DNA from: a virus | Virus record (IMG/VR): IMGVR_UViG_3300025101_000019 | Coordinates: 96,001-160,000 of that record | Reading direction: 5' to 3' (one strand) | Length of the DNA stretch: 64,000 nucleotides | Shown here: positions 1-64,000 of the stretch, piece by piece | Layout of the letters: each line of letters opens with the position of its first letter | How positions within the stretch are numbered: the first letter of the stretch is position 1 | Program-made: the position numbers and the translations under genes | Notes under the pieces: generated by a model | Told to the model about the DNA's origin: nothing | The model's input: the letters and a program-made list of their open reading frames with translations, nothing else | The model's database searches: none

Positions 1-138
1 TATTGGTATACCACATATTGCCAGTAGAATTGTATTATCTTTGAACCAATCCCATTTGAATTGTCCGTTTAACTGAAAGAACACTGCGATGTGTCCTAAC
101 AGAAACCAAACTATACCCATCAATACACTCTTATTCAT
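1..138 (-). CDS. membrane protein, truncated by window edge
   Basis: Not in ORF track; ATG at 138 reads MNKSVLMGIVWFLLGHIAVFFQLNGQFKWDWF..., hydrophobic, open to position 1. Confidence 0.7.
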   Translation of the reverse strand, partial: MNKSVLMGIVWFLLGHIAVFFQLNGQFKWDWFKDNTILLAICGIPI

Positions 139-452
139 TATGCATTGATTTTCATTAAGATTTCTTGCTCTCTATATAGATTTAGCTTTTCACCATCTAA
201 TTTTAGTTGAACACCTGTATTTGGTACGATAACATTATCACCTACTTGTAGTTTCATAGGTATTTTTGTACCTGTTGTAGTGTGTATACCACTACCAACT
301 GCGAGTACCTCACCCCTCATTTGTTCTTTATTAGACTCGGGTTTGTACAACCCACCTTTGGTCTTTTCGTCTTCTTTAATAACTTTGACTAATACATAGT
401 CATTTAATGGTTGGTATGTTTCCCACCATAGTTTTTTTTCTGTTTTTGCCAT
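138..452 (-). CDS. groES: co-chaperonin GroES (Cpn10)
   Basis: QPLNDYVLVK, KTKGGLY mobile loop, GEVLAVGSG, VGDNVI, REQEIL. Confidence 0.9.
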   Translation of the reverse strand: MAKTEKKLWWETYQPLNDYVLVKVIKEDEKTKGGLYKPESNKEQMRGEVLAVGSGIHTTTGTKIPMKLQVGDNVIVPNTGVQLKLDGEKLNLYREQEILMKINA

Positions 453-472
453 AACTTCTTTCTAATTTGATT

Positions 473-504
473 ACAATATACAACATTTATTTGATATTGC
501 AAAA
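473..504 (-). promoter_or_regulatory. Bacteroidota-type promoter upstream of groES
   Basis: Minus strand TTTG...TATATTGT; spacer shares AATATACAACATTTATTTGATAT with the 3102 copy. Confidence 0.65.
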
Positions 505-513
505 TGTTTTTAA

Positions 514-780
514 TTATTTTTCGTTTCTTCTCAATATTTCCACAAGCAGTCTTAAATCCTCTAAGTCATTAAATACTATTGATGTGTCTACAATCTCTAC
601 TTCTAATTCGTCTTCCCATTCGTCTTCTCGATTTGATTGGAGTTCAATCTCACCAATCACCAAGGTATAAAAGGTTGGACTTTCTACATTCTGAAATATA
701 CCTTCTACATTAATATTTTCATGAGAAGGTTCTTCACGCTCAAACCCTAAATCAATTAGGTCTTGCTCTGTCATTGTCAT
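514..780 (-). CDS. hypothetical acidic protein
   Basis: Tightly packed ORF on the gene strand. Confidence 0.6.
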   Translation of the reverse strand: MTMTEQDLIDLGFEREEPSHENINVEGIFQNVESPTFYTLVIGEIELQSNREDEWEDELEVEIVDTSIVFNDLEDLRLLVEILRRNEK

Positions 781-789
781 ATTTTCCCC

Positions 790-990
790 TTATCTAACTA
801 TATCAAAAGATACTACGCCATCACAATCCATACAGAACTCTGTGTCTATTCTTCCTCTAACACATGAATCATGCTCCCAAAGATATACTGGATTCTGAGA
901 ATCACATTCACATTTAGGACCTGTACAACTTAGTTGACTAAATCTTTTGAGTCTTGGATGTTTAATCCATTCGTCTTTTAAATATATCAT
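790..990 (-). CDS. hypothetical Cys-rich protein
   Basis: Several Cys pairs; packed in operon. Confidence 0.55.
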   Translation of the reverse strand: MIYLKDEWIKHPRLKRFSQLSCTGPKCECDSQNPVYLWEHDSCVRGRIDTEFCMDCDGVVSFDIVR

Positions 991-992
991 AA

Positions 993-1349
993 CTATATGT
1001 TTACATCACCAAAACCACCATTTTTATTAACGATGATTCCTTTGGCTCTTACCTCATCAGGATTTTTATCACTACTATTGTTGATTAGAATTCTCTCAGC
1101 TCTACCGATTCCCATAACTAATTGGTGGAATGGTATTCCTAATATATCCATCTCTTGAATAGTGTCGTGTCTTAGTGACTCAGGTCTTGCCGTAGTCAAT
1201 ACAATATGATGACCTTCTTTGAACCACTTTACCATCTTGTCTACCACACCTGGCAGAGCAACAGACTTGAAAGGGTCAAGGTCTTCGAAATTTACTTGAT
1301 GTACTAAAGTCCCATCTATATCACTAAAAATTGTTTTTGTTTTTATCAT
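993..1349 (-). CDS. HAD-superfamily phosphatase-like protein
   Basis: FSDIDGTL motif I, LTTAR motif II; ATG at 1349 preferred. Confidence 0.75.
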   Translation of the reverse strand: MIKTKTIFSDIDGTLVHQVNFEDLDPFKSVALPGVVDKMVKWFKEGHHIVLTTARPESLRHDTIQEMDILGIPFHQLVMGIGRAERILINNSSDKNPDEVRAKGIIVNKNGGFGDVNI

Positions 1350-1370
1350 AGTTTTCAAACTTTTACATTA

Positions 1371-1431
1371 TAAATGTACGACAATTTTTGTTAATTGCCA
1401 AACTTTTAATGTTAAATAATTGTTAAATTTT
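1371..1431 (-). promoter_or_regulatory. Bacteroidota-type promoter with upstream TTAACA-N5-TTAACA repeat
   Basis: TTTGG-N19-TACATTTA; TGTTAA at 1410 and 1421; 34 bp identical to 57478-57511. Confidence 0.75.
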
Positions 1432-2071
1432 ACCAATTTTCTCTTCTAAAGTGTTCATCATCCCAAGCCCAACTTAATAGTCGAGTCTCTTCGACATCGT
1501 GTAGTACGATGGTTTTATCTGTCATTTTATCATCATAGAAATATTCATAACCAAAACAACCTACATCTGCGTCAATTACTTGTATGATTCTATCTGAAAA
1601 TATTTTACACCCATTTGCCCATTGAATGTCGGAATAAGTAGCTAATAGATTTTTTATCATTCTTGAGTTAGGTGCTGACCCATATACTGCACAATCAAAC
1701 AAAGTATTATTTTGTTGTGTTGGTTTTAGTCCTGTAAAGAATGTTATATTTTCACCAAGTTGATTCATACATAAATCAAAACTTTGAACTGGTTTTGCAT
1801 CTGCATCAACATAAATTCCACCAATTTCATTTAGTAGTAAACATCTAATCCTATCACAAATGAATGCCCATTTATATAACTCTGGTTCTTTTAAGTAGTT
1901 TGTTAGGAATGGGTCATCGCTATATTTTTCAAAAACCTCATTACCCCAAAGTTTACATTCGTAATTTGGATTTACTATTGGCATCGCATCAGTAAACTCT
2001 TTGATATGTTCGGGTATAGGTTTATCACCAACCCATAGTTGGTGTATTATTTTTGGTATTTTTGTATTCAT
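1430..2071 (-). CDS. glycosyltransferase family 32-like (DXD)
   Basis: IPKIIHQLW, DRIRCLLL..GGIYVDAD. Confidence 0.85.
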   Translation of the reverse strand: MNTKIPKIIHQLWVGDKPIPEHIKEFTDAMPIVNPNYECKLWGNEVFEKYSDDPFLTNYLKEPELYKWAFICDRIRCLLLNEIGGIYVDADAKPVQSFDLCMNQLGENITFFTGLKPTQQNNTLFDCAVYGSAPNSRMIKNLLATYSDIQWANGCKIFSDRIIQVIDADVGCFGYEYFYDDKMTDKTIVLHDVEETRLLSWAWDDEHFRRENW

Positions 2072-2256
2072 ATTTCTAAATGTCCTAATTTTTCGTGTAA
2101 TCTTTTCATATGTTTACAAGGTGAATATGGTCTGAACTCCCTTGCTTTACATTCACAATCTGTTATTCGGTAATCAGTTACAGTTACATTGTAGTAAGAC
2201 AACTTGCCTGTCTTCTTGTTACGACTACCCATTTCTCTATACTGCCATTTCCTCAT
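2068..2256 (-). CDS. SWIM-type zinc finger protein
   Basis: CECK...PCKH. Confidence 0.7.
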   Translation of the reverse strand: MRKWQYREMGSRNKKTGKLSYYNVTVTDYRITDCECKAREFRPYSPCKHMKRLHEKLGHLEI

Positions 2257-2524
2257 TATCTATTTTTTTCATTAATAAATCATACGACAACTCAGTTGGT
2301 TCTTGAAATAGAACCTCATGGTCACGATACTCAAACTTTTCCAAGTCATTGGATTGTTCCTTAACTATCTCAGTTAATTTACCTTCCAAGTCATCGGTAT
2401 ACATTACAACATCCGTTGCCACTTCCATCGTGAACTGATGTCCACCTTTTGGTTTCCAATGAGTTCGTCCCTCATGGAATCCATAATTTTCATAATACTG
2501 AGTATCAATTACAATCTTTGCCAT
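2237..2524 (-). CDS. hypothetical phage protein
   Basis: IDTQYYENYG...HWKPKGG; packed ORF. Confidence 0.65.
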   Translation of the reverse strand: MAKIVIDTQYYENYGFHEGRTHWKPKGGHQFTMEVATDVVMYTDDLEGKLTEIVKEQSNDLEKFEYRDHEVLFQEPTELSYDLLMKKIDNEEMAV

Positions 2525-2526
2525 AT

Positions 2527-2682
2527 CTAATAAACTATAAAATCCGTTAACTCTTCACCGATACCGACTCCGTTTTTAGTTATCTCATAACTTGGGTCCA
2601 TACCTGAACTAATTACTGAATCAACTAATTGTTGAATCGTGTCAAAACTTTTATCATAATAGGAACAATCTAAACTATACAT
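2527..2682 (-). CDS. hypothetical protein
   Basis: MYSLDCSYY start at 2682 avoids overlap with upstream ORF. Confidence 0.55.
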   Translation of the reverse strand: MYSLDCSYYDKSFDTIQQLVDSVISSGMDPSYEITKNGVGIGEELTDFIVY

Positions 2683-2693
2683 ATTTTTTATTT

Positions 2694-2834
2694 TTAACAT
2701 GGACATACTATCCATAGTGAAACATATAACAAACCAAATATACCACCCATAAAAAGGACAGATACAATTGCGTCTATTGGATTTTCTTTTATAGCTTCGA
2801 TAGCTTCTTTATTGAATTCGTACCACTCTTTCAT
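2694..2834 (-). CDS. small membrane protein (46 aa)
   Basis: Not in track; MKEWYEFNKEAIEAIKENPIDAIVSVLFMGGIFGLLYVSLWIVCPC fills the gap. Confidence 0.65.
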   Translation of the reverse strand: MKEWYEFNKEAIEAIKENPIDAIVSVLFMGGIFGLLYVSLWIVCPC

Positions 2835-2846
2835 ATTTCTTATTTT

Positions 2847-3074
2847 TTATGCGAATGAACCGCTATTGATAAACTTACTAACAACTCCATATTCTTGGTG
2901 ACTCAAAGCGTCATACCAATCTGATGCCACCTCATCTTCTACAAGAGATATTGGACAATCAAAGTCTGGCTTGTTGTTAACAAACGCCGGATAAACAATT
3001 CCTGAGTTGGTATCAACCCAACTTCCTACTGATTTTAATTCTACTAAATTCATAATTTTTAATTTATTTTTCAT
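2847..3074 (-). CDS. hypothetical protein
   Basis: First ORF after the 3102 promoter. Confidence 0.6.
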   Translation of the reverse strand: MKNKLKIMNLVELKSVGSWVDTNSGIVYPAFVNNKPDFDCPISLVEDEVASDWYDALSHQEYGVVSKFINSGSFA

Positions 3075-3101
3075 TTATTATTAACTCTTAATCTTACACT
3101 A

Positions 3102-3161
3102 CTAATATACAACATTTATTTGATATCGCCAAACTTTTAATGTTAAGAAATTGTTAAATTT
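3102..3161 (-). promoter_or_regulatory. Bacteroidota-type promoter with TTAACA direct repeat
   Basis: TTTGG-N19-TATATTAG; TGTTAA at 3141 and 3152. Confidence 0.75.
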
Positions 3162-3733
3162 TGAAACGCTTTCTCAACCTTAACATACTCTTTATCGGTC
3201 ATGTAAGTCTTATTGTGGGATAAAAATCCTTCGATTGTACTCCAAACTTGATTTACTGCTTGAGATTCTTCGTTCCAAGAGTTTATCCAATATTCAACTG
3301 AACCCCACTTTGGTTTGTTATTACAGAAAACATAAGATGGAAAATACTTCAATTCAGTTCCATTGTCAGTACAAGTATCATAGTCATTGTATTCGTACAT
3401 ATCAATCATACCATTGAAAGAACCACCTTTAAATATCTGAGAGAAGTTCTCTATTTGTTTGTAAATATTTTCATCAACCGATGAACCATCTGCGTTAGAT
3501 ACATTCACATCAACTGACGAACCACCACTATAAGTTTTGGAGTTACTCCACACTTTTATTTCAGGGAAGTTTTTCTTAACATATTGTTTGATAACCGATG
3601 CTGAATTCTTAGCATTCATATAGATGTAATCTTTTTCTTCAGAATACCAGTTGTCTTGATTCTTTTTGATTAATGCTGATTGTGGTAACTCGTAGTTCAC
3701 ACCTTGGATTGTTAATTTGATTTTTTTACTCAT
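3143..3733 (-). CDS. LPD29-like (large polyvalent protein-associated domain) protein
   Basis: IKQYVKKNFPEIKVWSNSKTYSGGSSVDV...FKGGSFNGMIDMYEY. Confidence 0.6.
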   Translation of the reverse strand: MSKKIKLTIQGVNYELPQSALIKKNQDNWYSEEKDYIYMNAKNSASVIKQYVKKNFPEIKVWSNSKTYSGGSSVDVNVSNADGSSVDENIYKQIENFSQIFKGGSFNGMIDMYEYNDYDTCTDNGTELKYFPSYVFCNNKPKWGSVEYWINSWNEESQAVNQVWSTIEGFLSHNKTYMTDKEYVKVEKAFQNLTIS

Positions 3734-3775
3734 TTTTTATTTATTTAATTATTACTCTTATCACTTATTACACTA

Positions 3776-3836
3776 CTAAAGTACGACAATTAAATGAGAA
3801 ATCCAAATTTTTAATGTTAAGAAATTGTTAAATTTT
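3776..3836 (-). promoter_or_regulatory. Bacteroidota-type promoter with TTAACA direct repeat
   Basis: TTTGG-N19-TACTTTAG; TGTTAA at 3815 and 3826. Confidence 0.75.
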
Positions 3837-4461
3837 GCTTTATTTTGAATTTTTTTAGTGGTTTTTCCCAAAAATCATAGATTTCATCCTTTTTATACCC
3901 AAATTTGATGTAATCGTTGTTGAATCGTTCCCAACATACTTGCCTTAAATGAGTTTCGTCAAAATCAATGGGTGGATATTCAGTTTTACCAATAAATGGT
4001 ACTTGAAAATCATCTGGCATAAACCACAATTCTTTTAAATCTTCTTTAATATTTTCTGCTCTGATAAGTAAATCTATTTGTTTTGATGTATTATTTACTA
4101 AATCCCATAGATTCCAACCTTGAATCCAATCTTCTGACATAGCTTGTAAACAAAGTATTGGTCCATTTGATGGGTCAATCATTTCGTGTCGTTCACCACC
4201 ATATCCATACTTCCAATAACTTAACCATCTATAATATGGGTGTCTAATACTTGCAATATGAATGTAATCATCACCTGCTTCTTCAGGCCAATTGTTTACA
4301 TGGGTAAAATCGGATGGATGTTCATCGGAAGGCCAATCGGGATTCAAATCACAATATTCTAAGAAAATATCTCGAACAGACCTTGACGCTACCTTAGCGG
4401 GAGCAGTCCATACGAATTTATACTTGTGACTTATGTTTGCACCTCTTTTTTGAAAATCCAT
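3817..4461 (-). CDS. sulfotransferase family 2-like protein
   Basis: APAKVASRSV (5'-PSB-like) and IRHPYYRWLSYW (3'-PB-like). Confidence 0.65.
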   Translation of the reverse strand: MDFQKRGANISHKYKFVWTAPAKVASRSVRDIFLEYCDLNPDWPSDEHPSDFTHVNNWPEEAGDDYIHIASIRHPYYRWLSYWKYGYGGERHEMIDPSNGPILCLQAMSEDWIQGWNLWDLVNNTSKQIDLLIRAENIKEDLKELWFMPDDFQVPFIGKTEYPPIDFDETHLRQVCWERFNNDYIKFGYKKDEIYDFWEKPLKKFKIKQNLTIS

Positions 4462-5043
4462 TTACATTTCCGTATTGAAGAAGAAAGTCTGAAATAGTCT
4501 ACCATCGTATATGTCTCTACCAAAGTAGTCTAATGAAGCGTGAAAGTAATCACCTCTATAAATTACCAATCGATTGTATACATTCGCCAATCTATCAGTC
4601 ATTTCCCATTTTGTATAGTCTTGAGAGTCTTTGTATATTTCATCCATCAATTCTTTGTCAGGAGTTCCGTCTGCCTTATATGGATGACTGGTCAACCCAG
4701 TTGCCTTGTGTTTAAATAAACCCGTTCCTGCGCTTAATGGGGCGTTTGGTGTTAAATAACAAACACCTGCCCACCTTGTAGTGTTGTCTGCATGAATCCA
4801 AGTTCTGTCACCTTGTGTTGTATATTGATATGCTCCTGTATATTCGTCTCCCCAATCTGTAACTCTACCCCATTGTGGTGATATAACAGATTCGATAGTA
4901 TCTGTTATTGAGTCATTTAAAAATGGTATTGTTCTTTGACCTGGGTAATTACCTCGTACTCCGAAGTCTTGTGATAATGCGAATTGTCTTACTTCGTCAG
5001 GATTTGAGTAGAAGTTTTCAATAATGAATGCGTTTACTTCCAT
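4462..5043 (-). CDS. 2OG-Fe(II) oxygenase (DUF6445-like)
   Basis: IIENFYSNPD, YPGQRT, WIHAD, AGVCYLTP, YNRLVIY..FH, RLFQTFF. Confidence 0.8.
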   Translation of the reverse strand: MEVNAFIIENFYSNPDEVRQFALSQDFGVRGNYPGQRTIPFLNDSITDTIESVISPQWGRVTDWGDEYTGAYQYTTQGDRTWIHADNTTRWAGVCYLTPNAPLSAGTGLFKHKATGLTSHPYKADGTPDKELMDEIYKDSQDYTKWEMTDRLANVYNRLVIYRGDYFHASLDYFGRDIYDGRLFQTFFFNTEM

Positions 5044-5059
5044 AACTTGTTTATTAAAT

Positions 5060-5968
5060 TTATTTCATGTTTTTAGTTATACTATCGGGAGCGTTCTGAG
5101 CCACCCAATTGAATAACTTTGTTTTCCATACTTTTTCAGGTAATATTCCTTTACCCTCTCTTTTAACTGGCAGAGATAAGAATCCTTTTGCTATTCCTTC
5201 TACATTGTTTCCATCAGCATCTTTGTAAAATACCGTATGTTGTGGATTATTTAATATTACATCAACCCTACCATTTAGTCCATTTGGCATTGCCTTTGTT
5301 ACAAGACCCCAAACAGTATTTGCTGCACCTTCATGAGTTTTTAATAGAATATCCTCAGGCACCATTCGTTCTCTTTTTCTATTGTTATCAAGTGCGGTTA
5401 CATAATTAGTAAGAACCCATGTTAAGTGAATGTTTTTAGAGTTGTATCCAGCTTTTTTTAGTTGAGGAATTATACTTGTAATATCTGTAACATCCTTTGC
5501 CGTAATATCAAACATAATATTAGGAAGTGTTTCAGGATTATCTTTACCTACTAATAGTTTTTCTAATGAACTATCTTTGATACCCGTTGATTTTACTAAC
5601 TGATGTAATGCCCTAACATGGTCTGGTTTCTTTAATTGTAAGTTTCTTAACTGAAATCCTTGTGATTGAATGTTCCTAATGACTTCTATTTCTTTTGCTG
5701 GTATATTTTTACCATACTTGTTCAATACAGAATCAATATCTAATTTACCCATTCTATTTAGAATCTGAAGTTGTTTTTTCATTTTATCAACATCACGAAC
5801 TTTGAATGCGGTATTATCTATAAAATGTGAACCTGAGAATCCTTTACCACTACCTGCACCACCTGCCAAGAATACAACTTGACCATATGGTTTTCTATTA
5901 TTATATACAATTAACTTTTCGTCTAATTGTTCTTCTGTTAGTACCTCTAAAATAAAGTCTTTAATCAT
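5060..5968 (-). CDS. P-loop kinase-like protein (AAA_33/zeta-like)
   Basis: FLAGGAGSGKG Walker A; NRKRERMVP lid-like motif. Confidence 0.75.
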   Translation of the reverse strand: MIKDFILEVLTEEQLDEKLIVYNNRKPYGQVVFLAGGAGSGKGFSGSHFIDNTAFKVRDVDKMKKQLQILNRMGKLDIDSVLNKYGKNIPAKEIEVIRNIQSQGFQLRNLQLKKPDHVRALHQLVKSTGIKDSSLEKLLVGKDNPETLPNIMFDITAKDVTDITSIIPQLKKAGYNSKNIHLTWVLTNYVTALDNNRKRERMVPEDILLKTHEGAANTVWGLVTKAMPNGLNGRVDVILNNPQHTVFYKDADGNNVEGIAKGFLSLPVKREGKGILPEKVWKTKLFNWVAQNAPDSITKNMK

Positions 5969-6182
5969 TTTTTCCCCTTAATGGAAATCGTTTACTACGA
6001 TTATCGTAATTTTCTTTTTGGTATGGAAACATACGATTCAATCTATCTTGGCGTTTTTTACACCCACAATCTTCTTTACCTGCGACCTCGGCAATCTTTT
6101 CAGCCAACTTGTCTAATTTAGTTGCTGATGTGATTTTCTTGATTGTATCACCGACACCTTTTGACTTTTCATTCCATTTCAT
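5961..6182 (-). CDS. hypothetical phage protein
   Basis: GVGDTIKKIT...DCGCKKRQDRLN. Confidence 0.7.
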   Translation of the reverse strand: MKWNEKSKGVGDTIKKITSATKLDKLAEKIAEVAGKEDCGCKKRQDRLNRMFPYQKENYDNRSKRFPLRGKND

Positions 6183-6405
6183 AAGTTTCGTCTATCTCTA
6201 CGCTGAATCCCTCTTTACGAAACAACTCGTATAAGTCTTCAACCATTATTATGTCCCCAGTATAAATATCACACTTTCCATTATTATGTACAATGTTTGC
6301 AACTGATTGCCCTTGCGTCATTGGAAAGGACAAGTATTTTCTCAAAACACTCACAACTTCGTCAAATGTATGAATGTCATCATCTAACAAATATAATTTA
6401 GCCAT
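6169..6405 (-). CDS. clpS: ClpS-like Clp protease adaptor
   Basis: LYLLDDDIHTFDEVVSVL...ANIVHNNGKCDIYTG resembles the Bacteroidota ClpS core. Confidence 0.75.
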   Translation of the reverse strand: MAKLYLLDDDIHTFDEVVSVLRKYLSFPMTQGQSVANIVHNNGKCDIYTGDIIMVEDLYELFRKEGFSVEIDETYEME

Positions 6406-6407
6406 GA

Positions 6408-6587
6408 TTAAAGTTCATATTGAATAACTTGTTTAATATCATACTTTTGTTTAAATTTTTCAACATAAATTGGTACTTCTATTTCTGCTCCAATTGATGC
6501 TTCAACATTTACATCATCTTCAGTTTTTACATAAACTATACACTCTTCCTTAAACAAAGGGTCAAGTTTTTTTATTACTATTTTCAT
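6408..6587 (-). CDS. hypothetical protein (59 aa)
   Basis: Not in track; MKIVIKKLDPLFKEECIVYVK...QYEL fills the gap. Confidence 0.6.
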   Translation of the reverse strand: MKIVIKKLDPLFKEECIVYVKTEDDVNVEASIGAEIEVPIYVEKFKQKYDIKQVIQYEL

Positions 6588-6774
6588 TGGGTCTCTCCAA
6601 CATCTCTATAAGGTCTTTAATATGTTGACATTTCATATAGTCCTCTTCGGCAATATAAAACGACATCATCTTTTCTAACAATCGTTTTTTAGTAGATAAA
6701 TCGATAAAAGTAGGGTTGTACAACATAATGTCGTAAACCTCATCCATCGCTTTAACTTCATATTCTTCTGCCAT
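6562..6774 (-). CDS. small protein with UVR (UvrB/C) coiled-coil motif
   Basis: LEKMMSFYIAEEDYMKCQHIKDLIEML; start MAEEY at 6774. Confidence 0.55.
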   Translation of the reverse strand: MAEEYEVKAMDEVYDIMLYNPTFIDLSTKKRLLEKMMSFYIAEEDYMKCQHIKDLIEMLERPNENSNKKT

Positions 6775-6800
6775 AAATATAGTTTGGAAAGTTAATAAAA

Positions 6801-7184
6801 CTAAAATTTGGACATAGCTTCGGAGAAAATCCACCCCAAAACACCAATGAGACCACTAAATAGTACCCAAAGTGCCTTAACTACACCACTTTTCCAATCT
6901 TGAAGTTTAGATAATTCTAACTTTAATTCAAGAAGTTCTTCAGGAGTTGTCTCTGAATCTCGTCTAAATGCCGTATTCTTATTGACTCTGACAATCACAC
7001 CATTCTCAGGATTAAGTAAAGTATACTTAATATCCGAAAAATCTTCTTTTAGTTCGTGTTGAAAGTCTTTCATCTCTTGAAAGTTCTGTTCCATTCTCTT
7101 TAGCTCCCCGTTAGGTAACTTCTTTTTCATAGTACCTAACTCGGATAGAATGTTTTCTAAAATGTCTTTTTGTGTAGATGCCAT
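6801..7184 (-). CDS. coiled-coil protein with C-terminal TM helix
   Basis: ALWVLFSGLIGVLGWIF. Confidence 0.65.
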   Translation of the reverse strand: MASTQKDILENILSELGTMKKKLPNGELKRMEQNFQEMKDFQHELKEDFSDIKYTLLNPENGVIVRVNKNTAFRRDSETTPEELLELKLELSKLQDWKSGVVKALWVLFSGLIGVLGWIFSEAMSKF

Positions 7185-7205
7185 ATTACAAATCCTAAGT
7201 TTTGA

Positions 7206-7934
7206 TTATAAATATGGAGTCTTGTACCAAATCGCAGACTTACTATTTGATTTTTCGTGTTCAGGTCTATCTTTTGTAAAATAATACAATGCGAATGAGT
7301 ATCTTGATATATCATCTGGACAAACTAATGGAGTTGGGTGTCCATGAATTGAGTCATCTGTTGTGTTAAATATCACTGCTCTATTGAATGTTGGTAGTAC
7401 AGATTTTACTTTAACCAATCCCTCTTTTTCACATAAATCTAAGTGACCATTATAATTCCAATTTGGAGTAAGATATAGTAGTAAGTTAATTCTTCGCCAC
7501 ATATCTTGAGTTGGGTGTTTGTTGTAATCTGAATGTAGTTCTAATCTACCACCATTTTTGATTCTATGAATACCACCACCCTCATAGTCCACATCTGCGA
7601 TTAATCCTTCTATGCCTGTTAACTTCTCTAAGAACATTAAAAATTGTCTTGAGTTAAAGTATTCAAGACACTTCCACACTGCGGGCATATCCGTTTCTAA
7701 TCGATTCTTAGACTCTGTATCATATGGAGTCCAAAACTTACTTACTTGTGAGTTTCTTTCGTCTTCAGGATATCCCATCATATCATCCCACTGCCAATCT
7801 GTATGATTTGACATTTCATTATAACATTGAAGTGCCATATCGGTTGGTAAGAAATCGTCAAATATAATATGTGGAAATGGATTTGCTAATGAATAATTTG
7901 ATTTACATCCATCAGCTAATGATGTGTTTATCAT
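7206..7934 (-). CDS. 2OG-Fe(II) oxygenase (prolyl-hydroxylase-like)
   Basis: PFPHIIFDDFL, GGGIH, LHSDYN, FNRAVIF..SIHGHP, RYSFALYY. Confidence 0.85.
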   Translation of the reverse strand: MINTSLADGCKSNYSLANPFPHIIFDDFLPTDMALQCYNEMSNHTDWQWDDMMGYPEDERNSQVSKFWTPYDTESKNRLETDMPAVWKCLEYFNSRQFLMFLEKLTGIEGLIADVDYEGGGIHRIKNGGRLELHSDYNKHPTQDMWRRINLLLYLTPNWNYNGHLDLCEKEGLVKVKSVLPTFNRAVIFNTTDDSIHGHPTPLVCPDDISRYSFALYYFTKDRPEHEKSNSKSAIWYKTPYL

Positions 7935-8500
7935 AACATAGTTTTAAATTGGTCTTCTATATATTCTTCTATGACCTCTTTCTTTTGGTCTGAGGATAGA
8001 TGTTCTACTGCAAGTACTGATTTGATTCTAACATCAGGATACTTTCTTTGAAGTCTTTGTACTGCCTTTACATTCTTAAGTGAGTCATCCATGAATGCGA
8101 TATCAGTATATCCTTTTTCTATGTGTTTTTCAATCCAATCTGCCTTGTCTTTAGGATTATTACTTCCCAATGTTACAGGATACACATTCATTCCATATGT
8201 ATCTTTAAAAAACTTTCTGATTGGGAATCCTAACTTTCTTGCAGTTAATATTGTTACCTTTTTGTTTGGATTCGATAACATTTGTTGTAATAATTTGAAG
8301 TTCTTTCTAATCACTTTAGGATTATTCAACATACTATTGAAATCTTTAAAATCAAATGTATCACCACTTTTTTCGTTATATTTTGCGTATTCGGCAGGAC
8401 TCAATGTAGTTTCTGTACCATCTTTATGTGTAACATAAATGTATGCGGTACTCTTTGCGAGTGTATCGTCAAAGTCAAAAACTCTTAAAATTCTTCCCAT
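7931..8500 (-). CDS. HAD-superfamily phosphatase
   Basis: VFDFDDTL, ILTAR, FMDDS..N. Confidence 0.8.
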   Translation of the reverse strand: MGRILRVFDFDDTLAKSTAYIYVTHKDGTETTLSPAEYAKYNEKSGDTFDFKDFNSMLNNPKVIRKNFKLLQQMLSNPNKKVTILTARKLGFPIRKFFKDTYGMNVYPVTLGSNNPKDKADWIEKHIEKGYTDIAFMDDSLKNVKAVQRLQRKYPDVRIKSVLAVEHLSSDQKKEVIEEYIEDQFKTML

Positions 8501-8516
8501 AATTTTACCTTTTACA

Positions 8517-8548
8517 CTAATATACGAAAAATATACGACTTATCCAAG
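8517..8548 (-). promoter_or_regulatory. Bacteroidota-type promoter
   Basis: CTTGG-N19-TATATTAG. Confidence 0.65.
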
Positions 8549-8866
8549 TTTTCTCGCGATAAAATTCATATCCACTTGAATTGCGTATCCAGCACCTTCA
8601 TAATTATCAAATGGTACAAACTTTAAAGGTTTCATTCTTTTCATAGCAAATATTGCCAATTGTTTACAGATATCTCTTTTTGTTGTATCACCGAGTTTAT
8701 CTATTGCGTCTAAGTCCTTAGATGTCTTGGCCATAAAGACGATAGTATTACCACCACTTGTAGGTGTCATTACCTTAAATTCAGGATATTCACTTGGTAA
8801 ATCTGAATTTTTATCAGTAGATGTTAATACTACTTTACCTTCGTCTAATAAATCTTTTAATTTCAT
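8540..8866 (-). CDS. hypothetical protein
   Basis: MKLKDLLDE N-terminus. Confidence 0.6.
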   Translation of the reverse strand: MKLKDLLDEGKVVLTSTDKNSDLPSEYPEFKVMTPTSGGNTIVFMAKTSKDLDAIDKLGDTTKRDICKQLAIFAMKRMKPLKFVPFDNYEGAGYAIQVDMNFIARKLG

Positions 8867-8875
8867 AATTTCCGT

Positions 8876-9064
8876 TTATTTTGTTACAAGTATTTGAATT
8901 GCGTATATAATCAATGCAGATGCCAATAATTTCATTACGGGGTCTTTACTTACAACTTTTTCTACTGCAGTTTCTTGACAACAAGAATCTGATACAGGTT
9001 TTGTACTACCACACCCAACTAATAATATTGAACTTAAAGCTATTGCTAACATCTTCTTTTTCAT
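8876..9064 (-). CDS. small lipoprotein with C-terminal hydrophobic helix
   Basis: Lipobox LVGC; C-terminal LLASALIIYAIQILV. Confidence 0.65.
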   Translation of the reverse strand: MKKKMLAIALSSILLVGCGSTKPVSDSCCQETAVEKVVSKDPVMKLLASALIIYAIQILVTK

Positions 9065-9072
9065 TTGTATCC

Positions 9073-9849
9073 CTATTTTATTCTAAATGGTATATCGTGC
9101 TCTTTCCAAAACTTATTAAGTGTAGTTTTTAAATCCTTAACTAACTTCATTGACTTCTTTTTATTCTCAGGTGTATTTGTATCTAATCTTCCTTGTGGAA
9201 TAATTCCGCTGATATAGTTAGTTACAGGAAATACACCTACTTCATTAATTTCAGTTTCTTCTAATGGTCTATCATCAACTTCATCTGCAATACATCTACC
9301 ATCCATTGTTACATTTCCAGAACATGGATTCCCAAGGTTATCATAAAAGATTTCTTGGAGTTTAGTAATTTTATTGGTTTTTTTCCAATTGTCTCTATCA
9401 AAAACTAAATTGTCTTTGACCATCATAACCATTAATGCTCTACCAAACTTCTTAGTATCTGTAATTCGTGTAAACGATGGTGCGTTCTTTTTTGCCCAAT
9501 TGTACCATAATCCTGATAATATCTTGAACATTTTACTTGAATCACCATTTGCTTTTAAAAGTTCTTTTTTGAATAACCCTCGTTTTCTATATGCATACTT
9601 CTTAAAATCCATATAGGTAAACTCATTTGGAGTATCCATAGGGAATGGAACACCTTCTTGTAAATCTACTTGAACCATCTCGTCAACTACCATTCTATAT
9701 TTAAGTAATGGTCTTCCGTTGATAGTGATGTCTCCCTTTTCGTTTTTACCAATAGATTTTACTACGATTCGTTTGTTTTTAAACTTACCGCCTAATACTG
9801 TATCACCTACTTTTATTGGTATTACTATATTTTCAAAAAGTGTGTTCAT
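9073..9849 (-). CDS. hypothetical protein
   Basis: IKVGDTVLGGKFKNKRIVVKSIG N-terminal module. Confidence 0.65.
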   Translation of the reverse strand: MNTLFENIVIPIKVGDTVLGGKFKNKRIVVKSIGKNEKGDITINGRPLLKYRMVVDEMVQVDLQEGVPFPMDTPNEFTYMDFKKYAYRKRGLFKKELLKANGDSSKMFKILSGLWYNWAKKNAPSFTRITDTKKFGRALMVMMVKDNLVFDRDNWKKTNKITKLQEIFYDNLGNPCSGNVTMDGRCIADEVDDRPLEETEINEVGVFPVTNYISGIIPQGRLDTNTPENKKKSMKLVKDLKTTLNKFWKEHDIPFRIK

Positions 9850-9855
9850 ATTCTT

Positions 9856-10218
9856 TTATTTTTTAGTTGTGTTTTGAAACTTAAACTTCTCACCTGTAAT
9901 AGATAACTTATCTATAACTTCAGTTTGAATGTCTCTCAATAGTTTCTCTAACTTGTCTTTTTCGACAACCATACCAGATACTTTATCTTCTAATGCTTCA
10001 TTCTTCGCTTTTAATGCTTCTACCTCTTCAGGATTCTTACCTATAAAAGTATAGATAACAACTGAAAGTGAACCAACTAACATACCGACAATCACTTTGA
10101 ATATATCGTTATTAGTTTCAGGTATCTCAAAAAATGCTAAAAATAATAGAAGTCCCATAACAAGTAAAAATACTGTTGCTGCTCCTATGTATCCTCTTAG
10201 TTCTTTATCTTTAAACAT
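9856..10218 (-). CDS. two-TM membrane protein with coiled coil
   Basis: Two hydrophobic helices followed by a heptad-rich tail. Confidence 0.65.
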   Translation of the reverse strand: MFKDKELRGYIGAATVFLLVMGLLLFLAFFEIPETNNDIFKVIVGMLVGSLSVVIYTFIGKNPEEVEALKAKNEALEDKVSGMVVEKDKLEKLLRDIQTEVIDKLSITGEKFKFQNTTKK

Positions 10219-10231
10219 AGCTCCTCTTTTC

Positions 10232-10879
10232 TTAAACTCTTTTCGTTTTCTTTAAATAATTAAACATTTCATAACCCAATTTCATTCCAAACTTCGAATC
10301 ACTTGGATAATGTGCTCTACCAATATTTCTGCTATCAGATATATCTCTACCTAAACTCATCAAATTGTATTGATGTTGAGGGTACATATCTGATAGTAGT
10401 TTCCCTATAAGTATTCCTTGTGTTGAATGCCCACTTGGATACGATGGTGTCTTCATAGAGTCCATCATAGATTCTTTTCCAATATTTACATTTACTAATG
10501 GATGGTCAACTACTTGATATGGTCTTGGTCTATTATAATGATATTTAAGCTTCATAATAATAATAGAACTATCATCTAATAGTTTTTCCACCAAAGCTTC
10601 TGGAAAATCTAATCCTACTGTTTTTAAATACTTTTTAAATACTTTATCCACATCATCCATTTCTTTTACAAATTCAGGATTCTGTGGTAATTTTGCTAAT
10701 TCTTCTAATTCTATTCGAGTGTTTGATGACGCATTACAATGAGGTGGATTTCCCATATAGTTTTTGATTGGAAAATCTTGGAGTAAGGATGGGGTTCTTT
10801 TCATTTTATCCAGATGTTTTGGTTTTATCTCATCTGTATAACCCATTTGTTTTAAACTGAGTATATCTGATAGTTTCAT
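10232..10879 (-). CDS. PAP2-superfamily phosphatase
   Basis: KYHYNRPRP, PSYPSGH, SRNIGRAHYPSD. Confidence 0.9.
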   Translation of the reverse strand: MKLSDILSLKQMGYTDEIKPKHLDKMKRTPSLLQDFPIKNYMGNPPHCNASSNTRIELEELAKLPQNPEFVKEMDDVDKVFKKYLKTVGLDFPEALVEKLLDDSSIIIMKLKYHYNRPRPYQVVDHPLVNVNIGKESMMDSMKTPSYPSGHSTQGILIGKLLSDMYPQHQYNLMSLGRDISDSRNIGRAHYPSDSKFGMKLGYEMFNYLKKTKRV

Positions 10880-11010
10880 TTTCCTTGTCCGCGGTATTTC
10901 TTTTTGTAATGTTTACTCCCCTTACTTCTTGAATGTTTAGTCTTGGAATGTACTCCAGGTCTCTTCTTACGATGACTTGTTATGTGATTTGTAACTAACC
11001 CTCTTGCCAT
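10876..11010 (-). CDS. small highly basic protein (44 aa)
   Basis: Not in track; MARGLVTNHITSHRKKRPGVHSKTKHSRSKGSKHYKKKYRGQGK; ATGA overlap with the PAP2 gene. Confidence 0.75.
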   Translation of the reverse strand: MARGLVTNHITSHRKKRPGVHSKTKHSRSKGSKHYKKKYRGQGK

Positions 11011-11022
11011 TTTATAACCCTA

Positions 11023-11430
11023 TTAAAACTGAGATGACTTTTTAAGTTCATCAATAGTTTCTTGTAACTCATCTAAATCAACAGGACATACTAAATCCAA
11101 TCCTGCTTTGAATGTCGATTCTTTTATACCATCTTTAAAAATAAAGATAGTTGGCGCCATTCTCACTCTATAATCTTTTTTTGCGTTTGGTGCTTTTGCA
11201 ATATCAACTCTGTAATAATGAGTGATACCTTTAACTTTATCCCAATCTTGGAATGCGTTTGCTTCGTTAAACTTTGCCCAAAACTCGACAACTATTATTG
11301 AGGTCTCATCATCACCAAATGCTGATTTTTCGTGTATTGCTTCATCGAACTTTGCATCATCTATATAATCTTGACCGAAAACACTACTATAACCTAATAA
11401 TAATATTGTCAAAAACAAATATTTTTTCAT
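11023..11430 (-). CDS. exported thioredoxin-fold protein lacking CxxC
   Basis: Signal peptide; IVVEFWAKFN, YRVRMAPTIFIFKDG. Confidence 0.65.
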   Translation of the reverse strand: MKKYLFLTILLLGYSSVFGQDYIDDAKFDEAIHEKSAFGDDETSIIVVEFWAKFNEANAFQDWDKVKGITHYYRVDIAKAPNAKKDYRVRMAPTIFIFKDGIKESTFKAGLDLVCPVDLDELQETIDELKKSSQF

Positions 11431-11445
11431 AATTACCTATTTTTA

Positions 11446-12006
11446 TTAATCTATTAAATAGCCATAAGGTGTATCGTCAACATCCAAACCTATTGGAAAG
11501 TTTTCTAACCTCATAGAAACAGTCATATTAGATTGTATGTAAGGGTTGTAAAACTCCCCTTCAGCGGTTAAACATATTAAACCACTATGTTGACCACCTA
11601 ATTGTCCTGCGTCTTGAACTATTACCTCATTCCAAACAACATACTCTTGGTCACCTGGTATTTCAACACCTGCGAATTTATCATCAGGGTTTAACCAAGT
11701 GTAAGTACCAATATCTAATAACTCACCATCATCAATTGCATCTGAATCTAAACAATATAATGCAAAGTGTTGTCTGTCTAATCTAATTTCCCCATCATCT
11801 ACTTGTAGGTAAAGGATAAATATCTTTCTTAATTTACCATCTACCCATTTTGAACCACCATATGATTTTACTTGAGCGTATCTCTCATAAGGGTCAAATG
11901 AATCTCCATTTAAACTAATTTCAAAAACAGGAACTAAAGGTTCAACCTCTTCCTTTTCACATCCTAAAATTAAAAATAAACTTAAAAATAATAATATCTT
12001 TTTCAT
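11446..12006 (-). CDS. lipoprotein
   Basis: MKKILLFLSLFLILGC-EKEE; start at 12006. Confidence 0.7.
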   Translation of the reverse strand: MKKILLFLSLFLILGCEKEEVEPLVPVFEISLNGDSFDPYERYAQVKSYGGSKWVDGKLRKIFILYLQVDDGEIRLDRQHFALYCLDSDAIDDGELLDIGTYTWLNPDDKFAGVEIPGDQEYVVWNEVIVQDAGQLGGQHSGLICLTAEGEFYNPYIQSNMTVSMRLENFPIGLDVDDTPYGYLID

Positions 12007-12010
12007 AATC

Positions 12011-12295
12011 TTATCTACCTTTTTGTATCTCGTACAATCTTTCATCAATTTTATCAAGTTGGTCTCTTATCGCATCCACATCATCTTGAGTGTCCATAAT
12101 TGTCTGGCGAATTAATTCGTCCTTTAAATCATACTCAATTCTGTCTATCTCAGGTAAAGGTAATTCCTTTGCTTCCTGAATATCCCCTTGTAGTGTAAAC
12201 CACATACCTACAACAGTTGCAACAAAGAATAAAATAATTCCTATTGTTTTTAAATCAAGTGTGATTTTTGTTTCTTCTGATACCTGCTTTGCCAT
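12011..12295 (-). CDS. single-TM coiled-coil protein
   Basis: IGIILFFVATVVGMWF followed by a coiled coil. Confidence 0.65.
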   Translation of the reverse strand: MAKQVSEETKITLDLKTIGIILFFVATVVGMWFTLQGDIQEAKELPLPEIDRIEYDLKDELIRQTIMDTQDDVDAIRDQLDKIDERLYEIQKGR

Positions 12296-12309
12296 GACTC
12301 CCTTTTGTC

Positions 12310-13545
12310 TTATCTAAATGTGTAATTAAATCCGAATGTACTATAAAAGAATTCACTAGCCCACATCTTAGTATATTCACCTTCGACAAATATACCGAAA
12401 CTTTTGCTCAACTTCCAACCAATGCTTCCGCCGAACTGATAGTCATCCCATTGTTCAAATTCAGAATCTTGTCTCAATCCACCTTTACCCCAGTTGTTCC
12501 TGTTACCATAGTTGAAATCACCATCACCCATTACATATGAGTGGTAAGGTAATAACCAATTTGCGTATGCATGAGCCCAAAACTTTGGAGTGTAGTGATA
12601 GAAATCAACTCCAACGATTGGCGATACTAAACCAAATTCTCCGATTTCATCCCATATTTCATTGTTGTAATCGTTAATAAGGTCTCTAAATACACCATCT
12701 CTAAATTCTAAATCCGAATCTGCTACTCTGTTACCATCTGGGTCTAACCAAAAATAATCAAAACTACTTTGGTCATTACCATCTTGGTCTGTCCATGTAG
12801 ATTCATACCATTGGTCTGTATATCCTCTGTCATATCCTAAAGTATACCAATAGTTTGCAATACTACCATCTGGATTAGTTTCATTCACCCAAATTTCAAA
12901 CGGGTTATATCCATATGCTCTCTGATGAGTTCTGAAGATTGCACCTGCTGATAATGAGAATTTCTTACCGATTGGTAATCTTGCTCTTACTTCTGCTGAT
13001 TTGTATTCAAAATCAAATGCACCTTGTTTTCTACTTTCGATTTTTGCTATGTGATATTTACCTGTATGTCTAAGGAAGTATCTACTATTTGTCCATACTT
13101 CACCTCTTTGGCGTTCTTTTTCCCAATGAAATAAGTATTCGAATCCTTTTACTGCCGAAGTTGGTGCGGATAATGCAATTTGTCTTTCTCTATCTGCATT
13201 ACCTGTCCAAAAGTTACCTGGCTTTCTTTCGTAATCAAATCTTGCAAGTTTTCTGATACCTAATCCGATTCTGTAATCAAATGGATTGTACTCAGTAACT
13301 TCTACGATTTGTGGAATATCGAATATGTTTCCACTTTGGTTTGTTCTTACAAAATACTCTCTACGAGATGGTTCGTATGAATTACGAATATCACCTGCTG
13401 CGTAAACAGTACCATATTTTAAGAAATCTTGGTAAAATTCCTTAATAATATTTGTTTTTTTCTTTTCTTTCTTCTCTTCTTGTGCATTTACACTCATTGG
13501 TGCAAACATTAAGAAAATCATGAATAATGATAATAAATTTTTCAT
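12310..13545 (-). CDS. probable outer-membrane beta-barrel protein
   Basis: Signal peptide ending VNA; amphipathic aromatic-rich strands; C-terminal STFGFNYTFR beta-signal-like. Confidence 0.65.
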   Translation of the reverse strand: MKNLLSLFMIFLMFAPMSVNAQEEKKEKKKTNIIKEFYQDFLKYGTVYAAGDIRNSYEPSRREYFVRTNQSGNIFDIPQIVEVTEYNPFDYRIGLGIRKLARFDYERKPGNFWTGNADRERQIALSAPTSAVKGFEYLFHWEKERQRGEVWTNSRYFLRHTGKYHIAKIESRKQGAFDFEYKSAEVRARLPIGKKFSLSAGAIFRTHQRAYGYNPFEIWVNETNPDGSIANYWYTLGYDRGYTDQWYESTWTDQDGNDQSSFDYFWLDPDGNRVADSDLEFRDGVFRDLINDYNNEIWDEIGEFGLVSPIVGVDFYHYTPKFWAHAYANWLLPYHSYVMGDGDFNYGNRNNWGKGGLRQDSEFEQWDDYQFGGSIGWKLSKSFGIFVEGEYTKMWASEFFYSTFGFNYTFR

Positions 13546-13564
13546 TGTGGTATGTTTCCCCTCT

Positions 13565-13813
13565 TTACTTTTTAGCAAATTTTTCTAACCCTGCGATACC
13601 AAAACAACCAAGAGTTATATATACGAATGAGTTGTATATAAATTCATTGATTATTAAATCTTTTCCAAAGTATCCAGTTCCCAAGTCAACGATTGCAAAT
13701 AGTGTCATGACTGCAAAGCTCATAAACCCTATAACATTTTTTTCGTTAATGTCGTTGTTGTCCTTAAATATGTTTTTAAATGCCATCCATTTTCTCCCAA
13801 TATATTTAAACAT
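13565..13813 (-). CDS. holin-like two-TM protein
   Basis: Two TM helices, basic tail, adjacent to endolysin. Confidence 0.55.
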   Translation of the reverse strand: MFKYIGRKWMAFKNIFKDNNDINEKNVIGFMSFAVMTLFAIVDLGTGYFGKDLIINEFIYNSFVYITLGCFGIAGLEKFAKK

Positions 13814-13846
13814 AACTTCTAATCCTTTTTGTTAACTGATTACTCA

Positions 13847-13854
13847 TATAAATA
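13847..13854 (-). promoter_or_regulatory. TATTTATA motif, candidate late promoter
   Basis: Same octamer recurs intergenically at 30677, 52181 and 55602. Confidence 0.45.
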
Positions 13855-13863
13855 GTTTCTTTC

Positions 13864-14745
13864 CTACAAATCCACTAACATATCTAACAATTCCGCCTGT
13901 GGGAACATATCAAACTTATCCTTACGAGTGTTTGTATGTGTCCACATACCTTTTACTCGTCCATAATATGCATCTTCATTGAACTCAAATCCGTCAGCAC
14001 CTTTTGCTTTTACCTCTTCTACAAGACCTTTTCTTACATCAATACTATCTCTTTCTGCAATCCACAAAATCCACAATCTTAATGCTTCAATTTGTTTATC
14101 AGAATATCTGTGCCAATGTTTAAATCCTCTGAATGGTTTGTCCAATGTAACGATTTGTGATTCATGTGCAGTTGTTCCTGCATATGTTTTTCCGTCTTTA
14201 AGATATCCAAAGTTATTTACTTCGATACCAACCGAATGTGTATGCATATGTTGTGAACCATTCTTTCCTAAATGCCATCCATAATGACCCTCAGGAAACG
14301 CCTGAACCATTACTCCATCATATGTTTCATCATTACCTTTGATTGATTGACCACCTAATACAAACTCAGTTGCGACTGCTCCTCTACTATCTCTACCCCA
14401 ATGGTCAACAGTTCTGTATGGATTCTGCCATCCTGCGGTGTGATGTAAGAAACAATATTCTTTTTTTGTGATTCCACTTTTGTATTCACCAACTGGAAGA
14501 TAGTGTCTATTGACCACTAATCCGTTTTCTGTTGTGAATGTCTTTTCAGTATCATCAGTAGTAGCAAGACCCATAGTATCCCAAGTGGAAGGACCAACAA
14601 TCCCATCAGCAACCAAACCATTGGCTTTTTGAAATTCTTGAACTGCTTTCTTAGTTCCCTCACCGAATATACCATCCGCTCCTATATTTAAAAATTCTTG
14701 TAAATCTTTTACTTCTTGTCCTCTTGAACCTACTCTAAGTAACAT
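13864..14745 (-). CDS. endolysin: peptidoglycan-binding domain plus N-acetylmuramoyl-L-alanine amidase
   Basis: ADGIFGEGTKKAVQEFQ..GLVADGIVGPSTW; LHHTAG, SVGIEV, HTNTRKDKFD. Confidence 0.9.
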   Translation of the reverse strand: MLLRVGSRGQEVKDLQEFLNIGADGIFGEGTKKAVQEFQKANGLVADGIVGPSTWDTMGLATTDDTEKTFTTENGLVVNRHYLPVGEYKSGITKKEYCFLHHTAGWQNPYRTVDHWGRDSRGAVATEFVLGGQSIKGNDETYDGVMVQAFPEGHYGWHLGKNGSQHMHTHSVGIEVNNFGYLKDGKTYAGTTAHESQIVTLDKPFRGFKHWHRYSDKQIEALRLWILWIAERDSIDVRKGLVEEVKAKGADGFEFNEDAYYGRVKGMWTHTNTRKDKFDMFPQAELLDMLVDL

Positions 14746-14754
14746 TTTGACCCC

Positions 14755-15069
14755 TTATTTTTTTCTACCAGCACAATGTGCTTTTTGACTAAACCCCTTC
14801 GGATTATTACAGTCAATTGATTTTTTATAGTCGGAAGACCATTTCTCATCAATCTTTTTGATAAGTTCTTCCAATCTCTTCTCTAAAGTTTCTTTTTTAG
14901 AGGGAAGACCTTTATGTTTAGTTGCAGCATACTTTTTAACATCAGACTTCTTCATTTTCTTTGCAACTTTTTGTGCATCTTTAGAAAAATCTGAAGCTTT
15001 TGCATCACCTTTTTGTATTGCTCTAACAATACCCATGAATTTCTGTTGTTGTTTACTTACTGCGGGCAT
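14755..15069 (-). CDS. basic hypothetical phage protein
   Basis: MPAVSKQQQKFMG...TKHKGLP; CNNPKGFSQKAHC. Confidence 0.7.
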   Translation of the reverse strand: MPAVSKQQQKFMGIVRAIQKGDAKASDFSKDAQKVAKKMKKSDVKKYAATKHKGLPSKKETLEKRLEELIKKIDEKWSSDYKKSIDCNNPKGFSQKAHCAGRKK

Positions 15070-15082
15070 AAAAATCTCCTTA

Positions 15083-15292
15083 CTAATAAGTATGTAAAAA
15101 TTTAAAAGGAATCATCCAATGAATATCAAAAGGGTCACTAACCTCTGCTTCTTCCTTTTGTTCGTTGAGTGATATAAGAGTCACCTTTTCGCCCTCTACC
15201 AGACTTCCCCTGTGATTGCTGAAGGTCTCCCTCATCAATATCTTTTCTCCTATTTTTTCTTGTAATTTTTTCATATGTTTCAAAATATTCAT
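15083..15292 (-). CDS. hypothetical protein, start uncertain
   Basis: Globular-looking C-terminal half; overlaps 15138-15329. Confidence 0.5.
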   Translation of the reverse strand: MNILKHMKKLQEKIGEKILMRETFSNHRGSLVEGEKVTLISLNEQKEEAEVSDPFDIHWMIPFKFLHTY

Positions 15293-15329
15293 CCTCGAAG
15301 TCTATACTTCGCACATCAATTTTACCCAT
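15138..15329 (-). CDS. hypothetical protein, acidic then basic
   Basis: Start overlaps the end of the upstream gene. Confidence 0.5.
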   Translation of the reverse strand: MGKIDVRSIDFEDEYFETYEKITRKNRRKDIDEGDLQQSQGKSGRGRKGDSYITQRTKGRSRG

Positions 15330-15567
15330 TTTTAATTATCCTTAAATTTTCTATTTTTTTGAGAAATTGTTCAACTGAATAGTCTTTGTTTTTTTCGTCT
15401 TTGATTTTTACTTCTGTAAGTGTATCAGGGTATTTGTTAACCAGCCTTTCAAGAATTTCGAAACCTTGGTCTGTCCAAAAATTCTTAAAGGATGTTTCAC
15501 CTAAGATGTTTGTAGAATAGTCTACATCATCCTCATTATCCTCTGGTAACAATATGTAGTATATCAT
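15322..15567 (-). CDS. hypothetical protein
   Basis: ATGA-type coupling to the GT2 gene. Confidence 0.65.
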   Translation of the reverse strand: MIYYILLPEDNEDDVDYSTNILGETSFKNFWTDQGFEILERLVNKYPDTLTEVKIKDEKNKDYSVEQFLKKIENLRIIKNG

Positions 15568-16748
15568 AGATTTATCAAACTTTTTTCGTAGTATTTTACT
15601 TTATTAACCTTTATATTAAATATGTCCAATTCGAACTCACCGCATTCAATTCCATTAGAATCGAAGATTTCTGACCACTTTTGTATGTAAGAATATGATG
15701 TATTTGATAGTCTATTTGCATCAAAACTTATTTCAATATCAGCTTCTTTTTGTACATTTATTCTTGTAGTTAAATCAAACTTAGTATTTGGTTGTTCCAA
15801 TTTTATATAACTCTCGATGACATCTTCGTCTATATCAATTGTTATTGAATCACACCAAGGTTCTAAAATGTTTAATATTTGAGAATTACCATTTTCTACA
15901 TTAAATTTAATATCATATTTATGTGGAACTTCTGGCATCATCATTGCGTCATGTTTTACAAAATGACCCCATTTTCTAATAAAATTCCTTGTTGACCTCA
16001 TATTTTGTTTCAACCATTCATCTGATTCTTTACCAACTTCAGTTAATGTTGGGTTGAATCTTGAACCTCTACAAGTCATATGATATACACACCCATCCCA
16101 AGTTTGAATCAAATCATATCCATTCAAGAGAAATCTATTGAATATGTCTGAATCTTCTTTGGATTGAGGTGCGTATAATGGGTCATGTCCACCAATTGAG
16201 GTGAAGTCTTCTTTGAATAAAAACCAAGGTGCAAATATACCTTTAGTAGTTTTTCCATGTTTATATCTTTCATCACCTGTATTAAACCATTCTAAGAATC
16301 CATCCTCATCAAAGTCCTCAGGTTCAGTTTTCCAATCCTTGAGTACTTTTTCAGGCCCATCTGGGTGAAGTGGTGGTTCAATTCGTGTCAATGAAACAAC
16401 ACTCAATGGTTTAATGTGTTCTAATACAGATTCTAATGCGCCAGGACAGAGATACATATCTGCGTGGTATATTCCTACAATCGGAGTATCTGCTATCTCT
16501 ACTAACTCATCATATAGGATTGTATGTCCTACTCTTGTTGGTCCTTCGTTTCTAATTGCCTTGAAGTTTGGGTCGTGTACCATCATATCCTCACACCATT
16601 CCCAAGTCCCATCGGAACTGAAATCATCTGCTACACATATTGTTGGTTCAGGACCTGCATTCTTTCTAATTGATTCGTAAGACCACTTGAGATACTTTAA
16701 ATTATCTCTTGATGGTTGAATAAAACTAATATCTTTTTTACTTAACAT
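15564..16748 (-). CDS. glycosyltransferase family 2
   Basis: ISFIQPSR, VADDFSSDGT, YHADM, GGHDP..EDSD. Confidence 0.85.
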   Translation of the reverse strand: MLSKKDISFIQPSRDNLKYLKWSYESIRKNAGPEPTICVADDFSSDGTWEWCEDMMVHDPNFKAIRNEGPTRVGHTILYDELVEIADTPIVGIYHADMYLCPGALESVLEHIKPLSVVSLTRIEPPLHPDGPEKVLKDWKTEPEDFDEDGFLEWFNTGDERYKHGKTTKGIFAPWFLFKEDFTSIGGHDPLYAPQSKEDSDIFNRFLLNGYDLIQTWDGCVYHMTCRGSRFNPTLTEVGKESDEWLKQNMRSTRNFIRKWGHFVKHDAMMMPEVPHKYDIKFNVENGNSQILNILEPWCDSITIDIDEDVIESYIKLEQPNTKFDLTTRINVQKEADIEISFDANRLSNTSYSYIQKWSEIFDSNGIECGEFELDIFNIKVNKVKYYEKSLINL

Positions 16749-17601
16749 AACTTTTTACCTTTTTAATTAAATCATCGTATGATTCTGTATGATATATTTT
16801 TTGACCTGATAGTTTAGGGAAGAATGTTTCATATGCTTTATGTTTTACTTCATACCCCTTTACTCCATATATAATATTTTCACCACCGAAATATGCAGCC
16901 AATGCTGAATTACCACCTTGTGTTGATATTTGATGTTCGGTTAGACTTAAAACTGCCATCTGTGCTTCATTATATGATAGGTTGTATTCATTTGCGATAT
17001 CTTGTACTGTTTGTATATTATATTTACTTATCAGTTCTTTATCACCAAAATCAAGTGGTGGACTACCATCTTGTGTAATATCATCTACATCAGGTCTGTT
17101 ATAGATTATATGAAACTTATCAGAACATAATTCAAATATTGTTTTTAATGAGTCTAAATTAATATAATTTACAGGGTCAGAGTCCCACTCCGTTTGATAC
17201 TTATTTGATATTACTAATAAAGGTTTATCAAAATTTAATCCCATCCAATTGTAAACTCCCTTGTAGTGACCATTCAAATCAGGCGGTGACCATCTGTCTT
17301 CCCAAACATTACGATTCCCTGCATCTTTTGCATCAGGCCAAAGTTCGTTTATCTTTTTACCAAAAAATCCTGCAACATGATTGTGTTGTCTATAATAGGG
17401 TACATCGTTTATTTTCAGTTGCATATACTGAATTCTATTTGGATAGACTTCTGTCACATCTAAATTTGGATATAAGATATGACCACCCTTTGAAGTTCTT
17501 ACTTTTACATCAACCCCTTGTTCTTTTGCATAATTTATTAAAGGTAGTGCTGCAAATAGTTCGTAACCAAACTCACCATGTATATCAAAGGTTGTTGTCA
17601 T
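16738..17601 (-). CDS. putative glycosyltransferase (GT-B-like)
   Basis: GEFGYEL N-terminus, ISTQGGNSALAAYFG; inside glyco island. Confidence 0.5.
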   Translation of the reverse strand: MTTTFDIHGEFGYELFAALPLINYAKEQGVDVKVRTSKGGHILYPNLDVTEVYPNRIQYMQLKINDVPYYRQHNHVAGFFGKKINELWPDAKDAGNRNVWEDRWSPPDLNGHYKGVYNWMGLNFDKPLLVISNKYQTEWDSDPVNYINLDSLKTIFELCSDKFHIIYNRPDVDDITQDGSPPLDFGDKELISKYNIQTVQDIANEYNLSYNEAQMAVLSLTEHQISTQGGNSALAAYFGGENIIYGVKGYEVKHKAYETFFPKLSGQKIYHTESYDDLIKKVKSYVK

Positions 17602-18488
17602 TAAAAATCAAATTTCAATTGTCTACTACTAAACAAAGATTTAATATACTCGTCTAATCTATCTTGAGGTTCCCAGTCAAGAAACTCGATTGCCTCATCT
17701 GATTCTCTTAGAGTTTCTTTGTAATTACCTTGTTGGTTTGGAATGTACTTTCTTTTACACCCACTATATTTTTCGAACATATCTGCCACTTGGTTAATTG
17801 AATAGTTTGTACCTGTTCCAAGTTCCCAAGCATCAAATGTTGGTTTAGTATCATGAGCATTTAACTTTAGTAATGCGTCTACTATATCGTGTACATGGGT
17901 AAAGTCTCTTTTTTGTTCACCATCACCGACAATTGTAATTGGTTGGTTATCTCTGATTTGTCTTCTCCAGATACCAATTACTGCTGCCCAATCACCATCA
18001 ATAACTTCATGTGGTCCATATACATTATAGAACCTACAAATCTCTATACTCATTCCGTAAGTCTTTTTGTATAACTTACATAATTCCTCACCAAGATATT
18101 TACAAGCTGCATATGGTGATTGATATGGGTCGTGGTGTTTAGAAGATGAACCTGCGTAAATAACTTTAATACCTTTTTTTCTTGCAAAGTCTAAAACCCT
18201 CTGAGTTCCTAAAGTATTAACATCAAATGTTTCTGATGGATTTTCAAATGAAGGTTGTATTCTTGACAATCCTGCCAAGTGATATATCAAGTCTATGTCC
18301 TCAGTAAATGAAAACCAACTACTAATCCACTTAACATCATCTTCGTAATATGTTGCACCCTTGACATGATTACTTTTTGTACCTGTTGAGTAATCATCAA
18401 GTACAACTACTTCATGTCCATTTGTAACTAATCTTTTAACTAAATTTGTACCAACAAAACCGGCACCTCCTGTAACTAATATTTTCAT
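17601..18488 (-). CDS. NAD-dependent epimerase/dehydratase
   Basis: VTGGAGFVG, YAACK, RFYNVYGP. Confidence 0.9.
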   Translation of the reverse strand: MKILVTGGAGFVGTNLVKRLVTNGHEVVVLDDYSTGTKSNHVKGATYYEDDVKWISSWFSFTEDIDLIYHLAGLSRIQPSFENPSETFDVNTLGTQRVLDFARKKGIKVIYAGSSSKHHDPYQSPYAACKYLGEELCKLYKKTYGMSIEICRFYNVYGPHEVIDGDWAAVIGIWRRQIRDNQPITIVGDGEQKRDFTHVHDIVDALLKLNAHDTKPTFDAWELGTGTNYSINQVADMFEKYSGCKRKYIPNQQGNYKETLRESDEAIEFLDWEPQDRLDEYIKSLFSSRQLKFDF

Positions 18489-19393
18489 AATAATGGTATT
18501 CTATTTGGATTATCTGTTCCTTTTATTTGTTTTACAAAAGTTTGGTCATCGTGTTCAGGCAATCTACCCCATTTTTTAATAAACTTTTGTGCATTTGTTG
18601 ATTCTGATTCTTGTTGTCTTTTAGATTTAGAATTCAGTTTATCCTTTGCTTCATCTCTGAAATGAGAACCTCTTGCTGAAAAGTGATATACAATTGACTT
18701 GGATGACATAATAAATTTATATCCTTCTAATTGCATTCTAATAAACAAATCCATGTCGTCAAATGAAGCGGGTGCGAATAGTGGGTCGTTACCACCAATC
18801 CAAACATAATCATCTTTTTTACAGAAGAATCCGGCACCACCACCTTTTCTTACACGAGTTTCATCCATTGCGGAAAGTTTTTGAGACCATTCATCAAACC
18901 AATCTTTATCGAAGTTGTGATGGAACTCCCCAAACTCATCAGTTGATACAAATACAGTACCAGGTCGGTAATCAGGGTCATTAGGAAATATTTTAGGTTG
19001 AATTCTAAATGATGAAGCGATTATTCTTTTACCTTGAATAGTCCACTCTGCATTCTCTTCTACGATTTTTTGTAACTCTATATCTTGATTTGGAGCAATC
19101 CACATATCTGAGTGAATTATATTTACATACTCTGTTTGTGCTTTGTCAACACAAAAATCCATACCACCGCCGATTCCTCTTGGTATATCATTATGTTCTA
19201 CAAACCCTTTTAGATTCTTGTCTGCTTGCATTTGATTCATTAACCACTCATCTGTACCATCAGTACAATTCTCTGCGTGAATCACAATCGGTTGGTCTTT
19301 GTAATATGCATTCTTTCTTACAGACTCGTAAGCAAGTTTTACATAGTCAAGATTATTATTTGTTGAAATACAAGTTGTTATTGGACTTTCCAT
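18485..19393 (-). CDS. glycosyltransferase family 2
   Basis: ENCTDGT, IHSDM, GGNDP..DDMD; paralogue of 15564-16748. Confidence 0.85.
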   Translation of the reverse strand: MESPITTCISTNNNLDYVKLAYESVRKNAYYKDQPIVIHAENCTDGTDEWLMNQMQADKNLKGFVEHNDIPRGIGGGMDFCVDKAQTEYVNIIHSDMWIAPNQDIELQKIVEENAEWTIQGKRIIASSFRIQPKIFPNDPDYRPGTVFVSTDEFGEFHHNFDKDWFDEWSQKLSAMDETRVRKGGGAGFFCKKDDYVWIGGNDPLFAPASFDDMDLFIRMQLEGYKFIMSSKSIVYHFSARGSHFRDEAKDKLNSKSKRQQESESTNAQKFIKKWGRLPEHDDQTFVKQIKGTDNPNRIPLL

Positions 19394-20325
19394 ACATCTT
19401 CCCATTTATATGTTTTTGTTTGTTTCATAAAGTTGTAAGCATTATATTTAGAATACTCACTTGCTTTAGGATACCAATCATTTGACTTTCTTTGTTCGTT
19501 TATATCTTTACCATCCTCACTAACAACATATTTTCTTTTTCTTGGATGTTCTCTGTTATGTACTAATAAAATATTCTTTACAATATACAAAGGAATTTGG
19601 TTATTTCCAAATATTGTTAACATTTTATTCATAAAAGCAGTATCTTCGTGGGTAAAGAATACTGATTTTGGTATGTTTACTCCACTTTTTATTATCTCCG
19701 ATGACATTACCAACCCACAACCATTAAATTTATAGTTGTATGTAGATTCTATATGTGGTGATTCAACATCTGAGTTTATCTCTTCCATTTTATCATAATC
19801 CATATAACACCTCGTCCCATACCATGCGTGTGGGTCTCTTGGTAAATCGGTTAGTTTTGGGTGTTCTAATGGTTTCCACGAATCATCCCACATTTTACAA
19901 GTTGAAAAGAACCCAACCCACTTTGGTGTTTGTTCTTTAACTGCCTCGTGTAATGATAATATCGTTTCCATCGCTTGTGATGGAACTAACATATCGGATT
20001 CACCCCAAAACAAGATGTCTACAAGTTCACAATACTTTTCGTTAAAATCTCTTCTGTAATCTGCGATTGTATATAAATCATCTCTGACTTCGTATTTGAT
20101 TTGATAACCTTGTAGTTTATATTGATTACAAACTCTAACATACTTTTCCATAATGTATGTTAACATATCAACCTCATCAGAAACTTTTTCTAAGTCTTGA
20201 TTTGTGACTAAACACATATCAATCAAAACTTTTTCTTTTGTTACTATTGATTTAGTTAAGGAATCTAAATACTCCTCAAACATATCAACTTCGTACCATT
20301 GTACTAAACAACCTGCCGCTACCAT
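19378..20325 (-). CDS. putative GT-A fold glycosyltransferase
   Basis: WGESDML, GCGLVMS, HEDTAF. Confidence 0.55.
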   Translation of the reverse strand: MVAAGCLVQWYEVDMFEEYLDSLTKSIVTKEKVLIDMCLVTNQDLEKVSDEVDMLTYIMEKYVRVCNQYKLQGYQIKYEVRDDLYTIADYRRDFNEKYCELVDILFWGESDMLVPSQAMETILSLHEAVKEQTPKWVGFFSTCKMWDDSWKPLEHPKLTDLPRDPHAWYGTRCYMDYDKMEEINSDVESPHIESTYNYKFNGCGLVMSSEIIKSGVNIPKSVFFTHEDTAFMNKMLTIFGNNQIPLYIVKNILLVHNREHPRKRKYVVSEDGKDINEQRKSNDWYPKASEYSKYNAYNFMKQTKTYKWEDVWKVQ

Positions 20326-21143
20326 AATGTATCTCTTGGAATCCCTTCCCAACCAGGATTAGTTTCTGAATCGATTACCCACGAAACATTTTGTTTCTGT
20401 AACCATTGGTAGATACCTTTAGTTGCGTTTGCTACTGACTTGATTTCTCTTGGCCCCATTGATGTTTTTGCATAAACAATCTTTTCGTGTTCATTACCAT
20501 AGAAATGTTCTTGGAATACTCGTTGTGTATCGTCTTCTGTTCCATTTTCAAATGATGATAAATCACCAATGTCCCATCCAACTGTAACAATCTTTCTACA
20601 CCCTAAGTACAATGCCAATGGAATTGCCATCTCATACATAATACCAGGCCCCCAAGGTTGTTGAAATCCTATTTCGGGGTGGTCTAACTTCATAGTATCC
20701 CAATCTTCTTTTTCTGATAGAGAATGAATCATTTTGTTAGGACCAACTCCACCACCTGTATTTGGATTGTTTCTAAATATAGGAATGAATAGGTCTGATT
20801 CTAAATTATTATCAAAAATCATTTGAGGATGAAATTGTTCAAATATTGCCCATGTTATGATTGATTTATTATCTGACCAATCGTATGGTGCGAAGTTACA
20901 AAAGTTTAGTAAGTGAAAGTCAGTAACATCTTTTACTAAATTATATGATTGTTTGATTGGCATACATAATTTATCTGCCATAAACTCATTAAGGAATTCT
21001 TTATCATACTTTTTAAGTGAAGGACCACCTGCGATTATATATGCAGTCTCATTTTTGTACTGATTTTTTAATACCTTTAACCTATCTTCAGGTTCTTCTA
21101 ATTTTAGAAGTTCTTCTCGTAACTTACTTGTCTGTAATTTCAT
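20319..21143 (-). CDS. Maf/DUF115-like (sialyltransferase-like) protein
   Basis: LKNQYKNETAYIIAGGPSL; ALYLGCRKIVTVGWD. Confidence 0.7.
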   Translation of the reverse strand: MKLQTSKLREELLKLEEPEDRLKVLKNQYKNETAYIIAGGPSLKKYDKEFLNEFMADKLCMPIKQSYNLVKDVTDFHLLNFCNFAPYDWSDNKSIITWAIFEQFHPQMIFDNNLESDLFIPIFRNNPNTGGGVGPNKMIHSLSEKEDWDTMKLDHPEIGFQQPWGPGIMYEMAIPLALYLGCRKIVTVGWDIGDLSSFENGTEDDTQRVFQEHFYGNEHEKIVYAKTSMGPREIKSVANATKGIYQWLQKQNVSWVIDSETNPGWEGIPRDTLW

Positions 21144-21549
21144 CGAATTGTTTAAGTGTTTGTTCCCACGATTCAAACCTAATACCTCTGTCATCTATGT
21201 AACAGACTGCTCTTGGTTTTTCACAAGTTATTTCTTTTATATAAGTATCAATCTTATATTTGGTTAACCACTCCCATATTAGTTCTTCACCTGTCTTACC
21301 ATTTACAAGTGGTCTATCAGGTTTTACTTTAGCGGTAAATAAAACTATATCATATCCCTTTTCATCGAACCATTTGATTGCGTCTATTGAACCCTCAATC
21401 GGTGGGTCATACACAGTTCCATCATGAAACCCTTTTGAATTACCATGGACAACACCATCAAAGTCTATTGCAACTTGATGATTGTTTTCATGCCATTGTA
21501 GTGCATCGTAGTCTTCTATTTCTTTCTTAAGGGTGTCTTCTGTTTTCAT
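21124..21549 (-). CDS. HAD-superfamily phosphatase
   Basis: IDFDGVVH, LFTAK, KPRAVCYIDDR. Confidence 0.8.
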   Translation of the reverse strand: MKTEDTLKKEIEDYDALQWHENNHQVAIDFDGVVHGNSKGFHDGTVYDPPIEGSIDAIKWFDEKGYDIVLFTAKVKPDRPLVNGKTGEELIWEWLTKYKIDTYIKEITCEKPRAVCYIDDRGIRFESWEQTLKQFDEITDK

Positions 21550-22264
21550 AATTACTGAATACTGGTGTTGATTTATTTCTACTTGAATATGCCCCATAAA
21601 TAAACTTTCTAAACTCCTTAGTCTCGTGTTGTTTACTTACAGAGTGTAATGAGTTTGGTGACGATAAAAAGAATACTGCTCTATTTGCTTTTGCTGGTAC
21701 AACTGAGTGAATAAGTACTTCCTCATCGTTGTATAACTTAGGTGCACCACCCCTTGGTTGTTGATAAGTTTCTACTCCATCGCTTGAATGTATTATAAAG
21801 TCACCACCACTCCAATCCTTATCATTAAAGAATATTAAGAAGTTCAGAAATCTCTTCTGAGAATCTGCGTGTACTTCTCTAACATAACCATCACCTGCCT
21901 CTGACCAATCTATATGAGTAAACATTTTTTGATTTGATAATGACTCATCTGTTAAAGTACATCCCCAATATTCCATAGAAGATTGGAATTTGTCTTTAAA
22001 GTAGTTTAGCATTTCATCTGAATCTATGTAATTGTGAAACTCATTCCATGTTGTTGTAGATTCTAACCACTTCCAAGTATCTGGTTGACTTGCACTATTT
22101 GCGATTTGTCTACGACCACCCATAACAGTATTTGCCTTTTCTTCTATGAGTTTACCTGGCCATTCCTTAACCAAATTATTAAAGATGTCTTGTTCAAAAC
22201 AATCATCAATGACTATATAGTCATATGGATAATTGTATACTCTTGCATTATTAAAGTTAATCAT
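21527..22264 (-). CDS. 2OG-Fe(II) oxygenase
   Basis: VHADS, GGDF, ANRAVFF..SLHSV, RKFIY. Confidence 0.8.
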   Translation of the reverse strand: MINFNNARVYNYPYDYIVIDDCFEQDIFNNLVKEWPGKLIEEKANTVMGGRRQIANSASQPDTWKWLESTTTWNEFHNYIDSDEMLNYFKDKFQSSMEYWGCTLTDESLSNQKMFTHIDWSEAGDGYVREVHADSQKRFLNFLIFFNDKDWSGGDFIIHSSDGVETYQQPRGGAPKLYNDEEVLIHSVVPAKANRAVFFLSSPNSLHSVSKQHETKEFRKFIYGAYSSRNKSTPVFSNYENRRHP

Positions 22265-22649
22265 ATTTCTCGTATATTTTCTCTTCGAAAAATTCTGAGT
22301 TTAACAAGTGATTAATTTCTTTCTTTTCTGCTGCCCTTCTATCATTAGTATAATATACTGCTCTTGCCAACTCAATAAACTCTTCATCAAATTTATTGTC
22401 TCGTTCTTTTAGTCTAACTGAGTCTTCGATGACCCACATTTCACCATTAGTTTTTAATAACCTTTGGTAAACTTCTTTAAGTTCATCACCACCTGCTTCC
22501 CAAAATGGTTTCAACTTATCTTGTAAATAATTTAGTTCATTTGTAATATTAGTTTTTTGAACTGAATCATTAACATTTTTTAATTTTATTTCAAGGATTG
22601 ATAACTTATCAAATGCGTCACCAATCGGTGTTTTAATTTCTATTGCCAT
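22257..22649 (-). CDS. DUF6165-like protein
   Basis: PIGDAFDKLSILEIK...WVIEDSVR...FIELARAVYYTNDRRA...EEK. Confidence 0.8.
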   Translation of the reverse strand: MAIEIKTPIGDAFDKLSILEIKLKNVNDSVQKTNITNELNYLQDKLKPFWEAGGDELKEVYQRLLKTNGEMWVIEDSVRLKERDNKFDEEFIELARAVYYTNDRRAAEKKEINHLLNSEFFEEKIYEKYD

Positions 22650-23571
22650 AGTTTTCTAACATTTTTTTAATACCATCTTCTAAATATACAAAATTTTTAT
22701 GAGATACACAACTTTTTAGTTTAGAAAGTGATGGTCGTCTCCATTTAGTATCGTTGCCCCATGCTTCTTTGTATTTCTTTTTATATTTTTTACCCATGAT
22801 TCTATGGATAGTTTTAGCTAAATCTTTGATTCTAACTTCTTCATCAAATCCAATGTTTATGATTTCGTTATCAACTTTTTCAATAATCTGAGATGCCATT
22901 TCTGCGTGGTCTGTTACATAACAAAAAGACCTTGTTTGATTACCATCACCATATAGATAAAACTCTTCGCCTGATTGTACTCTTTCTATAAATTCAGGTA
23001 TTACTTGACCATACCCATTTGTTGCCATTCTCGGGCCGTAAGTATTAAATGGTCTAAGAATCACAAAACTCTTTCTTTTCTCATTTGCCCACAACCTTGT
23101 CAAGAACTCACCCATACCTTTTGAGGATGCGTATGAATCTCTATCTGCCAATGGATGTAGAATCATTGCGTCATCTTCTTTCGTTGGTATCGATGGAGTT
23201 GGTCCATAAATTTCAGATGATGATGCGTATACTACTTTTGTTACTGAAGGTGTACATGCGTTCAATACATTCTGAGTCATTAAGATATTATTGTTACATA
23301 CTTTAAATGGTATATCATAAAAATACCTTGTACCATTTATTGCAGCGTAGTGAACAACTATTTCAAATTGTTGTTCTTCCATAAACTTTTTAATGGGGTC
23401 TTGATAAACCAAATCTAACTCTTTAAATGTAAAGTTTTCATGATTTGGTAAGTTACTCACTTTACCTCTAAAAAAGTTATCTACTCCAACAACCTCGTGA
23501 CCTTTATCTAATAAAGTATCACAAAGATGTGACCCCAAAAATCCTGCTGCACCTGTAACTAATATCTTCAT
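22633..23571 (-). CDS. NAD-dependent epimerase/dehydratase (UDP-glucuronate decarboxylase-like)
   Basis: TGAAGFLGSHL, ASSSEIYG, YASSK, FNTYGPRM, QTRSFCYV. Confidence 0.85.
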   Translation of the reverse strand: MKILVTGAAGFLGSHLCDTLLDKGHEVVGVDNFFRGKVSNLPNHENFTFKELDLVYQDPIKKFMEEQQFEIVVHYAAINGTRYFYDIPFKVCNNNILMTQNVLNACTPSVTKVVYASSSEIYGPTPSIPTKEDDAMILHPLADRDSYASSKGMGEFLTRLWANEKRKSFVILRPFNTYGPRMATNGYGQVIPEFIERVQSGEEFYLYGDGNQTRSFCYVTDHAEMASQIIEKVDNEIINIGFDEEVRIKDLAKTIHRIMGKKYKKKYKEAWGNDTKWRRPSLSKLKSCVSHKNFVYLEDGIKKMLENYGNRN

Positions 23572-24374
23572 TATATTTCGTATCTCATTCCTTTAGGAAC
23601 TTTTTTAACAAATTTGTCGTTTTCTTCGTCAATGAATCTGAATATGTCTACATCAATATCGTATTTTTTACATAGAACTTTCATTGCCTTTGTGTCTTTA
23701 GGTAAACACATACCACCATAACCACCAAACTCTTTATTTACATTTAGATAGTGACCTTCACCAACTCCATGGAATAAAAATGCGTCTTTGATTGCATCAT
23801 AGTTTGCACCAAAATGTTGTGCTACTTTATGGAATGAGTTTGCAAATGTGATTCTCATCGCTTTGTAAGTGTTTGAGAAGTACTTCATAAGTTCGGCATC
23901 AATGATTTTGACTTTTACTTTGTGAAATGGTAGTGAACCATGACTCTTTACAATCAAATCATAGTTTTCATCACTATCAGTACCAACAACTAAAATGTTA
24001 TTGTTGTATACAAAGTCTTCGTATGCACATCTTTCTCTTAAGAATTCAGGCACAAAACACATATTAAGATTTGGATATTCTTTTCTTAATCTATTTGTTG
24101 TACCAGGTTCAATTGTACTTTTCAATGCTACAAGACCTTTATACTCCAAGTCATTTAATTGTTTTATTACACTATTAACTGCCGTTAAATCACATTCATC
24201 ATTTGCACCTGTTGGAGTACCAACGGTAATAAAGTTGATTTCTGTATCTAATGTATCTTCTATTGAAGTCTCAGGCATTTTGATATCGTAACCAACCACT
24301 TCGTGTCCGATGTATTCAAATCCTTTTGATATTGCAGAACCTACTGCTCCGATTCCGATTACTCCTAATTTCAT
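23571..24374 (-). CDS. UDP-glucose/GDP-mannose dehydrogenase family protein (short)
   Basis: GVIGIGAVG, KSTIEPGT, PEFLRE, AELMKY, GYGGMCLPKD. Confidence 0.9.
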   Translation of the reverse strand: MKLGVIGIGAVGSAISKGFEYIGHEVVGYDIKMPETSIEDTLDTEINFITVGTPTGANDECDLTAVNSVIKQLNDLEYKGLVALKSTIEPGTTNRLRKEYPNLNMCFVPEFLRERCAYEDFVYNNNILVVGTDSDENYDLIVKSHGSLPFHKVKVKIIDAELMKYFSNTYKAMRITFANSFHKVAQHFGANYDAIKDAFLFHGVGEGHYLNVNKEFGGYGGMCLPKDTKAMKVLCKKYDIDVDIFRFIDEENDKFVKKVPKGMRYEI

Positions 24375-25033
24375 TCCCATATGTAATTCCATTTTTGTTT
24401 ATGCCACTTATTTTCTTTAATGTATTTTATAATATCATGGTGTACCATCTTTGTATCAAAATAGTGTGGCTTACAATATAAATGACCAAAGAGTGGAACT
24501 CCACTCGTTACTGAATCTGCCATATTCATAAAACTTCCTTCATAAACATGGATTTCTTTTGCGTTCTGTAATACTTTTCTGTAATCCAATATATGTCCTG
24601 CTCTACCATCAAGGTTTATCACAGGTAAATTTGGATTCATAAAATGTTTTCTGTTAATACCAATCATTGGACGATTCATATTATCAAGTGGTCTTTCATG
24701 TACGATTATGTAATCTTTACCATGCGTTTGAACCAACTCATTATATAATCTATCCTCTTCATTTACATCATAATCCCAAGTTAAATCTCGCCAACTACTA
24801 TGTTCAACACCATCTTGAAATTTTAATCCTATATGTGGTGCGTGATATTCATGAGGACAAGTACCTGTTGATAGGTTTGGTGTCTCATTGTATAGTTTTT
24901 CAAATAACCAATTTAGTCTTGGTACTTGTATGTATACTCTATCGTATTCTTTACAATACTTTTCTTTAATTACTGATGAGAACATTAACCCATCACCAAC
25001 TCCACCTGCGTGTCCTATTGTTATTGCTTCCAT
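24371..25033 (-). CDS. putative glycosyltransferase-like protein
   Basis: HAGGVGDGL N-terminus; QNAKEIHVYEGSF. Confidence 0.5.
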   Translation of the reverse strand: MEAITIGHAGGVGDGLMFSSVIKEKYCKEYDRVYIQVPRLNWLFEKLYNETPNLSTGTCPHEYHAPHIGLKFQDGVEHSSWRDLTWDYDVNEEDRLYNELVQTHGKDYIIVHERPLDNMNRPMIGINRKHFMNPNLPVINLDGRAGHILDYRKVLQNAKEIHVYEGSFMNMADSVTSGVPLFGHLYCKPHYFDTKMVHHDIIKYIKENKWHKQKWNYIWE

Positions 25034-26802
25034 TAACTTAACATTTTTTCAACGATTTCGATATCTGATGGATAGTCAACTGCGTGTGATACATTGTCCA
25101 CCATTACCATTTTTACTTTATGTCCCATCTCTATAAATCTATCAATCTCAATGTCTTCTTCAAATTCGAGTGGTGTCTTTTTACCATAATCGGCAAAGTC
25201 TTTTAGATGTTCTCTATTGAATCCGTAGATACAAACTTGTTTCATTGGATTACTGGTCTTACCCTGTTTTGTTCCTGGGAGTGGACTCCTTGAACACCAA
25301 ATTAACTCATCATTTAGATTTGTGATTACTTTTGGTATCTTTGGGTCTTCAATCTTTTCGTGAGGATTCAAATATGCCATACAATTTATAATATGGTCAG
25401 GGTTATCAATCTTAGCTTGAATAACTTTATCAATATCGTTTGCTGATAACATAGGTTCGTCACCTTGGACATTGATGATAAAGTCTGCGTCTATTTCCAT
25501 TGCCGCTTCTGCTACTCTATCTGTACCCGTTGGACATTCGTCTGAAGTTAAGATTACTTTTAAACCATTGTTTTTTGCAACATCAACAATTTCTTCGTTT
25601 TCTGTTGCGATGTAAACATTATCTTTACCCACCATCGAGTTTTGACATAGTTCAGCAACCCAAAGAATCATTTCTTTTCCATTAATCATCGCAAGAGGTT
25701 TTCCAGGGAATCTTGACGATTTGTATCTTGCGGGGATAACTATCGCAACCTTTGGGTCTAAGACCCCATCAAGTTTTTTATTATCAAACGACTTCGATTC
25801 AGGTATGTCAAGTAATACATCTTCTATCCTATTAGGATGTAAGAACGATTGTTGTAAGTTCTGAGGATACAATGGGTGAATGTGTTTCAATCCACTAACC
25901 ATATAGTTGTGTGTAAAGCCCCATTTGTATTTTTCCATCAAAGGATTCATCCAATCAGAAATAACTTTTTGTAAGGGTTTACAATTGTATTGTGTTTTAT
26001 CACCCCAAAGAAATTTTGTTTGGTCTTTTGCGTATTGTAGGTAAGTTACAAGTTGTTCTGTTTTAACATTTCCGACACCTCTACCCATTCCAAGTAAAGT
26101 ACCATCTAACCAAAGTGCCCCTTCGGATTCTGCGGCAAGACAATTGGCGAATGCAAGTCCAAGGTTATCGTGTGTATGAATCCCAATCTTCGAATCACCT
26201 TCGAATAGTTCTACAATCTCTTTTGTTCTATCAGGAGTCAATGCTCCATATGAATCAGCAAAGTATAATGATAGTGGTTTTAATTCACCCATATCATTTA
26301 CGAAAGTATTTATTTCACTATCATCTAATAAAGATATACCCATCAGATTTACTATCAATTCGTAATCCTTTGATTGGATATATTTACCGATTTCGATTGC
26401 GAGGTCTAATTCCGAATACTTTATCGCGAGACGACAAATATCGAATGGTGAATTTTCCCCATCATGGATAACATCATCAATCAATGAGAAATCTACTTCA
26501 TTACCTTTTATGAAATCCTTTGCGTCAATCATAAACGCAAGTTTGAGGTTTACTGGCTTTCTATTGTCCAATACATCCCAAATGAACCTATCGTTACACT
26601 TACGATATTTACCACCCTTAACAGGCGATTTGTAACCCATCTCCATTACTCCCACTCCCGAAAGGTCAAGGGCTTGTACTAAGTCTCTGACCATCTGAGT
26701 GTCAAAGTTCCAATTGGTGTAGTACCCACCATCTCTTAATGTACAATCTAATATCATAGGAAATTTGTTAAAATTTTCTTTCGACACACGAATCGTTCCC
26801 AA
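25033..26802 (-). CDS. fusion of HMGL-like (DRE-TIM) aldolase and KdsB-like CMP-ulosonate synthetase
   Basis: LDCTLRDGGY, FADSYG, GIHTHDNLGLA, GMGRGVGN; then IPARYKSSRFPGKPL, TGTDR, NVQGDEP, VDYPSD; start may be 26757. Confidence 0.9.
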   Translation of the reverse strand: MGTIRVSKENFNKFPMILDCTLRDGGYYTNWNFDTQMVRDLVQALDLSGVGVMEMGYKSPVKGGKYRKCNDRFIWDVLDNRKPVNLKLAFMIDAKDFIKGNEVDFSLIDDVIHDGENSPFDICRLAIKYSELDLAIEIGKYIQSKDYELIVNLMGISLLDDSEINTFVNDMGELKPLSLYFADSYGALTPDRTKEIVELFEGDSKIGIHTHDNLGLAFANCLAAESEGALWLDGTLLGMGRGVGNVKTEQLVTYLQYAKDQTKFLWGDKTQYNCKPLQKVISDWMNPLMEKYKWGFTHNYMVSGLKHIHPLYPQNLQQSFLHPNRIEDVLLDIPESKSFDNKKLDGVLDPKVAIVIPARYKSSRFPGKPLAMINGKEMILWVAELCQNSMVGKDNVYIATENEEIVDVAKNNGLKVILTSDECPTGTDRVAEAAMEIDADFIINVQGDEPMLSANDIDKVIQAKIDNPDHIINCMAYLNPHEKIEDPKIPKVITNLNDELIWCSRSPLPGTKQGKTSNPMKQVCIYGFNREHLKDFADYGKKTPLEFEEDIEIDRFIEMGHKVKMVMVDNVSHAVDYPSDIEIVEKMLS

Positions 26803-26810
26803 AATGTGGG

Positions 26811-27434
26811 TTACACGAGGGTGTCATAATAGTCGTTTTGTTTTACTTGTTTTTCTATATCTTTGTGATGGAACAATGATAGTTCCTCAACCCAAGGTAA
26901 ATTAGAAATCGTGTCATATCCATCGAGTTTCTCGTGTACCTTATTTATCCAACGAATGGAGTCTGATTTTTTATAAACTCTCCATTGTGGGTCTGGCCAA
27001 TTTACTCGACCTTTATCATCAACCTTCCACCCCCACTTCTGAATGTACTCATCGGTTAATCCATCTACCAAATTTACTCTTGGTACAAGAATTACATCAA
27101 CACCATTCATTTCAAGGATTGCTGGAAGGTTTTCAATCAATTCATTATTAGGGATTTCATCTGCGTCAATCTGAAAGATGTAATCACCATTACATAAATC
27201 TGTTAATTTGTTTTTCCAATTTGCGAAGTGTCCATCGAACTCACCACTATGCCATGAGTAAGTTGGATTTACTGATTTTGCTCTTAGAAATTCTTCTACT
27301 TTTGTATCACCATTCTTAGAATCGTATAGAACTACGATTTCATCTTCGTCTCTGATATTGTCTAATAAGTAAGGTATTAGTTTTTGAATTTCTACCAACT
27401 CATTACAAACTGTAATTGCGTAACTTATTTTCAT
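26811..27434 (-). CDS. glycosyltransferase family 2
   Basis: ISYAITVCNE, FQIDADE, KVHEKL. Confidence 0.85.
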   Translation of the reverse strand: MKISYAITVCNELVEIQKLIPYLLDNIRDEDEIVVLYDSKNGDTKVEEFLRAKSVNPTYSWHSGEFDGHFANWKNKLTDLCNGDYIFQIDADEIPNNELIENLPAILEMNGVDVILVPRVNLVDGLTDEYIQKWGWKVDDKGRVNWPDPQWRVYKKSDSIRWINKVHEKLDGYDTISNLPWVEELSLFHHKDIEKQVKQNDYYDTLV

Positions 27435-27443
27435 ACTCTATTT

Positions 27444-27959
27444 TTATAATCCTACGGGTGGAGTATCTTGTGTGGTCTCCAAATCCGTATCGTCCTTTCG
27501 AACTTGTTCTTGTTGTCTTCGTTCTGACCTTGATGCTATTTTATCAAATACACCATAGTCATAGTTATAAACTGTTATCTGTCCTACATTCTTTTCAACC
27601 AAAGTTCTATAACCATTTTGAAGGTCTTTGTTCTTTAGTTTAGAAGTGTAGAATTGTTTAGAGTTAACTTCTACTCTCAATTTACTCAAATCTAACTTTT
27701 TAATTTGAGGAGTAGTACTTGTTACCTCATTCAAATCCTCTGCAAGTTTAGTAAACTTGTCGGGTGCACAATCTTTTAAATCTAAACAATGAAAGTAATT
27801 CTTGAATTTAGGTTGTAAGATAAAGACAAACATATCTCTCTGAGTGTTGTCTCGTTTCTTATACCTAATCTTTGCAACCATACCTCTTTCTAATTTAGTC
27901 TTAGAAACTCTTGTAGGGTCTGTTAATTTACTTCTATGTCTACTTGTAAAATCTGGCAT
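27444..27959 (-). CDS. hypothetical protein
   Basis: Basic ORF inside the island. Confidence 0.6.
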   Translation of the reverse strand: MPDFTSRHRSKLTDPTRVSKTKLERGMVAKIRYKKRDNTQRDMFVFILQPKFKNYFHCLDLKDCAPDKFTKLAEDLNEVTSTTPQIKKLDLSKLRVEVNSKQFYTSKLKNKDLQNGYRTLVEKNVGQITVYNYDYGVFDKIASRSERRQQEQVRKDDTDLETTQDTPPVGL

Positions 27960-29239
27960 TACTTTTTCTTCAATTTAGGTAGTTTCAATCCAACTTGAGT
28001 AGGACCTTCACCAACTTTATATTGTGTTAACAACTCACCTAACTTCTCTGTCATCTTATCTTGAGTAAAGTTAGTTTTTACATAATGTCTGTTTTTACGA
28101 GACATTACCACTGCTTTTTTGTAATTGTTATAAACTGTTTTTAGAACACCACCTGCTTGTTGATGGTCAATCTTGAACCATTTTGCTTGTTCAAGAATCC
28201 ATTTGTTTGCAGCTGATTTATGAACATTCTCTAATTTACCACCTACTAAAAAGTTATATTCTTTATGTAAGAAATCTACATGACCACTCCAAGCTGATGC
28301 TATAATTGGTTTACCACTAACACATGCCTCAAGTAATGGTCTACCGAATCCTTCACCATGAGTAAATGATACATGAGATTTTACTTTTGGATGATTGTAT
28401 ACTGAATTCATTTCTTCATCGGTCAAATCACCATCTAAAATATAAATATTAGGAAAGTTAGTTCCACCGATTCTATTTTTACATCTTTCGATTGTTTTTC
28501 TTAGTCGATGTATATTTGATATTGATGGTTGTCCATTATTAGTTTTTAGAACCAACGCAGGTTTAGTTTTGTTTTTAAAAGATGTTCCCTTAAATGTATT
28601 CAAAAATACTTTTACTAATGAATATATGTTTTTTCTATCTTGACCATCTGCACCTGGCAACCAATGACCCACAAATAAGAAACAAAAGTTTTCTGGTATT
28701 TTGTCAAATACTTTTTTAACAGTATTGTTTATAGGTGCTTTATTGTCAAAAACCTTTGTGTCAAATCCTTCGAATAAAACTTCAACAGGTTTTTCTAATT
28801 TCAACTCACCCATCTTTTGTTTTGTCTGGTCATTGAGTTTATCATAAACTGCCGATAAAGTTCTTGCTGAATGTTCTGACGAAACCATAGTTAAGTCCAT
28901 TCTATTACACCCATCAATAAATTCTGCAGGTGCATCTGATGTTTCGATAACTGCTGATACACCAATATTAAAATGACCTACTGGTTGAAACTCTGATGGA
29001 ATTGTCATTTGAATCCAAATATCTGGCTTCGTTTCCATTTTACGACTGATTCTTGAAGTCAAATCTGAATCATCAGGTGTCAATGCGTTGATAGGAGTTT
29101 GTCCCCATCGTTGAGACAATATTCTAATGTCCCACTCATCACCCTTTAACTGAATTAATGACCTTACGAAATCTCTACTTCTTGCACCATAACCACTTCT
29201 TGTAGCTATTGGACAACTAATTACACATACTTTTTTCAT
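27959..29239 (-). CDS. glycosyltransferase family 4
   Basis: SGYG, DRKNI, HGEGFGRPLLEA..GKPIIA. Confidence 0.9.
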   Translation of the reverse strand: MKKVCVISCPIATRSGYGARSRDFVRSLIQLKGDEWDIRILSQRWGQTPINALTPDDSDLTSRISRKMETKPDIWIQMTIPSEFQPVGHFNIGVSAVIETSDAPAEFIDGCNRMDLTMVSSEHSARTLSAVYDKLNDQTKQKMGELKLEKPVEVLFEGFDTKVFDNKAPINNTVKKVFDKIPENFCFLFVGHWLPGADGQDRKNIYSLVKVFLNTFKGTSFKNKTKPALVLKTNNGQPSISNIHRLRKTIERCKNRIGGTNFPNIYILDGDLTDEEMNSVYNHPKVKSHVSFTHGEGFGRPLLEACVSGKPIIASAWSGHVDFLHKEYNFLVGGKLENVHKSAANKWILEQAKWFKIDHQQAGGVLKTVYNNYKKAVVMSRKNRHYVKTNFTQDKMTEKLGELLTQYKVGEGPTQVGLKLPKLKKK

Positions 29240-30648
29240 ATCTTGTAAATATCAAATCTTTGTCTTGGTTTCCAATTTTCAAAACAACCATCGATTGCTT
29301 CAATAAATTTCTTACCCATTGTTTCGGCTGCCATATCACCTGCACCCATAATAAATTCATGTCCTTTCATACCTGCGGATGTACACTCATCCCTACCCTT
29401 ACTATACCATTTATCTATTGCCGAACCGATGTCTTTATAAGAACATCTATCATCAAATATATAAGGAGTAACGGGTGACCCTTGTAGTGAACGATTAGAA
29501 GGCCAGATTGGTTCAACCCATTCACCCCAAGTCAGTTCGTCTATAATTGGATTATCTTTATCGTGTAAAGAACCAATCTCAACATAATCATCTCCAGTTA
29601 AGAACTCACCATTTCTTTTAAATCCACATTGGTCTTGTAATCCACCTGTAACATTTACAATGATAGGAGTACCTGCTCGTAATGCTTCACAAGAACCCAA
29701 ACCAAACCCTTCGTTTGATGCGACATTCAATACCACATCACACGAGTTATAAAACATATTTAATCCTTCCGTACTTAGTTTTCCATCTGAAAACTTTACA
29801 TCACAATTAGTTACATTCATTTTTACCAATTCAGGAAGGTCTGTACCATTATCATCAATTGGATTTGTGTGCATGAACAATAGTACTTTTTTATTTGGAT
29901 GTTTCTTTGCAAACTCTTCTACTCCTAAAACAACATCACCTGGAACTTTTCTACGAATGTTTCTGTTACACCATCCGAGAATAAAGTCATAATCATTAAT
30001 ACCACATTCTTCTTTGTATGCTATTAAATTAGTATCTGTATCTGATAGTGGTTTGAATAAGTTAGTTACTCCATGTGGAATATACTTGAAAGACCAATCT
30101 TCTCTATCTTCACCATACCAATCCATTACTCTTTTGTTAATACCATATGTTTGTTTGGATATACCTAACAACAAGTCACAACTTGCGTAAAATGGTGCAT
30201 TCCAATGTGGGTCAGGTAATGAGTCCCATATATTGTAATACATGATTGGACAAATCTGTCTAACCTCATTTTCCATATCATACAACCATCCCCAAAATCT
30301 TGGGTCAGTAAAGTGTAGTATTGCGTCTGGTTTTTCTACATTCAATAATTCTCTTAAAACTTCAGGATTACCATAACTTGTATGGGCGTATATCTTTACA
30401 GATGCATCTTCTATGCCTGTAAGTTTTCTAACATCATCATCTAAAATGAATTGTTTACCATGGTCGGGATGTTTTAATGCAGCCCCCAATTGTACCCAAT
30501 CATATTTGTGTACTGTTGATAGTACGATTTCTTTTGATTGTGTTGCAATCCCACTATGTAATCGTAAATCATCGGAAAGTAAAAGTATCTTTGGTTTCTT
30601 AACCTTATTCTTAGATACCTTCTTTAGTTTTGGTAGTTCTATGCTCAT
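29236..30648 (-). CDS. glycosyltransferase family 4
   Basis: IPHGV, NRNIRRK, NEGFGLGSCEALRAGTPII. Confidence 0.9.
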   Translation of the reverse strand: MSIELPKLKKVSKNKVKKPKILLLSDDLRLHSGIATQSKEIVLSTVHKYDWVQLGAALKHPDHGKQFILDDDVRKLTGIEDASVKIYAHTSYGNPEVLRELLNVEKPDAILHFTDPRFWGWLYDMENEVRQICPIMYYNIWDSLPDPHWNAPFYASCDLLLGISKQTYGINKRVMDWYGEDREDWSFKYIPHGVTNLFKPLSDTDTNLIAYKEECGINDYDFILGWCNRNIRRKVPGDVVLGVEEFAKKHPNKKVLLFMHTNPIDDNGTDLPELVKMNVTNCDVKFSDGKLSTEGLNMFYNSCDVVLNVASNEGFGLGSCEALRAGTPIIVNVTGGLQDQCGFKRNGEFLTGDDYVEIGSLHDKDNPIIDELTWGEWVEPIWPSNRSLQGSPVTPYIFDDRCSYKDIGSAIDKWYSKGRDECTSAGMKGHEFIMGAGDMAAETMGKKFIEAIDGCFENWKPRQRFDIYKI

Positions 30649-30676
30649 TCTATAACTTCTTCTTAATTTATTTAAC

Positions 30677-30684
30677 TATAAATA
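30677..30684 (-). promoter_or_regulatory. TATTTATA motif ahead of the glycosylation island
   Basis: Intergenic recurrent octamer. Confidence 0.45.
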
Positions 30685-30699
30685 TACAAAAAATATTTA

Positions 30700-31083
30700 T
30701 TAAATCCTATTATAATCATCATTAATTCTAACGATATCATCTTCACCGAAATAGGTTCCAGTTTGAACCTCTATAAACTCAACGGGTTCATCCGTTTCAT
30801 TCCATGCTCTGTGCTTTGCACCTAATGGTATTCTAATGGTCTCACCATATTTTCTGAATACCTTTTCATCATCCAAAACAATTGTTAACTCACCTTTTAT
30901 AATCGTCCAACATTCTTGTCTTTTGTGGTGATACTGATAAGATAGTTTTTGATTTGGATTTACTGTAATTCTTTTTACTTTTGTTGTAGGGTCATCTAAC
31001 AATACTTCATACTTTCCCCATGGTCGAGTTTCAGTTAAGATTCCCCTAGCAGTTATTGATTGGTTTGATTCTAATTTACTCAT
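30700..31083 (-). CDS. mannose-6-phosphate isomerase type II cupin domain
   Basis: RPWGKY, LSYQYHHKRQECW, IEVQTGTYFGEDDIVR. Confidence 0.9.
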   Translation of the reverse strand: MSKLESNQSITARGILTETRPWGKYEVLLDDPTTKVKRITVNPNQKLSYQYHHKRQECWTIIKGELTIVLDDEKVFRKYGETIRIPLGAKHRAWNETDEPVEFIEVQTGTYFGEDDIVRINDDYNRI

Positions 31084-31475
31084 TGTACAAAACTTGCTTT
31101 TTTACCCCATCTATTTAGTAACCTACTAAAATGATTAAAGTCTTTTCTTGTTATTTCACCAAAGTATATTATTCTATCTGAATTATGTACTATACAATCG
31201 TACTGATGAAGTGGTTGTGTTGGATGATATGGTTTATCATAATAATCATCGTCCATTCCACTATACAAAGTACTTGATGTATGTGCTGCGTTATATTCGA
31301 TATACTTTAGATTCATTTCTAACGCATATTTTCTAACCCACTTCTCTACACCATTCTTTTTACCTCTCGTGATAATTGTTAAATCATCACCAAACTTTTG
31401 TTTGAGTTTAAAGATTGCTTCTTTAAGTTCACCTCTATTCTCGTACTTCTCATCCCCTATCAGAGCTACCTTCAT
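31080..31475 (-). CDS. SLOG/DUF2493-like protein
   Basis: MKVALIG...IITRGKKNGVEKWVRKYA; start at 31475. Confidence 0.5.
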   Translation of the reverse strand: MKVALIGDEKYENRGELKEAIFKLKQKFGDDLTIITRGKKNGVEKWVRKYALEMNLKYIEYNAAHTSSTLYSGMDDDYYDKPYHPTQPLHQYDCIVHNSDRIIYFGEITRKDFNHFSRLLNRWGKKASFVQ

Positions 31476-31962
31476 TTTTATTAAGTGTGTTTCGTACCTT
31501 TTTCCAATACCTTTTAGTTTGTTTCTTTTGTAATCCCTTCGGACCACCATTCCAACACCTTGCGATTTTCTCATATGAACTTTCTTTGTGATAATAATCT
31601 ACAAATACATAAAACATTTCAATAGACTTTTCTCTATTCCATCTGTCATCAAGTGTATAAAATCTATTATCATCATTTTTGTTTAAAATTCGATTTACAT
31701 CATTCACCATTATGGGTCTAATCTGTAATACTCCTGCAGCGTTTTCTCTTTTTGCATATGCAGTTGGGTTACCCTCTGATTCTACCCACACCATTGCCTC
31801 TACCAAATCATCTAAATTTCTTACAATGGGTTTTATTTCATTTTCTACTTTTTCAATTTTAATTTCCTTAATAGGAATCGTGTCAATTTGTTCTATTGGT
31901 TGTTCGTTGTTATTTACCGAAGAACATAGTAATCCGACTAATACTATTGAAAGATTTCTCAT
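31450..31962 (-). CDS. lysozyme-like / lytic transglycosylase with N-terminal hydrophobic segment
   Basis: VES.G, AGVLQI, ARCWNGGP. Confidence 0.8.
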   Translation of the reverse strand: MRNLSIVLVGLLCSSVNNNEQPIEQIDTIPIKEIKIEKVENEIKPIVRNLDDLVEAMVWVESEGNPTAYAKRENAAGVLQIRPIMVNDVNRILNKNDDNRFYTLDDRWNREKSIEMFYVFVDYYHKESSYEKIARCWNGGPKGLQKKQTKRYWKKVRNTLNKNEGSSDRG

Positions 31963-32909
31963 ACAAATTTTATTCGTTCAACTTTGGGACATAATTCACT
32001 ATCCTTAAAAGGACAATACTTACAACTTTTCTTGTTTTTACCCATCGTAGCGGGAAAGTCCCCTTCTGTGTTGTAAGAACCATCATCGTTAAAAGCGTTG
32101 GCGATAAACTCATCAAAACTTTTTACAATCTTATTTAGTGTTGGTTTTCCATGTGATGGTACAAATTCTTGTACTCGTTTCTGAGCAAACATAGCTTCTT
32201 CCCATAACTTCCTCTTAACTATAAAGTACCTAACTTGTATCTTGTCTAAAGGATATCCATATTGTTCAGCGAAAAACTTCTTGTACAATACTAATTGAGC
32301 AGTTTTTGTTTTATCTGCTTTTTGCCATTTGTTCCAACCTTTTGTTGAGGTTTTGATATCCCAAATTTCTATTGTATTATCTGCAAGATTCTCAAATACT
32401 AAGTCGAGGAATCCCTTCATCATAATGTTTTCATTAGAATCGGATGCTGGATAGTATATTGGTAACTCAACTCCAACTAATTTCATAGTCCTTGTTGAGA
32501 AGTATGATGCTCTATTCTTACGAAGGAAATCCAATATCTGAACACCATCATCGTAGAATTCATTCATTTGGTCTTTTGTGGTGAACTTGACACCATAGAC
32601 TGCCATCATCTTTTTGTACTCCTTAGCCATCTCTTCTAATAGTAGAGATTCTAAGTCCATTTCATTTGCTTTAACTGCCGACTCGTTGTACATTACTTGT
32701 AACCACGATTGAATTGTCTCGTGCATCGCAGTACCAAATACAAGATGAATAGATGGGTCAAAGTCTTTGTGACCATCCATATAGGTCAATTTCCATTGTT
32801 TTGGACAATTAGCCCACATTGTATATTGAGAATACGAAACTTTAACATCACCCTTCTGTTCTTTATGAACGGGGAAATTAAAGATGTTAGATACCATAGA
32901 TTTTTTCAT
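31959..32909 (-). CDS. PD-(D/E)XK nuclease (RecB/Cas4-like)
   Basis: SYSQ..CP, FGTAMHE, GFLDL, WDIKT, QLVLY, CKYCPF..C. Confidence 0.85.
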   Translation of the reverse strand: MKKSMVSNIFNFPVHKEQKGDVKVSYSQYTMWANCPKQWKLTYMDGHKDFDPSIHLVFGTAMHETIQSWLQVMYNESAVKANEMDLESLLLEEMAKEYKKMMAVYGVKFTTKDQMNEFYDDGVQILDFLRKNRASYFSTRTMKLVGVELPIYYPASDSNENIMMKGFLDLVFENLADNTIEIWDIKTSTKGWNKWQKADKTKTAQLVLYKKFFAEQYGYPLDKIQVRYFIVKRKLWEEAMFAQKRVQEFVPSHGKPTLNKIVKSFDEFIANAFNDDGSYNTEGDFPATMGKNKKSCKYCPFKDSELCPKVERIKFV

Positions 32910-32914
32910 ACACT

Positions 32915-32972
32915 CTAATATACGACAATTTGACGAGAATGCCAAATTTTTAATGTTATTAAATTGTTAAGT
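32915..32972 (-). promoter_or_regulatory. Bacteroidota-type promoter with degenerate TTAACA repeat
   Basis: TTTGG-N19-TATATTAG; TTAACA-N5-ATAACA upstream. Confidence 0.7.
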
Positions 32973-32974
32973 TT

Positions 32975-33385
32975 TTACTTAGCCCACTTCTTTCTTTGGA
33001 CTATCTGAGAGATAATTCCGTATACACTCAAGTCTTCGTAAGTGTCTTGGATATTCTCACCGACCTCATCAGGTTGCCCTAATACAACCAATTGCTTTAG
33101 TCTTTGGATTTTATCGTTTTTTCTAAACCATAACCCAACTAATGATAGTTTGATATCTTCGTCTGATTCTAAATTAGTTCCAACCGATATATTACCTGGC
33201 CCATAGTTTCTTTGTTTTTTACAAAATGTTTCATACATTTCATCTAAAATCTTTTGGAACTCTGATGTAGTTTCTGGGTATAATCTTTCACAATATTCTA
33301 CTGCGTTTTCTTCTACATTTCTTTTTTCAGTTCTCTCACCCTTCCACTCTACTTTATTTTTTCTGTCTTTTATTACTTTAGCCAT
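32975..33385 (-). CDS. nucleotide modification associated domain 1 (DUF1599/Nmad1-like)
   Basis: KKQRNYG, RKNDKIQRL, ENIQDTYEDLSVYGII. Confidence 0.7.
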   Translation of the reverse strand: MAKVIKDRKNKVEWKGERTEKRNVEENAVEYCERLYPETTSEFQKILDEMYETFCKKQRNYGPGNISVGTNLESDEDIKLSLVGLWFRKNDKIQRLKQLVVLGQPDEVGENIQDTYEDLSVYGIISQIVQRKKWAK

Positions 33386-33816
33386 TTTTTTATTTCTTTT
33401 TTATCTAACCCATATTTTAACAATATTTCAGTAATATCGTCTTTACTAAGTATTTCAAGATAGTCTCTGACTTCTCTTTGTGATACTGAGTAGTACTTTG
33501 CAAGATACTCCAACACATTGGAATTATACTTGTCATCTTTTTTACCTTTTATGTATTTGTCAAAAGACCTTTTCTTTGGTAAAAAATCAAGATACATTTT
33601 ATAAACATCTCTTGGACTGAGTTGACCAATAGTAAACTTTTGTAGCTCGTTAACCAACTCCAATAATCCCATATTCATAGACAAAAACCTATTGACCATA
33701 AATGGTTCAAAGGTTTTTTTATCCATAACTGAAAGACTATCCCAAGAAGTTTTTGACTCCTTAAGTCCAGATAGATGTTGAAATAATGTCTTAGCCTTCT
33801 TGGTTGTCGCCATCAA
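33373..33816 (-). CDS. clamp loader small subunit (gp62-like)
   Basis: FEPFMVNRFLS, LAKYYSVS..E...YL; near the large subunit. Confidence 0.7.
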   Translation of the reverse strand: MMATTKKAKTLFQHLSGLKESKTSWDSLSVMDKKTFEPFMVNRFLSMNMGLLELVNELQKFTIGQLSPRDVYKMYLDFLPKKRSFDKYIKGKKDDKYNSNVLEYLAKYYSVSQREVRDYLEILSKDDITEILLKYGLDKKEIKKWLK

Positions 33817-34081
33817 TTAGTTCTTTCGGTGTAAATTTAGGATGAACAGTTCCACAATTGTTACACAATACAACAGGTATTGGTAACATTGATGCTACAC
33901 CATTTGGTGATTGTACTGCTGGTACTTCTTTATACATTGTTACTTCGTCAAAAAATATCCCACCACACTCAGGACAACTTACTGTCTCTAATTTTCTTGG
34001 GTCAAGTTTTAATTGAGGTTGTTGTTGTGGGTTTTGTTGACCACCCAAGTTAACAACTTTACCTTTTCCTTTTTTTGCCAT
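33791..34081 (-). CDS. zinc-ribbon protein
   Basis: CPECGG...CNNCG. Confidence 0.7.
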   Translation of the reverse strand: MAKKGKGKVVNLGGQQNPQQQPQLKLDPRKLETVSCPECGGIFFDEVTMYKEVPAVQSPNGVASMLPIPVVLCNNCGTVHPKFTPKELIDGDNQEG

Positions 34082-34084
34082 AAT

Positions 34085-35005
34085 TTATTTTCCTAATGTC
34101 ATTAAAATAGTTAATACCATAGCCATCACATTGATTTCTTTATCAACTACCATGGAGTCTTTGTACTGACCCTCGGCTATATTTAAAATAGTGTGTCCGA
34201 CTTTACCATTTGCATATGAATCTACTTCATCATAAAGTGCTCTATACAATGGTGTAAAGTCTTTCACTTTTGAATCTGCAATAATTTGTCTGATTGTGTT
34301 GAACTTTGTTTTCATTTCACCACTCTCTTGTAAAACTTTTATTACATCTTCAGTATAGTTCGCCTGAATTGTAGAGGTTGTATCTATTTGTAATTCACCT
34401 TTGACAACTTGTCTTTGTGCTGAATTTAGAACTCTACGAATGTCAGGATAACCACTATTGACCAAAATTGCCAAGTCTTCTTTTTCAAACTTAACTGATT
34501 CCTCGTTTAGTATATCAAACAATCTTTTTGCCACTTCTTTTTTAGAAGGTGGTGTTATTGCGAATGTTTGACAACGAGATTGAATCGGGTCAATAATTTT
34601 CTCTACATAGTTACAAGTTAAAATGAACCTTGTAGATTTACTAAAAGTTTCCATAAGATTACGAAGTGCTGCCTGTGCATTTGGTGTCAAATAATCAGCT
34701 TCGTCTAATATGATAACTTTCCACTTTCTGAAACCCATTGATGATGCGAATCCACGAATCTTGTCACGAACTGCGTCAACTGAGTTTTCATCAGAAGCGT
34801 TAATATACATCAAATCACAATCAATCTGATTTGTGATTATCTTTGCGAGGGTAGTCTTACCAGTTCCTGCAACTCCATAGAGTAACAAGTGAGGTACATC
34901 CTCATTTTCAATGTATATTTTTACTTTGTCTAATATATGTTGATTACCAACATATCCATCTAATGTATCGGGTCTGTATTTTTCAACCCATAGTGAATTG
35001 CTCAT
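34085..35005 (-). CDS. clamp loader large subunit (gp44/RFC-like)
   Basis: LWVEKYRP, GVAGTGKTT, LDEAD, IQSRC. Confidence 0.95.
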   Translation of the reverse strand: MSNSLWVEKYRPDTLDGYVGNQHILDKVKIYIENEDVPHLLLYGVAGTGKTTLAKIITNQIDCDLMYINASDENSVDAVRDKIRGFASSMGFRKWKVIILDEADYLTPNAQAALRNLMETFSKSTRFILTCNYVEKIIDPIQSRCQTFAITPPSKKEVAKRLFDILNEESVKFEKEDLAILVNSGYPDIRRVLNSAQRQVVKGELQIDTTSTIQANYTEDVIKVLQESGEMKTKFNTIRQIIADSKVKDFTPLYRALYDEVDSYANGKVGHTILNIAEGQYKDSMVVDKEINVMAMVLTILMTLGK

Positions 35006-36192
35006 CTACCTACTTCTTTTAAATATGTTTCTTTTGCGTTTTCCCAAGTCATTCCAATAATATCCATGTAATACAATGTATCTGGTTTCAACCTATTCTC
35101 ATCATGTAACTTAGTGTATCTTCTAATAGCTTTCTTCTTCCACCATCTGATTGTGTAATCATCACCTTCTTCGAACTTCTTTTTCATCTTCAACTGACTT
35201 TCATCAATCTCGTTTCTTAGAAACTCATTACCATTATCATACATCATTGCGAAGTATACACCTCGTTTAAATCCATGTTGATATTGTGTACTTTTGATTC
35301 CCAACTCTTTGAAAATCATAGACAATATTCTTTGTTTGATACCAGATACAGGTCCTTGGATACCTTCCTTTTGGGTTGTAACTCTTTTGTATTCATCAGC
35401 ATTATGTTCTTTCATCCATTGATGCCAGATATCGTAAAATTGATTATCAGGTTTAGTAGAAACTTTACCTGTCGATTCACCTAATGTTTTGAAATGTGGT
35501 ATTCCATTATATTGTGAATGGATTCCATAAAGAGAAGTTGTACCAACTGCGATTAGAGTTTGTCCATACTTTTCTTTCCACAAATCTCTGAATGTAGGTG
35601 AAGTGGTCAATGCCGAAACAAGTTTACCACCTAAGAAGTTATATCCCAAAGGTTGTGTTGCGATGATAGATGTACCAATTGTAGTATGATTCAACTTACC
35701 ATCTTTAAACTTGTTTTCTTTATCCCACCCAATGTATTTATCACGAACACCTAAAGATGTTACATCAGAACCAAGTGATATTACACCAAGTACTTTACCA
35801 CTTTTTCGGTCTTTAGCAAATGCTTTTATATTACGACCTGGATTAGCAGTAAACTCCATTGATGAAATACACTTTCGGATGTCAGTCCACTTTGCAGTCC
35901 CTGCAGAATCTACGATTAAGTCTACATAAGGTTCTAACTCTTCAATTTCTTTAATAGTCTGTTCCTTGTTGTAGATGTCAGTTGGAGTCCAAATCATATC
36001 ATAAGACTTTGCAAGACTTGGTTTTCTTGCCATAGACTTAGGTAGGTCTGAGTTCCACTCCTGCCACTTTTTATAAAGAGTTTGTTCCTCAACTGGCATA
36101 CTTGATAGGTATTCCATATTGTCGATGAATCGTTTTCTCTCTACATCATAGTCAAAGACTGGTGCCGCTGGTTCTGTGTCCCAAAATTGCAT
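35002..36192 (-). CDS. DUF4338 (DruA-like domain) protein
   Basis: RDKYIGW, QPLGYNFLGGKL, TTSLYG..SQYN, LGESTG. Confidence 0.7.
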   Translation of the reverse strand: MQFWDTEPAAPVFDYDVERKRFIDNMEYLSSMPVEEQTLYKKWQEWNSDLPKSMARKPSLAKSYDMIWTPTDIYNKEQTIKEIEELEPYVDLIVDSAGTAKWTDIRKCISSMEFTANPGRNIKAFAKDRKSGKVLGVISLGSDVTSLGVRDKYIGWDKENKFKDGKLNHTTIGTSIIATQPLGYNFLGGKLVSALTTSPTFRDLWKEKYGQTLIAVGTTSLYGIHSQYNGIPHFKTLGESTGKVSTKPDNQFYDIWHQWMKEHNADEYKRVTTQKEGIQGPVSGIKQRILSMIFKELGIKSTQYQHGFKRGVYFAMMYDNGNEFLRNEIDESQLKMKKKFEEGDDYTIRWWKKKAIRRYTKLHDENRLKPDTLYYMDIIGMTWENAKETYLKEVGR

Positions 36193-36887
36193 TACTTAAT
36201 CTCCACTAAATAATAGTTAGACTTAAATCCATCATTTTCAAATGAAACATGAGCTAATCCATTTGGTGAAATCTTCAATGAAGATGATTTTGCACCCTTG
36301 TTAGCATTAAGGATTTCCTTTAAGTACTTAGCTGAGAATGATATTGGTTCTACATCACCATCACACTCACATTCTACATTGATTGAGATTCTGTTAGAGT
36401 TAATCTTTGAATAACCTAAGATTACTTCACCTTTGTTACTTTTACAACTAAATGTAAATGTATCTGAATCAGATAATGCACCTTTAGACTTTACGAATTT
36501 GTTTACGAAGTCATTGTCCATTTTGATAGTAGATGTAAAATCAGGTAATTGTTTCAAATCTGGAACAACAGGTATTACAGAAAGGTCAGCCAACATATAG
36601 TTTACTGAAGTACCTTTATCTGAGAACACAAGTGCTGCGTCACCTTCTTTTACACTAATATCTGAATCTAATACAGATAATAGTCCTTTTAATTGAGATG
36701 TAGTGTAAACACCATACTCTCCATTTGGAAAGTCTTTGTTATCACTACTTACATTTCCTAATAGGGTCTTATCATCAGAAATGAATTTTACTGACAACCC
36801 TGCATCTGTTGAATCAATCTTTACTGATTCTACCTCACCACCCAAATTATATCGAGTAATGAACCCTTCAAACGAGCTTTTTTTCAT
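36192..36887 (-). CDS. DNA sliding clamp (gp45/PCNA-like)
   Basis: About 230 aa, FSAKYLKEIL, YYLV end; lies between loader and polymerase. Confidence 0.75.
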   Translation of the reverse strand: MKKSSFEGFITRYNLGGEVESVKIDSTDAGLSVKFISDDKTLLGNVSSDNKDFPNGEYGVYTTSQLKGLLSVLDSDISVKEGDAALVFSDKGTSVNYMLADLSVIPVVPDLKQLPDFTSTIKMDNDFVNKFVKSKGALSDSDTFTFSCKSNKGEVILGYSKINSNRISINVECECDGDVEPISFSAKYLKEILNANKGAKSSSLKISPNGLAHVSFENDGFKSNYYLVEIK

Positions 36888-36919
36888 AATTTACTTTTTA
36901 CTATTGATTTATTATTATA

Positions 36920-36951
36920 CTAATATACGAAATTTATTTTTAAAATCCAAA
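36920..36951 (-). promoter_or_regulatory. Bacteroidota-type promoter for the clamp/loader genes
   Basis: TTTGG-N19-TATATTAG. Confidence 0.7.
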
Positions 36952-37554
36952 CCATTTTAACATTTTTAATCGTCTTTTTTTGAAATGGTATATATAAATG
37001 TTTTTTGGTTTGGTCTTTTCATACTTTGCTTTACCATTTTCAAGTGCTTTTCTAATCTCTAACGCAAATGGTTTAAACTTACCATTATGTTTAGTTCTAA
37101 TCGTTTTATCGTGATATCTAAATCCATTATACATAATAACACGACCTGGTTGAGTTTCACCTTTAAATTCAAAGTTTGTAGCTTTGTAAACCACACCCTC
37201 GTGTCCAAATGATTTATCTGCATATGATATAATCATATCTAAATCGGTGTTTCTCTGTAACCATCTAAGAGTCGAACCTATAAAGTAAGACTCTGTATTT
37301 TTAGGTGTATCATCTACACAAACTAATCTTTTTAATTCTAATATTTTATCAGGATTATTTGTATACTTTTGTTCTACTCCACCCATTCCAATCTTACCAT
37401 ATACAATTGCCCCAATCATATTGTTACCATCCATTAACTTAAAACAATATGAAGTTTTTAATCCATTCATATTTTTAGAGTAATGGTATTTTTCAATAAA
37501 ATCAACTACTTGACTTCTTGGACACTTTTCAACTATGTAATTTGTTACACTCAT
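36940..37554 (-). CDS. Mom-like GNAT DNA-modification protein (paralogue 1)
   Basis: YHYS, GAIVYG, LELKRL, TESYFIG, ISYAD..GHEGVVYKATNF. Confidence 0.8.
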   Translation of the reverse strand: MSVTNYIVEKCPRSQVVDFIEKYHYSKNMNGLKTSYCFKLMDGNNMIGAIVYGKIGMGGVEQKYTNNPDKILELKRLVCVDDTPKNTESYFIGSTLRWLQRNTDLDMIISYADKSFGHEGVVYKATNFEFKGETQPGRVIMYNGFRYHDKTIRTKHNGKFKPFALEIRKALENGKAKYEKTKPKNIYIYHFKKRRLKMLKWFGF

Positions 37555-40070
37555 TAAAATCCAAAAAATTCTGAAGCTTTATTTAGATTTGGATTTGGTT
37601 TCTCCCAATCCATAGCTTTATAGAAGTCATCAAGTTTATTTTCTAACTCCTTTTCCCAAATTTTATCGTAGTCAATATATTGTTCTACAAGATTTAAAAT
37701 CTGAGGTGGGTCATTGTGACCTTTTAGTCCTGTCGTATCTAATCCGAGAGGATTCTTTTTCAAATATACCCACTTAATCTTATCACCATCTTTCATTGGT
37801 TCGTACTTGTATGGTACTTTATAGAAAGCAAGTAATTGATTATATGTTATTGCTGCCTTAACATGCGCAGGTGACCCCTTTTGGAATTCACCTAATACTT
37901 GTGTCTTTGTTGTATACTTACTCATACCTTTGACCGCTGAGTTCTTTGCGATATCAATGAATGGTCGGTCTTCCATACCTTTTTTGTAATCAAGAATCTT
38001 AGTATCAATCTCCTTTTTATCAACCGACCTTAGAATATCTAACAAAACAGTCTTCATAACTTCCTTAAAATATGTTGGGAATGAACTTCTTTTTACATCC
38101 AATCCTTTCACATCTAACTTATCACAATCAACTTCATTATCATTGATAATCCATTGTGCGTATCTTTTCTTTGATACCCAAAACCCACCCTTTGCAATCG
38201 TTTCTTGTTTAATATCAAATTTATGTGTATCGATGTTAAATAACTTTTTTGCCATCGTATCATAAACTTTGTTGATATGACCTTCGACTTCTTTTGCTGC
38301 GGATATAATCGCAGGAATCATTTCTTCATCCGACTCTTCATTAAGTTGTGGATTCCTAGCTTTTACTAACGGCGCTGCTTGATAAAAAACAGAATCAGTA
38401 TCGGTATAAACATTGTAGTCATCTTCTTTTCCTATTACTTTTGAATAATATTGATTTGCAATCAACTCAGTTGTTTTAATTACAGTTTGACCTGTAATTG
38501 TAGTTGCTTCTGCGTTATCCACATCGTAGAATCTGAATGATGGTAATCCCAACACCCCATACAATGAGTTTAACATAATCTTTTGTACTAATTGTCGTTT
38601 ACCATAAAACTTGTATTGTTCGTCATTACCTTCTTTACCATACTTTTTCATCAAGTCTTTGTATTCAACTCGTTTGTCAAACCAAACACTTAGTATTTCA
38701 GGTATAACTCCAACTTTATCTGTTCTATATAAAACACCATTTGCAGCAACAGAGTATCTATTCTTTTCAATAAACTTTAGAAATTTATCTTTAGGTAGTG
38801 GTGGAAACTCATTACCCTCATCATCCAAAATAGAGTAAGTATCAATCTTACCTCTCATATGGTCTTCTGCTACATAATTCTTAAGTTTACCAATCTTAGT
38901 TTCAGGTGAGATATTGATACTCATAATGATTGATGGATATAGTGATGTTAAATCCAAATCATAAACCCATTTGTAAAGACCAGGTTTTGGTTCTTTTACA
39001 TATGCGCCTGTAAACTTCCCTTCACCATCAGACCCATCTGCGTTTCGTTTCTTTCTCCATGGTTTATTGGGTGCTACCCTACCACTCCTTCTAAGGAATG
39101 TAAGAATAGCTCCCTCTAACCATTTAGATGAAAACAGAAAGTCTTCGTAGAACACATGACCTGTATGACATATTGCCCTTGCTAAGTCAATGAATTGTAA
39201 TTTCTTATCCAAGTCAACTACCAACTCAACATCAACTAAGTTATACTCAATAAACTTTTCAATATCATCTCTGAATAGTTGGTCTAAGTTTCCTTCATAC
39301 TCAATCTTACCTCGACCTAACTCAATTGTTGCAACAGTATCTAATCGATAGTTGGGTAGTTCTGTAAAGTTATAACACTTATATAAAGCGAGATAATCTA
39401 ATGCAGATACTCCTGCAATAATATATCTGTTTCTGTACTTGTTGTATGATACTTTACCAATTGGTGATAATTGATTTGCATATTGTTGACCGAATAGTAG
39501 TTTATATCTATTGTAAAGATATGTAACATCAAAGAAATCAATATTCCACCCCGTTACAATAGTTGGATTTATCTCTCTCCACTTGGACATAAACGCTGAT
39601 AATAATCCCTCTTCAGTATCAAATGATTCTACCTTTGCACCTTTGATTGTTTTATCAATCTTTTCACCTTTGTTAACTACATAGACAAAATAGTCATTTG
39701 TAATTGAGTCATGTGCTGCGATTGAAGTAATTGCGTTACTTGCAGTTTCAATATCAGGCAACCCACTATTCATTTCAACCTCAATATCAAATGTTAGAAT
39801 TGTATGTCCTGTTGATAGTTCGTCTGAATCACCATACTCATCAATTAGAAACCTCGTCATTTCATTAACATCAGACTCATATAATTTTAAGTCATCATCT
39901 TGTTTCCAATAATTTAATTTCTTAAGTCGTTCACCATGAATGGATTGATGTGCTCCATTACCATCTCTTACATAGGCGTACCTACGATACTTAGATGTAA
40001 AGTAACCTTTTTCATCATCCCAACAATGGATGATAGACTTTTCTTTTTCGAAGAATACATTTTGATACAT
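37554..40070 (-). CDS. DNA polymerase family B (gp43-like)
   Basis: FDIE, GWNIDFFD, YNLVD exonuclease motifs; DLTSLYPS, KIMLNSLYG, YTDTDS. Confidence 0.97.
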   Translation of the reverse strand: MYQNVFFEKEKSIIHCWDDEKGYFTSKYRRYAYVRDGNGAHQSIHGERLKKLNYWKQDDDLKLYESDVNEMTRFLIDEYGDSDELSTGHTILTFDIEVEMNSGLPDIETASNAITSIAAHDSITNDYFVYVVNKGEKIDKTIKGAKVESFDTEEGLLSAFMSKWREINPTIVTGWNIDFFDVTYLYNRYKLLFGQQYANQLSPIGKVSYNKYRNRYIIAGVSALDYLALYKCYNFTELPNYRLDTVATIELGRGKIEYEGNLDQLFRDDIEKFIEYNLVDVELVVDLDKKLQFIDLARAICHTGHVFYEDFLFSSKWLEGAILTFLRRSGRVAPNKPWRKKRNADGSDGEGKFTGAYVKEPKPGLYKWVYDLDLTSLYPSIIMSINISPETKIGKLKNYVAEDHMRGKIDTYSILDDEGNEFPPLPKDKFLKFIEKNRYSVAANGVLYRTDKVGVIPEILSVWFDKRVEYKDLMKKYGKEGNDEQYKFYGKRQLVQKIMLNSLYGVLGLPSFRFYDVDNAEATTITGQTVIKTTELIANQYYSKVIGKEDDYNVYTDTDSVFYQAAPLVKARNPQLNEESDEEMIPAIISAAKEVEGHINKVYDTMAKKLFNIDTHKFDIKQETIAKGGFWVSKKRYAQWIINDNEVDCDKLDVKGLDVKRSSFPTYFKEVMKTVLLDILRSVDKKEIDTKILDYKKGMEDRPFIDIAKNSAVKGMSKYTTKTQVLGEFQKGSPAHVKAAITYNQLLAFYKVPYKYEPMKDGDKIKWVYLKKNPLGLDTTGLKGHNDPPQILNLVEQYIDYDKIWEKELENKLDDFYKAMDWEKPNPNLNKASEFFGF

Positions 40071-40074
40071 ATGT

Positions 40075-40106
40075 TAAATATACGAAATTATTTTGACTTT
40101 ACCAAA
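40075..40106 (-). promoter_or_regulatory. Bacteroidota-type promoter abutting the polB start
   Basis: TTTGG-N19-TATATTTA, 4 nt before ATG. Confidence 0.7.
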
Positions 40107-40887
40107 AGTTAACTGCGTTTTCTGGCGTATAAGTTTCATGTTTTTCAATAGGTGGTAAAAACTCCTCAGGGTCTTTTGGATACGGACTTGTTTTATGTTT
40201 TAACATCTTACTAAGTTTTCGTTTCTCAGATTTGTTTTGACCTAAGATTTGAATGTACCTATGTTTAGGTGCTTCTTTCTTTCGCCAAAAACATGATTTG
40301 TTTTGTTTACCTATTTCTGTTTTTAAGTGTTCTACATTATGTGAACCCCATTTTGAGAATACAGTTCTCGAATGAATCCAATTGTAAGGATTTTCAGTTA
40401 GTGATACTGAATAGTTTGGCATTAGTTGTATATCACGACAATCTTGATATAACCAATTAGTTGCTTGGTAAATGCCACCGAGGTGTAATTGTTCAGGGTC
40501 TGCGTAACTCAATAACATCTTAATATTTGGTGCATTTTCTCTCATCCATTTAAAAGACTGACCCATTGAGTATGATTCTACATTTGAACCATATCCATCG
40601 TGTATAAACAATCTTGTCAATTCTAAACACTCATCTTTTTCTAAACCATCAATTACAGACTTAATCGCTGAACGACCTACGGGATATCCATATACCAAAC
40701 AACCAATTAGTTTTTCACTACCAAAAAACTCACCATCACCTTTGTAATACACACCAAGTGCGTATCTACACATTGTCCATGCGTGAGAGTAGTGATACTT
40801 CACTATCATATGTTTTGCAACACTTTTATTGATTTCTCTGATTGAAACCTTTGAGGCGTCTACATAATGTTTATTAGGTTCTTTCAA
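40099..40887 (-). CDS. Mom-like GNAT DNA-modification protein (paralogue 2)
   Basis: YHYS, LELTRL, VESYSMG, LSYADP..HLGGIYQATNW. Confidence 0.8.
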   Translation of the reverse strand: MKEPNKHYVDASKVSIREINKSVAKHMIVKYHYSHAWTMCRYALGVYYKGDGEFFGSEKLIGCLVYGYPVGRSAIKSVIDGLEKDECLELTRLFIHDGYGSNVESYSMGQSFKWMRENAPNIKMLLSYADPEQLHLGGIYQATNWLYQDCRDIQLMPNYSVSLTENPYNWIHSRTVFSKWGSHNVEHLKTEIGKQNKSCFWRKKEAPKHRYIQILGQNKSEKRKLSKMLKHKTSPYPKDPEEFLPPIEKHETYTPENAVNFW

Positions 40888-41626
40888 TTGGTTCTAATTT
40901 TTTTATTTCTTCTTCAAATAACTCACCCTGTTTAGGATATGGTAGTGAAGGATATTTTAAACTCTTTAATATACGACTTTTTTTTGACTTATCCAAAATA
41001 TAAATGTATCGATGCTTTCTTGGTTCTTTTTTAATCCAAAAAGTTTTACCAATTACCTTTTGTATTTTGGTGGGGTTATTAGTTCCATAATATGGAAATA
41101 TTGTTCTACCATGTTGCCACTCCCCATTTTCTTCAAACTTAAATAACCAACTATCATTTGGTCTTATTCTATTTCCTTGGTATACCCAATTAGTTGACTG
41201 ATATACAGTTCCTAAATGACCTGCTTTGGGGTCTGAGTATGAAATTAATCCTTTGATGTGTTTTGCGTAGGTTCTTAACCACTTAAATGTTTGACCTACA
41301 AACCAACTTTCAATGTTACATCCGTATCCATCAAATACAAATAATCTTGTAAGTTCTAATACTTCTTTTCTATCCAATAACTCTGATATTGATTGCCCAG
41401 AGTGTCTTCCGATTGGGTCACCATATGTTGCAACACCGATTAACTTATCTGTCGATGAAAAGAAAGAGTGTGAGTTATCCTCAATATACAATCCCAAACA
41501 ATAACTAACCTTTGTCCATATACCACTATAATGGTTTTTTATGATAATGTCCTTTGCTACTGATTTTGAGATAGGTCTTACGGATAACTTTGAAATATCT
41601 GTATACTCTTTCCCTTTAATTTTCAT
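40874..41626 (-). CDS. Mom-like GNAT DNA-modification protein (paralogue 3)
   Basis: NHYS, LELTRL, IESWFVG, ISYSDP..GHLGTVYQSTNWVYQG. Confidence 0.8.
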   Translation of the reverse strand: MKIKGKEYTDISKLSVRPISKSVAKDIIIKNHYSGIWTKVSYCLGLYIEDNSHSFFSSTDKLIGVATYGDPIGRHSGQSISELLDRKEVLELTRLFVFDGYGCNIESWFVGQTFKWLRTYAKHIKGLISYSDPKAGHLGTVYQSTNWVYQGNRIRPNDSWLFKFEENGEWQHGRTIFPYYGTNNPTKIQKVIGKTFWIKKEPRKHRYIYILDKSKKSRILKSLKYPSLPYPKQGELFEEEIKKLEPIERT

Positions 41627-41826
41627 TGATACTCGTTAAACTCACCAAATAGTAAGTGTTTCCAAGTTTCACCTCTAACAATTTTTCTTATGTTAGCAGG
41701 TGATACTCCATTGTTTCTTGCCAATACTCTAATATTACGATGACCCACTTGCCATAATTTACGAATAGACCTTACTTGTCTTTCCGTTAATTTATGTTGT
41801 GGATGTAATTCACCTCTTAATGCCAT
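41623..41826 (-). CDS. stand-alone HTH protein resembling the C-terminal DNA-binding domain of HNH endonucleases
   Basis: GELHPQHKLTERQVRSIR..LARNNGVSPANIRKIVRGETWKHL; ATG at 41826. Confidence 0.7.
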   Translation of the reverse strand: MALRGELHPQHKLTERQVRSIRKLWQVGHRNIRVLARNNGVSPANIRKIVRGETWKHLLFGEFNEYQ

Positions 41827-41840
41827 TCTAAATCTTTTCA

Positions 41841-41872
41841 CTAATATACGAAATTTATTTTAATTTTCCAAA
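41841..41872 (-). promoter_or_regulatory. Bacteroidota-type promoter for the HTH-Mom-Mom unit
   Basis: TTTGG-N19-TATATTAG. Confidence 0.7.
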
Positions 41873-42417
41873 ATTATATCACCACTTTTTAATCCACTTG
41901 GTTCGATATCCCATAGATTAATTGCTATTGCGTGTCTTGTACCACGAGTAACTTTAGTAACTCTATGTGGATGGGCGCCTGCAGGGAATATAACCAGTCT
42001 ATTATACTTTGGTTCTAATCTTTCAGGTTCACCATCTTGACCATGTGGATATATTTCAAGATAACCACCATCAATATCATTTTCCCAAGGATAGTAAACT
42101 GTTCCAATTATTGGTGTAATAATTTCGTTTGTTCTCCAGTAATGTGCTTCGTCTTTGTCAAAATGGAATGGTAGTTCATCCTTTTCTTCAAACTCCGAGT
42201 AAATGCCTGTCCAATATTCGAATCCTGTAACACTTAATGGTTCGTATGGTGAGTTCTCACCCCAAATGTATTCTATCAACCTTTTTTTAAGTGTATCGGT
42301 AGGTGAATTCCACCAACCATCCCACCACATATAACTTTTATCATTAAAAAATGTGGTGTCATTCTTTAAATCATTCAATAGACTTTCGTCTTTTATAAAA
42401 TCATCTATTACTATCAT
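41860..42417 (-). CDS. 2OG-Fe(II) oxygenase (prolyl-hydroxylase-like)
   Basis: HFDKD, GGYLEI, PKYNRLVIF..HRV, RHAIAIN. Confidence 0.85.
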   Translation of the reverse strand: MIVIDDFIKDESLLNDLKNDTTFFNDKSYMWWDGWWNSPTDTLKKRLIEYIWGENSPYEPLSVTGFEYWTGIYSEFEEKDELPFHFDKDEAHYWRTNEIITPIIGTVYYPWENDIDGGYLEIYPHGQDGEPERLEPKYNRLVIFPAGAHPHRVTKVTRGTRHAIAINLWDIEPSGLKSGDIILEN

Positions 42418-43505
42418 AAACTTTCTACTTTCTTAAGTGCGGATGCGATTACTTGATGCATATCATAGTATTTGTACTCTGCCAACCTACCACCAAATAT
42501 TACTTTATCTTGACCATCCGCAAGTTTTTTATATTTGTTATACATCTCATTGTTAATTTTATCATTTACAGGATAATATGGTTCTACCCCTCTTTCGTAA
42601 AGTTGTGGATATTCCCAACTAACATAAGTTCCTTTTTGATTCTGATTATCAAAATGTTTATGTTCTATGGTTCGAGTATAAGGTGTTTCTGAATCCGTAT
42701 AGTTCATTAATGCACATCCTTGATAATTATCTTTTGATTTATACATTTTATGCATCCAATGTAAAGACTTGTATTCTAAGTCACCATATTTGTAATCGAA
42801 GTACTTATCAATCGGACCTGTATAAATTACTTTATTACCCATATCATCCCAAAAGTCTTTTTTATCAAAATAATCCGTTTCTGTAAATACTTCAATACCT
42901 TCTAATAGTCTTTCAAATATCTGAGTGTATCCACCGATTGGTATTCCTTGATATTTGTCATTGAAGTAATTGTTATTATATGTGTATCTTACAGGCAATC
43001 TTTTGATAATTGACTTTGGTAACAACTTAGCTGGCTTCATCCATTGTTTTTGGGTGTAACCTTTTATTAACTTTTCGTAAATGTCGTCACCAACAAGTGC
43101 TTTCGCCTGTTCTTCTAAATTAGTTGGAGTATCCTTAAATCTTTGTGATTCAATCCTTTGTTTTGCTCCTTCGGGTGTCGTTACACCCCACATTTTGTTG
43201 AATGTATACATATTGAAAGGTAACGGATATATTTCACCCTTATAGTTTGCAACTATATTCAATTGGAATTGATGAAAATCTACAAACTGATTTATCCAAT
43301 GCCAAACCTTATCATTATTTGTATGAAATATATGTGGTCCATATTTGTGTACATGAATACCTTCTATTTCTTCGGTATAACAATTACCACCGATGTGGTC
43401 TCGTTTTTCTAATACAAGAACCTTTTTACCTTTTTCTCTAAGTTCGTATGCACATACTGCACCAAAGAATCCAGAACCTACAATAATGTAATCGTATTTA
43501 GCCAT
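42414..43505 (-). CDS. glf: UDP-galactopyranose mutase
   Basis: VGSGFFG, IGGNCY, HKYGPHIFHT, YFNDKYQGIP, GRLAEYKYYDM. Confidence 0.95.
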   Translation of the reverse strand: MAKYDYIIVGSGFFGAVCAYELREKGKKVLVLEKRDHIGGNCYTEEIEGIHVHKYGPHIFHTNNDKVWHWINQFVDFHQFQLNIVANYKGEIYPLPFNMYTFNKMWGVTTPEGAKQRIESQRFKDTPTNLEEQAKALVGDDIYEKLIKGYTQKQWMKPAKLLPKSIIKRLPVRYTYNNNYFNDKYQGIPIGGYTQIFERLLEGIEVFTETDYFDKKDFWDDMGNKVIYTGPIDKYFDYKYGDLEYKSLHWMHKMYKSKDNYQGCALMNYTDSETPYTRTIEHKHFDNQNQKGTYVSWEYPQLYERGVEPYYPVNDKINNEMYNKYKKLADGQDKVIFGGRLAEYKYYDMHQVIASALKKVESL

Positions 43506-44628
43506 TCAATCCTCTTAATGCTTTAGTATGAAGTTCTTTTGGATATTCACTTGTATCGTAATATGCGGTATCCTCTATTATAAACTGAAGATTTGGGAAT
43601 GGGTTTTTTCTGTTTAAATCTACTAACATTTTAGTACATTGTAATGCTTTACTAAAGTGTTTTCGTTCCAAGTATATTTCTGCCAATCTGGCGTATGATT
43701 CATTTCTGTCGTGACAAAACTCAACACTTTTATTCAACCACTCTATTTGTTTATCAATTTGACCCATCCACCTGTATGCAGCTGCTATTCCACAACAACA
43801 CCAATAAGAAAATTCATCTTTTGTAGATGATACTAAATTATTCTCTTTGTACTCTGGATTTACTTTATAAAGATATTGTTCAAAATAAAATATACATCGT
43901 CTTGCAAACTCTTTCCTATGGTCTTCACCAAATGGAAAATTATCACCAAGTGTATCGTGATAGGATTTTGCTATGTAGAATAAATGATAATTATCCTCTA
44001 AGACTTTATTGTTTGGGACTACATCAAGTTCTAAGTTTAATGCATCTTTTAAAAACTTCATTGGTTGTAACCAAGTTTGTCCATCGTTAGTTAGAATGTG
44101 TCTAAACTTTTTGTCTAATGGTACTCGTTGAAATCCTTCACCAACATCATCTCTATCTAAATAAATTGTCTCATGCGCTTTTTCTGGGTAGAATGCCCAT
44201 GGTTCTTTTGCATTCCATAACCAAGTTCTAAAATACTTTACACCTGGCCCTTGACATGGTACATTGAAACTCTGAATGGATGTATCGTTAAATACAGACC
44301 AATCAAAATCATCATCCACTTGTAATTGTTCGTCTGCATCAACTCTAAGTATCCAATCACACCCATGGTCTGCACTTAATGCAGTTTTTATACAATGGTC
44401 TCTGTTTATTCCATGACCCTTCCACCAATCTAATTGATATAAGAAACCAGGTATTCCTTTAGCTTCAAAGAAGTTCTTAATTATATCTTGTGTTCCATCA
44501 GTTGAACCATTATCTTGAATAACCCAATAGTCGATATACTCGTAAACACTCTCTAACATCCTTGTGATGACATGAGCTTCGTTATTTACCATTGTGTTAA
44601 AACAAAACTTTGCAGTAGTGTTTTTCAT
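43498..44628 (-). CDS. glycosyltransferase family 2 with TPR-like C-terminus
   Basis: VNNEAHVI, DNGSTDGT, VDADE, HE; helical repeats. Confidence 0.85.
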   Translation of the reverse strand: MKNTTAKFCFNTMVNNEAHVITRMLESVYEYIDYWVIQDNGSTDGTQDIIKNFFEAKGIPGFLYQLDWWKGHGINRDHCIKTALSADHGCDWILRVDADEQLQVDDDFDWSVFNDTSIQSFNVPCQGPGVKYFRTWLWNAKEPWAFYPEKAHETIYLDRDDVGEGFQRVPLDKKFRHILTNDGQTWLQPMKFLKDALNLELDVVPNNKVLEDNYHLFYIAKSYHDTLGDNFPFGEDHRKEFARRCIFYFEQYLYKVNPEYKENNLVSSTKDEFSYWCCCGIAAAYRWMGQIDKQIEWLNKSVEFCHDRNESYARLAEIYLERKHFSKALQCTKMLVDLNRKNPFPNLQFIIEDTAYYDTSEYPKELHTKALRGLNG

Positions 44629-44644
44629 AACTTATTAATTGTTT

Positions 44645-44881
44645 TTATGCAGATAGATATTCGTTTACAGGTTTTACACCAATGTGTCTTTTCACTTCAA
44701 CTCCACCTTCTAATAACACAACAGTCGGTACACTTCTGATTCCGTACTTTTGTGCAAAGTCTGGTTGTTCATCTACATTTATTTTATTTACGGGAATAGT
44801 ATTCCCCACCTGTTCCATTACGGGACTCAACATTTTACATGGACCACACCATGGTGCTGAAAAGTACAAATATTCTTTCAT
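44645..44881 (-). CDS. thioredoxin
   Basis: FSAPWCGPCK, IRSVPT. Confidence 0.95.
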   Translation of the reverse strand: MKEYLYFSAPWCGPCKMLSPVMEQVGNTIPVNKINVDEQPDFAQKYGIRSVPTVVLLEGGVEVKRHIGVKPVNEYLSA

Positions 44882-44898
44882 TACTTACCTTTTTTTAA

Positions 44899-46683
44899 TT
44901 AACCATCACAGGATACACAATCGGGGTCTAATGCTCGTGCTGCGATATCACCACGAAGGACAGACTCCGTTCTCATATAATATAAAGTTTTGATTCCTTG
45001 TTTCCATGCTTCTAAAGTAACTTGATTAATCCACTTTGGACTTGCTTCAGATGGAAATGCCAGATTCAACGAAACTCCTTGGTCAATATATTGTTGTCTA
45101 ACACCCGCTTGTCTAACCAATTCTAATTGATTAATCTCTTTGAATGTTTTAAAAACATCTTTGACCCAAAAGACTTGGTCTTTATCAAATGCTTCTTGAG
45201 GAATGTCTTCTCTTTTTAAGAGTTTACCATCAACATATCCCCAATCGTCCAATTCTTTAATATCTTGAACTGAACCACCATCTTCTAAAACTTTATCCCA
45301 AGTTCCTTTTTTGTTAATACCCACTTTTCTAAATACCTTTTCTAATTCAAGGTTTTTACGAATGAATGTTCCCTTTGCCGTTTGTTCCGTAAATACATTG
45401 GAAGGCCAAGGTTCAATTCCTGCGGATACATTACCACTTAATTTAGAATTAGAAACAGTAGGAGCAATTGCTCTTAAGTGTGTGTTTCTAAATCCACTAT
45501 CTTTACACCATAATGGTTCACCATACTCGGTAGCCATATCTCTTGATGCTCTTTCTGATTCAATCTTTAACTGAGAAAAAATCTTACGAGTTTCAAATTG
45601 AGCAGGTAATCCTTCAAAGGAAATACCTTTTCTTTGTAAGTAAGTGTGCCATCCTAAGACACCCAAACCTAATGCTCTACCTTTTTCTGCTGAACGAACT
45701 GCGTTTTCAAATCCTCTCATATTCTTAGCTTTTTGTAAGAATTCTGAAAGTACACCATCTAAAAAGTATGTAGCGGTGTATATTAAATCTGTATCTTTCC
45801 ACTCATCGTACTTTGCTAAGTTGAGTGAGGATAAACAACAAACAAAACTATGTGATTCATCTGTATGTAATGTGATTTCAGAACAGATGTTTGTCATATG
45901 GACTTTTAATCCATTGTTTTTGTACATTGGTGGATTTGCTTTGTTGATATTACCTTTATACATTATATAAGGTTCACCTGTTGCTTTTCTTTTTTGAAGT
46001 ACTTTACCCCATTTTCTTCTTGCTTCTGGGTCAGCTTCTTCTAATCTTCTCATAAACTTATCACCAACAACTACACATTGATGTAAATTTAAACATTGTC
46101 TGTTTACATCACCCTTTGGTTCTCTGATTTCAATCCACTCATCAAAATCACCATGTTCGATGTTTAAGTTTACGGATGCTGCTCCTCTTCGTACTGCTCC
46201 TTGATTTGTAGCAAGGATTGTAGAATCATAAATCTTAGCAAATGGAACAACACCATCGGATGTACCATTTTGAGTAATATTAGAACCTGCAGGTCTAATC
46301 ATATTTAAACCTACACCTACTCCACCACCATGTTTGGCGAGTAACATCATCTCTAAGTTCTTTTTACCGATATCATTTATTGAGTCTGCGACATCAATTC
46401 CAAAACAACTGATTGGTAGTCCTCTGTCTGTACCTGTATTTGATAGTACAGGTGATGCTAAATTTAACCAACCTTTCCAAATGTAATCAAAGAATTTTGA
46501 TGCAAGTTGTGGTTTTTCTAATCTACGAGCTACTGCCGTTGATACTCTCCAATATGCATCTTTTGGTTTTTCTCCAGGTAGTAAATAACCATTTGATATA
46601 GTTTTTACATATATTTCTGTATTTGCCCAAACGGGAAAATCCGTACCTATTTCCCATTCTAAATGTTCTGCGTGATTCTTCAT
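44899..46683 (-). CDS. nrdA: ribonucleotide reductase class I alpha subunit (no ATP cone)
   Basis: PISCF, GGGVG, TNICSEI, IAPT, KTLYY, CVSCDG; start MKNH at 46683. Confidence 0.95.
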   Translation of the reverse strand: MKNHAEHLEWEIGTDFPVWANTEIYVKTISNGYLLPGEKPKDAYWRVSTAVARRLEKPQLASKFFDYIWKGWLNLASPVLSNTGTDRGLPISCFGIDVADSINDIGKKNLEMMLLAKHGGGVGVGLNMIRPAGSNITQNGTSDGVVPFAKIYDSTILATNQGAVRRGAASVNLNIEHGDFDEWIEIREPKGDVNRQCLNLHQCVVVGDKFMRRLEEADPEARRKWGKVLQKRKATGEPYIMYKGNINKANPPMYKNNGLKVHMTNICSEITLHTDESHSFVCCLSSLNLAKYDEWKDTDLIYTATYFLDGVLSEFLQKAKNMRGFENAVRSAEKGRALGLGVLGWHTYLQRKGISFEGLPAQFETRKIFSQLKIESERASRDMATEYGEPLWCKDSGFRNTHLRAIAPTVSNSKLSGNVSAGIEPWPSNVFTEQTAKGTFIRKNLELEKVFRKVGINKKGTWDKVLEDGGSVQDIKELDDWGYVDGKLLKREDIPQEAFDKDQVFWVKDVFKTFKEINQLELVRQAGVRQQYIDQGVSLNLAFPSEASPKWINQVTLEAWKQGIKTLYYMRTESVLRGDIAARALDPDCVSCDG

Positions 46684-46694
46684 AACTTGTTTTC

Positions 46695-47687
46695 TTAAAA
46701 TATGTCGTCCCAATCTTCACCTTCATTTGCCTTACTATAATCAGTAGGCCTCAAAGCGAAGAAGTCTGTATGTGTTTGTCCACCTGTTAAGTGGTAGAAC
46801 CAATCTAAATTAGATGCTTTTTCCTCATCAAAGTCAAAGATACCATTATATCCTAATTCTTTTAATTTAGAGTTTGTTCTTGATTTTATAAATTCTTTTA
46901 AATTGTCTGATTTTAGGTTTTCCAAATCACCCATCTCAAACATTTTGTCAATGTACTTAATTTCAAGGTCAACAATTAATCTTGCTGCCTCTTCAATTGA
47001 TTCTTTACATTCATCTAATAATTCAGGATATTCATCACACATATGTCTGAATAACTGACATCCCATCTTAGAATGTAAAGATTCATCTCTTACAGACCAT
47101 TTCATTTGCTGACCTATACCTTTTAACTTGTTTCTCATTTGAAATGAGTAAAGTACTGCGAATGAAGAATATAACGCCACACCCTCTGTAAATGCTGAGA
47201 ATATAGCGAGTGATTTTCCTACTTCTTTTCTTGCGTCTGCATTAGATTTTAAATCTTCATGAGTATATCTGTTTGTTATACTTGCAAGGTTCTCAAATCT
47301 CTCTGCCGTTGCAGGTTCATGTAAAAATGCCTCAAAGTCTTCCAAACCTAATGATTCGTTTAGATATGAATATGCCGTTGCGTGAATTGTTTCTTGTGAA
47401 CCAAACATCATCGCCATCTGTTTTATCTCATGCTTTGGAAACCAATCGGTAACCATATTAGTCCAATAATCAGATACCGCACATTCAGTTTGTGCAAACC
47501 CAAGTAATATATTACCGACTAAGTTTTTTTCTTCAGGTGTTAAATGTTCGTTCCAATCTTTGATATCCCCTTGCATTGGAATTTCAGTATGTAACCAAAA
47601 TGCCTGTGCTTGTTTCAACCACCCCTCTGTATAATATTCAGGGTATTCAAAAGGTTTAAATGGGATACGATTGTCAAATAATGCCAT
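46695..47687 (-). CDS. nrdB: ribonucleotide reductase class I beta subunit
   Basis: FWLHTE, ETIHATAYS, TEGVALYSSF, RDESLH, DFF. Confidence 0.95.
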   Translation of the reverse strand: MALFDNRIPFKPFEYPEYYTEGWLKQAQAFWLHTEIPMQGDIKDWNEHLTPEEKNLVGNILLGFAQTECAVSDYWTNMVTDWFPKHEIKQMAMMFGSQETIHATAYSYLNESLGLEDFEAFLHEPATAERFENLASITNRYTHEDLKSNADARKEVGKSLAIFSAFTEGVALYSSFAVLYSFQMRNKLKGIGQQMKWSVRDESLHSKMGCQLFRHMCDEYPELLDECKESIEEAARLIVDLEIKYIDKMFEMGDLENLKSDNLKEFIKSRTNSKLKELGYNGIFDFDEEKASNLDWFYHLTGGQTHTDFFALRPTDYSKANEGEDWDDIF

Positions 47688-47746
47688 AGTAATTTTTATA
47701 GATTTATATTATACATTTATGTTCTTGTCGGTTTTAATATATATGA

Positions 47747-49105
47747 TTAAAAATCGATATCACCCGACATTTCTTTATATTTTTGCGCTAATTCCTTTCT
47801 TACTAAACTCTCCCCTTGTTTCATCTGGGTAGTAGTTTTTCTACCATCAATGGAATCATCGTTGTAAATATGAATTTGGCCTGTTGAGAAGTTTGCTTTA
47901 GATGGGAATGTCATTCCATCTGGCCCAAACCTATTTTTAATAACATGCCATCTACCCGTTCCTGCAAGTTTGTCTTCTATTTTACGAGATAATGATACTA
48001 CAAAGTCTGCGGTCATCATTTTAGAGAATGAACCTGCGATTTTTGTACCTGTAATAATATCATCTTCTGCACCACTACGATTAATTTGTGATGCCGTATA
48101 AACGGGAACTTCATATTCACCTGCCATACCACGAAGGTCTTCGATAATTTCTTCTAACTCTTCGTGTCTTTTTTCTTTCTGAGGACCTCTAAGTAAGTCT
48201 GCGTAATCAACAATAACTACATCAGGTTTCTTACCTTGTAAAATCATCTTGTCCATATGGGCTTTTAATGATGTTACACTTGCGGTTTTGGTTGGATAAT
48301 GTTTTACAACTAAGTCACCCTTTACATTTTGGACTGCCTTCTCGACATCTTCCATATTAAATTTCAAGTTTCCTACTGCTACTCCACTTAGTACGGCATC
48401 ATATCTCTGACCAACATAACCTTCATTTAATTCAAGAGTATAGTGTGCTACTATCTTCCCTTGTTTCATTGCGTTAACCCCAATGTTTACTAACGACCAA
48501 GACTTACCAATACCAGGAGGTGCTGCGAATAAAACTAACTCACCCTTACCAAAACCACCTTGTGTAATTTCATCAATAACTTGCCAACCTGTTGAGACTA
48601 CATTCCTAACTGTATCTTCATATCTTTCGGTAATCATAGATTTGTACTCATGACCAATATCAGAATCTTGACCTGCTTTCATAGCAGTATCAATGTTTTT
48701 CTTTATCATATCGTATTTCCCACTTTCTAATAATGGTACTGAATCTAAGATTGCGTTTTTGATAGATTGATTTTTACAGAAGTCAAGAACTTGCTCTTTT
48801 ACAAATTCTAAATCATCACTTTCTAAATGATTCCATGCAAATTTTAATGTATCAACTACCGAAGTTTTTAATACATCTCTTTCTATGGTGTTTATTTTGA
48901 CTTTGAGAACATCTAAGGTTGGCATCTTCTCAAATTCATGCATATACTTTAGGATATTTTTTACTAACCACTCTGCTGATTCAGCATCAAAGTACTCTGG
49001 CTTAATAATATCATATATCTGTCGTGTAAACGACCTATCTGATAATATAGAAGATATAACTTTATTCTGAAATGAGGTACTGAACTTACTTCCTAATTTT
49101 TCCAT
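47747..49105 (-). CDS. replicative DnaB-like helicase (gp41-like)
   Basis: APPGIGKS, YTLEL, VDYAD, TASQINR, KNRFG. Confidence 0.93.
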   Translation of the reverse strand: MEKLGSKFSTSFQNKVISSILSDRSFTRQIYDIIKPEYFDAESAEWLVKNILKYMHEFEKMPTLDVLKVKINTIERDVLKTSVVDTLKFAWNHLESDDLEFVKEQVLDFCKNQSIKNAILDSVPLLESGKYDMIKKNIDTAMKAGQDSDIGHEYKSMITERYEDTVRNVVSTGWQVIDEITQGGFGKGELVLFAAPPGIGKSWSLVNIGVNAMKQGKIVAHYTLELNEGYVGQRYDAVLSGVAVGNLKFNMEDVEKAVQNVKGDLVVKHYPTKTASVTSLKAHMDKMILQGKKPDVVIVDYADLLRGPQKEKRHEELEEIIEDLRGMAGEYEVPVYTASQINRSGAEDDIITGTKIAGSFSKMMTADFVVSLSRKIEDKLAGTGRWHVIKNRFGPDGMTFPSKANFSTGQIHIYNDDSIDGRKTTTQMKQGESLVRKELAQKYKEMSGDIDF

Positions 49106-49110
49106 AGACT

Positions 49111-49142
49111 ACAATATACGAAATTATTTTTTAATATCAAAG
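49111..49142 (-). promoter_or_regulatory. Bacteroidota-type promoter abutting the helicase start
   Basis: TTTG..TATATTGT, 5 nt before ATG. Confidence 0.6.
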
Positions 49143-50179
49143 TGATTCTTAAGATAATTGTCTAATGATGTAAATGAATTTCTTAACCACGAATCTACAT
49201 TTGCAAATGCGGTGTATAATTTGTCATACATAAACATCTTTTTGAACTCTACTATGTTTAGTTGAGGTTGGTGTACATCCATCATTTCTCTAACATTAGA
49301 TGTAATTGATGAAGATATCTCAGGGTCAGATAATTGCATTAACCCATAATTCATATTTATTGTATCTAAATTGTCCATAAGTTTTTTTGACAACTTCTCA
49401 TCACACTCTTTAGAACATTTCTCTATGAATGTATCTAAAGAAAGGTGATTTTCCGTTAAAAACTTCATTTTAGATTCAATTGTCTTAATACCAACACCAT
49501 TTACACCTTTTATGTTATCTGATTTGTCACCCATTAAAACTCTGTAAAATATAAGATTTTGTGCACTTACTCCGAAGTCTTCTTTAACTTCTGTTTCAGT
49601 ATACATTTTCTTTTTAGTGGGTGTATACACTTGGATTCGGTGATTTACTAATTGTAAAAAGTCCTTATCAGATGAAAGAATAGTTACCTGCTTTTCAAAG
49701 TAATGATTTGCAAGATATGCTATAATATCATCTGCTTCTACATAATCTATATAAGTCATTGTTATCGGTAATATCTGTAAGTACTCAATTAGTCTCTTAA
49801 ATTGATTCCTCATAGATACTCGTTGGTCTTCTAAGTCCTCATATCCTGCAAGTCTATTTAACTTAGTTAACCCCGTTCTACCTTCCTTATATCCCTTATA
49901 TACGGACTTTCTTCTGTTTGAACCACCTTTTCCATCAAAGACTATAATAACACGAGTTGGTTTTAATCTTCTAATCGTTGCAGCGGTGGACAAGAGAAAC
50001 CCTGTCACACCACCACAATGTTCACCATCATCATTTAAAGCAGGTACTGCTCCAAATACTCTAATGAATTGATTAAGACCATCAATGATAAGAACTCTAT
50101 CATTGAGTGATTCATTTTTAGTTGTATTATATTCTTTGTTTACTTCCTTAAGAAGTTCTGCGTATTTACTATTCATCAA
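49124..50179 (-). CDS. 5'-3' exonuclease / flap endonuclease (T4 RNase H-like)
   Basis: IIDGLN, VFDG, YKEGR, EADDII, SSDKDFLQL, GDKSDNIKGV.GVG. Confidence 0.93.
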   Translation of the reverse strand: MMNSKYAELLKEVNKEYNTTKNESLNDRVLIIDGLNQFIRVFGAVPALNDDGEHCGGVTGFLLSTAATIRRLKPTRVIIVFDGKGGSNRRKSVYKGYKEGRTGLTKLNRLAGYEDLEDQRVSMRNQFKRLIEYLQILPITMTYIDYVEADDIIAYLANHYFEKQVTILSSDKDFLQLVNHRIQVYTPTKKKMYTETEVKEDFGVSAQNLIFYRVLMGDKSDNIKGVNGVGIKTIESKMKFLTENHLSLDTFIEKCSKECDEKLSKKLMDNLDTINMNYGLMQLSDPEISSSITSNVREMMDVHQPQLNIVEFKKMFMYDKLYTAFANVDSWLRNSFTSLDNYLKNHFDIKK

Positions 50180-51302
50180 AATCTGTTACTTCAACATTAT
50201 CAATATTTGCCTCTTCACTTGATTTCTTGTATGCCATAATATATGAATTACAGATTTCTTCGTAAAGAGATTCTTTTAGCTCAGGTCTTTCTTCGAGAAT
50301 GTCTTCAAAATTCTTTGCTTGGAATTTTAGTTCCTCACCTGTCGATTTGTCAACATAAGTGTACCATGCACCACTTTGAGTTACCAACTTATATGTTTTC
50401 ATCATTTGTAACCATGAACCATAATTGTCGATACCACTATCAAAGTAGATATCATAGTCAACTGAACGAAGAGGTGGTCCCATTCTATTCTTGATAACTT
50501 GAGCACGAGTTTTGATACCAACTACTTGGTCAACCCCACCTATTTTAGATTTAAGTTGTCCCATAGATTTTAGTCTTAGTCTACAAGATGAGTGGAATGC
50601 TATTGCTTTACCACCACTTGTAGTCCAAGGGTCACCAAATGAAACACCTAATCTTGTTCTTAACTGATTTGTGAATATTAATGAGATTCGTTCTCTACCA
50701 ATAAGATTAGTAACTTTTCTCATAGCTTTAGAGATAATAATAGCTTTCTGAGTTGCATAACCTGCTTGGTCATAATCTGCTGATAACTCAACCTTAGTTG
50801 ATGCACCAGCAACAGAGTCTACTACTATTGTTACTAACTTCTTCTTATCAGAACCTCTTACGGATTCTATGATAGAGTCGATTGCTTCAAATATATCTTC
50901 TACGGATTCAAGAGGAACATATAACATCTTTTCGATATCAATTCCAATAGCCGCCAAAAACTCAGTATTACAAGCATTCTCAGTATCTATGTAAACACCA
51001 AGACCACCCTTCTTTTGAGTGTCTGCTATTGCGTGTGCAGCTAGTAATGATTTTCCACTTCCTTCTAAGCCAGTAATCTCAGTTATACGACCTACTGGTA
51101 GTCCACCATTTGGTCTGTTTGAGATTGCCAAATCTAACATTGGAGAACCTGTCGAAACCCACCCATCAAGGTCAGTTGGAGTTTGTTCCCCACCATCCAA
51201 GAAGTAAGCCACCTTGTGGGTGGTCTTAAACTTCTTGTTTAGATTGGTAGCTAAGATGGAAGATAGTTCATCACGAACTGATTCTTTCTTCTTCTTTGCC
51301 AT
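50169..51302 (-). CDS. recA: RecA/UvsX recombinase
   Basis: GGLPVGRITEITGLEGSGKS, IDTE, VDSVA, FTNQLR, TTSGGKA. Confidence 0.95.
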   Translation of the reverse strand: MAKKKKESVRDELSSILATNLNKKFKTTHKVAYFLDGGEQTPTDLDGWVSTGSPMLDLAISNRPNGGLPVGRITEITGLEGSGKSLLAAHAIADTQKKGGLGVYIDTENACNTEFLAAIGIDIEKMLYVPLESVEDIFEAIDSIIESVRGSDKKKLVTIVVDSVAGASTKVELSADYDQAGYATQKAIIISKAMRKVTNLIGRERISLIFTNQLRTRLGVSFGDPWTTSGGKAIAFHSSCRLRLKSMGQLKSKIGGVDQVVGIKTRAQVIKNRMGPPLRSVDYDIYFDSGIDNYGSWLQMMKTYKLVTQSGAWYTYVDKSTGEELKFQAKNFEDILEERPELKESLYEEICNSYIMAYKKSSEEANIDNVEVTDFDE

Positions 51303-51305
51303 AAA

Positions 51306-52067
51306 TTATTCGTTAAATAAGTCGTCAAACGCCTCTTTTACATTACTTGCTGGAGAGGTTGCAGTTGTAGTTTCTTTAACTTCAACTTTAGGTTCTTCTT
51401 TTTTATCAGAAACTTCACCTGTATCTAACCATTCTTTCAACATTCCTTCCATTTCCTCATAAGAAACTTTTTTGAACATATCACCAAGAACGATTTGGTC
51501 TTTAGAGGTTTCTAAAATGTTCTTATCCTCTGAGATAGGTGTTGTATTAGGTTTTACTCTGATGTATGTCTCAGGGTAAGTTTTACCTAATTCTGCAGCA
51601 GTTTTAAATTCTACTGTTACATCTCTACCATTCACAGGGTCAGTTAAATCACCATAGTCAGGGTCAGCGAAGAATCCAAGAAGTTCTTGGTATACATTCT
51701 TACCGAATCCCCAAAACTTAACACCTTCAGACTCTTCACCTCTAACGATGATAGGAACATAAGTTCTCATCTTTGGAGTTAATTTTCTTGAAAGTTGGTA
51801 ATCGTTTCTGTCACCTGTTGCTTTCAACTTTTCTGCAAACTCTAAAATAGGGTCTGCTTCACCAAAAGAACTTGGGCTGATAATGTTTTTACCACCAAAT
51901 CCAAAATGGAAATAAAGTTCGATGAACGGGTTAGAAGGATTGTGAACATAAGGAAGAATCCTTACTTGTTGTTTGCCGGGTTGTGGTTTCCACAAGTTGT
52001 CGGTCTTTGTTACTTTGGTCTGAAGAGAATTCAGACGATTGCGGATTGCGTTTAAATCAATTGCCAT
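51306..52067 (-). CDS. single-stranded DNA-binding protein (gp32-like)
   Basis: VRILP, GVKFWGFG, DPVNGRD, acidic tail FDDLFNE. Confidence 0.85.
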   Translation of the reverse strand: MAIDLNAIRNRLNSLQTKVTKTDNLWKPQPGKQQVRILPYVHNPSNPFIELYFHFGFGGKNIISPSSFGEADPILEFAEKLKATGDRNDYQLSRKLTPKMRTYVPIIVRGEESEGVKFWGFGKNVYQELLGFFADPDYGDLTDPVNGRDVTVEFKTAAELGKTYPETYIRVKPNTTPISEDKNILETSKDQIVLGDMFKKVSYEEMEGMLKEWLDTGEVSDKKEEPKVEVKETTTATSPASNVKEAFDDLFNE

Positions 52068-52106
52068 AATTTACCTTTTTTAATTATTAATTATTTATGT
52101 TAGTCA

Positions 52107-52138
52107 CTAATATACAACATTTGGTTGACAAATCCAAA
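52107..52138 (-). promoter_or_regulatory. Bacteroidota-type promoter for the ssb operon
   Basis: TTTGG-N19-TATATTAG. Confidence 0.7.
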
Positions 52139-52180
52139 TATATTCTTAATTATTTTTTATTTTGTTCTTTTCAGTACTAC

Positions 52181-52188
52181 TATAAATA
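52181..52188 (-). promoter_or_regulatory. TATTTATA motif
   Basis: Recurrent intergenic octamer. Confidence 0.4.
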
Positions 52189-52221
52189 TGTAAAAATATT
52201 TAATAACGCAGTTTATATGAA

Positions 52222-53100
52222 TTAAACAAGATTAGTTAGTAATCCCTCGTTGACGAGTTCCAAATAGTGCTTTTTGTAATCTATATCTTCCATATCACCT
52301 TGTCTTAATTCAATAGGAGTACTGTATTCTTGATTCATTGCGAGTATACGCATTGATTGTTCAAAATCAGGTATTCTATCATATAACTTCATCCCATCAT
52401 AGTACTCAACAAACGGATTCTTTGCGTCCCAATTTGTATGAATCATTAAATCTTGTTCGTACCATCTGAATCTCTTGCCTACTTGTAATGTTCCTGTTCC
52501 TGTTAACCACTTACTTCGAGGTTTACTTGAATCGTATGGATTTTGGATTGGTCGTCTAATATCTTTTTCATAATACCATGGCCACATTTCGTGTTGAAGC
52601 ATCCAAACCCCATCTTTAAATTTTGTTTTAGGTGCATATGAGTGTTTAAGCATTTCTTCATGAACTTCGGAATCAAAATTAGAACCAGCTGAAATGTGCT
52701 TTACATAAGTGTAATATCTTTGAAAGGTTTTGTATTGTTCTTCTAATGGACTATTAATGAACACAAGGTCAATACATTCCCATGCCATTCTGAATATCTT
52801 TATTACATCTTCGTGTAGTATTGGTCTAACTAAATCCCCATACTCTCCAAACTGAACTCTAAGAAAATCTAATTGCTCTCTTGTAAAGTCATGTACTACA
52901 TATATCCATTTGAAGTGTTTAGAGTCTACAAATTTTTGAATTAACTCATCATCAGTATAACCGACTATAACCGCAGTTCTTTTTGGTTGTAAATCAACTG
53001 GTACAGATTTACCACTACCTATCTGATAATTGTCTTTATGAAAATTGTGTCTTATGATACATGATAACATATCATCAAGACCATTATAACTTTTTTGCAT
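52222..53100 (-). CDS. hypothetical protein, weak methyltransferase-fold resemblance
   Basis: IDLVFIN...VKHISAG; canonical SAM motifs not clear. Confidence 0.55.
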   Translation of the reverse strand: MQKSYNGLDDMLSCIIRHNFHKDNYQIGSGKSVPVDLQPKRTAVIVGYTDDELIQKFVDSKHFKWIYVVHDFTREQLDFLRVQFGEYGDLVRPILHEDVIKIFRMAWECIDLVFINSPLEEQYKTFQRYYTYVKHISAGSNFDSEVHEEMLKHSYAPKTKFKDGVWMLQHEMWPWYYEKDIRRPIQNPYDSSKPRSKWLTGTGTLQVGKRFRWYEQDLMIHTNWDAKNPFVEYYDGMKLYDRIPDFEQSMRILAMNQEYSTPIELRQGDMEDIDYKKHYLELVNEGLLTNLV

Positions 53101-53105
53101 ATAAT

Positions 53106-53495
53106 TTAGTTTACATTGACTATTCTAAATAAACTTGTATTTAATATTTTGTATCCATCACCATCTGTTAGAATCATAGAGTTTCTATAACTATCCCAAT
53201 CAATTTTATATGTTTTATCCTCAACACCACCATTTAAGTCTACAATCAATCTATTCAATGCGTTGATTGTGTAAATAGTGTTTGACTCTTTCTTACGATG
53301 TGCTAATATAGTACTTCCTAAGAATTTTCTTTCATTGTTTGGTATGATGTTATAACTAATCACTAATTCTTGTGATGGTTTTAATTTTAAAATAAATATC
53401 TTTCTACTATAAAGGATGAATGAGTCTTGAATAGTTTCTAAAACCGATTCAAATTCAGCTTCATTAGTAAATGTACATAATAATTGCGTTCTCAC
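53106..53495 (-). CDS. hypothetical phage protein
   Basis: MRTQLLCTF...HRKKESNTIYTINALN. Confidence 0.7.
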   Translation of the reverse strand: MRTQLLCTFTNEAEFESVLETIQDSFILYSRKIFILKLKPSQELVISYNIIPNNERKFLGSTILAHRKKESNTIYTINALNRLIVDLNGGVEDKTYKIDWDSYRNSMILTDGDGYKILNTSLFRIVNVN

Positions 53496-53504
53496 CCATA
53501 TCCC

Positions 53505-55598
53505 TTATTTTATCTTTAAAGCTGATTTAACTTTTCCTAATGGAAGTTCTTGTGTACCTTCAAAGTTGTAACTATATCTACCAGATGAATTAGTTCCCAT
53601 TCTAAATTGGGAATATTTCATATCACCTGTTGTTTCATTTATACCTGTTAATCCATATCCCGTCATTGTGAAATACTTACCATCTTTTGCGTTTGTTCTT
53701 AAAAAGAATACCGTTGTATCTGATAAGTCTTTTGACAACTTGTCTTGTACAAATTTTTCAGAACCAGGAAATTGTTTATATGTAGTTCCTTTTCCATCTT
53801 TATCTACACCAAAGACTTTATATAAAGGTAATGTTGTTTTACCATATATCATTTCTTTCTCTATCTCTATTAGTTGTGAGTATAACTTTTTTGCATCGCC
53901 AGATAAATCACCCAATATACTTTTAAGTACGATTGCTGATTGAAAGTTTGTCAATAACTTAGCAACAGTATCTTTTGATACAGGTGCAGTTAAAGAGAGT
54001 TTTTCATATCCGTTATAGTAAAATGCTGGATTTGATATAGCTGAACTATACAATGCTTTTAGTTTAGTATCCACATTAGTTACTAATTTATCTAATACTT
54101 TTTGATTTGTTGCAATTTGTTCAAAAGAATCATATATAGATGGTTTCTTAGCTTCATTTAGAATACCTTCATGTAACCCTGCTCTTAGTAATTCTTTTTC
54201 TAATTTTTTAACTTCAGATTTTGGAGATTTTTTTAATCCCTTGAATATCTTTTTTGAGAATCCAAATAAGAATTTCCCTAATTGAGAAATTTTCTGTAAT
54301 AAGTTAGAACCAATACCTTTTATAAAAGCAACACCCTTATTTAAAAAGTCTCTTAATCCCTCATTCAATTGAACTGACTCTAATGCCAAATTCTTAACAT
54401 CCTCAGTACCCAATAACCCATACTTGTCTTTTAAGAATCCATATATTTTACCTAATTGAGCTCCACCTTCTGCTTTTTTGAGTGATACTTGTATAAACTT
54501 AATACTTGTACCAGTTATTGTACAAACACCCTTTTTATCATATTCAACAGGTAACCCTTCACCTAACTTAGATATAAGTTCAGACGATGGGACATTGGAT
54601 ATAACACAATCAGCAGTATTATCTTTTACACCATCTACTAATTCAGAACGCTCAGTAGCTTGATAATATCCTTTTATATTTTTATGAGTTATAAATGCAC
54701 CTTTAAATTTCATATCATCTGTAAACTTGGTCATACCTGCCATTAATTGTGCTATCAAGAAATAATCACCGAGTGGCATCGTATCTAATTTAGATAAAAT
54801 CTCATTAGGTTTTGCGTATTCTCCACTACTCCCCAATGCTTTTACAAATTTCTGTTTTACATCGTTAGTAACTTTTGGTAAAGTTTCTTCGGTAGCTGCA
54901 TTTAATTGTTTAAGTATACTGAAACCATTTACATATGTTCCCATACATTGTGCAGTTTCCATCGTTTCTGTATCAAAGTTTACATCAGTTGGTTTAGAAC
55001 CTTTTCTCATTTTACCAAATAAAGACTGAATGTTTCCATTACTTGCGGTAATTATATAATTTTTACCAGTATCTTCAGCGGATACATATACAGTTTGACC
55101 ATTATTTATTTTTACTTGAACACCATCTTCAGTAGGTGCTATTTTAGTAAAAGGTCCTTTAGGTACTTTTTCACCTTTTGGTAATCCCATTTGTAATAAA
55201 TCTGCCGTATTTTTAAGTGGTATGAATTTATCACCTATTGCATATTTGTTGTCATATATGGAAGCTTCACTAAGGAGTTGTCCTAATTGAATTAGTATAT
55301 TTTCTTTTACTTTTTCTTTATCCTTTAACTTGTCTTTTTCAATCTGAGTCAACATTCCAAATTTGTCAATGTCTTTTTCTTCACCAGAGTCAGGTCTTTC
55401 TTCTTCTGGCTCTTCTTCATTACCTTTATCAAACTCTTGAATTAGAATATCAGCGTTTGCTTCACCAACCTCATCTATAAGATGATAATAAAAAGATTTT
55501 AAGAATTCTTCAGTATAAATACCTTCAGTAAGTTTAGTGTCTATATCAGACCAAACCTTCCGTAATATTCTATCTACTATGTTTTGGGATTTCTTCAT
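53505..55598 (-). CDS. large hypothetical protein with possible PD-(D/E)XK-like core
   Basis: ETAQC...NTADCV...QVSLKK. Confidence 0.6.
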   Translation of the reverse strand: MKKSQNIVDRILRKVWSDIDTKLTEGIYTEEFLKSFYYHLIDEVGEANADILIQEFDKGNEEEPEEERPDSGEEKDIDKFGMLTQIEKDKLKDKEKVKENILIQLGQLLSEASIYDNKYAIGDKFIPLKNTADLLQMGLPKGEKVPKGPFTKIAPTEDGVQVKINNGQTVYVSAEDTGKNYIITASNGNIQSLFGKMRKGSKPTDVNFDTETMETAQCMGTYVNGFSILKQLNAATEETLPKVTNDVKQKFVKALGSSGEYAKPNEILSKLDTMPLGDYFLIAQLMAGMTKFTDDMKFKGAFITHKNIKGYYQATERSELVDGVKDNTADCVISNVPSSELISKLGEGLPVEYDKKGVCTITGTSIKFIQVSLKKAEGGAQLGKIYGFLKDKYGLLGTEDVKNLALESVQLNEGLRDFLNKGVAFIKGIGSNLLQKISQLGKFLFGFSKKIFKGLKKSPKSEVKKLEKELLRAGLHEGILNEAKKPSIYDSFEQIATNQKVLDKLVTNVDTKLKALYSSAISNPAFYYNGYEKLSLTAPVSKDTVAKLLTNFQSAIVLKSILGDLSGDAKKLYSQLIEIEKEMIYGKTTLPLYKVFGVDKDGKGTTYKQFPGSEKFVQDKLSKDLSDTTVFFLRTNAKDGKYFTMTGYGLTGINETTGDMKYSQFRMGTNSSGRYSYNFEGTQELPLGKVKSALKIK

Positions 55599-55601
55599 AA
55601 C

Positions 55602-55609
55602 TATAAATA
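55602..55609 (-). promoter_or_regulatory. TATTTATA motif
   Basis: 3 nt upstream of the ATG at 55598. Confidence 0.4.
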
Positions 55610-55610
55610 C

Positions 55611-56837
55611 CTAAATATCGGTCTTAACCATATTATCATAATTGTTTCCAATTTCTATCTCGACAGGGAATCCATCTTTTTCCATTATTGATTTAACTTC
55701 CCTAATGTAATTCTCTTCGTTTGCGTCAACATCGAACAGAATCGAGTCGTATGTATATAATATAGGTACTGACTTTTGATTCAAATTGATTTTTGACAAT
55801 TTATCTAATATAAATATGTTTCTTTCTGTTTCAAGCGCTTGTAAAACATAATTAAATAATTTATTTTTATTTAGATTCTCATCAAATTTAATTTTTCTTT
55901 GTAAAATAGGTGTAACCACTTCACGATTTCGTAAGAAATCTAACCATAGTGAGTTTATGTAATCTGATGTTTTTTTGAAAAATGGTATGTGATAGTATTC
56001 ATCTTCCACCCCACCATATAGTTGTCTAAATGTGATTGCCTTTGCTTGACTAATATCTTTTCCATATTGATTTGCCAACCACCCATGTGCTTTCTTATCT
56101 AACGGAATATCTATGCCAATTAGTTTTGATATAAGTCGAATATGATATCCATCGAAATCTAATTGGCACAATTTACCATTTTCGAATCGTGAAATAAATC
56201 TACTACGAGTACCATCATTTTTCTTAAGTGCTGCGTAATTTACTCCACCAAATGTATTGGATGGTCGTGATGTTGTAGTAAGTGTATTATATTGAGTATG
56301 TTCAAGTGTATCTAAATCCGTATAAAGTCCATTCTTCTCAACCCATTGTAATGCTTTCGCATATAGTTGTGAGAATTTAGAAATTTTTGAGTCGACAAAA
56401 AGTTTCTTCCAATCTTCGAATTGTTCGTAGTGTTTCCATATAGGAATAAGGTCATTTGCTTTAGGTGCCTGTCGTCTTCTGAATATAGTGTAGATGGGTT
56501 TCTCTTGTACATCGAATGGTTTAGCTTGCCAAAAGAGTGACATTTCTAAATCATACATATTGGGTAAGAAATCATAGTGATATAGAAAATCTTTCATTCC
56601 TACTATGTAAACTTCTTTAAAGTTGTGAAACTCTACCTTTTCGTCTATTTTACTTGCGTCTATGTTGTTGTAATTAACAAATAGGTCTAATGTACCATCT
56701 GATATGATTAGTGCGGATACTCGTGTCTTTATAGGGTGTTTATCTAAACTCGTAAGTATAGGGTACACCAATATCCTTTCCCGATAGAGTTGGGATATAT
56801 GTTTCTTAAGTTGTTTGTTGCTATCTACAATTTTCAT
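55611..56837 (-). CDS. compact family-A DNA polymerase-like protein
   Basis: TTTSRPS, motif A LDFDGYHIRL, motif B AKAITFRQLYGG, NYVLQA, motif C YTYDSILFD. Confidence 0.85.
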   Translation of the reverse strand: MKIVDSNKQLKKHISQLYRERILVYPILTSLDKHPIKTRVSALIISDGTLDLFVNYNNIDASKIDEKVEFHNFKEVYIVGMKDFLYHYDFLPNMYDLEMSLFWQAKPFDVQEKPIYTIFRRRQAPKANDLIPIWKHYEQFEDWKKLFVDSKISKFSQLYAKALQWVEKNGLYTDLDTLEHTQYNTLTTTSRPSNTFGGVNYAALKKNDGTRSRFISRFENGKLCQLDFDGYHIRLISKLIGIDIPLDKKAHGWLANQYGKDISQAKAITFRQLYGGVEDEYYHIPFFKKTSDYINSLWLDFLRNREVVTPILQRKIKFDENLNKNKLFNYVLQALETERNIFILDKLSKINLNQKSVPILYTYDSILFDVDANEENYIREVKSIMEKDGFPVEIEIGNNYDNMVKTDI

Positions 56838-56843
56838 CCGTAA

Positions 56844-56875
56844 CTAATATACGAAACTTTTATGAATTATCCAAA
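56844..56875 (-). promoter_or_regulatory. Bacteroidota-type promoter abutting the PolA-like start
   Basis: TTTGG-N19-TATATTAG, 6 nt before ATG. Confidence 0.7.
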
Positions 56876-57211
56876 TTAATATCCGATAAACTCTAAGTCA
56901 ATATCACTTACCAATCCTTTTTCAGCATAGTAAGGATACTCTTCGTTTAACCAATAGTTTTGAACATTATCAAGTTCGTTTATAACTTCTTGGTATAATT
57001 CTGAAGTATCATCATCACTTCCGTATGATGCTCCCCATTGGATTCCACCACAAAGTTGTATCAGTTCATTGAGTTTATCCCAATTATTTTTATTGTTCTT
57101 AATACTAAGTAATATCTCAGCTTTCATCAATTCTGCTACTTTCTCATTGTGGTCATACATTTCTTTTGACCATGGTTTTGTGATTTCAATTCCGTATTTC
57201 ATATTTTTCAT
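56876..57211 (-). CDS. hypothetical protein
   Basis: Packed ORF. Confidence 0.6.
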   Translation of the reverse strand: MKNMKYGIEITKPWSKEMYDHNEKVAELMKAEILLSIKNNKNNWDKLNELIQLCGGIQWGASYGSDDDTSELYQEVINELDNVQNYWLNEEYPYYAEKGLVSDIDLEFIGY

Positions 57212-57212
57212 T

Positions 57213-57431
57213 TTATTTATACATTATTACTACTGACCCAAACTTGTCATCAAACACTTTGATTAGATTATCATAATCACCACTTGTCATTTCTTTCATT
57301 AGTGGTTCAAATGGAACACCCACTTGTTTACAAAGGTTTTTTGCAACTCCTAATATGTAATATGCATTACCTTGAGGACCTGTCAAGTCTATTTCAATTT
57401 TTCCGTTACTTTTTGGTTTTGATTTTATCAT
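57213..57431 (-). CDS. hypothetical phage protein
   Basis: IDLTGPQGNAYYILG...EMTSGDYDNL. Confidence 0.7.
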   Translation of the reverse strand: MIKSKPKSNGKIEIDLTGPQGNAYYILGVAKNLCKQVGVPFEPLMKEMTSGDYDNLIKVFDDKFGSVVIMYK

Positions 57432-57433
57432 AT

Positions 57434-57511
57434 CTCTTAATCTTACACTACTAATATAGTGATAATATTTGAGACTACCAAACTTTTAATGTTAAATAAT
57501 TGTTAAATTTT
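57434..57511 (-). promoter_or_regulatory. Bacteroidota-type promoter with TTAACA repeat and shared leader
   Basis: TGTTAA at 57490 and 57501; CTCTTAATCTTACACTACTAATATA shared with the 3102 copy. Confidence 0.75.
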
Positions 57512-58081
57512 TGCACCTTGTTGTAAGTTGGTAAGATATCGTTCAAGGCCTAAAAATACATTCTGATACAACATAATTGTTCTTTTATTGGTATCAATAA
57601 TACCTTTTTCTTCTGGTGTATCATTTAAAGGTCCAGCAATTTTCCATTTTAATTCGAGTTTCTGATAGTATACACTCTCTAACTCACCAAACCCATCTTC
57701 ACTTACTTCATTAATAATGGTACTTCCCTTTCTTTTGTAAAAATACCTTGTTGCAAAAGAATTGTCATAATCTTCTTGAGTTGGTTGAAACAAATGAGGG
57801 TCAGGTACTACAAGATTTTGTTCATAATCTTCAACTAACTCTTTTAATACATTATATTGAAAAGTATTTTTCGCAAGTTGTTCGTTCAATCTATAAAGTG
57901 GTACTAATTTTACAGATACATCTTTTACATATACTGGCTGAGTATATATTTCTCCTGTGTTGGTATATTTGTGATATTGCCCAACCCATTCGTCACCATC
58001 ATCAGTCATCCATTCACCACCCTCGGTGTATAGACCCTTTTGGATACTTCCTTCTGGATAATATATTCTTCGTCTTCCCAT
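57503..58081 (-). CDS. tail/baseplate-region hypothetical protein
   Basis: LYTEGGEW..YHKY; last gene of the tail cluster. Confidence 0.6.
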   Translation of the reverse strand: MGRRRIYYPEGSIQKGLYTEGGEWMTDDGDEWVGQYHKYTNTGEIYTQPVYVKDVSVKLVPLYRLNEQLAKNTFQYNVLKELVEDYEQNLVVPDPHLFQPTQEDYDNSFATRYFYKRKGSTIINEVSEDGFGELESVYYQKLELKWKIAGPLNDTPEEKGIIDTNKRTIMLYQNVFLGLERYLTNLQQGAKI

Positions 58082-59838
58082 TATACATCAATCATCATTA
58101 GGCCAGATATTTTAGTAGACCAATCACCACCATTAAATTCTTGACCAATTTTTGTTACTATAAAATATGCTTTATCTCTTATTCTCGTTGGTAATCTATC
58201 AACGCTAAAACAATCTCCATATTTTGGTTCATTGTAACCATCAACAGTAAGTTCACATTCTAACCCATAACTAATGTTTGGGTTATATTTTTTATTGTTA
58301 TTTTTTACATATGCTTTCAATGCTTGTTTTGCACCTGTAATATCATCTTCACTAATATTATCCCCAAGTGATTCAATTGCTTTTGCTAAATCTCCTTCGA
58401 AATCATTAGCATTTTCTCCAACAGAACCTGGATAACAACCCGCAAAAACTGCATCTAATTGTGGTGAACCCTCACCATCCATAGCTGCTGCAGTTGCTAA
58501 CGCAATTAGGTCTGAGTCTAAATTAGATGTAAGACTGCAATCTCTAACACCATCTCCAAAACCTTTTACTAATTTAATCATTGTTGGAGTTGCTTGTTTT
58601 TTAGCTGCAGTACCCTTATTTAAAATTAGAAATTTACCTTTTTCAGACTCAGGCGAATCTGGGTCATTGTATAAAAATAATGTAAGATATCCACCTGAGT
58701 TTTCATTTATTTTATTAAATATTTTTTTTAAGAACATAGATGTTGCTACCCTACTTGGAGAATCTTGTTTTCCTGGTGGATTTTTTAGTTCTTTCATTGT
58801 GGTTTGCATAAACCCAATTTGAACCCAAATACCTGCCAATGGATTACTACCTTTTGTTAAAGCGCTATAATCTGCATTAGGACCATACTTCGATGCCCAA
58901 CCAAATATCATTTCTAATGGATTTGCTGATGCTATTTTTGAATCATTTGATGTTTTTATTTTTATTTGAGAATAATCAAACTTTTGAGCTGCAGTACCGG
59001 CAACACTTTTAGAATTTTTATTAACATAGTCAATAAACTCATCTAATCTTACATATGGTAAAACATTATCTGTTGCACTATTAAAGAACGATGACCATCC
59101 CGTATTTACCATTTGGTGATTAACCAATCCAATTTTAGGTTTACCTGCACCACCACTTCTAACTTGAGCTTTACCCTCTGCAGGTTTACCCGTTAGTTTT
59201 GATGAGATTCCAACAAGGTTTGTTATTAAGTCGGTTGATGGGACTTCTTTACCAGACTCAGGGTCTTTAACTGTTTCTTTACCCACATCTTTTAAAGTCA
59301 TGTAGTCAACATCTAAAACACCATCTGCTGCTCCTGCTACTTTTAAACTAACATCGTAACTTAAATCAGAGTTAATAGTGAAATTAAATCCTGTGATTTC
59401 ACCTGTTACTGTTTTTGCCGTTCCACCAACCCATCCTATCGTAACCTTTACTCGTTGTCTTGGTGTCATAAAGTTTTTTTCGATATGGTTAAAATGAGCT
59501 CGACTATAAACTTTACAATTACAACTTGCTTCAAATAACATTGCGTCTGATATATCTTGCCCACCATCGTTATTTATAGAAATACTTTCTAATACAGGAA
59601 AAGGTGTTAATCTACCACTATCATCTGTAAGCAAGTCTGCGTGTGTAGCATCATTAGTAATACTTTCTATTGACTTAAATGAATTGGAAGAACATTTAAC
59701 AATTCCACCACTTGCAAGTGTAATTTTTCCATAAGCTCTACTGTGAAGTCCTACTCCTGAGACACCGATACTACTTACATCACTTGACATTTGCTGTGTT
59801 GGCTTTGGTAAAGCTCTTGCACCTAATTGAAAACTCAT
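58081..59838 (-). CDS. putative baseplate hub-like protein
   Basis: ITGFNFTINSDLSYDVSL; ELTVDG..YGDCF..FIVTKI..WSTKI; position. Confidence 0.55.
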   Translation of the reverse strand: MSFQLGARALPKPTQQMSSDVSSIGVSGVGLHSRAYGKITLASGGIVKCSSNSFKSIESITNDATHADLLTDDSGRLTPFPVLESISINNDGGQDISDAMLFEASCNCKVYSRAHFNHIEKNFMTPRQRVKVTIGWVGGTAKTVTGEITGFNFTINSDLSYDVSLKVAGAADGVLDVDYMTLKDVGKETVKDPESGKEVPSTDLITNLVGISSKLTGKPAEGKAQVRSGGAGKPKIGLVNHQMVNTGWSSFFNSATDNVLPYVRLDEFIDYVNKNSKSVAGTAAQKFDYSQIKIKTSNDSKIASANPLEMIFGWASKYGPNADYSALTKGSNPLAGIWVQIGFMQTTMKELKNPPGKQDSPSRVATSMFLKKIFNKINENSGGYLTLFLYNDPDSPESEKGKFLILNKGTAAKKQATPTMIKLVKGFGDGVRDCSLTSNLDSDLIALATAAAMDGEGSPQLDAVFAGCYPGSVGENANDFEGDLAKAIESLGDNISEDDITGAKQALKAYVKNNNKKYNPNISYGLECELTVDGYNEPKYGDCFSVDRLPTRIRDKAYFIVTKIGQEFNGGDWSTKISGLMMIDV

Positions 59839-59841
59839 AAC

Positions 59842-60147
59842 TTAATCTTCTTTTTTATTTAACGCATCATACTCATTTATAAACTTTAGTGTATCGTTAG
59901 GAATTCTTAATTGTATTCCAACTTCTGGAAACAAAGTACCTTTTCCTATATTATTAGCTCTGGCTATAATCCACCACAATGTAGGGTCTGAATAATATTC
60001 CCATGCTAAATTATCTAACCTATCACCTTCTTTTGTTATAATGTAAGTATCATTAATTTCAGGATTTATTATAGGATATACTAATGTAGTAGAGTACTTT
60101 CGTTCACCCTCTTTTTTAATTACTGGTATGTTATCGTATCTTTTCAT
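59842..60147 (-). CDS. LysM-like baseplate wedge protein (gp53/tail X-like)
   Basis: EGDRLDNLAWEYYSDPTLWWIIARAN..QLRIP. Confidence 0.8.
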   Translation of the reverse strand: MKRYDNIPVIKKEGERKYSTTLVYPIINPEINDTYIITKEGDRLDNLAWEYYSDPTLWWIIARANNIGKGTLFPEVGIQLRIPNDTLKFINEYDALNKKED

Positions 60148-60149
60148 AT

Positions 60150-62939
60150 TTAACTCGCACCTTGAATTCTAAAATCACTACTAAAAACAAATACCTCACC
60201 ACTATCATATTCGTGTATATTATTTCCAAGTACAGTAGCACCTACCGCAACATCAATACCCATTGGTAATCCAAAATCTACATCCCATGCAACCTCGTCT
60301 GAGTATGTATATGATAATGATGTTAATATCATTGGTGTTTCTACATACAACTTACCAACTGTTAGTTTTAATTCTTTGTTCGTTTTACTACCCGGCGCAG
60401 TATATCCGTTTCCTGTATAATTTGGCATTGTATAAGTTGCTAATCGTTCTAACTTAGTCCACAATGGTTGCATCTCAACTCTTGATGTTGGGTATACTTT
60501 AAAATTAAATGATATGTCTCGTTTAAATGACTCATAAACATATACAGGTTCTGCTCTACCACTATATTTTATTTCAGTATAAGTTGGTGAGAAGTTCTCT
60601 GCTAACCCCGTTACAGTTCCTCTAAATTGTAGATTACTCTTTTCAGTACCTAATCTGAAAACTAAATTAACTAAGTCTGATTGGATTTCATCACCAATTT
60701 TTGATGCTTGTATTTTATCGTAATGCGATGACCAATTAGTAAGCTTTGTGGTATCATATTTCATTTCCTTTTGACCAGTTCTAGCCGAACCATCTGTATA
60801 GACAGGTTTACCTGGACTTGGGAACTTAAATATTGTTTCTATATTTTCTTTGTCATACTCTTTTGATTCTACATTACCCCTTGAACCACCTTTTAACTTT
60901 TTCCTAAAATCAGTTGGCGATACAGGTGTAGCTCCAAGCTGCGCTCTTTCATCTGCCATATCCATTAACTTACCATGAGAAATCATCATATAATCCCCAA
61001 TGTCAACAATATCTGGCCCTACTAATCCATCTGATTCAACAAGATTTGGTTTGTTATCTTCATTGAACTTTTGTATTTTACCTAATTGTTCTACTACACC
61101 ATATTTCTTAAGGTCTTCTGGGTCAGTTGGTATAGATTTAAAATATGTTTCTTCAGTTTCTTCATTTTTTTCTTTAAAAAAGAACTTTTGAGTGTAATCA
61201 GATAGACCTGTAATTTTATTACCAGTTGCGATTGCACCTAATCCTTTTATAAATGAATTTGTATATCTTTTTACAACAGTCTGACCAATACCATATAAGG
61301 AATCAGTACCACCACTAAATGTTTTTAAGTCACTACCAATTTCAATCGTACCAAAACTATCATATAACGAAATTAGATTATTTTTTGGTTTTTGAAGATT
61401 ACCTTCGGTGACACCACCTATTTTTGTGTATTTTCCTAGCGTATCTAATCCAAGGATACCACTTCTATCAGGTTTAAATCCTATTTGTTGACCACCTATC
61501 GCAGCTAAGAAGTTTGCAGGAGTCCAAATTTTATTATATGTGTTACTTCTCTGATTTCCAATTTGTGTTGCAGACCATAGTAAACCTTTTACTGATAAAA
61601 AGAATGAACCCATCCTTACTAAGTCTATTGCAGCTCTTTCAGTTGAAGCAACTGCCCCACCACGAATTAAACCATCATCAATTGGGAATCCAAATCCCCA
61701 ACTTTGAGGTTCACCTTTTTTCTTTCGTTGTATACCTCTTAAAACATATGGTTGAGGTATTAAACTAAATTTATTTGCTTCTGGGTCTTGAAGATTGAAT
61801 TTAGAGTACATTTCGTCTAAGAAAGATGGTGATTGTCTTTGTTGTAATAAATCACCAATACTTGTATATGAATCTATGTATCTATCACCATCTGGTGAGT
61901 ATCTTTGTGTATCACCAATTGCTTTTCCTACCTTATATTGACCATATCCGGCTTGAAATGATATTCCAGGACTTTGTTGACTAAAATTACTTAATAATGA
62001 CGATGCGTTATCAAATTGAGTATCATTTATACCTGTAAATTTAGTATCATCTTTGGTTCTCATAAATGGTGAGAATCCAACTGCTTTATCATCGGTAAAG
62101 AAATTAACCTGTTGTCCTACTTCAAGTCCTTGACCTTCTAAGTTACCATTGAAAGTAAAATCATTAGGTGTCGTTTCACCTTTAAATTTATCACCTTGTC
62201 CTGCAACTGGTGGAGTCGTTTCACCTAAAAATGATTCACCAGTTTGTTTTAACATTTCGTTAGGTGTCGTTTCACCTAAAAACTTAGAACTTCTATCTGA
62301 TTCATTGGGTGTCGTTTCACCTAAAAACTTTGAAGACCTATCTGATTCATTGGGTGTTGTTTCACCTAAAAACTTAGAACTTCTATCTGATTCGTTAGGA
62401 GTTGTTTCACCTAAAAACTTAGAACTTCTATCTGATTCGTTAGGAGTTGTCTCACCTAAGAAGTTTTGTGCAAATTTAAACTCTTTAGGAGTTGTCTCAC
62501 CTAAAAACTTTTGTGTAAACTTAAACTCTTTTGCTTCAGTCTCACCTTTAAACTTTTCTGTCTGATTTGCAAGTGTAGGGTTTGTTTCACCTTTAAACTT
62601 TTCTGTCTGATTTGCAAGTGTAGGGTTTGTTTCACCTTTGAACTTTTCTGTCTGATTAACAAGTGTTGGGTCGGTTTGTCCTTTGAACTTATCACCTTGA
62701 GTTACTTCATTTGCTTCAGTCTCACCCTTGAACTTATCACCTTGTGTTACTTTATTCTGAGAAGTACCTACTTTTTCAGGAGTTTGTCTTGAATATTGTA
62801 CATCATTTTTTGTTTTGATTTTATCAGTTAATGGTACAGTATTAAACGCAGAAGGTTCTATTCTTGTTTTTACTTCAAGAGGTTCACTTTTTGGCTTTCT
62901 GTAATCACCAAGATTTGATTTTAAGTCTTTTAATGACAT
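60150..62939 (-). CDS. tail/baseplate protein with C-terminal tube-initiator-like domain and N-terminal 15-aa repeats
   Basis: QFRGTVTGLAENFSP..YSGRAEPVYVY..RDISFNF..LTVGKLY; follows the tape measure gene. Confidence 0.65.
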   Translation of the reverse strand: MSLKDLKSNLGDYRKPKSEPLEVKTRIEPSAFNTVPLTDKIKTKNDVQYSRQTPEKVGTSQNKVTQGDKFKGETEANEVTQGDKFKGQTDPTLVNQTEKFKGETNPTLANQTEKFKGETNPTLANQTEKFKGETEAKEFKFTQKFLGETTPKEFKFAQNFLGETTPNESDRSSKFLGETTPNESDRSSKFLGETTPNESDRSSKFLGETTPNESDRSSKFLGETTPNEMLKQTGESFLGETTPPVAGQGDKFKGETTPNDFTFNGNLEGQGLEVGQQVNFFTDDKAVGFSPFMRTKDDTKFTGINDTQFDNASSLLSNFSQQSPGISFQAGYGQYKVGKAIGDTQRYSPDGDRYIDSYTSIGDLLQQRQSPSFLDEMYSKFNLQDPEANKFSLIPQPYVLRGIQRKKKGEPQSWGFGFPIDDGLIRGGAVASTERAAIDLVRMGSFFLSVKGLLWSATQIGNQRSNTYNKIWTPANFLAAIGGQQIGFKPDRSGILGLDTLGKYTKIGGVTEGNLQKPKNNLISLYDSFGTIEIGSDLKTFSGGTDSLYGIGQTVVKRYTNSFIKGLGAIATGNKITGLSDYTQKFFFKEKNEETEETYFKSIPTDPEDLKKYGVVEQLGKIQKFNEDNKPNLVESDGLVGPDIVDIGDYMMISHGKLMDMADERAQLGATPVSPTDFRKKLKGGSRGNVESKEYDKENIETIFKFPSPGKPVYTDGSARTGQKEMKYDTTKLTNWSSHYDKIQASKIGDEIQSDLVNLVFRLGTEKSNLQFRGTVTGLAENFSPTYTEIKYSGRAEPVYVYESFKRDISFNFKVYPTSRVEMQPLWTKLERLATYTMPNYTGNGYTAPGSKTNKELKLTVGKLYVETPMILTSLSYTYSDEVAWDVDFGLPMGIDVAVGATVLGNNIHEYDSGEVFVFSSDFRIQGAS
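62165..62750 (-). repeat. 13 in-frame tandem repeats of about 45 bp (F[KL]G[EQ]T core)
   Basis: TCACC anchors from 62176 to 62722 at 45-nt steps, one step of 51 nt. Confidence 0.9.
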
Positions 62940-64000
62940 TATGTTCCTCTACTTTGTCTTGTTCTCTGTGTTCTTGATATTTCACTAACTACTTTATTAT
63001 CAAATACTATTTGTATTGGTTGACCCTTTATGTCAGCTCTCAACAATTTAAGTTCTTCTAATAATGGGTCACTTTCACCACCACCACCTGCGGTTGCACC
63101 ACCACCATCGTCACCACCTGCTCCAAATGCTCCTGCAATCATTGGTAACATAAGTCCTAATGCGAATACTGTTCCAAGGAATGGTGTTATCATCAATAGA
63201 CCCATTGCGAATGGCATCATCGCCAACCCTACTGCCGCAAGTCCTGCCGCCAAGGAAAGTAAACCTGGTGCGACTAACACTAATTGACTTAATCCTGCGG
63301 CTAATGCCGATATTGCTGGAACTGCTGCAATCAATATCATAGATGCGAGTCCAAATGCAAGAATACCCGGCGTTGCGTAAAGTAATCCAAGACCCAATGC
63401 CAACATACCAATACCAAGTAAACTTAATATTGCGGTTAATGGTATTAATGCGGGTGCAATCATAATCAGACCCATTAAGGATTCTGTAAGATTACCCATC
63501 ATTTCAAATCCTTTAGCAATTTCTTGTATTGCGTACCCAAGAACTAATAATGCTGCGGCTATGATTAACATTGCGGCTGCACCTGCGAGAATAGCAACTG
63601 CTCCAACACCACTCATCATTATTGCACCTACCAATGCCAATGCACCTACTAATGCTAACATGGATACAACTGCCATACCAATAGCTTTCCATTCAACCTT
63701 CATAAATTCTTGTACTGCTTTTGCGAATACAAATACGGCTGCCGCTACAAGTATTAATGCTGCACCACCTGCGAGTAGTTTCTTGGCGTCTATTTTTGAA
63801 ATGGCGTCTGTCATACCACTCATTCCTTTACCACCACCACTTTTGATATTAGACTTTTTCTTGGTGATTGATTTTGACTTATCATTACCACCACTACCTG
63901 GTGCACCACCAAAGAAACTCTTACCACCTAATTTGTTCATTATACCATATTGTATAATCATTGAAGCAAGTTGTTTTCCCGTCTCTATTAAACCTTGCCC
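62939..64000 (-). CDS. tail tape measure protein, C-terminal part (start outside window)
   Basis: Ala/Gly/Leu-rich hydrophobic helices; frame open to window end; upstream of baseplate genes. Confidence 0.75.
   Translation of the reverse strand, partial: GQGLIETGKQLASMIIQYGIMNKLGGKSFFGGAPGSGGNDKSKSITKKKSNIKSGGGKGMSGMTDAISKIDAKKLLAGGAALILVAAAVFVFAKAVQEFMKVEWKAIGMAVVSMLALVGALALVGAIMMSGVGAVAILAGAAAMLIIAAALLVLGYAIQEIAKGFEMMGNLTESLMGLIMIAPALIPLTAILSLLGIGMLALGLGLLYATPGILAFGLASMILIAAVPAISALAAGLSQLVLVAPGLLSLAAGLAAVGLAMMPFAMGLLMITPFLGTVFALGLMLPMIAGAFGAGGDDGGGATAGGGGESDPLLEELKLLRADIKGQPIQIVFDNKVVSEISRTQRTRQSRGT

What the first reader, a model, noticed from the sequence alone, without database searches (positions are those of the whole stretch)
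32975..41826. Three Mom-like enzymes, a DUF4338 protein and Nmad1 interleaved with the replisome: candidate multi-enzyme DNA hypermodification system
Seen: gene order HTH, Mom3, Mom2, PolB, Mom1, clamp, DUF4338, clamp loader, Zn-ribbon, loader small subunit, Nmad1. All three paralogues keep HYS, ELxRL, ES, SY[AS]D and H.G..Y.[AS]TN[WF]. Known: phage Mu uses a single GNAT-fold Mom to make N6-(1-acetamido)adenine, which blocks restriction; Nmad1 is named for its association with base-modification loci. Inference: three divergent, intact paralogues plus a DUF4338 protein inside the core replication operon suggest several co-replicative modifications with different sequence contexts, bases or acyl/aminoacyl donors.
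Basis: partly seen in the sequence, partly recalled or inferred. Interest (0 to 1): 0.85.

Follow-up and report, generated by a model that had tools for sequence, protein, structure and literature searches.

The report
Mom-type DNA modifiers beside phage polymerase
An uncultured marine phage keeps four enzymes related to a known DNA-decorating enzyme (Mu Mom) among its DNA-copying genes; two of them are gained and lost together across relatives and probably decorate new DNA in a way not yet described, but no chemistry has been shown.

Summary
Observation confirmed: gene order and motifs are exact. All three paralogues pass Pfam Mom, match the Mu Mom structure (E 1e-23) and keep H58/Y59/R111/S124/D149/Y159, but none keeps the essential R151. 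The DUF4338 protein folds as a GNAT closest to Mom (Z 10) yet lacks R111/D149 equivalents. The 'system' is smaller than proposed. Mom2 and DUF4338 are the core: 18 relatives carry both and 7 neither, with at least 5 switches on the PolB tree; other DNA modifiers (TAGT, methylase-like, ABC-GNAT) take their slots. Mom3 is optional. Mom1 is a 614-bp presence/absence insert missing from 99%-identical phages. Nmad1 does not follow the module. Mom2, DUF4338 and PolB carry terminal Phe-Trp/Phe-Phe tags, and the clamp is PCNA-like; modelled binding got weak support only. Some tags overlap a promoter box, which discounts Mom1's. The genome has zero GATC and ACGT sites, so protection is partial. Multi-Mom phages are published, and this scan found the same module on other genomes. 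Most likely a context-limited, replication-coupled base acylation pathway; donors and products unknown. New variant of a known kind.

The parts
41843..41872 (-). Promoter-like motif (TTTGG, ~18 nt, GTATATT) upstream of HTH-Mom3
   Evidence: 21 copies on the coding strand of the genome vs 0-1 in Markov controls; resembles the Bacteroidota -33/-7 promoter
41623..41841 (-). Small HTH protein heading the Mom3 unit; role unknown
   Evidence: PHROG HTH E 3e-5; a divergent allele (45-50% identity) travels with the methylase-like cassette
40874..41626 (-). Mom3 (MomC), Mom-family GNAT, optional partner, no terminal aromatic tag, Lys at the R151 position
   Evidence: PF25680 153 bits; in 13 of 18 Mom2 carriers and 0 of 7 loci without Mom2; residues
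40968..40997 (-). Promoter-like motif inside the 3' end of Mom3, upstream of Mom2
   Evidence: motif upstream of Mom2 in only 11 of 82 relatives
40099..40887 (-). Mom2 (MomB), core Mom-family GNAT with a 24-residue tail ending Phe-Trp
   Evidence: PF25680 161 bits; F261 and W262 invariant in 23 diverse homologues; co-occurs with DUF4338 18/18
40077..40106 (-). Promoter-like motif for polB; its upstream box overlaps the Phe-Trp codons of Mom2 in this genome
37554..40070 (-). Family B DNA polymerase with a C-terminal Phe-Phe (PIP-box-like) tail
   Evidence: Pfam; terminal aromatic pair in 99% of 78 homologues
36940..37554 (-). Mom1 (MomA), divergent short Mom; 614-bp presence/absence insert bounded by a 12-bp direct repeat
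   Evidence: PF25680 119 bits; absent in L081-L085 and L154, present at 74-76% in L182-L198; both alleles in public runs; GC 28.6% vs 32-35% in neighbours
36922..36951 (-). Promoter-like motif for clamp-DUF4338-loader-Nmad1; overlaps the last codons of Mom1 (or of PolB when Mom1 is absent)
   Evidence: motif upstream of the clamp in 56 of 101 relatives
36192..36887 (-). Sliding clamp, PCNA fold
   Evidence: model pLDDT 94; Foldseek to PCNA E 4e-13, TM 0.75; PHROG processivity factor
35002..36192 (-). DUF4338/DruA-like protein: fourth Mom-fold GNAT with an altered active site and a disordered N-terminal Phe-Trp tag
   Evidence: PF14236; model pLDDT 89, residues 1-9 disordered; best match 8bv8_B Z 10.0, rmsd 4.1, 173 aligned; tag in 119 of 120 homologues
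34085..35005 (-). Clamp loader large subunit
   Evidence: AAA and Gp44_lid
33791..34081 (-). Zn-ribbon protein, core gene of the region
   Evidence: weak Pfam Zn-ribbon hits; present in all allele types
33373..33816 (-). Clamp loader small subunit
   Evidence: PF16790, PHROG 225
32975..33385 (-). Nmad1/DUF1599-like protein; conserved neighbour, not part of the Mom module
   Evidence: present in all 12 checked loci that lack Mom and DUF4338

Best explanation
A swappable DNA-modification cassette built into the replication genes of a T4-like marine phage, probably of a Bacteroidota host. Its core is Mom2 plus the DUF4338 GNAT; Mom3 is a common accessory and Mom1 a mobile extra. Likely mechanism: (1) the genes are transcribed from the same promoter class as polB and the clamp, so they are made during replication [motif shown, timing inferred]; (2) Mom2 and DUF4338 dock on the phage's PCNA-like clamp through terminal Phe-Trp tags, as PolB does through its Phe-Phe tail [conservation shown, binding inferred, about 50%]; (3) the Mom enzymes move an aminoacyl group from a host charged tRNA onto an exocyclic amine, most likely adenine N6, each in its own sequence context [family knowledge plus conserved residues; donor and context untested]; (4) DUF4338, which lacks Mom's catalytic Arg and Asp but keeps a Gly-rich loop at the GNAT motif A position, does a second, different acylation in the same pathway, and in most relatives a GT-B enzyme adds a further step that this lineage lacks [inferred]; (5) the result is partial protection from host nucleases, complemented by removal of some restriction sites [site loss shown].
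For: Mom identity and catalytic residues: (H58, Y59, R111, S124 and Y159 equivalents kept in every full-length Mom1/Mom2/Mom3-clade row; D149 is Asn in 10 of 58 Mom2 rows). HTH-like insertion present, 32-36 residues between anchors. DUF4338 folds closest to Mu Mom; small DruA-like relatives keep Mom motifs and bridge the two. Mom2 and DUF4338 lie on opposite sides of polB-clamp, yet 18 dereplicated loci have both and 7 neither; starred branches of the PolB tree force at least 5 switches. The slots are then filled by TAGT, DNA-methylase-like, GT-B or ABC-GNAT genes. Purifying selection. Tags: terminal aromatic pair in Mom2 89%, DUF4338 89%, PolB 99%, against 0-1% for most neighbouring families and 16 of 190 genes genome-wide. 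The Mom2 tag persists in 43 of 56 distinct ends with no promoter box in register, and the DUF4338 tag in 59 of 59. Clamp x3 + Mom2 tail: weak support, score 0.52, best control 0.00; the mark was reached by 58 of 80 solved and 2 of 110 mismatched pairs, but at 0.60 or under by only 7 solved pairs and both mismatches; contacts agree at least 33%, partner pLDDT at least 45; many PCNA-peptide complexes are solved, so the pass may reflect likeness. Precedent: T4 alpha-glucosyltransferase co-purifies with gp45 (PMC13216743); T4 PIP boxes occur at both protein ends (PMC3012046).
Against: No chemistry shown. R151, essential in Mu Mom, is Lys, Glu and Ser here, and the dimer residue W48 is Ser. Mu Mom acts after replication and needs no partner (PMC13219725; PMC7261163). 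The genome has no GATC and no ACGT in 173 kb (expected about 660 and 240 sites), and GATC is depleted in relatives of every allele type, so those contexts are not being protected. In this genome the Mom2, Mom1 and PolB tags all overlap a promoter box. In T4 the clamp link did not explain modification levels. More distant phages carry a Mom2-like gene with no DUF4338 in the flanks, or the reverse. The tree is a quick one and Fisher's p (2e-6) ignores relatedness.
Confidence: 0.62

Rival explanations
1. Independent Mu-like enzymes: each Mom makes ordinary 6-NcmdA from Gly-tRNA in a different sequence context, unrelated to the clamp and to DUF4338. They sit by polB only to share its promoters.
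For: Six Mu catalytic residues kept; Mu Mom works alone (PMC13219725); multi-Mom phages known; Mom1 comes and goes as a single gene; Mom3 has no tag.
Against: Does not explain the 18/18 versus 0/7 joint presence of Mom2 and DUF4338 across at least 5 switches, nor tags kept without promoter overlap.
Confidence: 0.22
2. The terminal aromatic pairs are by-products of a promoter box (TTTGG reads as Phe-Trp or Phe-Gly in frame), not docking tags. This concerns only the tethering step.
For: In this genome the ends of Mom2, Mom1 and (in Mom1-less relatives) PolB overlap the box; all 5 close Mom1 homologues end on the clamp promoter, and distant Mom1 homologues in other slots have no tag.
Against: Mom2 keeps the pair where a separate promoter lies further downstream; DUF4338 and GT-B carry it at the N-terminus with almost no promoter in register; PolB keeps Phe-Phe with codons that break the box. 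It probably does explain Mom1's tail.
Confidence: 0.2
3. Some of these GNATs, DUF4338 above all, acylate proteins or tRNA (replisome tuning or host takeover) rather than DNA.
For: DUF4338 lacks the R111 and D149 equivalents; ordinary protein and small-molecule GNATs score only 1.1 Z below Mom; a clamp tag would suit a replisome-protein modifier too.
Against: Its slot is filled in relatives by DNA glycosyltransferase and methylase-like genes; it tracks Mom2; best fold match is Mom.
Confidence: 0.12
4. The DUF4338 gene is a captured Druantia component used as a defence island or as a decoy against host Druantia.
For: PADLOC DruA E 7e-22.
Against: No MZB/DUF1998 (DruE-type) match in the genome, with the control ringing in 8 of 14; fixed position beside the clamp here and between gp44 and gp62 in cyanophage S-SM2; co-variation with Mom2.
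Confidence: 0.04

Closest known systems
Phage Mu Mom (PF25680; PDB 8BV8; PMC13219725)
   Same: GNAT fold, HTH-like insertion, H58/Y59/R111/S124/D149/Y159; profile match E 1e-23 over the whole chain.
   Different: Three paralogues of 30-48% identity plus a fourth Mom-fold protein; R151 and W48 not kept; C-terminal extensions of 18-24 residues; placed among replication genes under the polB/clamp promoter class, whereas Mu mom is single, late and post-replicative.
Multi-Mom jumbo phages, e.g. vB_PaeM_PA5oct (five Mom enzymes; PMC7824862)
   Same: More than one Mom per genome.
   Different: Those Mom domains are described as typically fused to restriction-fold nucleases; here they stand alone, flank polB and co-vary with a DruA-like GNAT. 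I found no paper pairing Mom with DUF4338 (open library only).
T4 alpha-glucosyltransferase with the gp45 clamp (PMC13216743)
   Same: A phage DNA modifier linked to the sliding clamp; modifier genes among replication genes.
   Different: Different chemistry; no shared short tag described for it in the passages read; there the link is shown by pull-down, here only modelled.
Druantia type I DruA (PF14236)
   Same: DUF4338 domain.
   Different: No DruE-type helicase match in the genome; phage replisome context; N-terminal tag.
PIP-box clients of PCNA and gp45 (consensus Qxxhxxaa; PMC3012046)
   Same: Terminal aromatic pair in a flexible end; PCNA-fold clamp; PolB tail fits the RB69 pattern.
   Different: The Mom2 and DUF4338 tags are truncated (no conserved Gln; the DUF4338 tag has only two residues before it).

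Membership tests
Mom family (PF25680) | Profile match above the curated cut-off | tested here: met
   119-161 bits vs 27.1 for all three
Mom family (PF25680) | Catalytic H58, Y59, R111, S124, D149, Y159 | tested here: met
   mapped through the 8BV8 alignment and counted in 163 rows
Mu Mom activity type | R151, essential in Mu Mom | tested here: not met
   Lys (Mom3), Glu (Mom2), Ser (Mom1); no Arg in any local homologue. Whether active mined homologues keep it could not be read (supplement not held)
Mu Mom activity type | HTH-like insertion needed for activity | tested here: met
   region aligns; 32-36 residues between anchors
Mu Mom activity type | W48 dimer contact | tested here: not met
   Ser in all three
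Mu Mom activity type | Gly-tRNA donor, adenine N6 target, 6-NcmdA product | not testable with these tools
   needs biochemistry; the genome encodes no tRNA-Gly, which says nothing as Mu uses host tRNA
Mom family, for the DUF4338 protein | GNAT fold nearest to Mom | tested here: met
   Z 10.0, rmsd 4.1, 173 aligned; next GNAT 8.9
Mom family, for the DUF4338 protein | R111 and D149 equivalents; Mom profile match | tested here: not met
   no PF25680 hit; direct profile comparison fails; no Arg in strand 4 and Thr/Ser in strand 5, by alignment through small DruA-like proteins, not by superposition
Druantia type I | DruA (DUF4338) | tested here: met
Druantia type I | DruE helicase with DUF1998/MZB | tested here: not met
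   no match in a 95%-complete genome; control rings in 8 of 14
Druantia type I | DruB, DruC, DruD beside DruA | tested here: inconclusive
   five neighbours scanned had no PADLOC hit; the other flanking genes are replisome genes; whole genome not scanned
PIP-box clamp clients | PCNA/gp45-type clamp | tested here: met
PIP-box clamp clients | Conserved aromatic pair in a flexible terminus, independent of DNA-level constraint | tested here: met
   Mom2, DUF4338, PolB; not for Mom3; confounded for Mom1
PIP-box clamp clients | Binding in the clamp pocket | tested here: inconclusive
   weak support 0.52 vs best control 0.00, no contacts given
Nmad1 (PF07659) | Profile match above cut-off | tested here: inconclusive
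   20 bits vs 25; Atlas features 0.96 to DUF1599 clusters

The most novel reading that the evidence does not exclude
Mom2 and the DruA-like GNAT form a two-step, clamp-tethered pathway that installs a nucleoside not yet described (for example a non-glycine aminoacyl adduct, or an aminoacyl adduct further acylated, and glycosylated in relatives with the GT-B gene) on DNA as it is copied. The clamp would act as a tool belt for exchangeable modifier cassettes across a large group of aquatic phages, and this would give DUF4338/DruA its first biochemical function.
Probability: 0.3. Interest if true: 0.87.

Novelty: new variant of a known kind. Interest (0 to 1): 0.6.

Why it matters
Mom was only recently shown to use charged tRNA to modify DNA, and its thousands of homologues are nearly all untested. 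This locus offers three old, selected paralogues with different residues at an essential position, plus a partner whose function is unknown in both phages and the Druantia defence system. The co-variation points to a definite pair to express (Mom2 + DUF4338), natural knock-outs exist (with or without Mom1, Mom3, GT-B), and cultured phages carry the DUF4338 homologue (S-SM2, HTVC008M), so virion DNA can be analysed. A new nucleoside or clamp-coupled modification would extend phage counter-defence chemistry and could give new DNA-labelling enzymes.

Tried and rejected
Direct profile comparison of DUF4338 with Mom2 gave nothing (probability 0.9%); Foldseek gave only weak GNAT rows (best E 6.5e-3; Mom E 0.05). 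Searches of the genome for TET/JBP (control silent, so uninformative), N6/N4, C5 and Dam methylases (none; controls rang) and the GT-B partner (none). Phage tRNAs (Glu, Ala, Leu, Met, Arg) give no clue to donors. Palindrome avoidance did not separate Mom-type from other cassette types; loss of ACGT does not track loss of GT-B. The TTT bias in the tag codons (39/39) is uninformative: internal Phe-Trp pairs are 94% TTT. The 614-nt skip in an RNA run is not splicing: DNA contigs hold the same joined form. RNA-run contigs do not show expression. Nmad1 as a module member: rejected. A Mom2-Mom3 heterodimer was considered (Mom3 occurs only with Mom2, has no tag, and has Lys at R151) but not tested. 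Iyer 2013 and 2009 were not held under the ids tried, and the Mom paper's supplement was not held. The nearest cultured phage (Mel-JY01, PolB 48%) has no annotated Mom beside polB and no paper in the library.
Full report
Setting. The window lies in a 173-kb IMG/VR virus record, 95% complete, 34% GC, nearly all genes on one strand. Runs that hold it are mostly marine. The nearest cultured phage by PolB is Microcystis phage Mel-JY01 at 48%. A promoter-like motif (TTTGG, about 18 nt, GTATATT) occurs 21 times on the coding strand against 0-1 in controls. It resembles the Bacteroidota -33/-7 consensus, and only 9 of 118 genes have a Shine-Dalgarno-like site. A Bacteroidota host is my inference.

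The observation. Gene order, coordinates and motifs are as reported. All three paralogues pass Pfam Mom by a wide margin and, as a profile, match only Mu Mom (8BV8) in the PDB, E 1e-23. Mapping the residues tested in Mu Mom, H58, Y59, R111, S124, D149 and Y159 are kept in all three. R151, whose loss abolishes Mu Mom activity, is Lys, Glu and Ser, and the dimer residue W48 is Ser. The three belong to three separate lineages, each spread over divergent phages, all under purifying selection. The Nmad1 call is probably right but below Pfam's cut-off.

The DUF4338 protein. Its model is confident (pLDDT 89). Among 48,161 solved chains the best match is Mu Mom (Z 10.0, rmsd 4.1, 173 residues), ahead of other GNATs at 8.9. 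Shorter DruA-like proteins found in the same slots of relatives keep recognisable Mom motifs and link the two families. The large protein has no Arg in strand 4 and no Asp after strand 5, but has an invariant Gly-Gly-Lys-Leu loop where GNAT motif A lies. So it is a fourth Mom-fold acyltransferase with a different active site. It is not a Druantia system: no DruE-type domain is in the genome.

What travels together. I anchored 80 loci on PolB so as not to select for Mom. After dereplication, 18 have both Mom2 and DUF4338 and 7 have neither; no locus has one alone. Starred branches of a quick PolB tree force at least five switches. The two genes lie on opposite sides of polB-clamp, so simple hitch-hiking is unlikely. 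Where they are missing, the slots hold a TET-associated glycosyltransferase plus an ABC-GNAT (L099), a GT-B plus a methyltransferase (L086), or two DNA-methylase-like genes with PLP-enzyme, asparagine-synthase or thymidylate-synthase-like neighbours (L104, L105, L147). These are DNA-modification slots. Mom3 is in 13 of the 18; a GT-B gene is in 15 of the 18 but not in this genome. Nmad1 is in every cassette type. In more distant phages the pairing loosens.

Mom1 is an extra. It is absent from phages with 95-99% identical PolB and present at about 75% in a more distant group. It is bounded by a 12-bp direct repeat; removing it restores polB directly before the clamp promoter. Both alleles occur in public runs. 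Its lower GC and its absence in the nearest relatives favour recent gain, though repeated loss at the repeat is not excluded.

Tags and the clamp. The clamp has the PCNA fold. PolB, Mom2 and Mom1 end, and DUF4338 begins, with an aromatic pair; 16 of 190 genes do so genome-wide, and several replacement enzymes carry one too. The Mom2 pair persists in 43 of 56 distinct ends with no second box in register, the DUF4338 pair has none in 59, and PolB keeps Phe-Phe with codons that break the box. These three look selected as protein. Mom1's tail always lies on the clamp promoter and may be a by-product. A model of the clamp trimer with the Mom2 tail gave weak support: 0.52 against a best control of 0.00, contacts agreeing at least 33%, partner pLDDT at least 45; at that level 7 of 80 solved pairs and both passing mismatches scored, and likeness to solved PCNA-peptide complexes may explain it. 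T4 offers precedent for a clamp-binding DNA modifier and for PIP boxes at either end. The same promoter class precedes HTH-Mom3, Mom2, polB and the clamp unit, which fits expression during replication, unlike late Mu mom.

Limits of protection. The genome holds no GATC and no ACGT, and depletes CTAG, CATG and several asymmetric sites. GATC is depleted in all cassette types. Whatever is installed does not make site avoidance unnecessary; context-limited modification, as in Mu, fits.

Mechanism and rivals. Best reading (0.62): a context-limited base-acylation pathway with Mom2 and DUF4338 as core, aminoacyl-tRNA as the likely Mom donor, acting on new DNA and probably held on the clamp. Shown: identity, residues, co-variation, slot replacement, tag conservation, promoter motif, site loss. 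Inferred: donors, target base, the DUF4338 step, tethering, timing. Rivals: independent Mu-like enzymes (0.22), tags as promoter by-products (0.2, tethering only), protein or tRNA acylation (0.12), Druantia decoy (0.04).

Novelty. Mom chemistry and multi-Mom phages are published. I found no paper pairing Mom with DUF4338 (open library only). This scan has reported the same module and tags on other genomes; those notes are unchecked leads and add no support.

Noticed in passing
whole genome G000:C1 (window included): Zero GATC and zero ACGT in 173 kb; strong depletion of CTAG, CATG, CACTG, ACAGC, CCTCC, CGACG, CACGG. Points to a host with many restriction systems; ACGT loss is specific to this lineage and a few others.
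   Followed up: partly
window 41843-41872, 40968-40997, 40077-40106, 36922-36951, 32917-32946 and 7 more in the window: Conserved promoter-like motif resembling the Bacteroidota -33/-7 promoter; with scarce Shine-Dalgarno sites it hints at the host phylum.
   Followed up: partly
L104, L105, L123, L125, L126, L147, L156-L160: An alternative cassette (two DNA-methylase-like genes, PLP enzyme, sometimes asparagine-synthase and thymidylate-synthase-like genes) comes with its own clamp allele (237 aa, 55-58% identity) and its own HTH allele while PolB stays 76-80% identical in most: the clamp appears to be exchanged together with the modifier.
   Followed up: partly
L099:8788-9969 and 13276-14529; L086:12542-13165 and 13919-15409: Other cassette types: ABC-ATPase-GNAT with TAGT; methyltransferase with a 496-aa GT-B-like protein. 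Three of these four end in an aromatic pair.
   Followed up: partly
L137:2525-3118, L194:4063-4782, L043:9037-9768: Small (190-240 aa) DruA-like proteins in the Mom slots keep Mom-like His-Ser-Tyr, Arg and Tyr motifs and bridge DUF4338 to Mom; L224/L225 carry two large DUF4338 genes in tandem.
   Followed up: partly
L238:5707-6765 (S-SM2), L237:6920-8062 (HTVC008M): Cultured cyanophages and pelagiphages carry the DUF4338 homologue, in S-SM2 between gp44 and gp62; they lack the N-terminal Phe-Trp tag. Their virion DNA can be tested.
   Followed up: partly
L050-L080: A more distant phage group has a Mom2-like and a Mom1-like gene at other positions of the clamp-loader block, with no DUF4338 in the flanks; its Mom2-like proteins end near Phe-Tyr or a single Trp.
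   Followed up: no
window 25033-30648 and 41860-44628: Sugar-pathway genes: cytidylyltransferase-HMGL fusion, two GT4-like enzymes (one with a GT4-conflict hit), 2OG oxygenase, a UDP-galactopyranose-mutase-like gene (named from motifs only) and a GT2-TPR protein. The GT4 pair is conserved in all cassette types.
   Followed up: no
G000:C1:84801-86201 (outside the window): A distant homologue (23%) of the 415-450-aa protein that lies between Mom2 and GT-B in many relatives is present elsewhere in this genome.
   Followed up: no
G000:C1:1-600 (outside the window): The first 50 bases of the contig recur 540 nt further on: a repeat inside a low-complexity gene at the contig start.
   Followed up: no

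Follow-up and report, generated by a model that had tools for sequence, protein, structure and literature searches.

C-terminal aromatic peptides on two Mom-family DNA modifiers of a marine T4-like phage and their probable docking on the phage sliding clamp

Two Mom-family enzymes encoded next to the DNA polymerase of a marine phage, Mom1 and Mom2, end in short polymerase-like peptides, and we consider it probable that these peptides dock on the sliding clamp of the phage, an arrangement in which new DNA would be modified while it is being copied. We base this conclusion on the conservation of the tails, on their disorder in structural models, on the presence of the same tails on unrelated carrier enzymes and on a clamp-tail complex model that passed its benchmark.

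The replication module and its Mom-family enzymes

The window, by which we mean the whole 64-kb stretch of DNA that was analysed, represents the T4-like replication module of a 173-kb marine phage with Bacteroidota-type promoters. The module genes within it encode a clamp loader, a DruA-like protein, a gp45-like clamp, Mom1, the polymerase PolB, Mom2 and Mom3, and the features relevant here are the following.

33373..33816 and 34085..35005: clamp loader
35002..36192, minus strand: DruA-like protein (PF14236), between clamp and clamp loader
36192..36887, minus strand: gp45-like sliding clamp, 231 aa (phrog_223 processivity factor, E 3e-8), between PolB/Mom1 and the clamp loader
36940..37554, minus strand: Mom1, Mom-family GNAT, 204 aa (PF25680, E 3e-34)
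37554..40070, minus strand: PolB, gp43-like family B DNA polymerase, 838 aa (PF00136, PF03104; phrog_262, E 5e-189)
40099..40887, minus strand: Mom2, Mom-family GNAT, 262 aa (PF25680, E 3e-47)
40874..41626, minus strand: Mom3, Mom-family GNAT, 250 aa (PF25680, E 8e-45), overlapping the start of Mom2

A nucleotide search of phages did not find a close cultured relative, and the nearest PolB is that of Microcystis phage Mel-JY01 (48%). The 64-kb window contains no tRNA genes. A search of this genome with the T4 gp55 protein as query did not find a late sigma factor, a result that is uninformative either way. The DruA-like protein was considered as a hidden fourth Mom and rejected (hhalign probability of 1.9% against the Mom profile); it ends EVGR, with no C-terminal aromatic tail.

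Mom1, Mom2 and Mom3 scored 118.8, 161.4 and 153.4 bits against PF25680, for which the gathering cut-off is 27.1, and AlphaFold2 (AF2) models of Mom1 and Mom2 had mean pLDDT values of 86 and 89, respectively. The top PDB match of the Mom2 model was Mu Mom (8bv8, E 1e-13, TM 0.66-0.70), followed by other GNATs, and the model has helices at residues 173-193, where Mu Mom carries its Mom-specific helical insertion. Seven residues are important in Mu Mom, namely H58, Y59, R111, S124, D149, R151 and Y159 (PMC13219725). All of these except R151, which corresponds to E132 in Mom2 and is not conserved, align with Mom2 residues that are invariant or near-invariant (H32, Y33, R92, S105, D130 and Y140). 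Mu Mom transfers glycine from Gly-tRNA to the N6 of adenine in double-stranded DNA, and Mom1 and Mom2 probably carry out Mu Mom-type, aminoacyl-tRNA-dependent adenine modification. Mu Mom modifies double-stranded DNA after replication (PMC13219725); loaded clamps sit on this same substrate, a point in favour of a tether.

Aromatic C-termini and the promoters they overlap

The C-terminal elements of the polymerase and of the two modifiers lie at the following positions.

36943..36981, minus strand: Mom1 C-terminal tail KKRRLKMLKWFGF, residues 192-204, with a PIP-like [ILM]-x-x-W-F
37557..37580, minus strand: PolB C-terminal tail KASEFFGF, presumed clamp-binding epitope
40102..40173, minus strand: Mom2 C-terminal extension past the Mu Mom end (PYPK), residues 239-262
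40102..40131, minus strand: Mom2 free tail, the last ~10 residues of this 24-residue extension, ending NFW

The PolB tail aligns with the C-terminus of T4 gp43, KASLDFLFG (KAS...F.F), and polymerases of related phages end in FFGF, FFSF, FFNF, FFAF or ERFF, those of distant 217-301-kb relatives in KFFAF, EFFSF or KFFDFG. A first-pass annotation of this DNA had proposed that the Mom paralogues share the C-terminal peptide of the polymerase. This holds for Mom1, which ends LKWFGF next to the KASEFFGF of PolB, and it extends to the NFW end of Mom2, which the annotation had overlooked and which is not identical to the FFGF of PolB; it fails for Mom3, which ends EPIERT without a terminal aromatic tail and whose orthologues end PIERG or PIERIK.

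Both tails are conserved. In Mom1, WF together with [ILM] three residues ahead of the W was found in 73/73 close orthologues, which represent only about six distinct tail variants, and the WF tail was present in 0/47 more distant homologues. The terminal aromatic pair of Mom2, almost always [FY]W, is even better conserved; it closes 119 of the 120 homologues, the most divergent of them 58% identical, behind a linker of variable sequence, and the distant 217-301-kb relatives have Mom2 proteins ending KFW, SFW or NFW. In the AF2 models both tails are low-confidence coil, with pLDDT falling from 59 to 44 in Mom1 and from 73 to 43 in Mom2. Judged by these sequence patterns, the Mom2 tail has the character of a short linear motif. 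Measured against the canonical PIP box, Q-x-x-[LIM]-x-x-[FY]-[FY], the Mom1 tail has [ILM] (position 4) and the aromatic pair WF (positions 7-8) in 73/73 orthologues, with R, K or S where Q would be; position 4 is variable in Mom2, so that by motif comparison both tails are PIP-like but non-canonical. The residues flanking the motif on its N-terminal side are K, N, S or Q, with a basic run in Mom1, and the motif lacks acidic residues; the tails do not have the hydrophobic and acidic composition of the T4 type (SLDFLFG, SLDFLYEAND).

Across the 173-kb genome, [FW][FW] occurs within the last eight residues of 9/207 minus-strand ORFs, where composition predicts 4.4, and three of these nine are the adjacent genes Mom1, PolB and Mom2. 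The chance that at least two of three Mom paralogues carry such an end is 0.001-0.006. In a sister clade (loci L022, L027, L031 and L046) PolB ends ERFF, yet the Mom genes end KWEN or KKLDLYT, which counts against the tether.

The same tails are found on DNA enzymes unrelated to Mom. In an N6/N4 methyltransferase family of related phages, 116 of 120 members end in KFW, KFF, KFFSF/KFFNF or FFG; the KFFSF/KFFNF ends are identical to the PolB tails of the same phages, and FFG resembles the Mom1 end. NFW-type and FF-type ends alternate inside this one family, and the NFW of Mom2 is one such variant. As a control, an aromatic end was seen in just 1 of 150 clamp homologues. At loci L057 and L058, all 11 polymerase or DNA-modification genes (three N6/N4 methyltransferases, a D12 Dam-type methyltransferase, Mom1, Mom2 and PolB) carry an aromatic tail, compared with 1/17 other genes (Fisher p = 5.6e-7, for related loci that are not fully independent). 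In the distant 217-301-kb relatives, a methyltransferase ends EFFG and a GHKL ATPase ends KFFNF. On the basis of these alignments, the aromatic tail is a motif portable across folds.

The first-pass annotation had cautioned that the Mom1 tail overlaps a promoter box, and this is correct.

36920..36951, minus strand: clamp-gene promoter of the Bacteroidota type, with -33 TTTG, a 20-nt spacer and -7 TATATTAG

The -33 TTTG box (36948-36951) lies inside the W-F-G codons of Mom1, with TATATTAG (36920-36927) 20 nt downstream. A TTTG inside the F-W codons of Mom2 is likewise located 20 nt upstream of TATATTTA, ahead of PolB, and the arrangement TTTG-N19/20-TAnnTT[TA]G recurs at orthologous loci. Since the codons TGG-TTT-GG and TTT-TGG contain the -33 TTTG of the downstream promoter, and since both window tails overlap such boxes, the terminal WF(G) and FW might be by-products of a constraint at the DNA level, with the codons retained for transcription. 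We regard this explanation as scarcely credible. At L057 and L058, where an overlapping gene directly follows Mom1 and the promoter is absent, WF is still kept, at one of them with the synonymous TTC, then AAC or AAA, and TTTG is absent. At L054, L059 and L061 the promoter that follows Mom2 relies on a TTTG of its own, placed further downstream, and FW is again kept. Moreover, 120 homologues taken from many contexts have kept FW almost without exception, and unrelated methyltransferases end in the same tail. The overlap is real, yet it does not explain the conservation, and we rejected it as the cause of the tails on the strength of the non-overlapping loci and synonymous codons.

The internal FF loop and the clamp-tail complex model

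The clamp tether had originally been proposed both through C-terminal tails and through an FF-containing loop inside Mom2 and Mom3.

40711..40740, minus strand: Mom2 internal FF loop KGDGEFFGSE, residues 50-59, coil (pLDDT ~69)
41447..41482, minus strand: Mom3 internal FF loop EDNSHSFFSSTD, residues 49-60

All strings quoted for PolB, Mom1, Mom2 and Mom3 are present in the sequence, GDGEFFGS at Mom2 residues 52-59 and SHSFFSS at Mom3 residues 52-58. The two loops align as one homologous hairpin insertion that is absent from Mom1 and Mu Mom. That the loop is a clamp-binding element would fit with its being a lineage-specific insertion, with its exposed-looking coil of moderate confidence and with the fact that Mom3 orthologues, as well as the Mom2-like genes of L022, L027, L046 and L050, have kept FF. 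However, most of 120 Mom2 homologues have VL, AL, TF, QF or AF in place of FF, the loop reading VLGN, ALGD or TFGD, and the consensus hydrophobic-[FL]-G-[DN] looks, by sequence, like a structural turn. Conservation of FF in homologues had been named as the check on this proposal; on that ground we rejected the loop as a clamp motif and consider it very unlikely to bind the clamp. The tether idea is upheld for the extreme C-termini, by conservation, disorder and the complex model, and is dropped for the loop.

The identity of the clamp itself was supported by a profile of 132 homologues, whose sole PDB matches were the RB69 and T4 gp45 clamps (1b77, E 1.7e-4; 1czd; 6drt); this profile was required for the match, since direct phmmer of the clamp against PDB returned noise only. 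The first-pass annotation had suggested modelling the clamp trimer with each peptide, and we ran this for the Mom2 C-terminal tail. The clamp trimer with Mom2 residues 225-262 gave an ipSAE of 0.61, with the tail in the canonical pocket, compared with 0.02 for the best control and 0.00 for the control in which the clamp was replaced; 58 of 80 solved complexes scored this well in the benchmark, as did 2 of 110 mismatched pairs. Runs showed at least 42% contact agreement and a partner pLDDT of at least 46. Residues 253-262 of Mom2 touch the clamp in the model, and F261 and W262 have the lowest errors, against the predicted pocket residues 36-43, 109-115, 209-211 and 226-231 of the clamp. These data support placement of the Mom2 tail in the canonical clamp pocket, with the caveats that clamp-peptide complexes are plentiful among solved structures, so that the pass may partly reflect likeness, and that the set-up of the job (trimer, own alignments) differs from the calibration of the tool. 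The modelled segment excludes the FF loop and is uninformative on it. According to this model, the clamp of the window is the most likely docking platform for the modifier tails.

The conservation and portability of the tails imply a shared partner or function without naming the partner, and the aromatic tails might be functional while docking on something other than the phage clamp, such as the polymerase, another replisome protein, a gp32-type SSB or the host beta clamp, or might act as a degradation or localisation signal. The absence of the acidic residues of the T4 clamp epitope from the motif, and the fact that complex modelling covered one candidate partner, the clamp, speak for this alternative. 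Against it, the motif is found on the polymerase itself, in the homologous place to where T4 gp43 has its clamp epitope (KAS...), the modelled tail enters the canonical clamp pocket and loses its score entirely when the clamp is replaced, and every carrier is a DNA-acting enzyme whose gene lies around that of the clamp. We therefore hold a different partner to be unlikely, although a good deal less so than the promoter or loop explanations, and favour docking on the phage clamp.

Clamp tethering and its relation to known systems

Sliding clamps are loaded at phage replication forks and then remain on the new duplex DNA. In the mechanism we propose, Mom1 and Mom2 would be post-replicative DNA adenine modifiers of the Mu Mom type whose C-termini have each gained a short disordered peptide with an aromatic pair: [ILM]-x-x-W-F-G(-F) for Mom1, and for Mom2 a linker of variable sequence and then [NKS]-F-W at the very end. 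The peptide would slot into a hydrophobic pocket on the gp45-like clamp, which lies between the two domains beneath the interdomain connector and adjoins the clamp C-terminus, and clamps on fresh phage duplex would concentrate the docked modifiers there and allow one-dimensional scanning. Real binding is something we infer, and its expected consequences would be rapid protection, processive action and a lower level of modification on the host genome; the sparing of host DNA by tethering, which the first-pass annotation had proposed, is likewise purely what we infer from the mechanism. Since Mu Mom is a dimer, it is conceivable, as speculation, that Mom3, whose gene overlaps that of Mom2, rides along as a Mom2 partner.

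More broadly, we see an even chance that the gp45-type clamp is a common platform for post-replicative modifiers across a large group of marine T4-like phages whose promoters are of the Bacteroidota type. This reading would cover aminoacyl-tRNA-dependent GNATs of the Mom type, several methyltransferases (N6/N4 and Dam-type) and probably a resolvase, which would share one portable C-terminal aromatic-pair peptide interchangeable with the polymerase tail, and it would couple hypermodification physically to the fork. If true, clamp tethering would account for the protection of nascent DNA against restriction within seconds of its being made, for the mixing of modifier genes with those for polymerase, clamp and clamp loader, and for the focusing of an adenine modifier, which may be toxic, on phage DNA. 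Replisome-coupled modifiers could be sought in metagenomes by a simple sequence tag, a variable linker with [FWY][FW] at its end, and the tag could render modification enzymes processive in vitro.

Tool-belt use of clamps is textbook knowledge where polymerases, ligases, repair enzymes or T4 late transcription are concerned, and we found no paper on tethering of DNA-hypermodification enzymes of phages to the phage's own clamp. The eukaryotic maintenance DNA methyltransferase DNMT1 is tethered to PCNA through a PIP box; as predicted here, a DNA modifier is brought to newly replicated DNA by a clamp peptide, and the Mom1 tail has a PIP-like core, h-x-x-aromatic-aromatic. In contrast to DNMT1, the phage system would involve a gp45-type clamp, a peptide that lacks Q at position 1 and is C-terminal rather than N-terminal or internal, and probably aminoacyl-tRNA-dependent adenine modification in place of cytosine methylation. 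For the gp45 class, PDB 1b8h is the RB69 polymerase peptide on the clamp. In T4, gp43, gp55 and gp33 carry interchangeable C-terminal clamp epitopes on divergent linkers (PMC2988020). The hydrophobic pocket to which epitopes of this class bind is on the clamp's C-face. The window resembles these in its extreme C-terminal hydrophobic or aromatic peptides, its divergent flexible linkers and the combination of polymerase and unrelated clients, whereas its clients are DNA base-modifying enzymes and those of T4 include transcription factors, and its aromatic pair follows K, N or S where T4 has a hydrophobic-acidic peptide such as SLDFLYEAND. Among ParB-dependent phage thymine dioxygenases, a C-terminal extension is found only in partner-dependent enzymes (PMC13229309). 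There, too, a phage DNA modifier depends on a partner from a DNA-clamp-type family, but the partner is a ParB-like CTPase-fold protein and a stable complex was not trapped (PMC13229309). Compared with Mu Mom (8bv8; PMC13219725, PMC7261163), finally, the window enzymes share the family, the fold and, by alignment, 6/7 important residues, but Mu Mom ends PYPK without an aromatic tail and is encoded by a single late gene, whereas the window has three paralogues inside a replication module, two of them with tails.

The Mom genes within the replication module

The virus record (173 kb, 33% G+C, ~95% complete according to CheckV) carries nearly all of its genes on the minus strand, and our findings concern its replication module, in which three Mom-type DNA modification genes surround the gene for the family B DNA polymerase, PolB. 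All three Mom proteins match Pfam PF25680 well over threshold.

Genes of the replication module, in the order read along the minus strand
41623-41841, minus, HTH protein
40874-41626, minus, Mom3 (PF25680)
40099-40887, minus, Mom2 (PF25680)
37554-40070, minus, family B DNA polymerase (PolB)
36940-37554, minus, Mom1 (PF25680)
36192-36887, minus, sliding clamp, 231 aa (profile match to RB69/T4 gp45)
35002-36192, minus, DruA-like protein (PF14236)
34085-35005, minus, large clamp-loader subunit
33791-34081, minus, Zn-ribbon protein, 96 aa, between the two clamp-loader genes
33373-33816, minus, small clamp-loader subunit

The clamp had no match in Pfam, and the RB69 and T4 gp45 clamps were the sole PDB sequence matches of its profile (132 homologues). 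The closest cultured polymerase to PolB is that of Microcystis phage Mel-JY01 (48% identity). In some related phages PolB is split (L055:7113-9787; L068:14686-20132; L070:14259-17850), either into two overlapping frames, as in L055, or, in contigs of 248-301 kb, into N- and C-terminal halves separated by homing-endonuclease-like or other genes, and the FF tail is retained on the C-terminal half. Mom2 starts with a TTG codon within the 3' end of Mom3 (40874-40887, 14-nt overlap), and the recurrence of this gene order and overlap in the related loci L054, L059, L061 and L069 suggests translational coupling. The DruA-like protein, whose family (PF14236) is that of Druantia defence, lies between clamp and clamp loader and is kept at or near this place in L001, L054, L059, L061, L069 and L070; it always ends in EVGR, without an aromatic tail, and showed no significant similarity to the Mom profile (hhalign 1.9%). 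The Zn-ribbon protein ends in PKELIDGDNQEG in the window, and in relatives its end combines two hydrophobic residues with an acidic stretch (PREFFENDEKK, PKEFFEGGEEK, PKELFEDVSTEEK), recalling the T4 gp55 clamp epitope SLDFLYEAND.

Internal loops and C-terminal tails

The first-pass annotation had proposed that the Mom1 tail and an internal FF loop of Mom2 and Mom3 tether these enzymes to the clamp. Every string that it quoted was found, the two FF strings do lie in one homologous insertion absent from Mom1, and the observation of shared aromatic strings is confirmed; its interpretation was partly supported. Compared with Mu Mom (8bv8) and Mom1, the loop adds 8-10 residues to a beta hairpin, and AF2 models it as a coil (pLDDT ~69). 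FF is retained in Mom3 orthologues and some Mom2-like genes, but among 120 Mom2 homologues the most frequent versions are DVLGN, NALGD, NTFGD and SQFGD, and what they conserve is a turn of the form hydrophobic-[FL]-G-[DN], without an aromatic pair. This lack of conservation, which the annotation had itself named as speaking against its idea, makes the FF loop a very unlikely clamp-docking motif. Mom3 has no aromatic C-terminal tail, and tethering via the loop or by Mom3 is not supported.

What stood of the proposal are the C-termini of Mom1 and, overlooked before, of Mom2 (NFW): both tails are conserved and look disordered in models, and that of Mom2 also has a docking model in its favour. Across the genome, 9 of 207 minus-strand ORFs carry [FW][FW] within their last eight residues (4.4 expected), and three of these nine are the adjacent genes Mom1, PolB and Mom2. 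Mu Mom ends in PYPK, and Mom2 runs 24 residues beyond; in its model, residues 239-251 are packed on the domain and the last ~10 form a coil of falling confidence. A terminal aromatic pair was present in 119 of 120 Mom2 homologues (down to 58% identity), nearly always as a final [NKS]-[FY]-W, and the linker before it varies freely in sequence; judged by sequence, such a nearly constant end behind a variable linker is characteristic of short linear docking motifs. In all 73 close Mom1 orthologues the C-terminus is [ILM]-x-x-W-F plus G, N, K, V or GF, and all 47 more distant homologues end ~13 residues earlier; in the model of the window's Mom1 the tail has pLDDT <50. PolB ends in FFGF, FFSF, FFNF, FFAF, FFDFG or ERFF in relatives, and its KASEFFGF in the window aligns with KASLDFLFG of T4 gp43. 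The last 12 nt of Mom1 (36940-36951) and PolB (37554-37565), stop codon included, are identical (TTTGGATTTTAA); the final F of this Mom1, unique among the 73 orthologues, makes its end match the GF of PolB.

Another of the nine ORFs lies outside the window (C1:45577-46011, locus L063). Its product, a Holliday-junction resolvase of the phage endonuclease I type (PF05367, E 1e-54), has a 9-residue extension ending in SQNFFAFSK, the same kind of tail as that of PolB, and is a possible further clamp client.

Promoter overlap and tails on unrelated enzymes

The intergenic promoters are of Bacteroidota type (-33 TTTG, 19-20-nt spacer, -7 TAnnTT[TA]G, often within TTCGTATATTAGTA).

Bacteroidota-type promoters (TTTG-N19/20-TAnnTT[TA]G)
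36920-36951
40060-40107

These promoters point to a Bacteroidota host, perhaps of the Flavobacteriia; at NCBI one Mom2 homologue, P0216, bears the name 'Polaribacter phage'. The -33 TTTG indeed lies inside the Mom1 codons F-G, as the first-pass annotation had cautioned, and inside the Mom2 codons F-W, and the same promoter type is found downstream of Mom1 and Mom2 in L001, L054, L058, L059 and L061, so that tail conservation might simply be a product of promoter overlap. This explanation is ruled out by two sets of relatives. In L057/L058, Mom1 is located elsewhere, followed by an overlapping gene, and keeps WF as TGG-TTC-AAC and TGG-TTT-AAA with TTTG absent; in L054, L059 and L061 the promoter 3' of Mom2 has its own separate TTTG and FW is still kept. 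As read from these genes, the constraint on the tails is at the protein level, since WF and FW are kept without TTTG overlap.

L057:338-8135 and L058:8953-14977 contain three to four DNA methyltransferases (N6/N4, D12) in a row and Mom genes around PolB, all with an aromatic C-terminal tail; Mom1 lies upstream of PolB there and does not adjoin the clamp. The PolB proteins of these two loci are ~57% identical. The tail is found on 11/11 polymerase or DNA-modification genes vs 1/17 of the remaining genes (Fisher p = 5.6e-7, from loci that are related to each other). Mom1 ends in WFN or WFK, Mom2 in KFFDI, PolB in KFFSF or KFFNF, the N6/N4 methyltransferases in HEFF or HDFF, NFFDYEK and KFW, and the D12 Dam-type methyltransferase in LEFFEYKQK. 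One of these methyltransferase families has an aromatic-pair end in 116 of 120 homologues, compared with 1 of 150 clamp homologues as a control; because its ends alternate between KFW (Mom2 type), KFFSF/KFFNF (PolB type) and FFG (Mom1 type), these variants look equivalent. The pattern extends to more distant relatives of 217-301 kb, in which a GHKL ATPase ends in KFFNF. Such portability across folds is the strongest comparative argument for the tails.

Docking model and proposed mechanism

The clamp trimer was modelled with Mom2 residues 225-262 and alongside three controls. The complex reached an ipSAE of 0.61 (runs 0.63, 0.61 and 0.59) vs 0.02 for the best control, a score that may partly reflect likeness to known structures, because many clamps have been solved with a bound peptide, and that comes from a job unlike the tool's calibration. 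The same ipSAE mark was reached by 58/80 solved complexes and 2/110 mismatched pairs. Contact agreement between runs was at least 42% and partner pLDDT at least 46. Confident contacts involve Mom2 residues 253-262, with the lowest error for F261 and W262, and on one clamp subunit residues 36-43, 109-115 (interdomain connector), 209-211 and 226-231 (C-terminus). The model supports, but does not show, binding of the Mom2 tail to the clamp.

Mu Mom is a dimer that acts on double-stranded DNA once it has been replicated, attaching glycine taken from Gly-tRNA(Gly) to adenine N6 (PMC13219725). It is the best structural match of the Mom2 model, and six of its seven functionally important residues are conserved in Mom2, the exception being R151. 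Taken together, we consider it plausible and somewhat favoured that Mom1 and Mom2 are tethered to the clamp by their C-terminal tails. Their tails would dock on clamps loaded at phage forks, so that both enzymes could modify the new duplex while it emerges, and the clamp would serve as a tool-belt for them and the polymerase alike, joined in relatives by methyltransferases; such tethering might spare host DNA. A Mom2-Mom3 pair with a single tether is conceivable because the Mom3 gene overlaps Mom2 (window, L069).

Our literature search revealed no account of phage Mom enzymes or methyltransferases being tethered to a clamp. The nearest known parallel is offered by T4 gp43, gp55 and gp33, whose interchangeable C-terminal gp45-binding epitopes are, like the tails described here, joined by divergent linkers (PMC2988020). 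Here, unlike in T4, the clients are base modifiers, and their motif consists of two adjacent aromatic residues flanked by basic or polar ones, with acidic residues absent. A functional analogue of the proposed tethering is DNMT1, which rides PCNA.

Follow-up and report, generated by a model that had tools for sequence, protein, structure and literature searches.

Why should a phage that already encodes a complete replisome also encode a second, compact polymerase of family A in which the glutamate of the steric gate is replaced by histidine, and what might that enzyme do? The window analysed here is a stretch of 64,000 nucleotides (positions 96,001 to 160,000) of the IMG/VR virus record IMGVR_UViG_3300025101_000019, which represents an uncultured marine phage of 173,350 bp with nearly all of its genes on one strand. 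The replisome of this phage is complete and of the T4 type (Table 1), and a ribonucleotide reductase (RNR) is also encoded. A sequence-only reading of the window had described a 408-aa PolA-like protein beside a complete family-B replisome, and the family-B polymerase (PolB), sliding clamp, clamp loader, DnaB-type helicase, gp32-type protein and 5'-3' exonuclease (FEN) were all found. It had also suspected that a primase lay elsewhere in the genome, and a search of the whole genome located one of the DnaG/Toprim type.

Table 1. Replication genes, neighbouring genes and polymerase motifs of the phage. Positions are those of the window, except for the primase, which lies outside it.
Feature	Position	Strand	Evidence or remarks
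Clamp loader	34085..35005	-	phrog_168, 6.5e-83
Sliding clamp (processivity factor)	36192..36887	-	phrog_223, 3.1e-8
Full-size family-B DNA polymerase, 838 aa, the 'regular' polymerase of the phage	37554..40070	-	phrog_262, 4.6e-189; PF00136, 7.9e-42
DnaB/gp41-type replicative helicase	47747..49105	-	phrog_19, 1e-84
Pol I-type 5'-3' exonuclease / flap endonuclease (FEN)	49124..50179	-	PF02739, 3.5e-32; PF01367, 1.6e-11
UvsX/RecA-type recombinase	50169..51302	-	phrog_97, 5e-73
gp32-type ssDNA-binding protein	51306..52067	-	PF08804, 6.5e-13
p129, conserved 129-aa protein, basic motif HRKKESNTIYTINALN	53106..53495	-	downstream of divPolA1
697-aa protein in the slot between divPolA1 and p129	53505..55598	-	closer relatives only
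divPolA1-type compact family-A polymerase, 408 aa	55611..56837	-	vestigial 3'-5' exonuclease domain, short-linker thumb, whole palm and fingers
Motif C, YDS: Y363 (=H881), catalytic D364 (=D882), S365 (=E883)	55743..55751	-	
Motif B (O-helix), KAITFRQLYG: K266, F270 and Y274 retained; R754 equivalent Ile262 four residues upstream	56013..56042	-	
Motif A, DFDGYHIR: D227 (=D705), H232 (=E710; codon 56142-56144)	56136..56159	-	translation and profile alignment
p192, conserved 192-aa protein, usually precedes divPolA1, after a baseplate-region gene	57503..58081	-	44/53 loci
DnaG/Toprim-type primase, 311 aa	G000:C1:44612-45547	-	phrog_47, 9.4e-33

Family-A identity and membership of divPolA1

The 408-aa protein does not reach the gathering score of Pfam PF00476, to which some of its relatives give weak or faint matches. 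A phmmer search of the PDB sequences with the single protein and a megablast search of the phage records with the polymerase locus both returned no match, and among the PHROG families it matched those annotated as 'DNA polymerase' (phrog_17). As the single-protein search of the PDB was empty, a profile was needed, and it was built from 123 diverse homologues, each representing a cluster at 50 % identity. The best match of this profile among PDB sequences was Klenow (1kln/1d8y, E 1e-11). Homologues are numerous in aquatic metagenomes, where clustering gives 2167 groups at 90 % identity; at 50 % there are 952 representatives, of which 427 score below 1e-30. Most are 400–460 aa long.

An AlphaFold2 model built with the alignment of the 123 representatives (pLDDT 96.5, pTM 0.93) has, by both VIA and Foldseek, a Klenow-type palm and fingers together with an N-terminal exonuclease-like domain, and no extra domains are present in the 408 aa. 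Foldseek matched the model to Klenow (1kfd, 1.4e-16), apicoplast polymerase, Pol theta and KlenTaq, while VIA-align gave Z 28.7 and rmsd 2.9 with 376 aa aligned to 6vdd (the POL domain of M. smegmatis Pol1) and Z about 28 to residues 301–876 of the Bst large fragment. The best 50 matches of each search were DNA polymerases. From the VIA matches to Pol I fragments, the protein is a shrunken 'large fragment' that consists of exonuclease-like and polymerase domains. It shares the overall fold of the Klenow, Bst and Taq large fragments (PF00476), including the vestigial exonuclease domain, with Z about 28, but is about 170 residues shorter, lacks the thumb helices and has a gene separate from that of the 5' nuclease. 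In both the profile alignment and the model, the thumb is reduced to 13 residues (G170–Y183), compared with about 105 in Klenow, and the gap lies between the 'IEkNG' helix (E167–G170) and the strand leading to the TGR motif (Y183).

A polymerase of this description has been published. Yutin et al. ('DNA polymerase swapping in Caudoviricetes bacteriophages', Virol J 2024, 21:200; PMC11348598) named divPolA1, with Flavobacterium phage immuto as the type, and reported it in 14 phages of 155–190 kb, namely immuto and its relatives, all of which have, in addition, a 'regular' polymerase that belongs to family A, B or C. In that account, palm residues are kept, the thumb is truncated, the exonuclease aspartates are replaced and conserved replication genes lie downstream. 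The protein studied here is homologous to immuto gene 1, the published divPolA1 (tblastn 4e-34, blastp 2.4e-40, 37 % identity), and has the same truncated thumb, intact palm catalytic residues and replaced exonuclease aspartates. It is likewise additional to a regular polymerase, here the 838-aa PolB of a 173,350-bp genome, and replication genes lie downstream of it. The 408-aa protein is thus a member of the already published divPolA1 family and not a new kind of polymerase. The published members are likewise 400–450 aa long; the family is, however, far larger than the 14 phages of the original report, with 952 clusters at 50 % identity in this analysis. It is not among the 19 clusters of the 2023 reclassification of PolA, across which the steric-gate position, A2, is highly conserved (PMC10201439). 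A literature search on Microcystis phage Mel-JY01, which also carries divPolA1, and on thumbless or minimal PolA found nothing.

Longer, fused forms were also sought, and no fusion of divPolA1 to a FEN, helicase or primase was found, though this is weak evidence. The sole longer relative is P0392, a 935-aa protein from a Logan contig, in which the C-terminal 285 aa resemble divPolA1, down to the His gate and YDS, and the N-terminal 650 aa have no Pfam match.

Residues of the active site

The coordinates of the polymerase motifs were confirmed by translation. In the profile alignment to Klenow, motif A 'DydayHlrL' falls on 'DYSQIELRI' and motif B 'sKkitFkqLYG' on 'AKAINFGLIYG', while the other blocks 'TGRPS', 'NYllQ' and 'YtYDSfLfD' fall on 'TGRLS', 'NAPMQ' and 'QVHDELVFE', respectively. 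Hence, D227 corresponds to Klenow D705, H232 to E710, K266 to K758, F270 to F762, Y274 to Y766, R191 to R668, N329 to N845, Q333 to Q849, Y363 to H881, D364 to D882 and S365 to E883. The sequence-only reading had set DFDGYHIR against DYSQIELR, with His at E710, and had read motif C as YDS rather than HDE, with both catalytic Asp and the K/F/Y of motif B kept. All of this holds in the profile alignment (E 1e-11), and conservation was assessed across a set of 350 homologues made up of diverse representatives, close relatives and 80 IMG/VR loci.

Within this set, the core of a family-A polymerase is retained, with the Asp of motifs A and C, the Lys, Phe and Tyr of motif B and the Arg of the TGR motif all present. 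The motif A Asp (D227) was found in 350/350 homologues and the Asp at the D882 position in 349/349. D227, D364, K266, R191 and Y363 are invariant, and the equivalents of K758, F762, Y766, R668, N845 and Q849 are invariant or nearly so in 350 sequences that share only ~30–35 % identity. The Asp pair, the O-helix K/F/Y, the TGR Arg and the N/Q minor-groove sensors are therefore common to divPolA1 and the Klenow, Bst and Taq large fragments.

In contrast, E710 of those enzymes is replaced by His, E883 by Ser, H881 by Tyr and R754 by Ile. The His at the gate, which the earlier reading had seen in a single protein, is conserved in 122 of the 123 cluster representatives and in 348 of the 350 homologues, the exceptions being a Thr in a 169-aa fragment and one Phe. 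Glu, the family-A residue at this position (A2, Klenow E710), was found in none of the 350. The H881 position is Tyr in 349/349 homologues, and the E883 position, from which the motif C Glu of family A is absent, is Ser in 309, Ala in 39 and Gly in one. At the position of the O-helix Arg of family A (R754), the residue is non-basic family-wide (Tyr, Leu or Ile), with Arg in only 10/350. Taken together, the His gate, the Ser or Ala at E883, the Tyr at H881 and the non-basic residue at R754 show, at the level of the aligned sequences, a remodelled nucleotide pocket under strong selection. The His gate, taken with the Ser in place of E883 and the absence of R754, shows a pocket that was rebuilt once and has thereafter been frozen.

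No clear exonuclease motifs had been seen in the sequence-only reading either, and the DEDD pattern of the large fragments is absent from the N-terminal domain (residues 1–165), where conservation within the family is limited to H34, H58, K82 and D96; position 58 is Asn in this phage. The near-invariant set of H34, H58 and D96, kept together with K82 in this dead exonuclease-like domain (window about 56550–56738), could be either a metal site or purely structural.

The text of Yutin et al. 2024 (PMC11348598) does not mention the steric gate, ribonucleotides or glutamate. We did not find the His gate, the Ser or Ala at E883, the Tyr at H881, the loss of R754 or the p129 neighbour dealt with below described for divPolA1.

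Gene order and the p129 neighbour

Gene order was surveyed in 80 IMG/VR loci that include divPolA1, and was found to be near-fixed, on a single strand: a baseplate-region gene, p192, divPolA1, a variable slot, p129, gp32, UvsX, FEN, DnaB and RNR. The count for p192 in Table 1 refers to loci with at least 4 kb upstream, and this gene lies where the baseplate genes give way to the replication module. Among loci with at least 9 kb downstream, gp32 is present in 26/26 and UvsX, FEN and DnaB are each present in 25/26. The slot after divPolA1 is 0–4.8 kb long and its contents vary, with a Metallophos protein in one locus (L012) and a 537-aa protein in another (L011). In this phage it is occupied by the gene for the 697-aa protein, which starts 12 bp past the polymerase stop, has no family match in Pfam or PHROG and directly follows the polymerase in 7/80 loci.

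The polymerase had been credited with its own promoter. Within the 38-bp spacer at the polymerase there is a sigma-70-like match (9/12, 56873-56846), but such matches are roughly as common in shuffled sequence (39 found versus 31 +/- 5). In the search for the T4 late-promoter motif, TATAAATA was not enriched and no signal above shuffles was obtained. As the promoter scans gave no such signal, this claim has been dropped.

The small protein p129, whose invariant basic motif is HRKK.sN..YTINA.N, follows divPolA1 in all 53 loci with at least 5 kb downstream. It is better conserved than the polymerase, sharing 48 % identity with its immuto homologue compared with 37 % for divPolA1. In a search of 50,697 phage records, p129 and divPolA1 were found in the same six (four of immuto, Mel-JY01 and LR756508), whereas T4-type PolB alone matched 2544. 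Hence, p129 is tied to divPolA1 and not to T4-like replication genes generally. Nothing in Pfam or the PHROGs matches p129. Its model (pLDDT 91.9) has only ferredoxin/ACT-like matches with Z about 6, over residues 1–65, in the Foldseek PDB and VIA searches, neither of which found an OB-fold match. Prediction of a complex of divPolA1 and p129 gave an ipSAE of 0.00, which is below the mark and is evidence neither for nor against an association. p129 may supply a grip on DNA in place of the missing thumb.

A full-size polymerase is present besides divPolA1 in all seven of the genomes or large contigs checked. This genome, Mel-JY01 and four IMG/VR contigs all have PolB. Flavobacterium phage immuto lacks PolB and has a full-length PolA of 777–778 aa (MW353176.1, 37854-40187) adjoining GroES/GroEL. 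A DnaG-type primase was found in 3/3 complete genomes that carry divPolA1. The pair formed by divPolA1 and p129 also reaches very large phage genomes, as it is present in the 484-kb uncultured phage LR756508; there, in LR756508.1 (240922-244170), divPolA1 has 28 % full-length identity and p129 lies ~1.5 kb downstream.

Genes for DNA modification were also noted. In this phage, three Mom-like DNA-modification paralogues (36940-37554, 40099-40887 and 40874-41626, all on the - strand) flank PolB, and several glycosyltransferases and a 2OG oxygenase lie near PolB and these paralogues. Besides divPolA1, immuto has a complete 7-deazaguanine (DpdA/QueCDEF) set.

The role of divPolA1

On the reading that we favour, divPolA1 is not the main replicase. 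In the genomes checked, it is always found beside a full-size polymerase, and in the complete ones beside a DnaG-type primase too. We consider that it is probably a DNA polymerase that fills gaps or extends D-loops, equivalent in function to the polymerase half of a split Pol I, and that p129 may assist it. It is a miniature version of the Pol I large fragment in which proofreading is dead and the thumb almost gone. It should still extend a primer on a template, as the two metal-binding Asp, the O-helix Lys, Phe and Tyr and the minor-groove sensors, equivalent to R668, N845 and Q849, are intact. Several observations together favour this reading. A catalytic core that is invariant at only about 30–35 % identity speaks for an active enzyme, and one that lacks both thumb and proofreading is likely to synthesise short stretches distributively. 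A replicase and a primase always accompany it, which favours an accessory role, and the fixed gene neighbourhood suggests lagging-strand and recombination work. In Klenow, DNA affinity, processivity and frameshift fidelity all fall when the tip of the thumb is removed (Minnick 1996, as cited in PMC10061031).

We infer, then, a distributive, short-patch DNA polymerase that serves the gp32-UvsX-FEN-DnaB module. Gaps left by primer removal by FEN would be filled by divPolA1, with Pol I divided into separate genes, and D-loops made by UvsX may also be extended by it. It is gene order that suggests this role, and two observations count against it: FEN is not adjacent to divPolA1, with gp32 and UvsX lying between them, and the search for longer forms found no fusion of the two. 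The sequence-only reading had offered three functions. A gap-filler partnering the 5'-3' exonuclease fits best, as the gene heads the near-universal gp32/UvsX/FEN/DnaB module, and the two others, a primase-like enzyme and a polymerase for modified templates, have been weakened for the reasons given below. That interpretation as a whole is therefore partly supported; the publication of divPolA1, the deleted thumb and p129 were missing from it.

As to the gate itself, aromatic residues gate the sugar in families B and Y and in reverse transcriptases. By analogy, our best guess is that the planar His would still block the 2'-OH and that the enzyme stays a DNA polymerase. The family-wide His may or may not alter sugar selectivity, and the sequences are compatible with either. 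As E710, E883 and R754, all of them important in Klenow, have changed, the reaction catalysed might not be the usual addition of dNTPs.

A relaxed or reversed sugar selectivity brought about by the His gate and the Ser at E883, which would permit use of rNTPs, synthesis of RNA or mixed primers or even the starting of chains, is unlikely, though the likeliest of the alternatives. The Klenow Glu that excludes rNTPs (Astatke 1998, as cited in PMC10201439) is missing in 350/350 homologues. Truncated PolAs with a small partner can prime, as does CCPol-MP, in which a truncated PolA from mobile elements, staphylococcal and of Bacillota, acts as a primase together with a small OB-fold protein (PMC7581432, PMC10061031); divPolA1 similarly has p129. 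Compared by description, these PolA-SSB primases and divPolA1 share a shortened thumb, an incomplete exonuclease domain, a small partner and a helicase nearby. However, the partner in CCPol-MP is an OB-fold ssDNA binder, while p129 has no OB-fold match, its best being ferredoxin/ACT-like with Z about 6, and the divPolA1 phages also carry a DnaG primase, in all three complete genomes, which weakens the primase-like reading. The T7-type RNA polymerases offer a second comparison, as they too have a family-A palm, a Ser after the motif C Asp and no gate Glu. Motif C of the single-subunit RNA polymerases, including that of T7, is HDS, which YDS resembles. T7 RNA polymerase, though, carries a Gly as its gate residue and has large modules for promoter binding and specificity, whereas divPolA1 keeps the Phe of DNA polymerases at 762. 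Retention of both F762 and Y766 as in DNA polymerases, best structural matches that are all DNA polymerases and a His that is bulky enough to act as a gate all speak against RNA synthesis. It is likewise doubtful, though conceivable, that divPolA1 is the first natural family-A lineage to have given up the Glu gate and that, with its obligate partner p129, it forms within a phage replication module a two-protein enzyme of altered sugar selectivity, for which the use of rNTPs, 2'-modified nucleotides or mixed primers would be possible.

A specialised polymerase that replaces a stalled main polymerase on hypermodified DNA or damaged templates would be in keeping with the three Mom-like genes and several glycosyltransferases around PolB and with the 7-deazaguanine (DpdA/Que) system of immuto, and the lack of proofreading and minimal thumb are typical of bypass enzymes. 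We nevertheless regard it as improbable, since phages whose modification systems differ, with Mom-like enzymes here but 7-deazaguanine/DpdA in immuto, have a near-identical active site. Moreover, modifications of the Mom and DpdA types arise after replication, and linkage of the gene is to gp32, UvsX, FEN and DnaB rather than to modification genes.

We hold it to be just as improbable that divPolA1 is the core polymerase of the module and that the swappable regular polymerase, of family A, B or C, is secondary or redundant. The context of divPolA1 is conserved and replicative, while the regular polymerases vary in family and lie in mixed or less obviously replicative contexts (PMC11348598), and for this reason a more central role is conceivable. 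Against it, a thumbless, non-proofreading enzyme is ill suited to replicating 160–190 kb, PolB here is accompanied by a clamp and clamp loader, and PolB is kept in every large contig checked.

Finally, a catalytically inert structural or regulatory remnant, as the changes at E883, R754 and E710, the dead exonuclease domain and the lost thumb might suggest, is very improbable in view of the metal-binding Asp and the equivalents of K758, F762, Y766, R668, N845 and Q849, which are invariant or nearly so in 350 sequences at ~30–35 % identity.

The steric-gate Glu is among the most constant residues of family A, and it is the residue that engineers mutate for acceptance of RNA or XNA. A large, abundant natural lineage with a fixed His and rebuilt E883, H881 and R754 positions is thus a ready-made experiment in sugar selection. 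If the His is simply another gate, the outcome is a modest refinement of the annotation of divPolA1. Two undescribed, testable features are thus added to what has been reported for divPolA1, namely the His that is conserved at the gate, along with the substitutions that accompany it, and the obligate p129 neighbour. A thumbless enzyme of ~400 aa accompanied by p129 may be of interest for minimal polymerases and for lagging-strand or recombination-dependent replication in phages.
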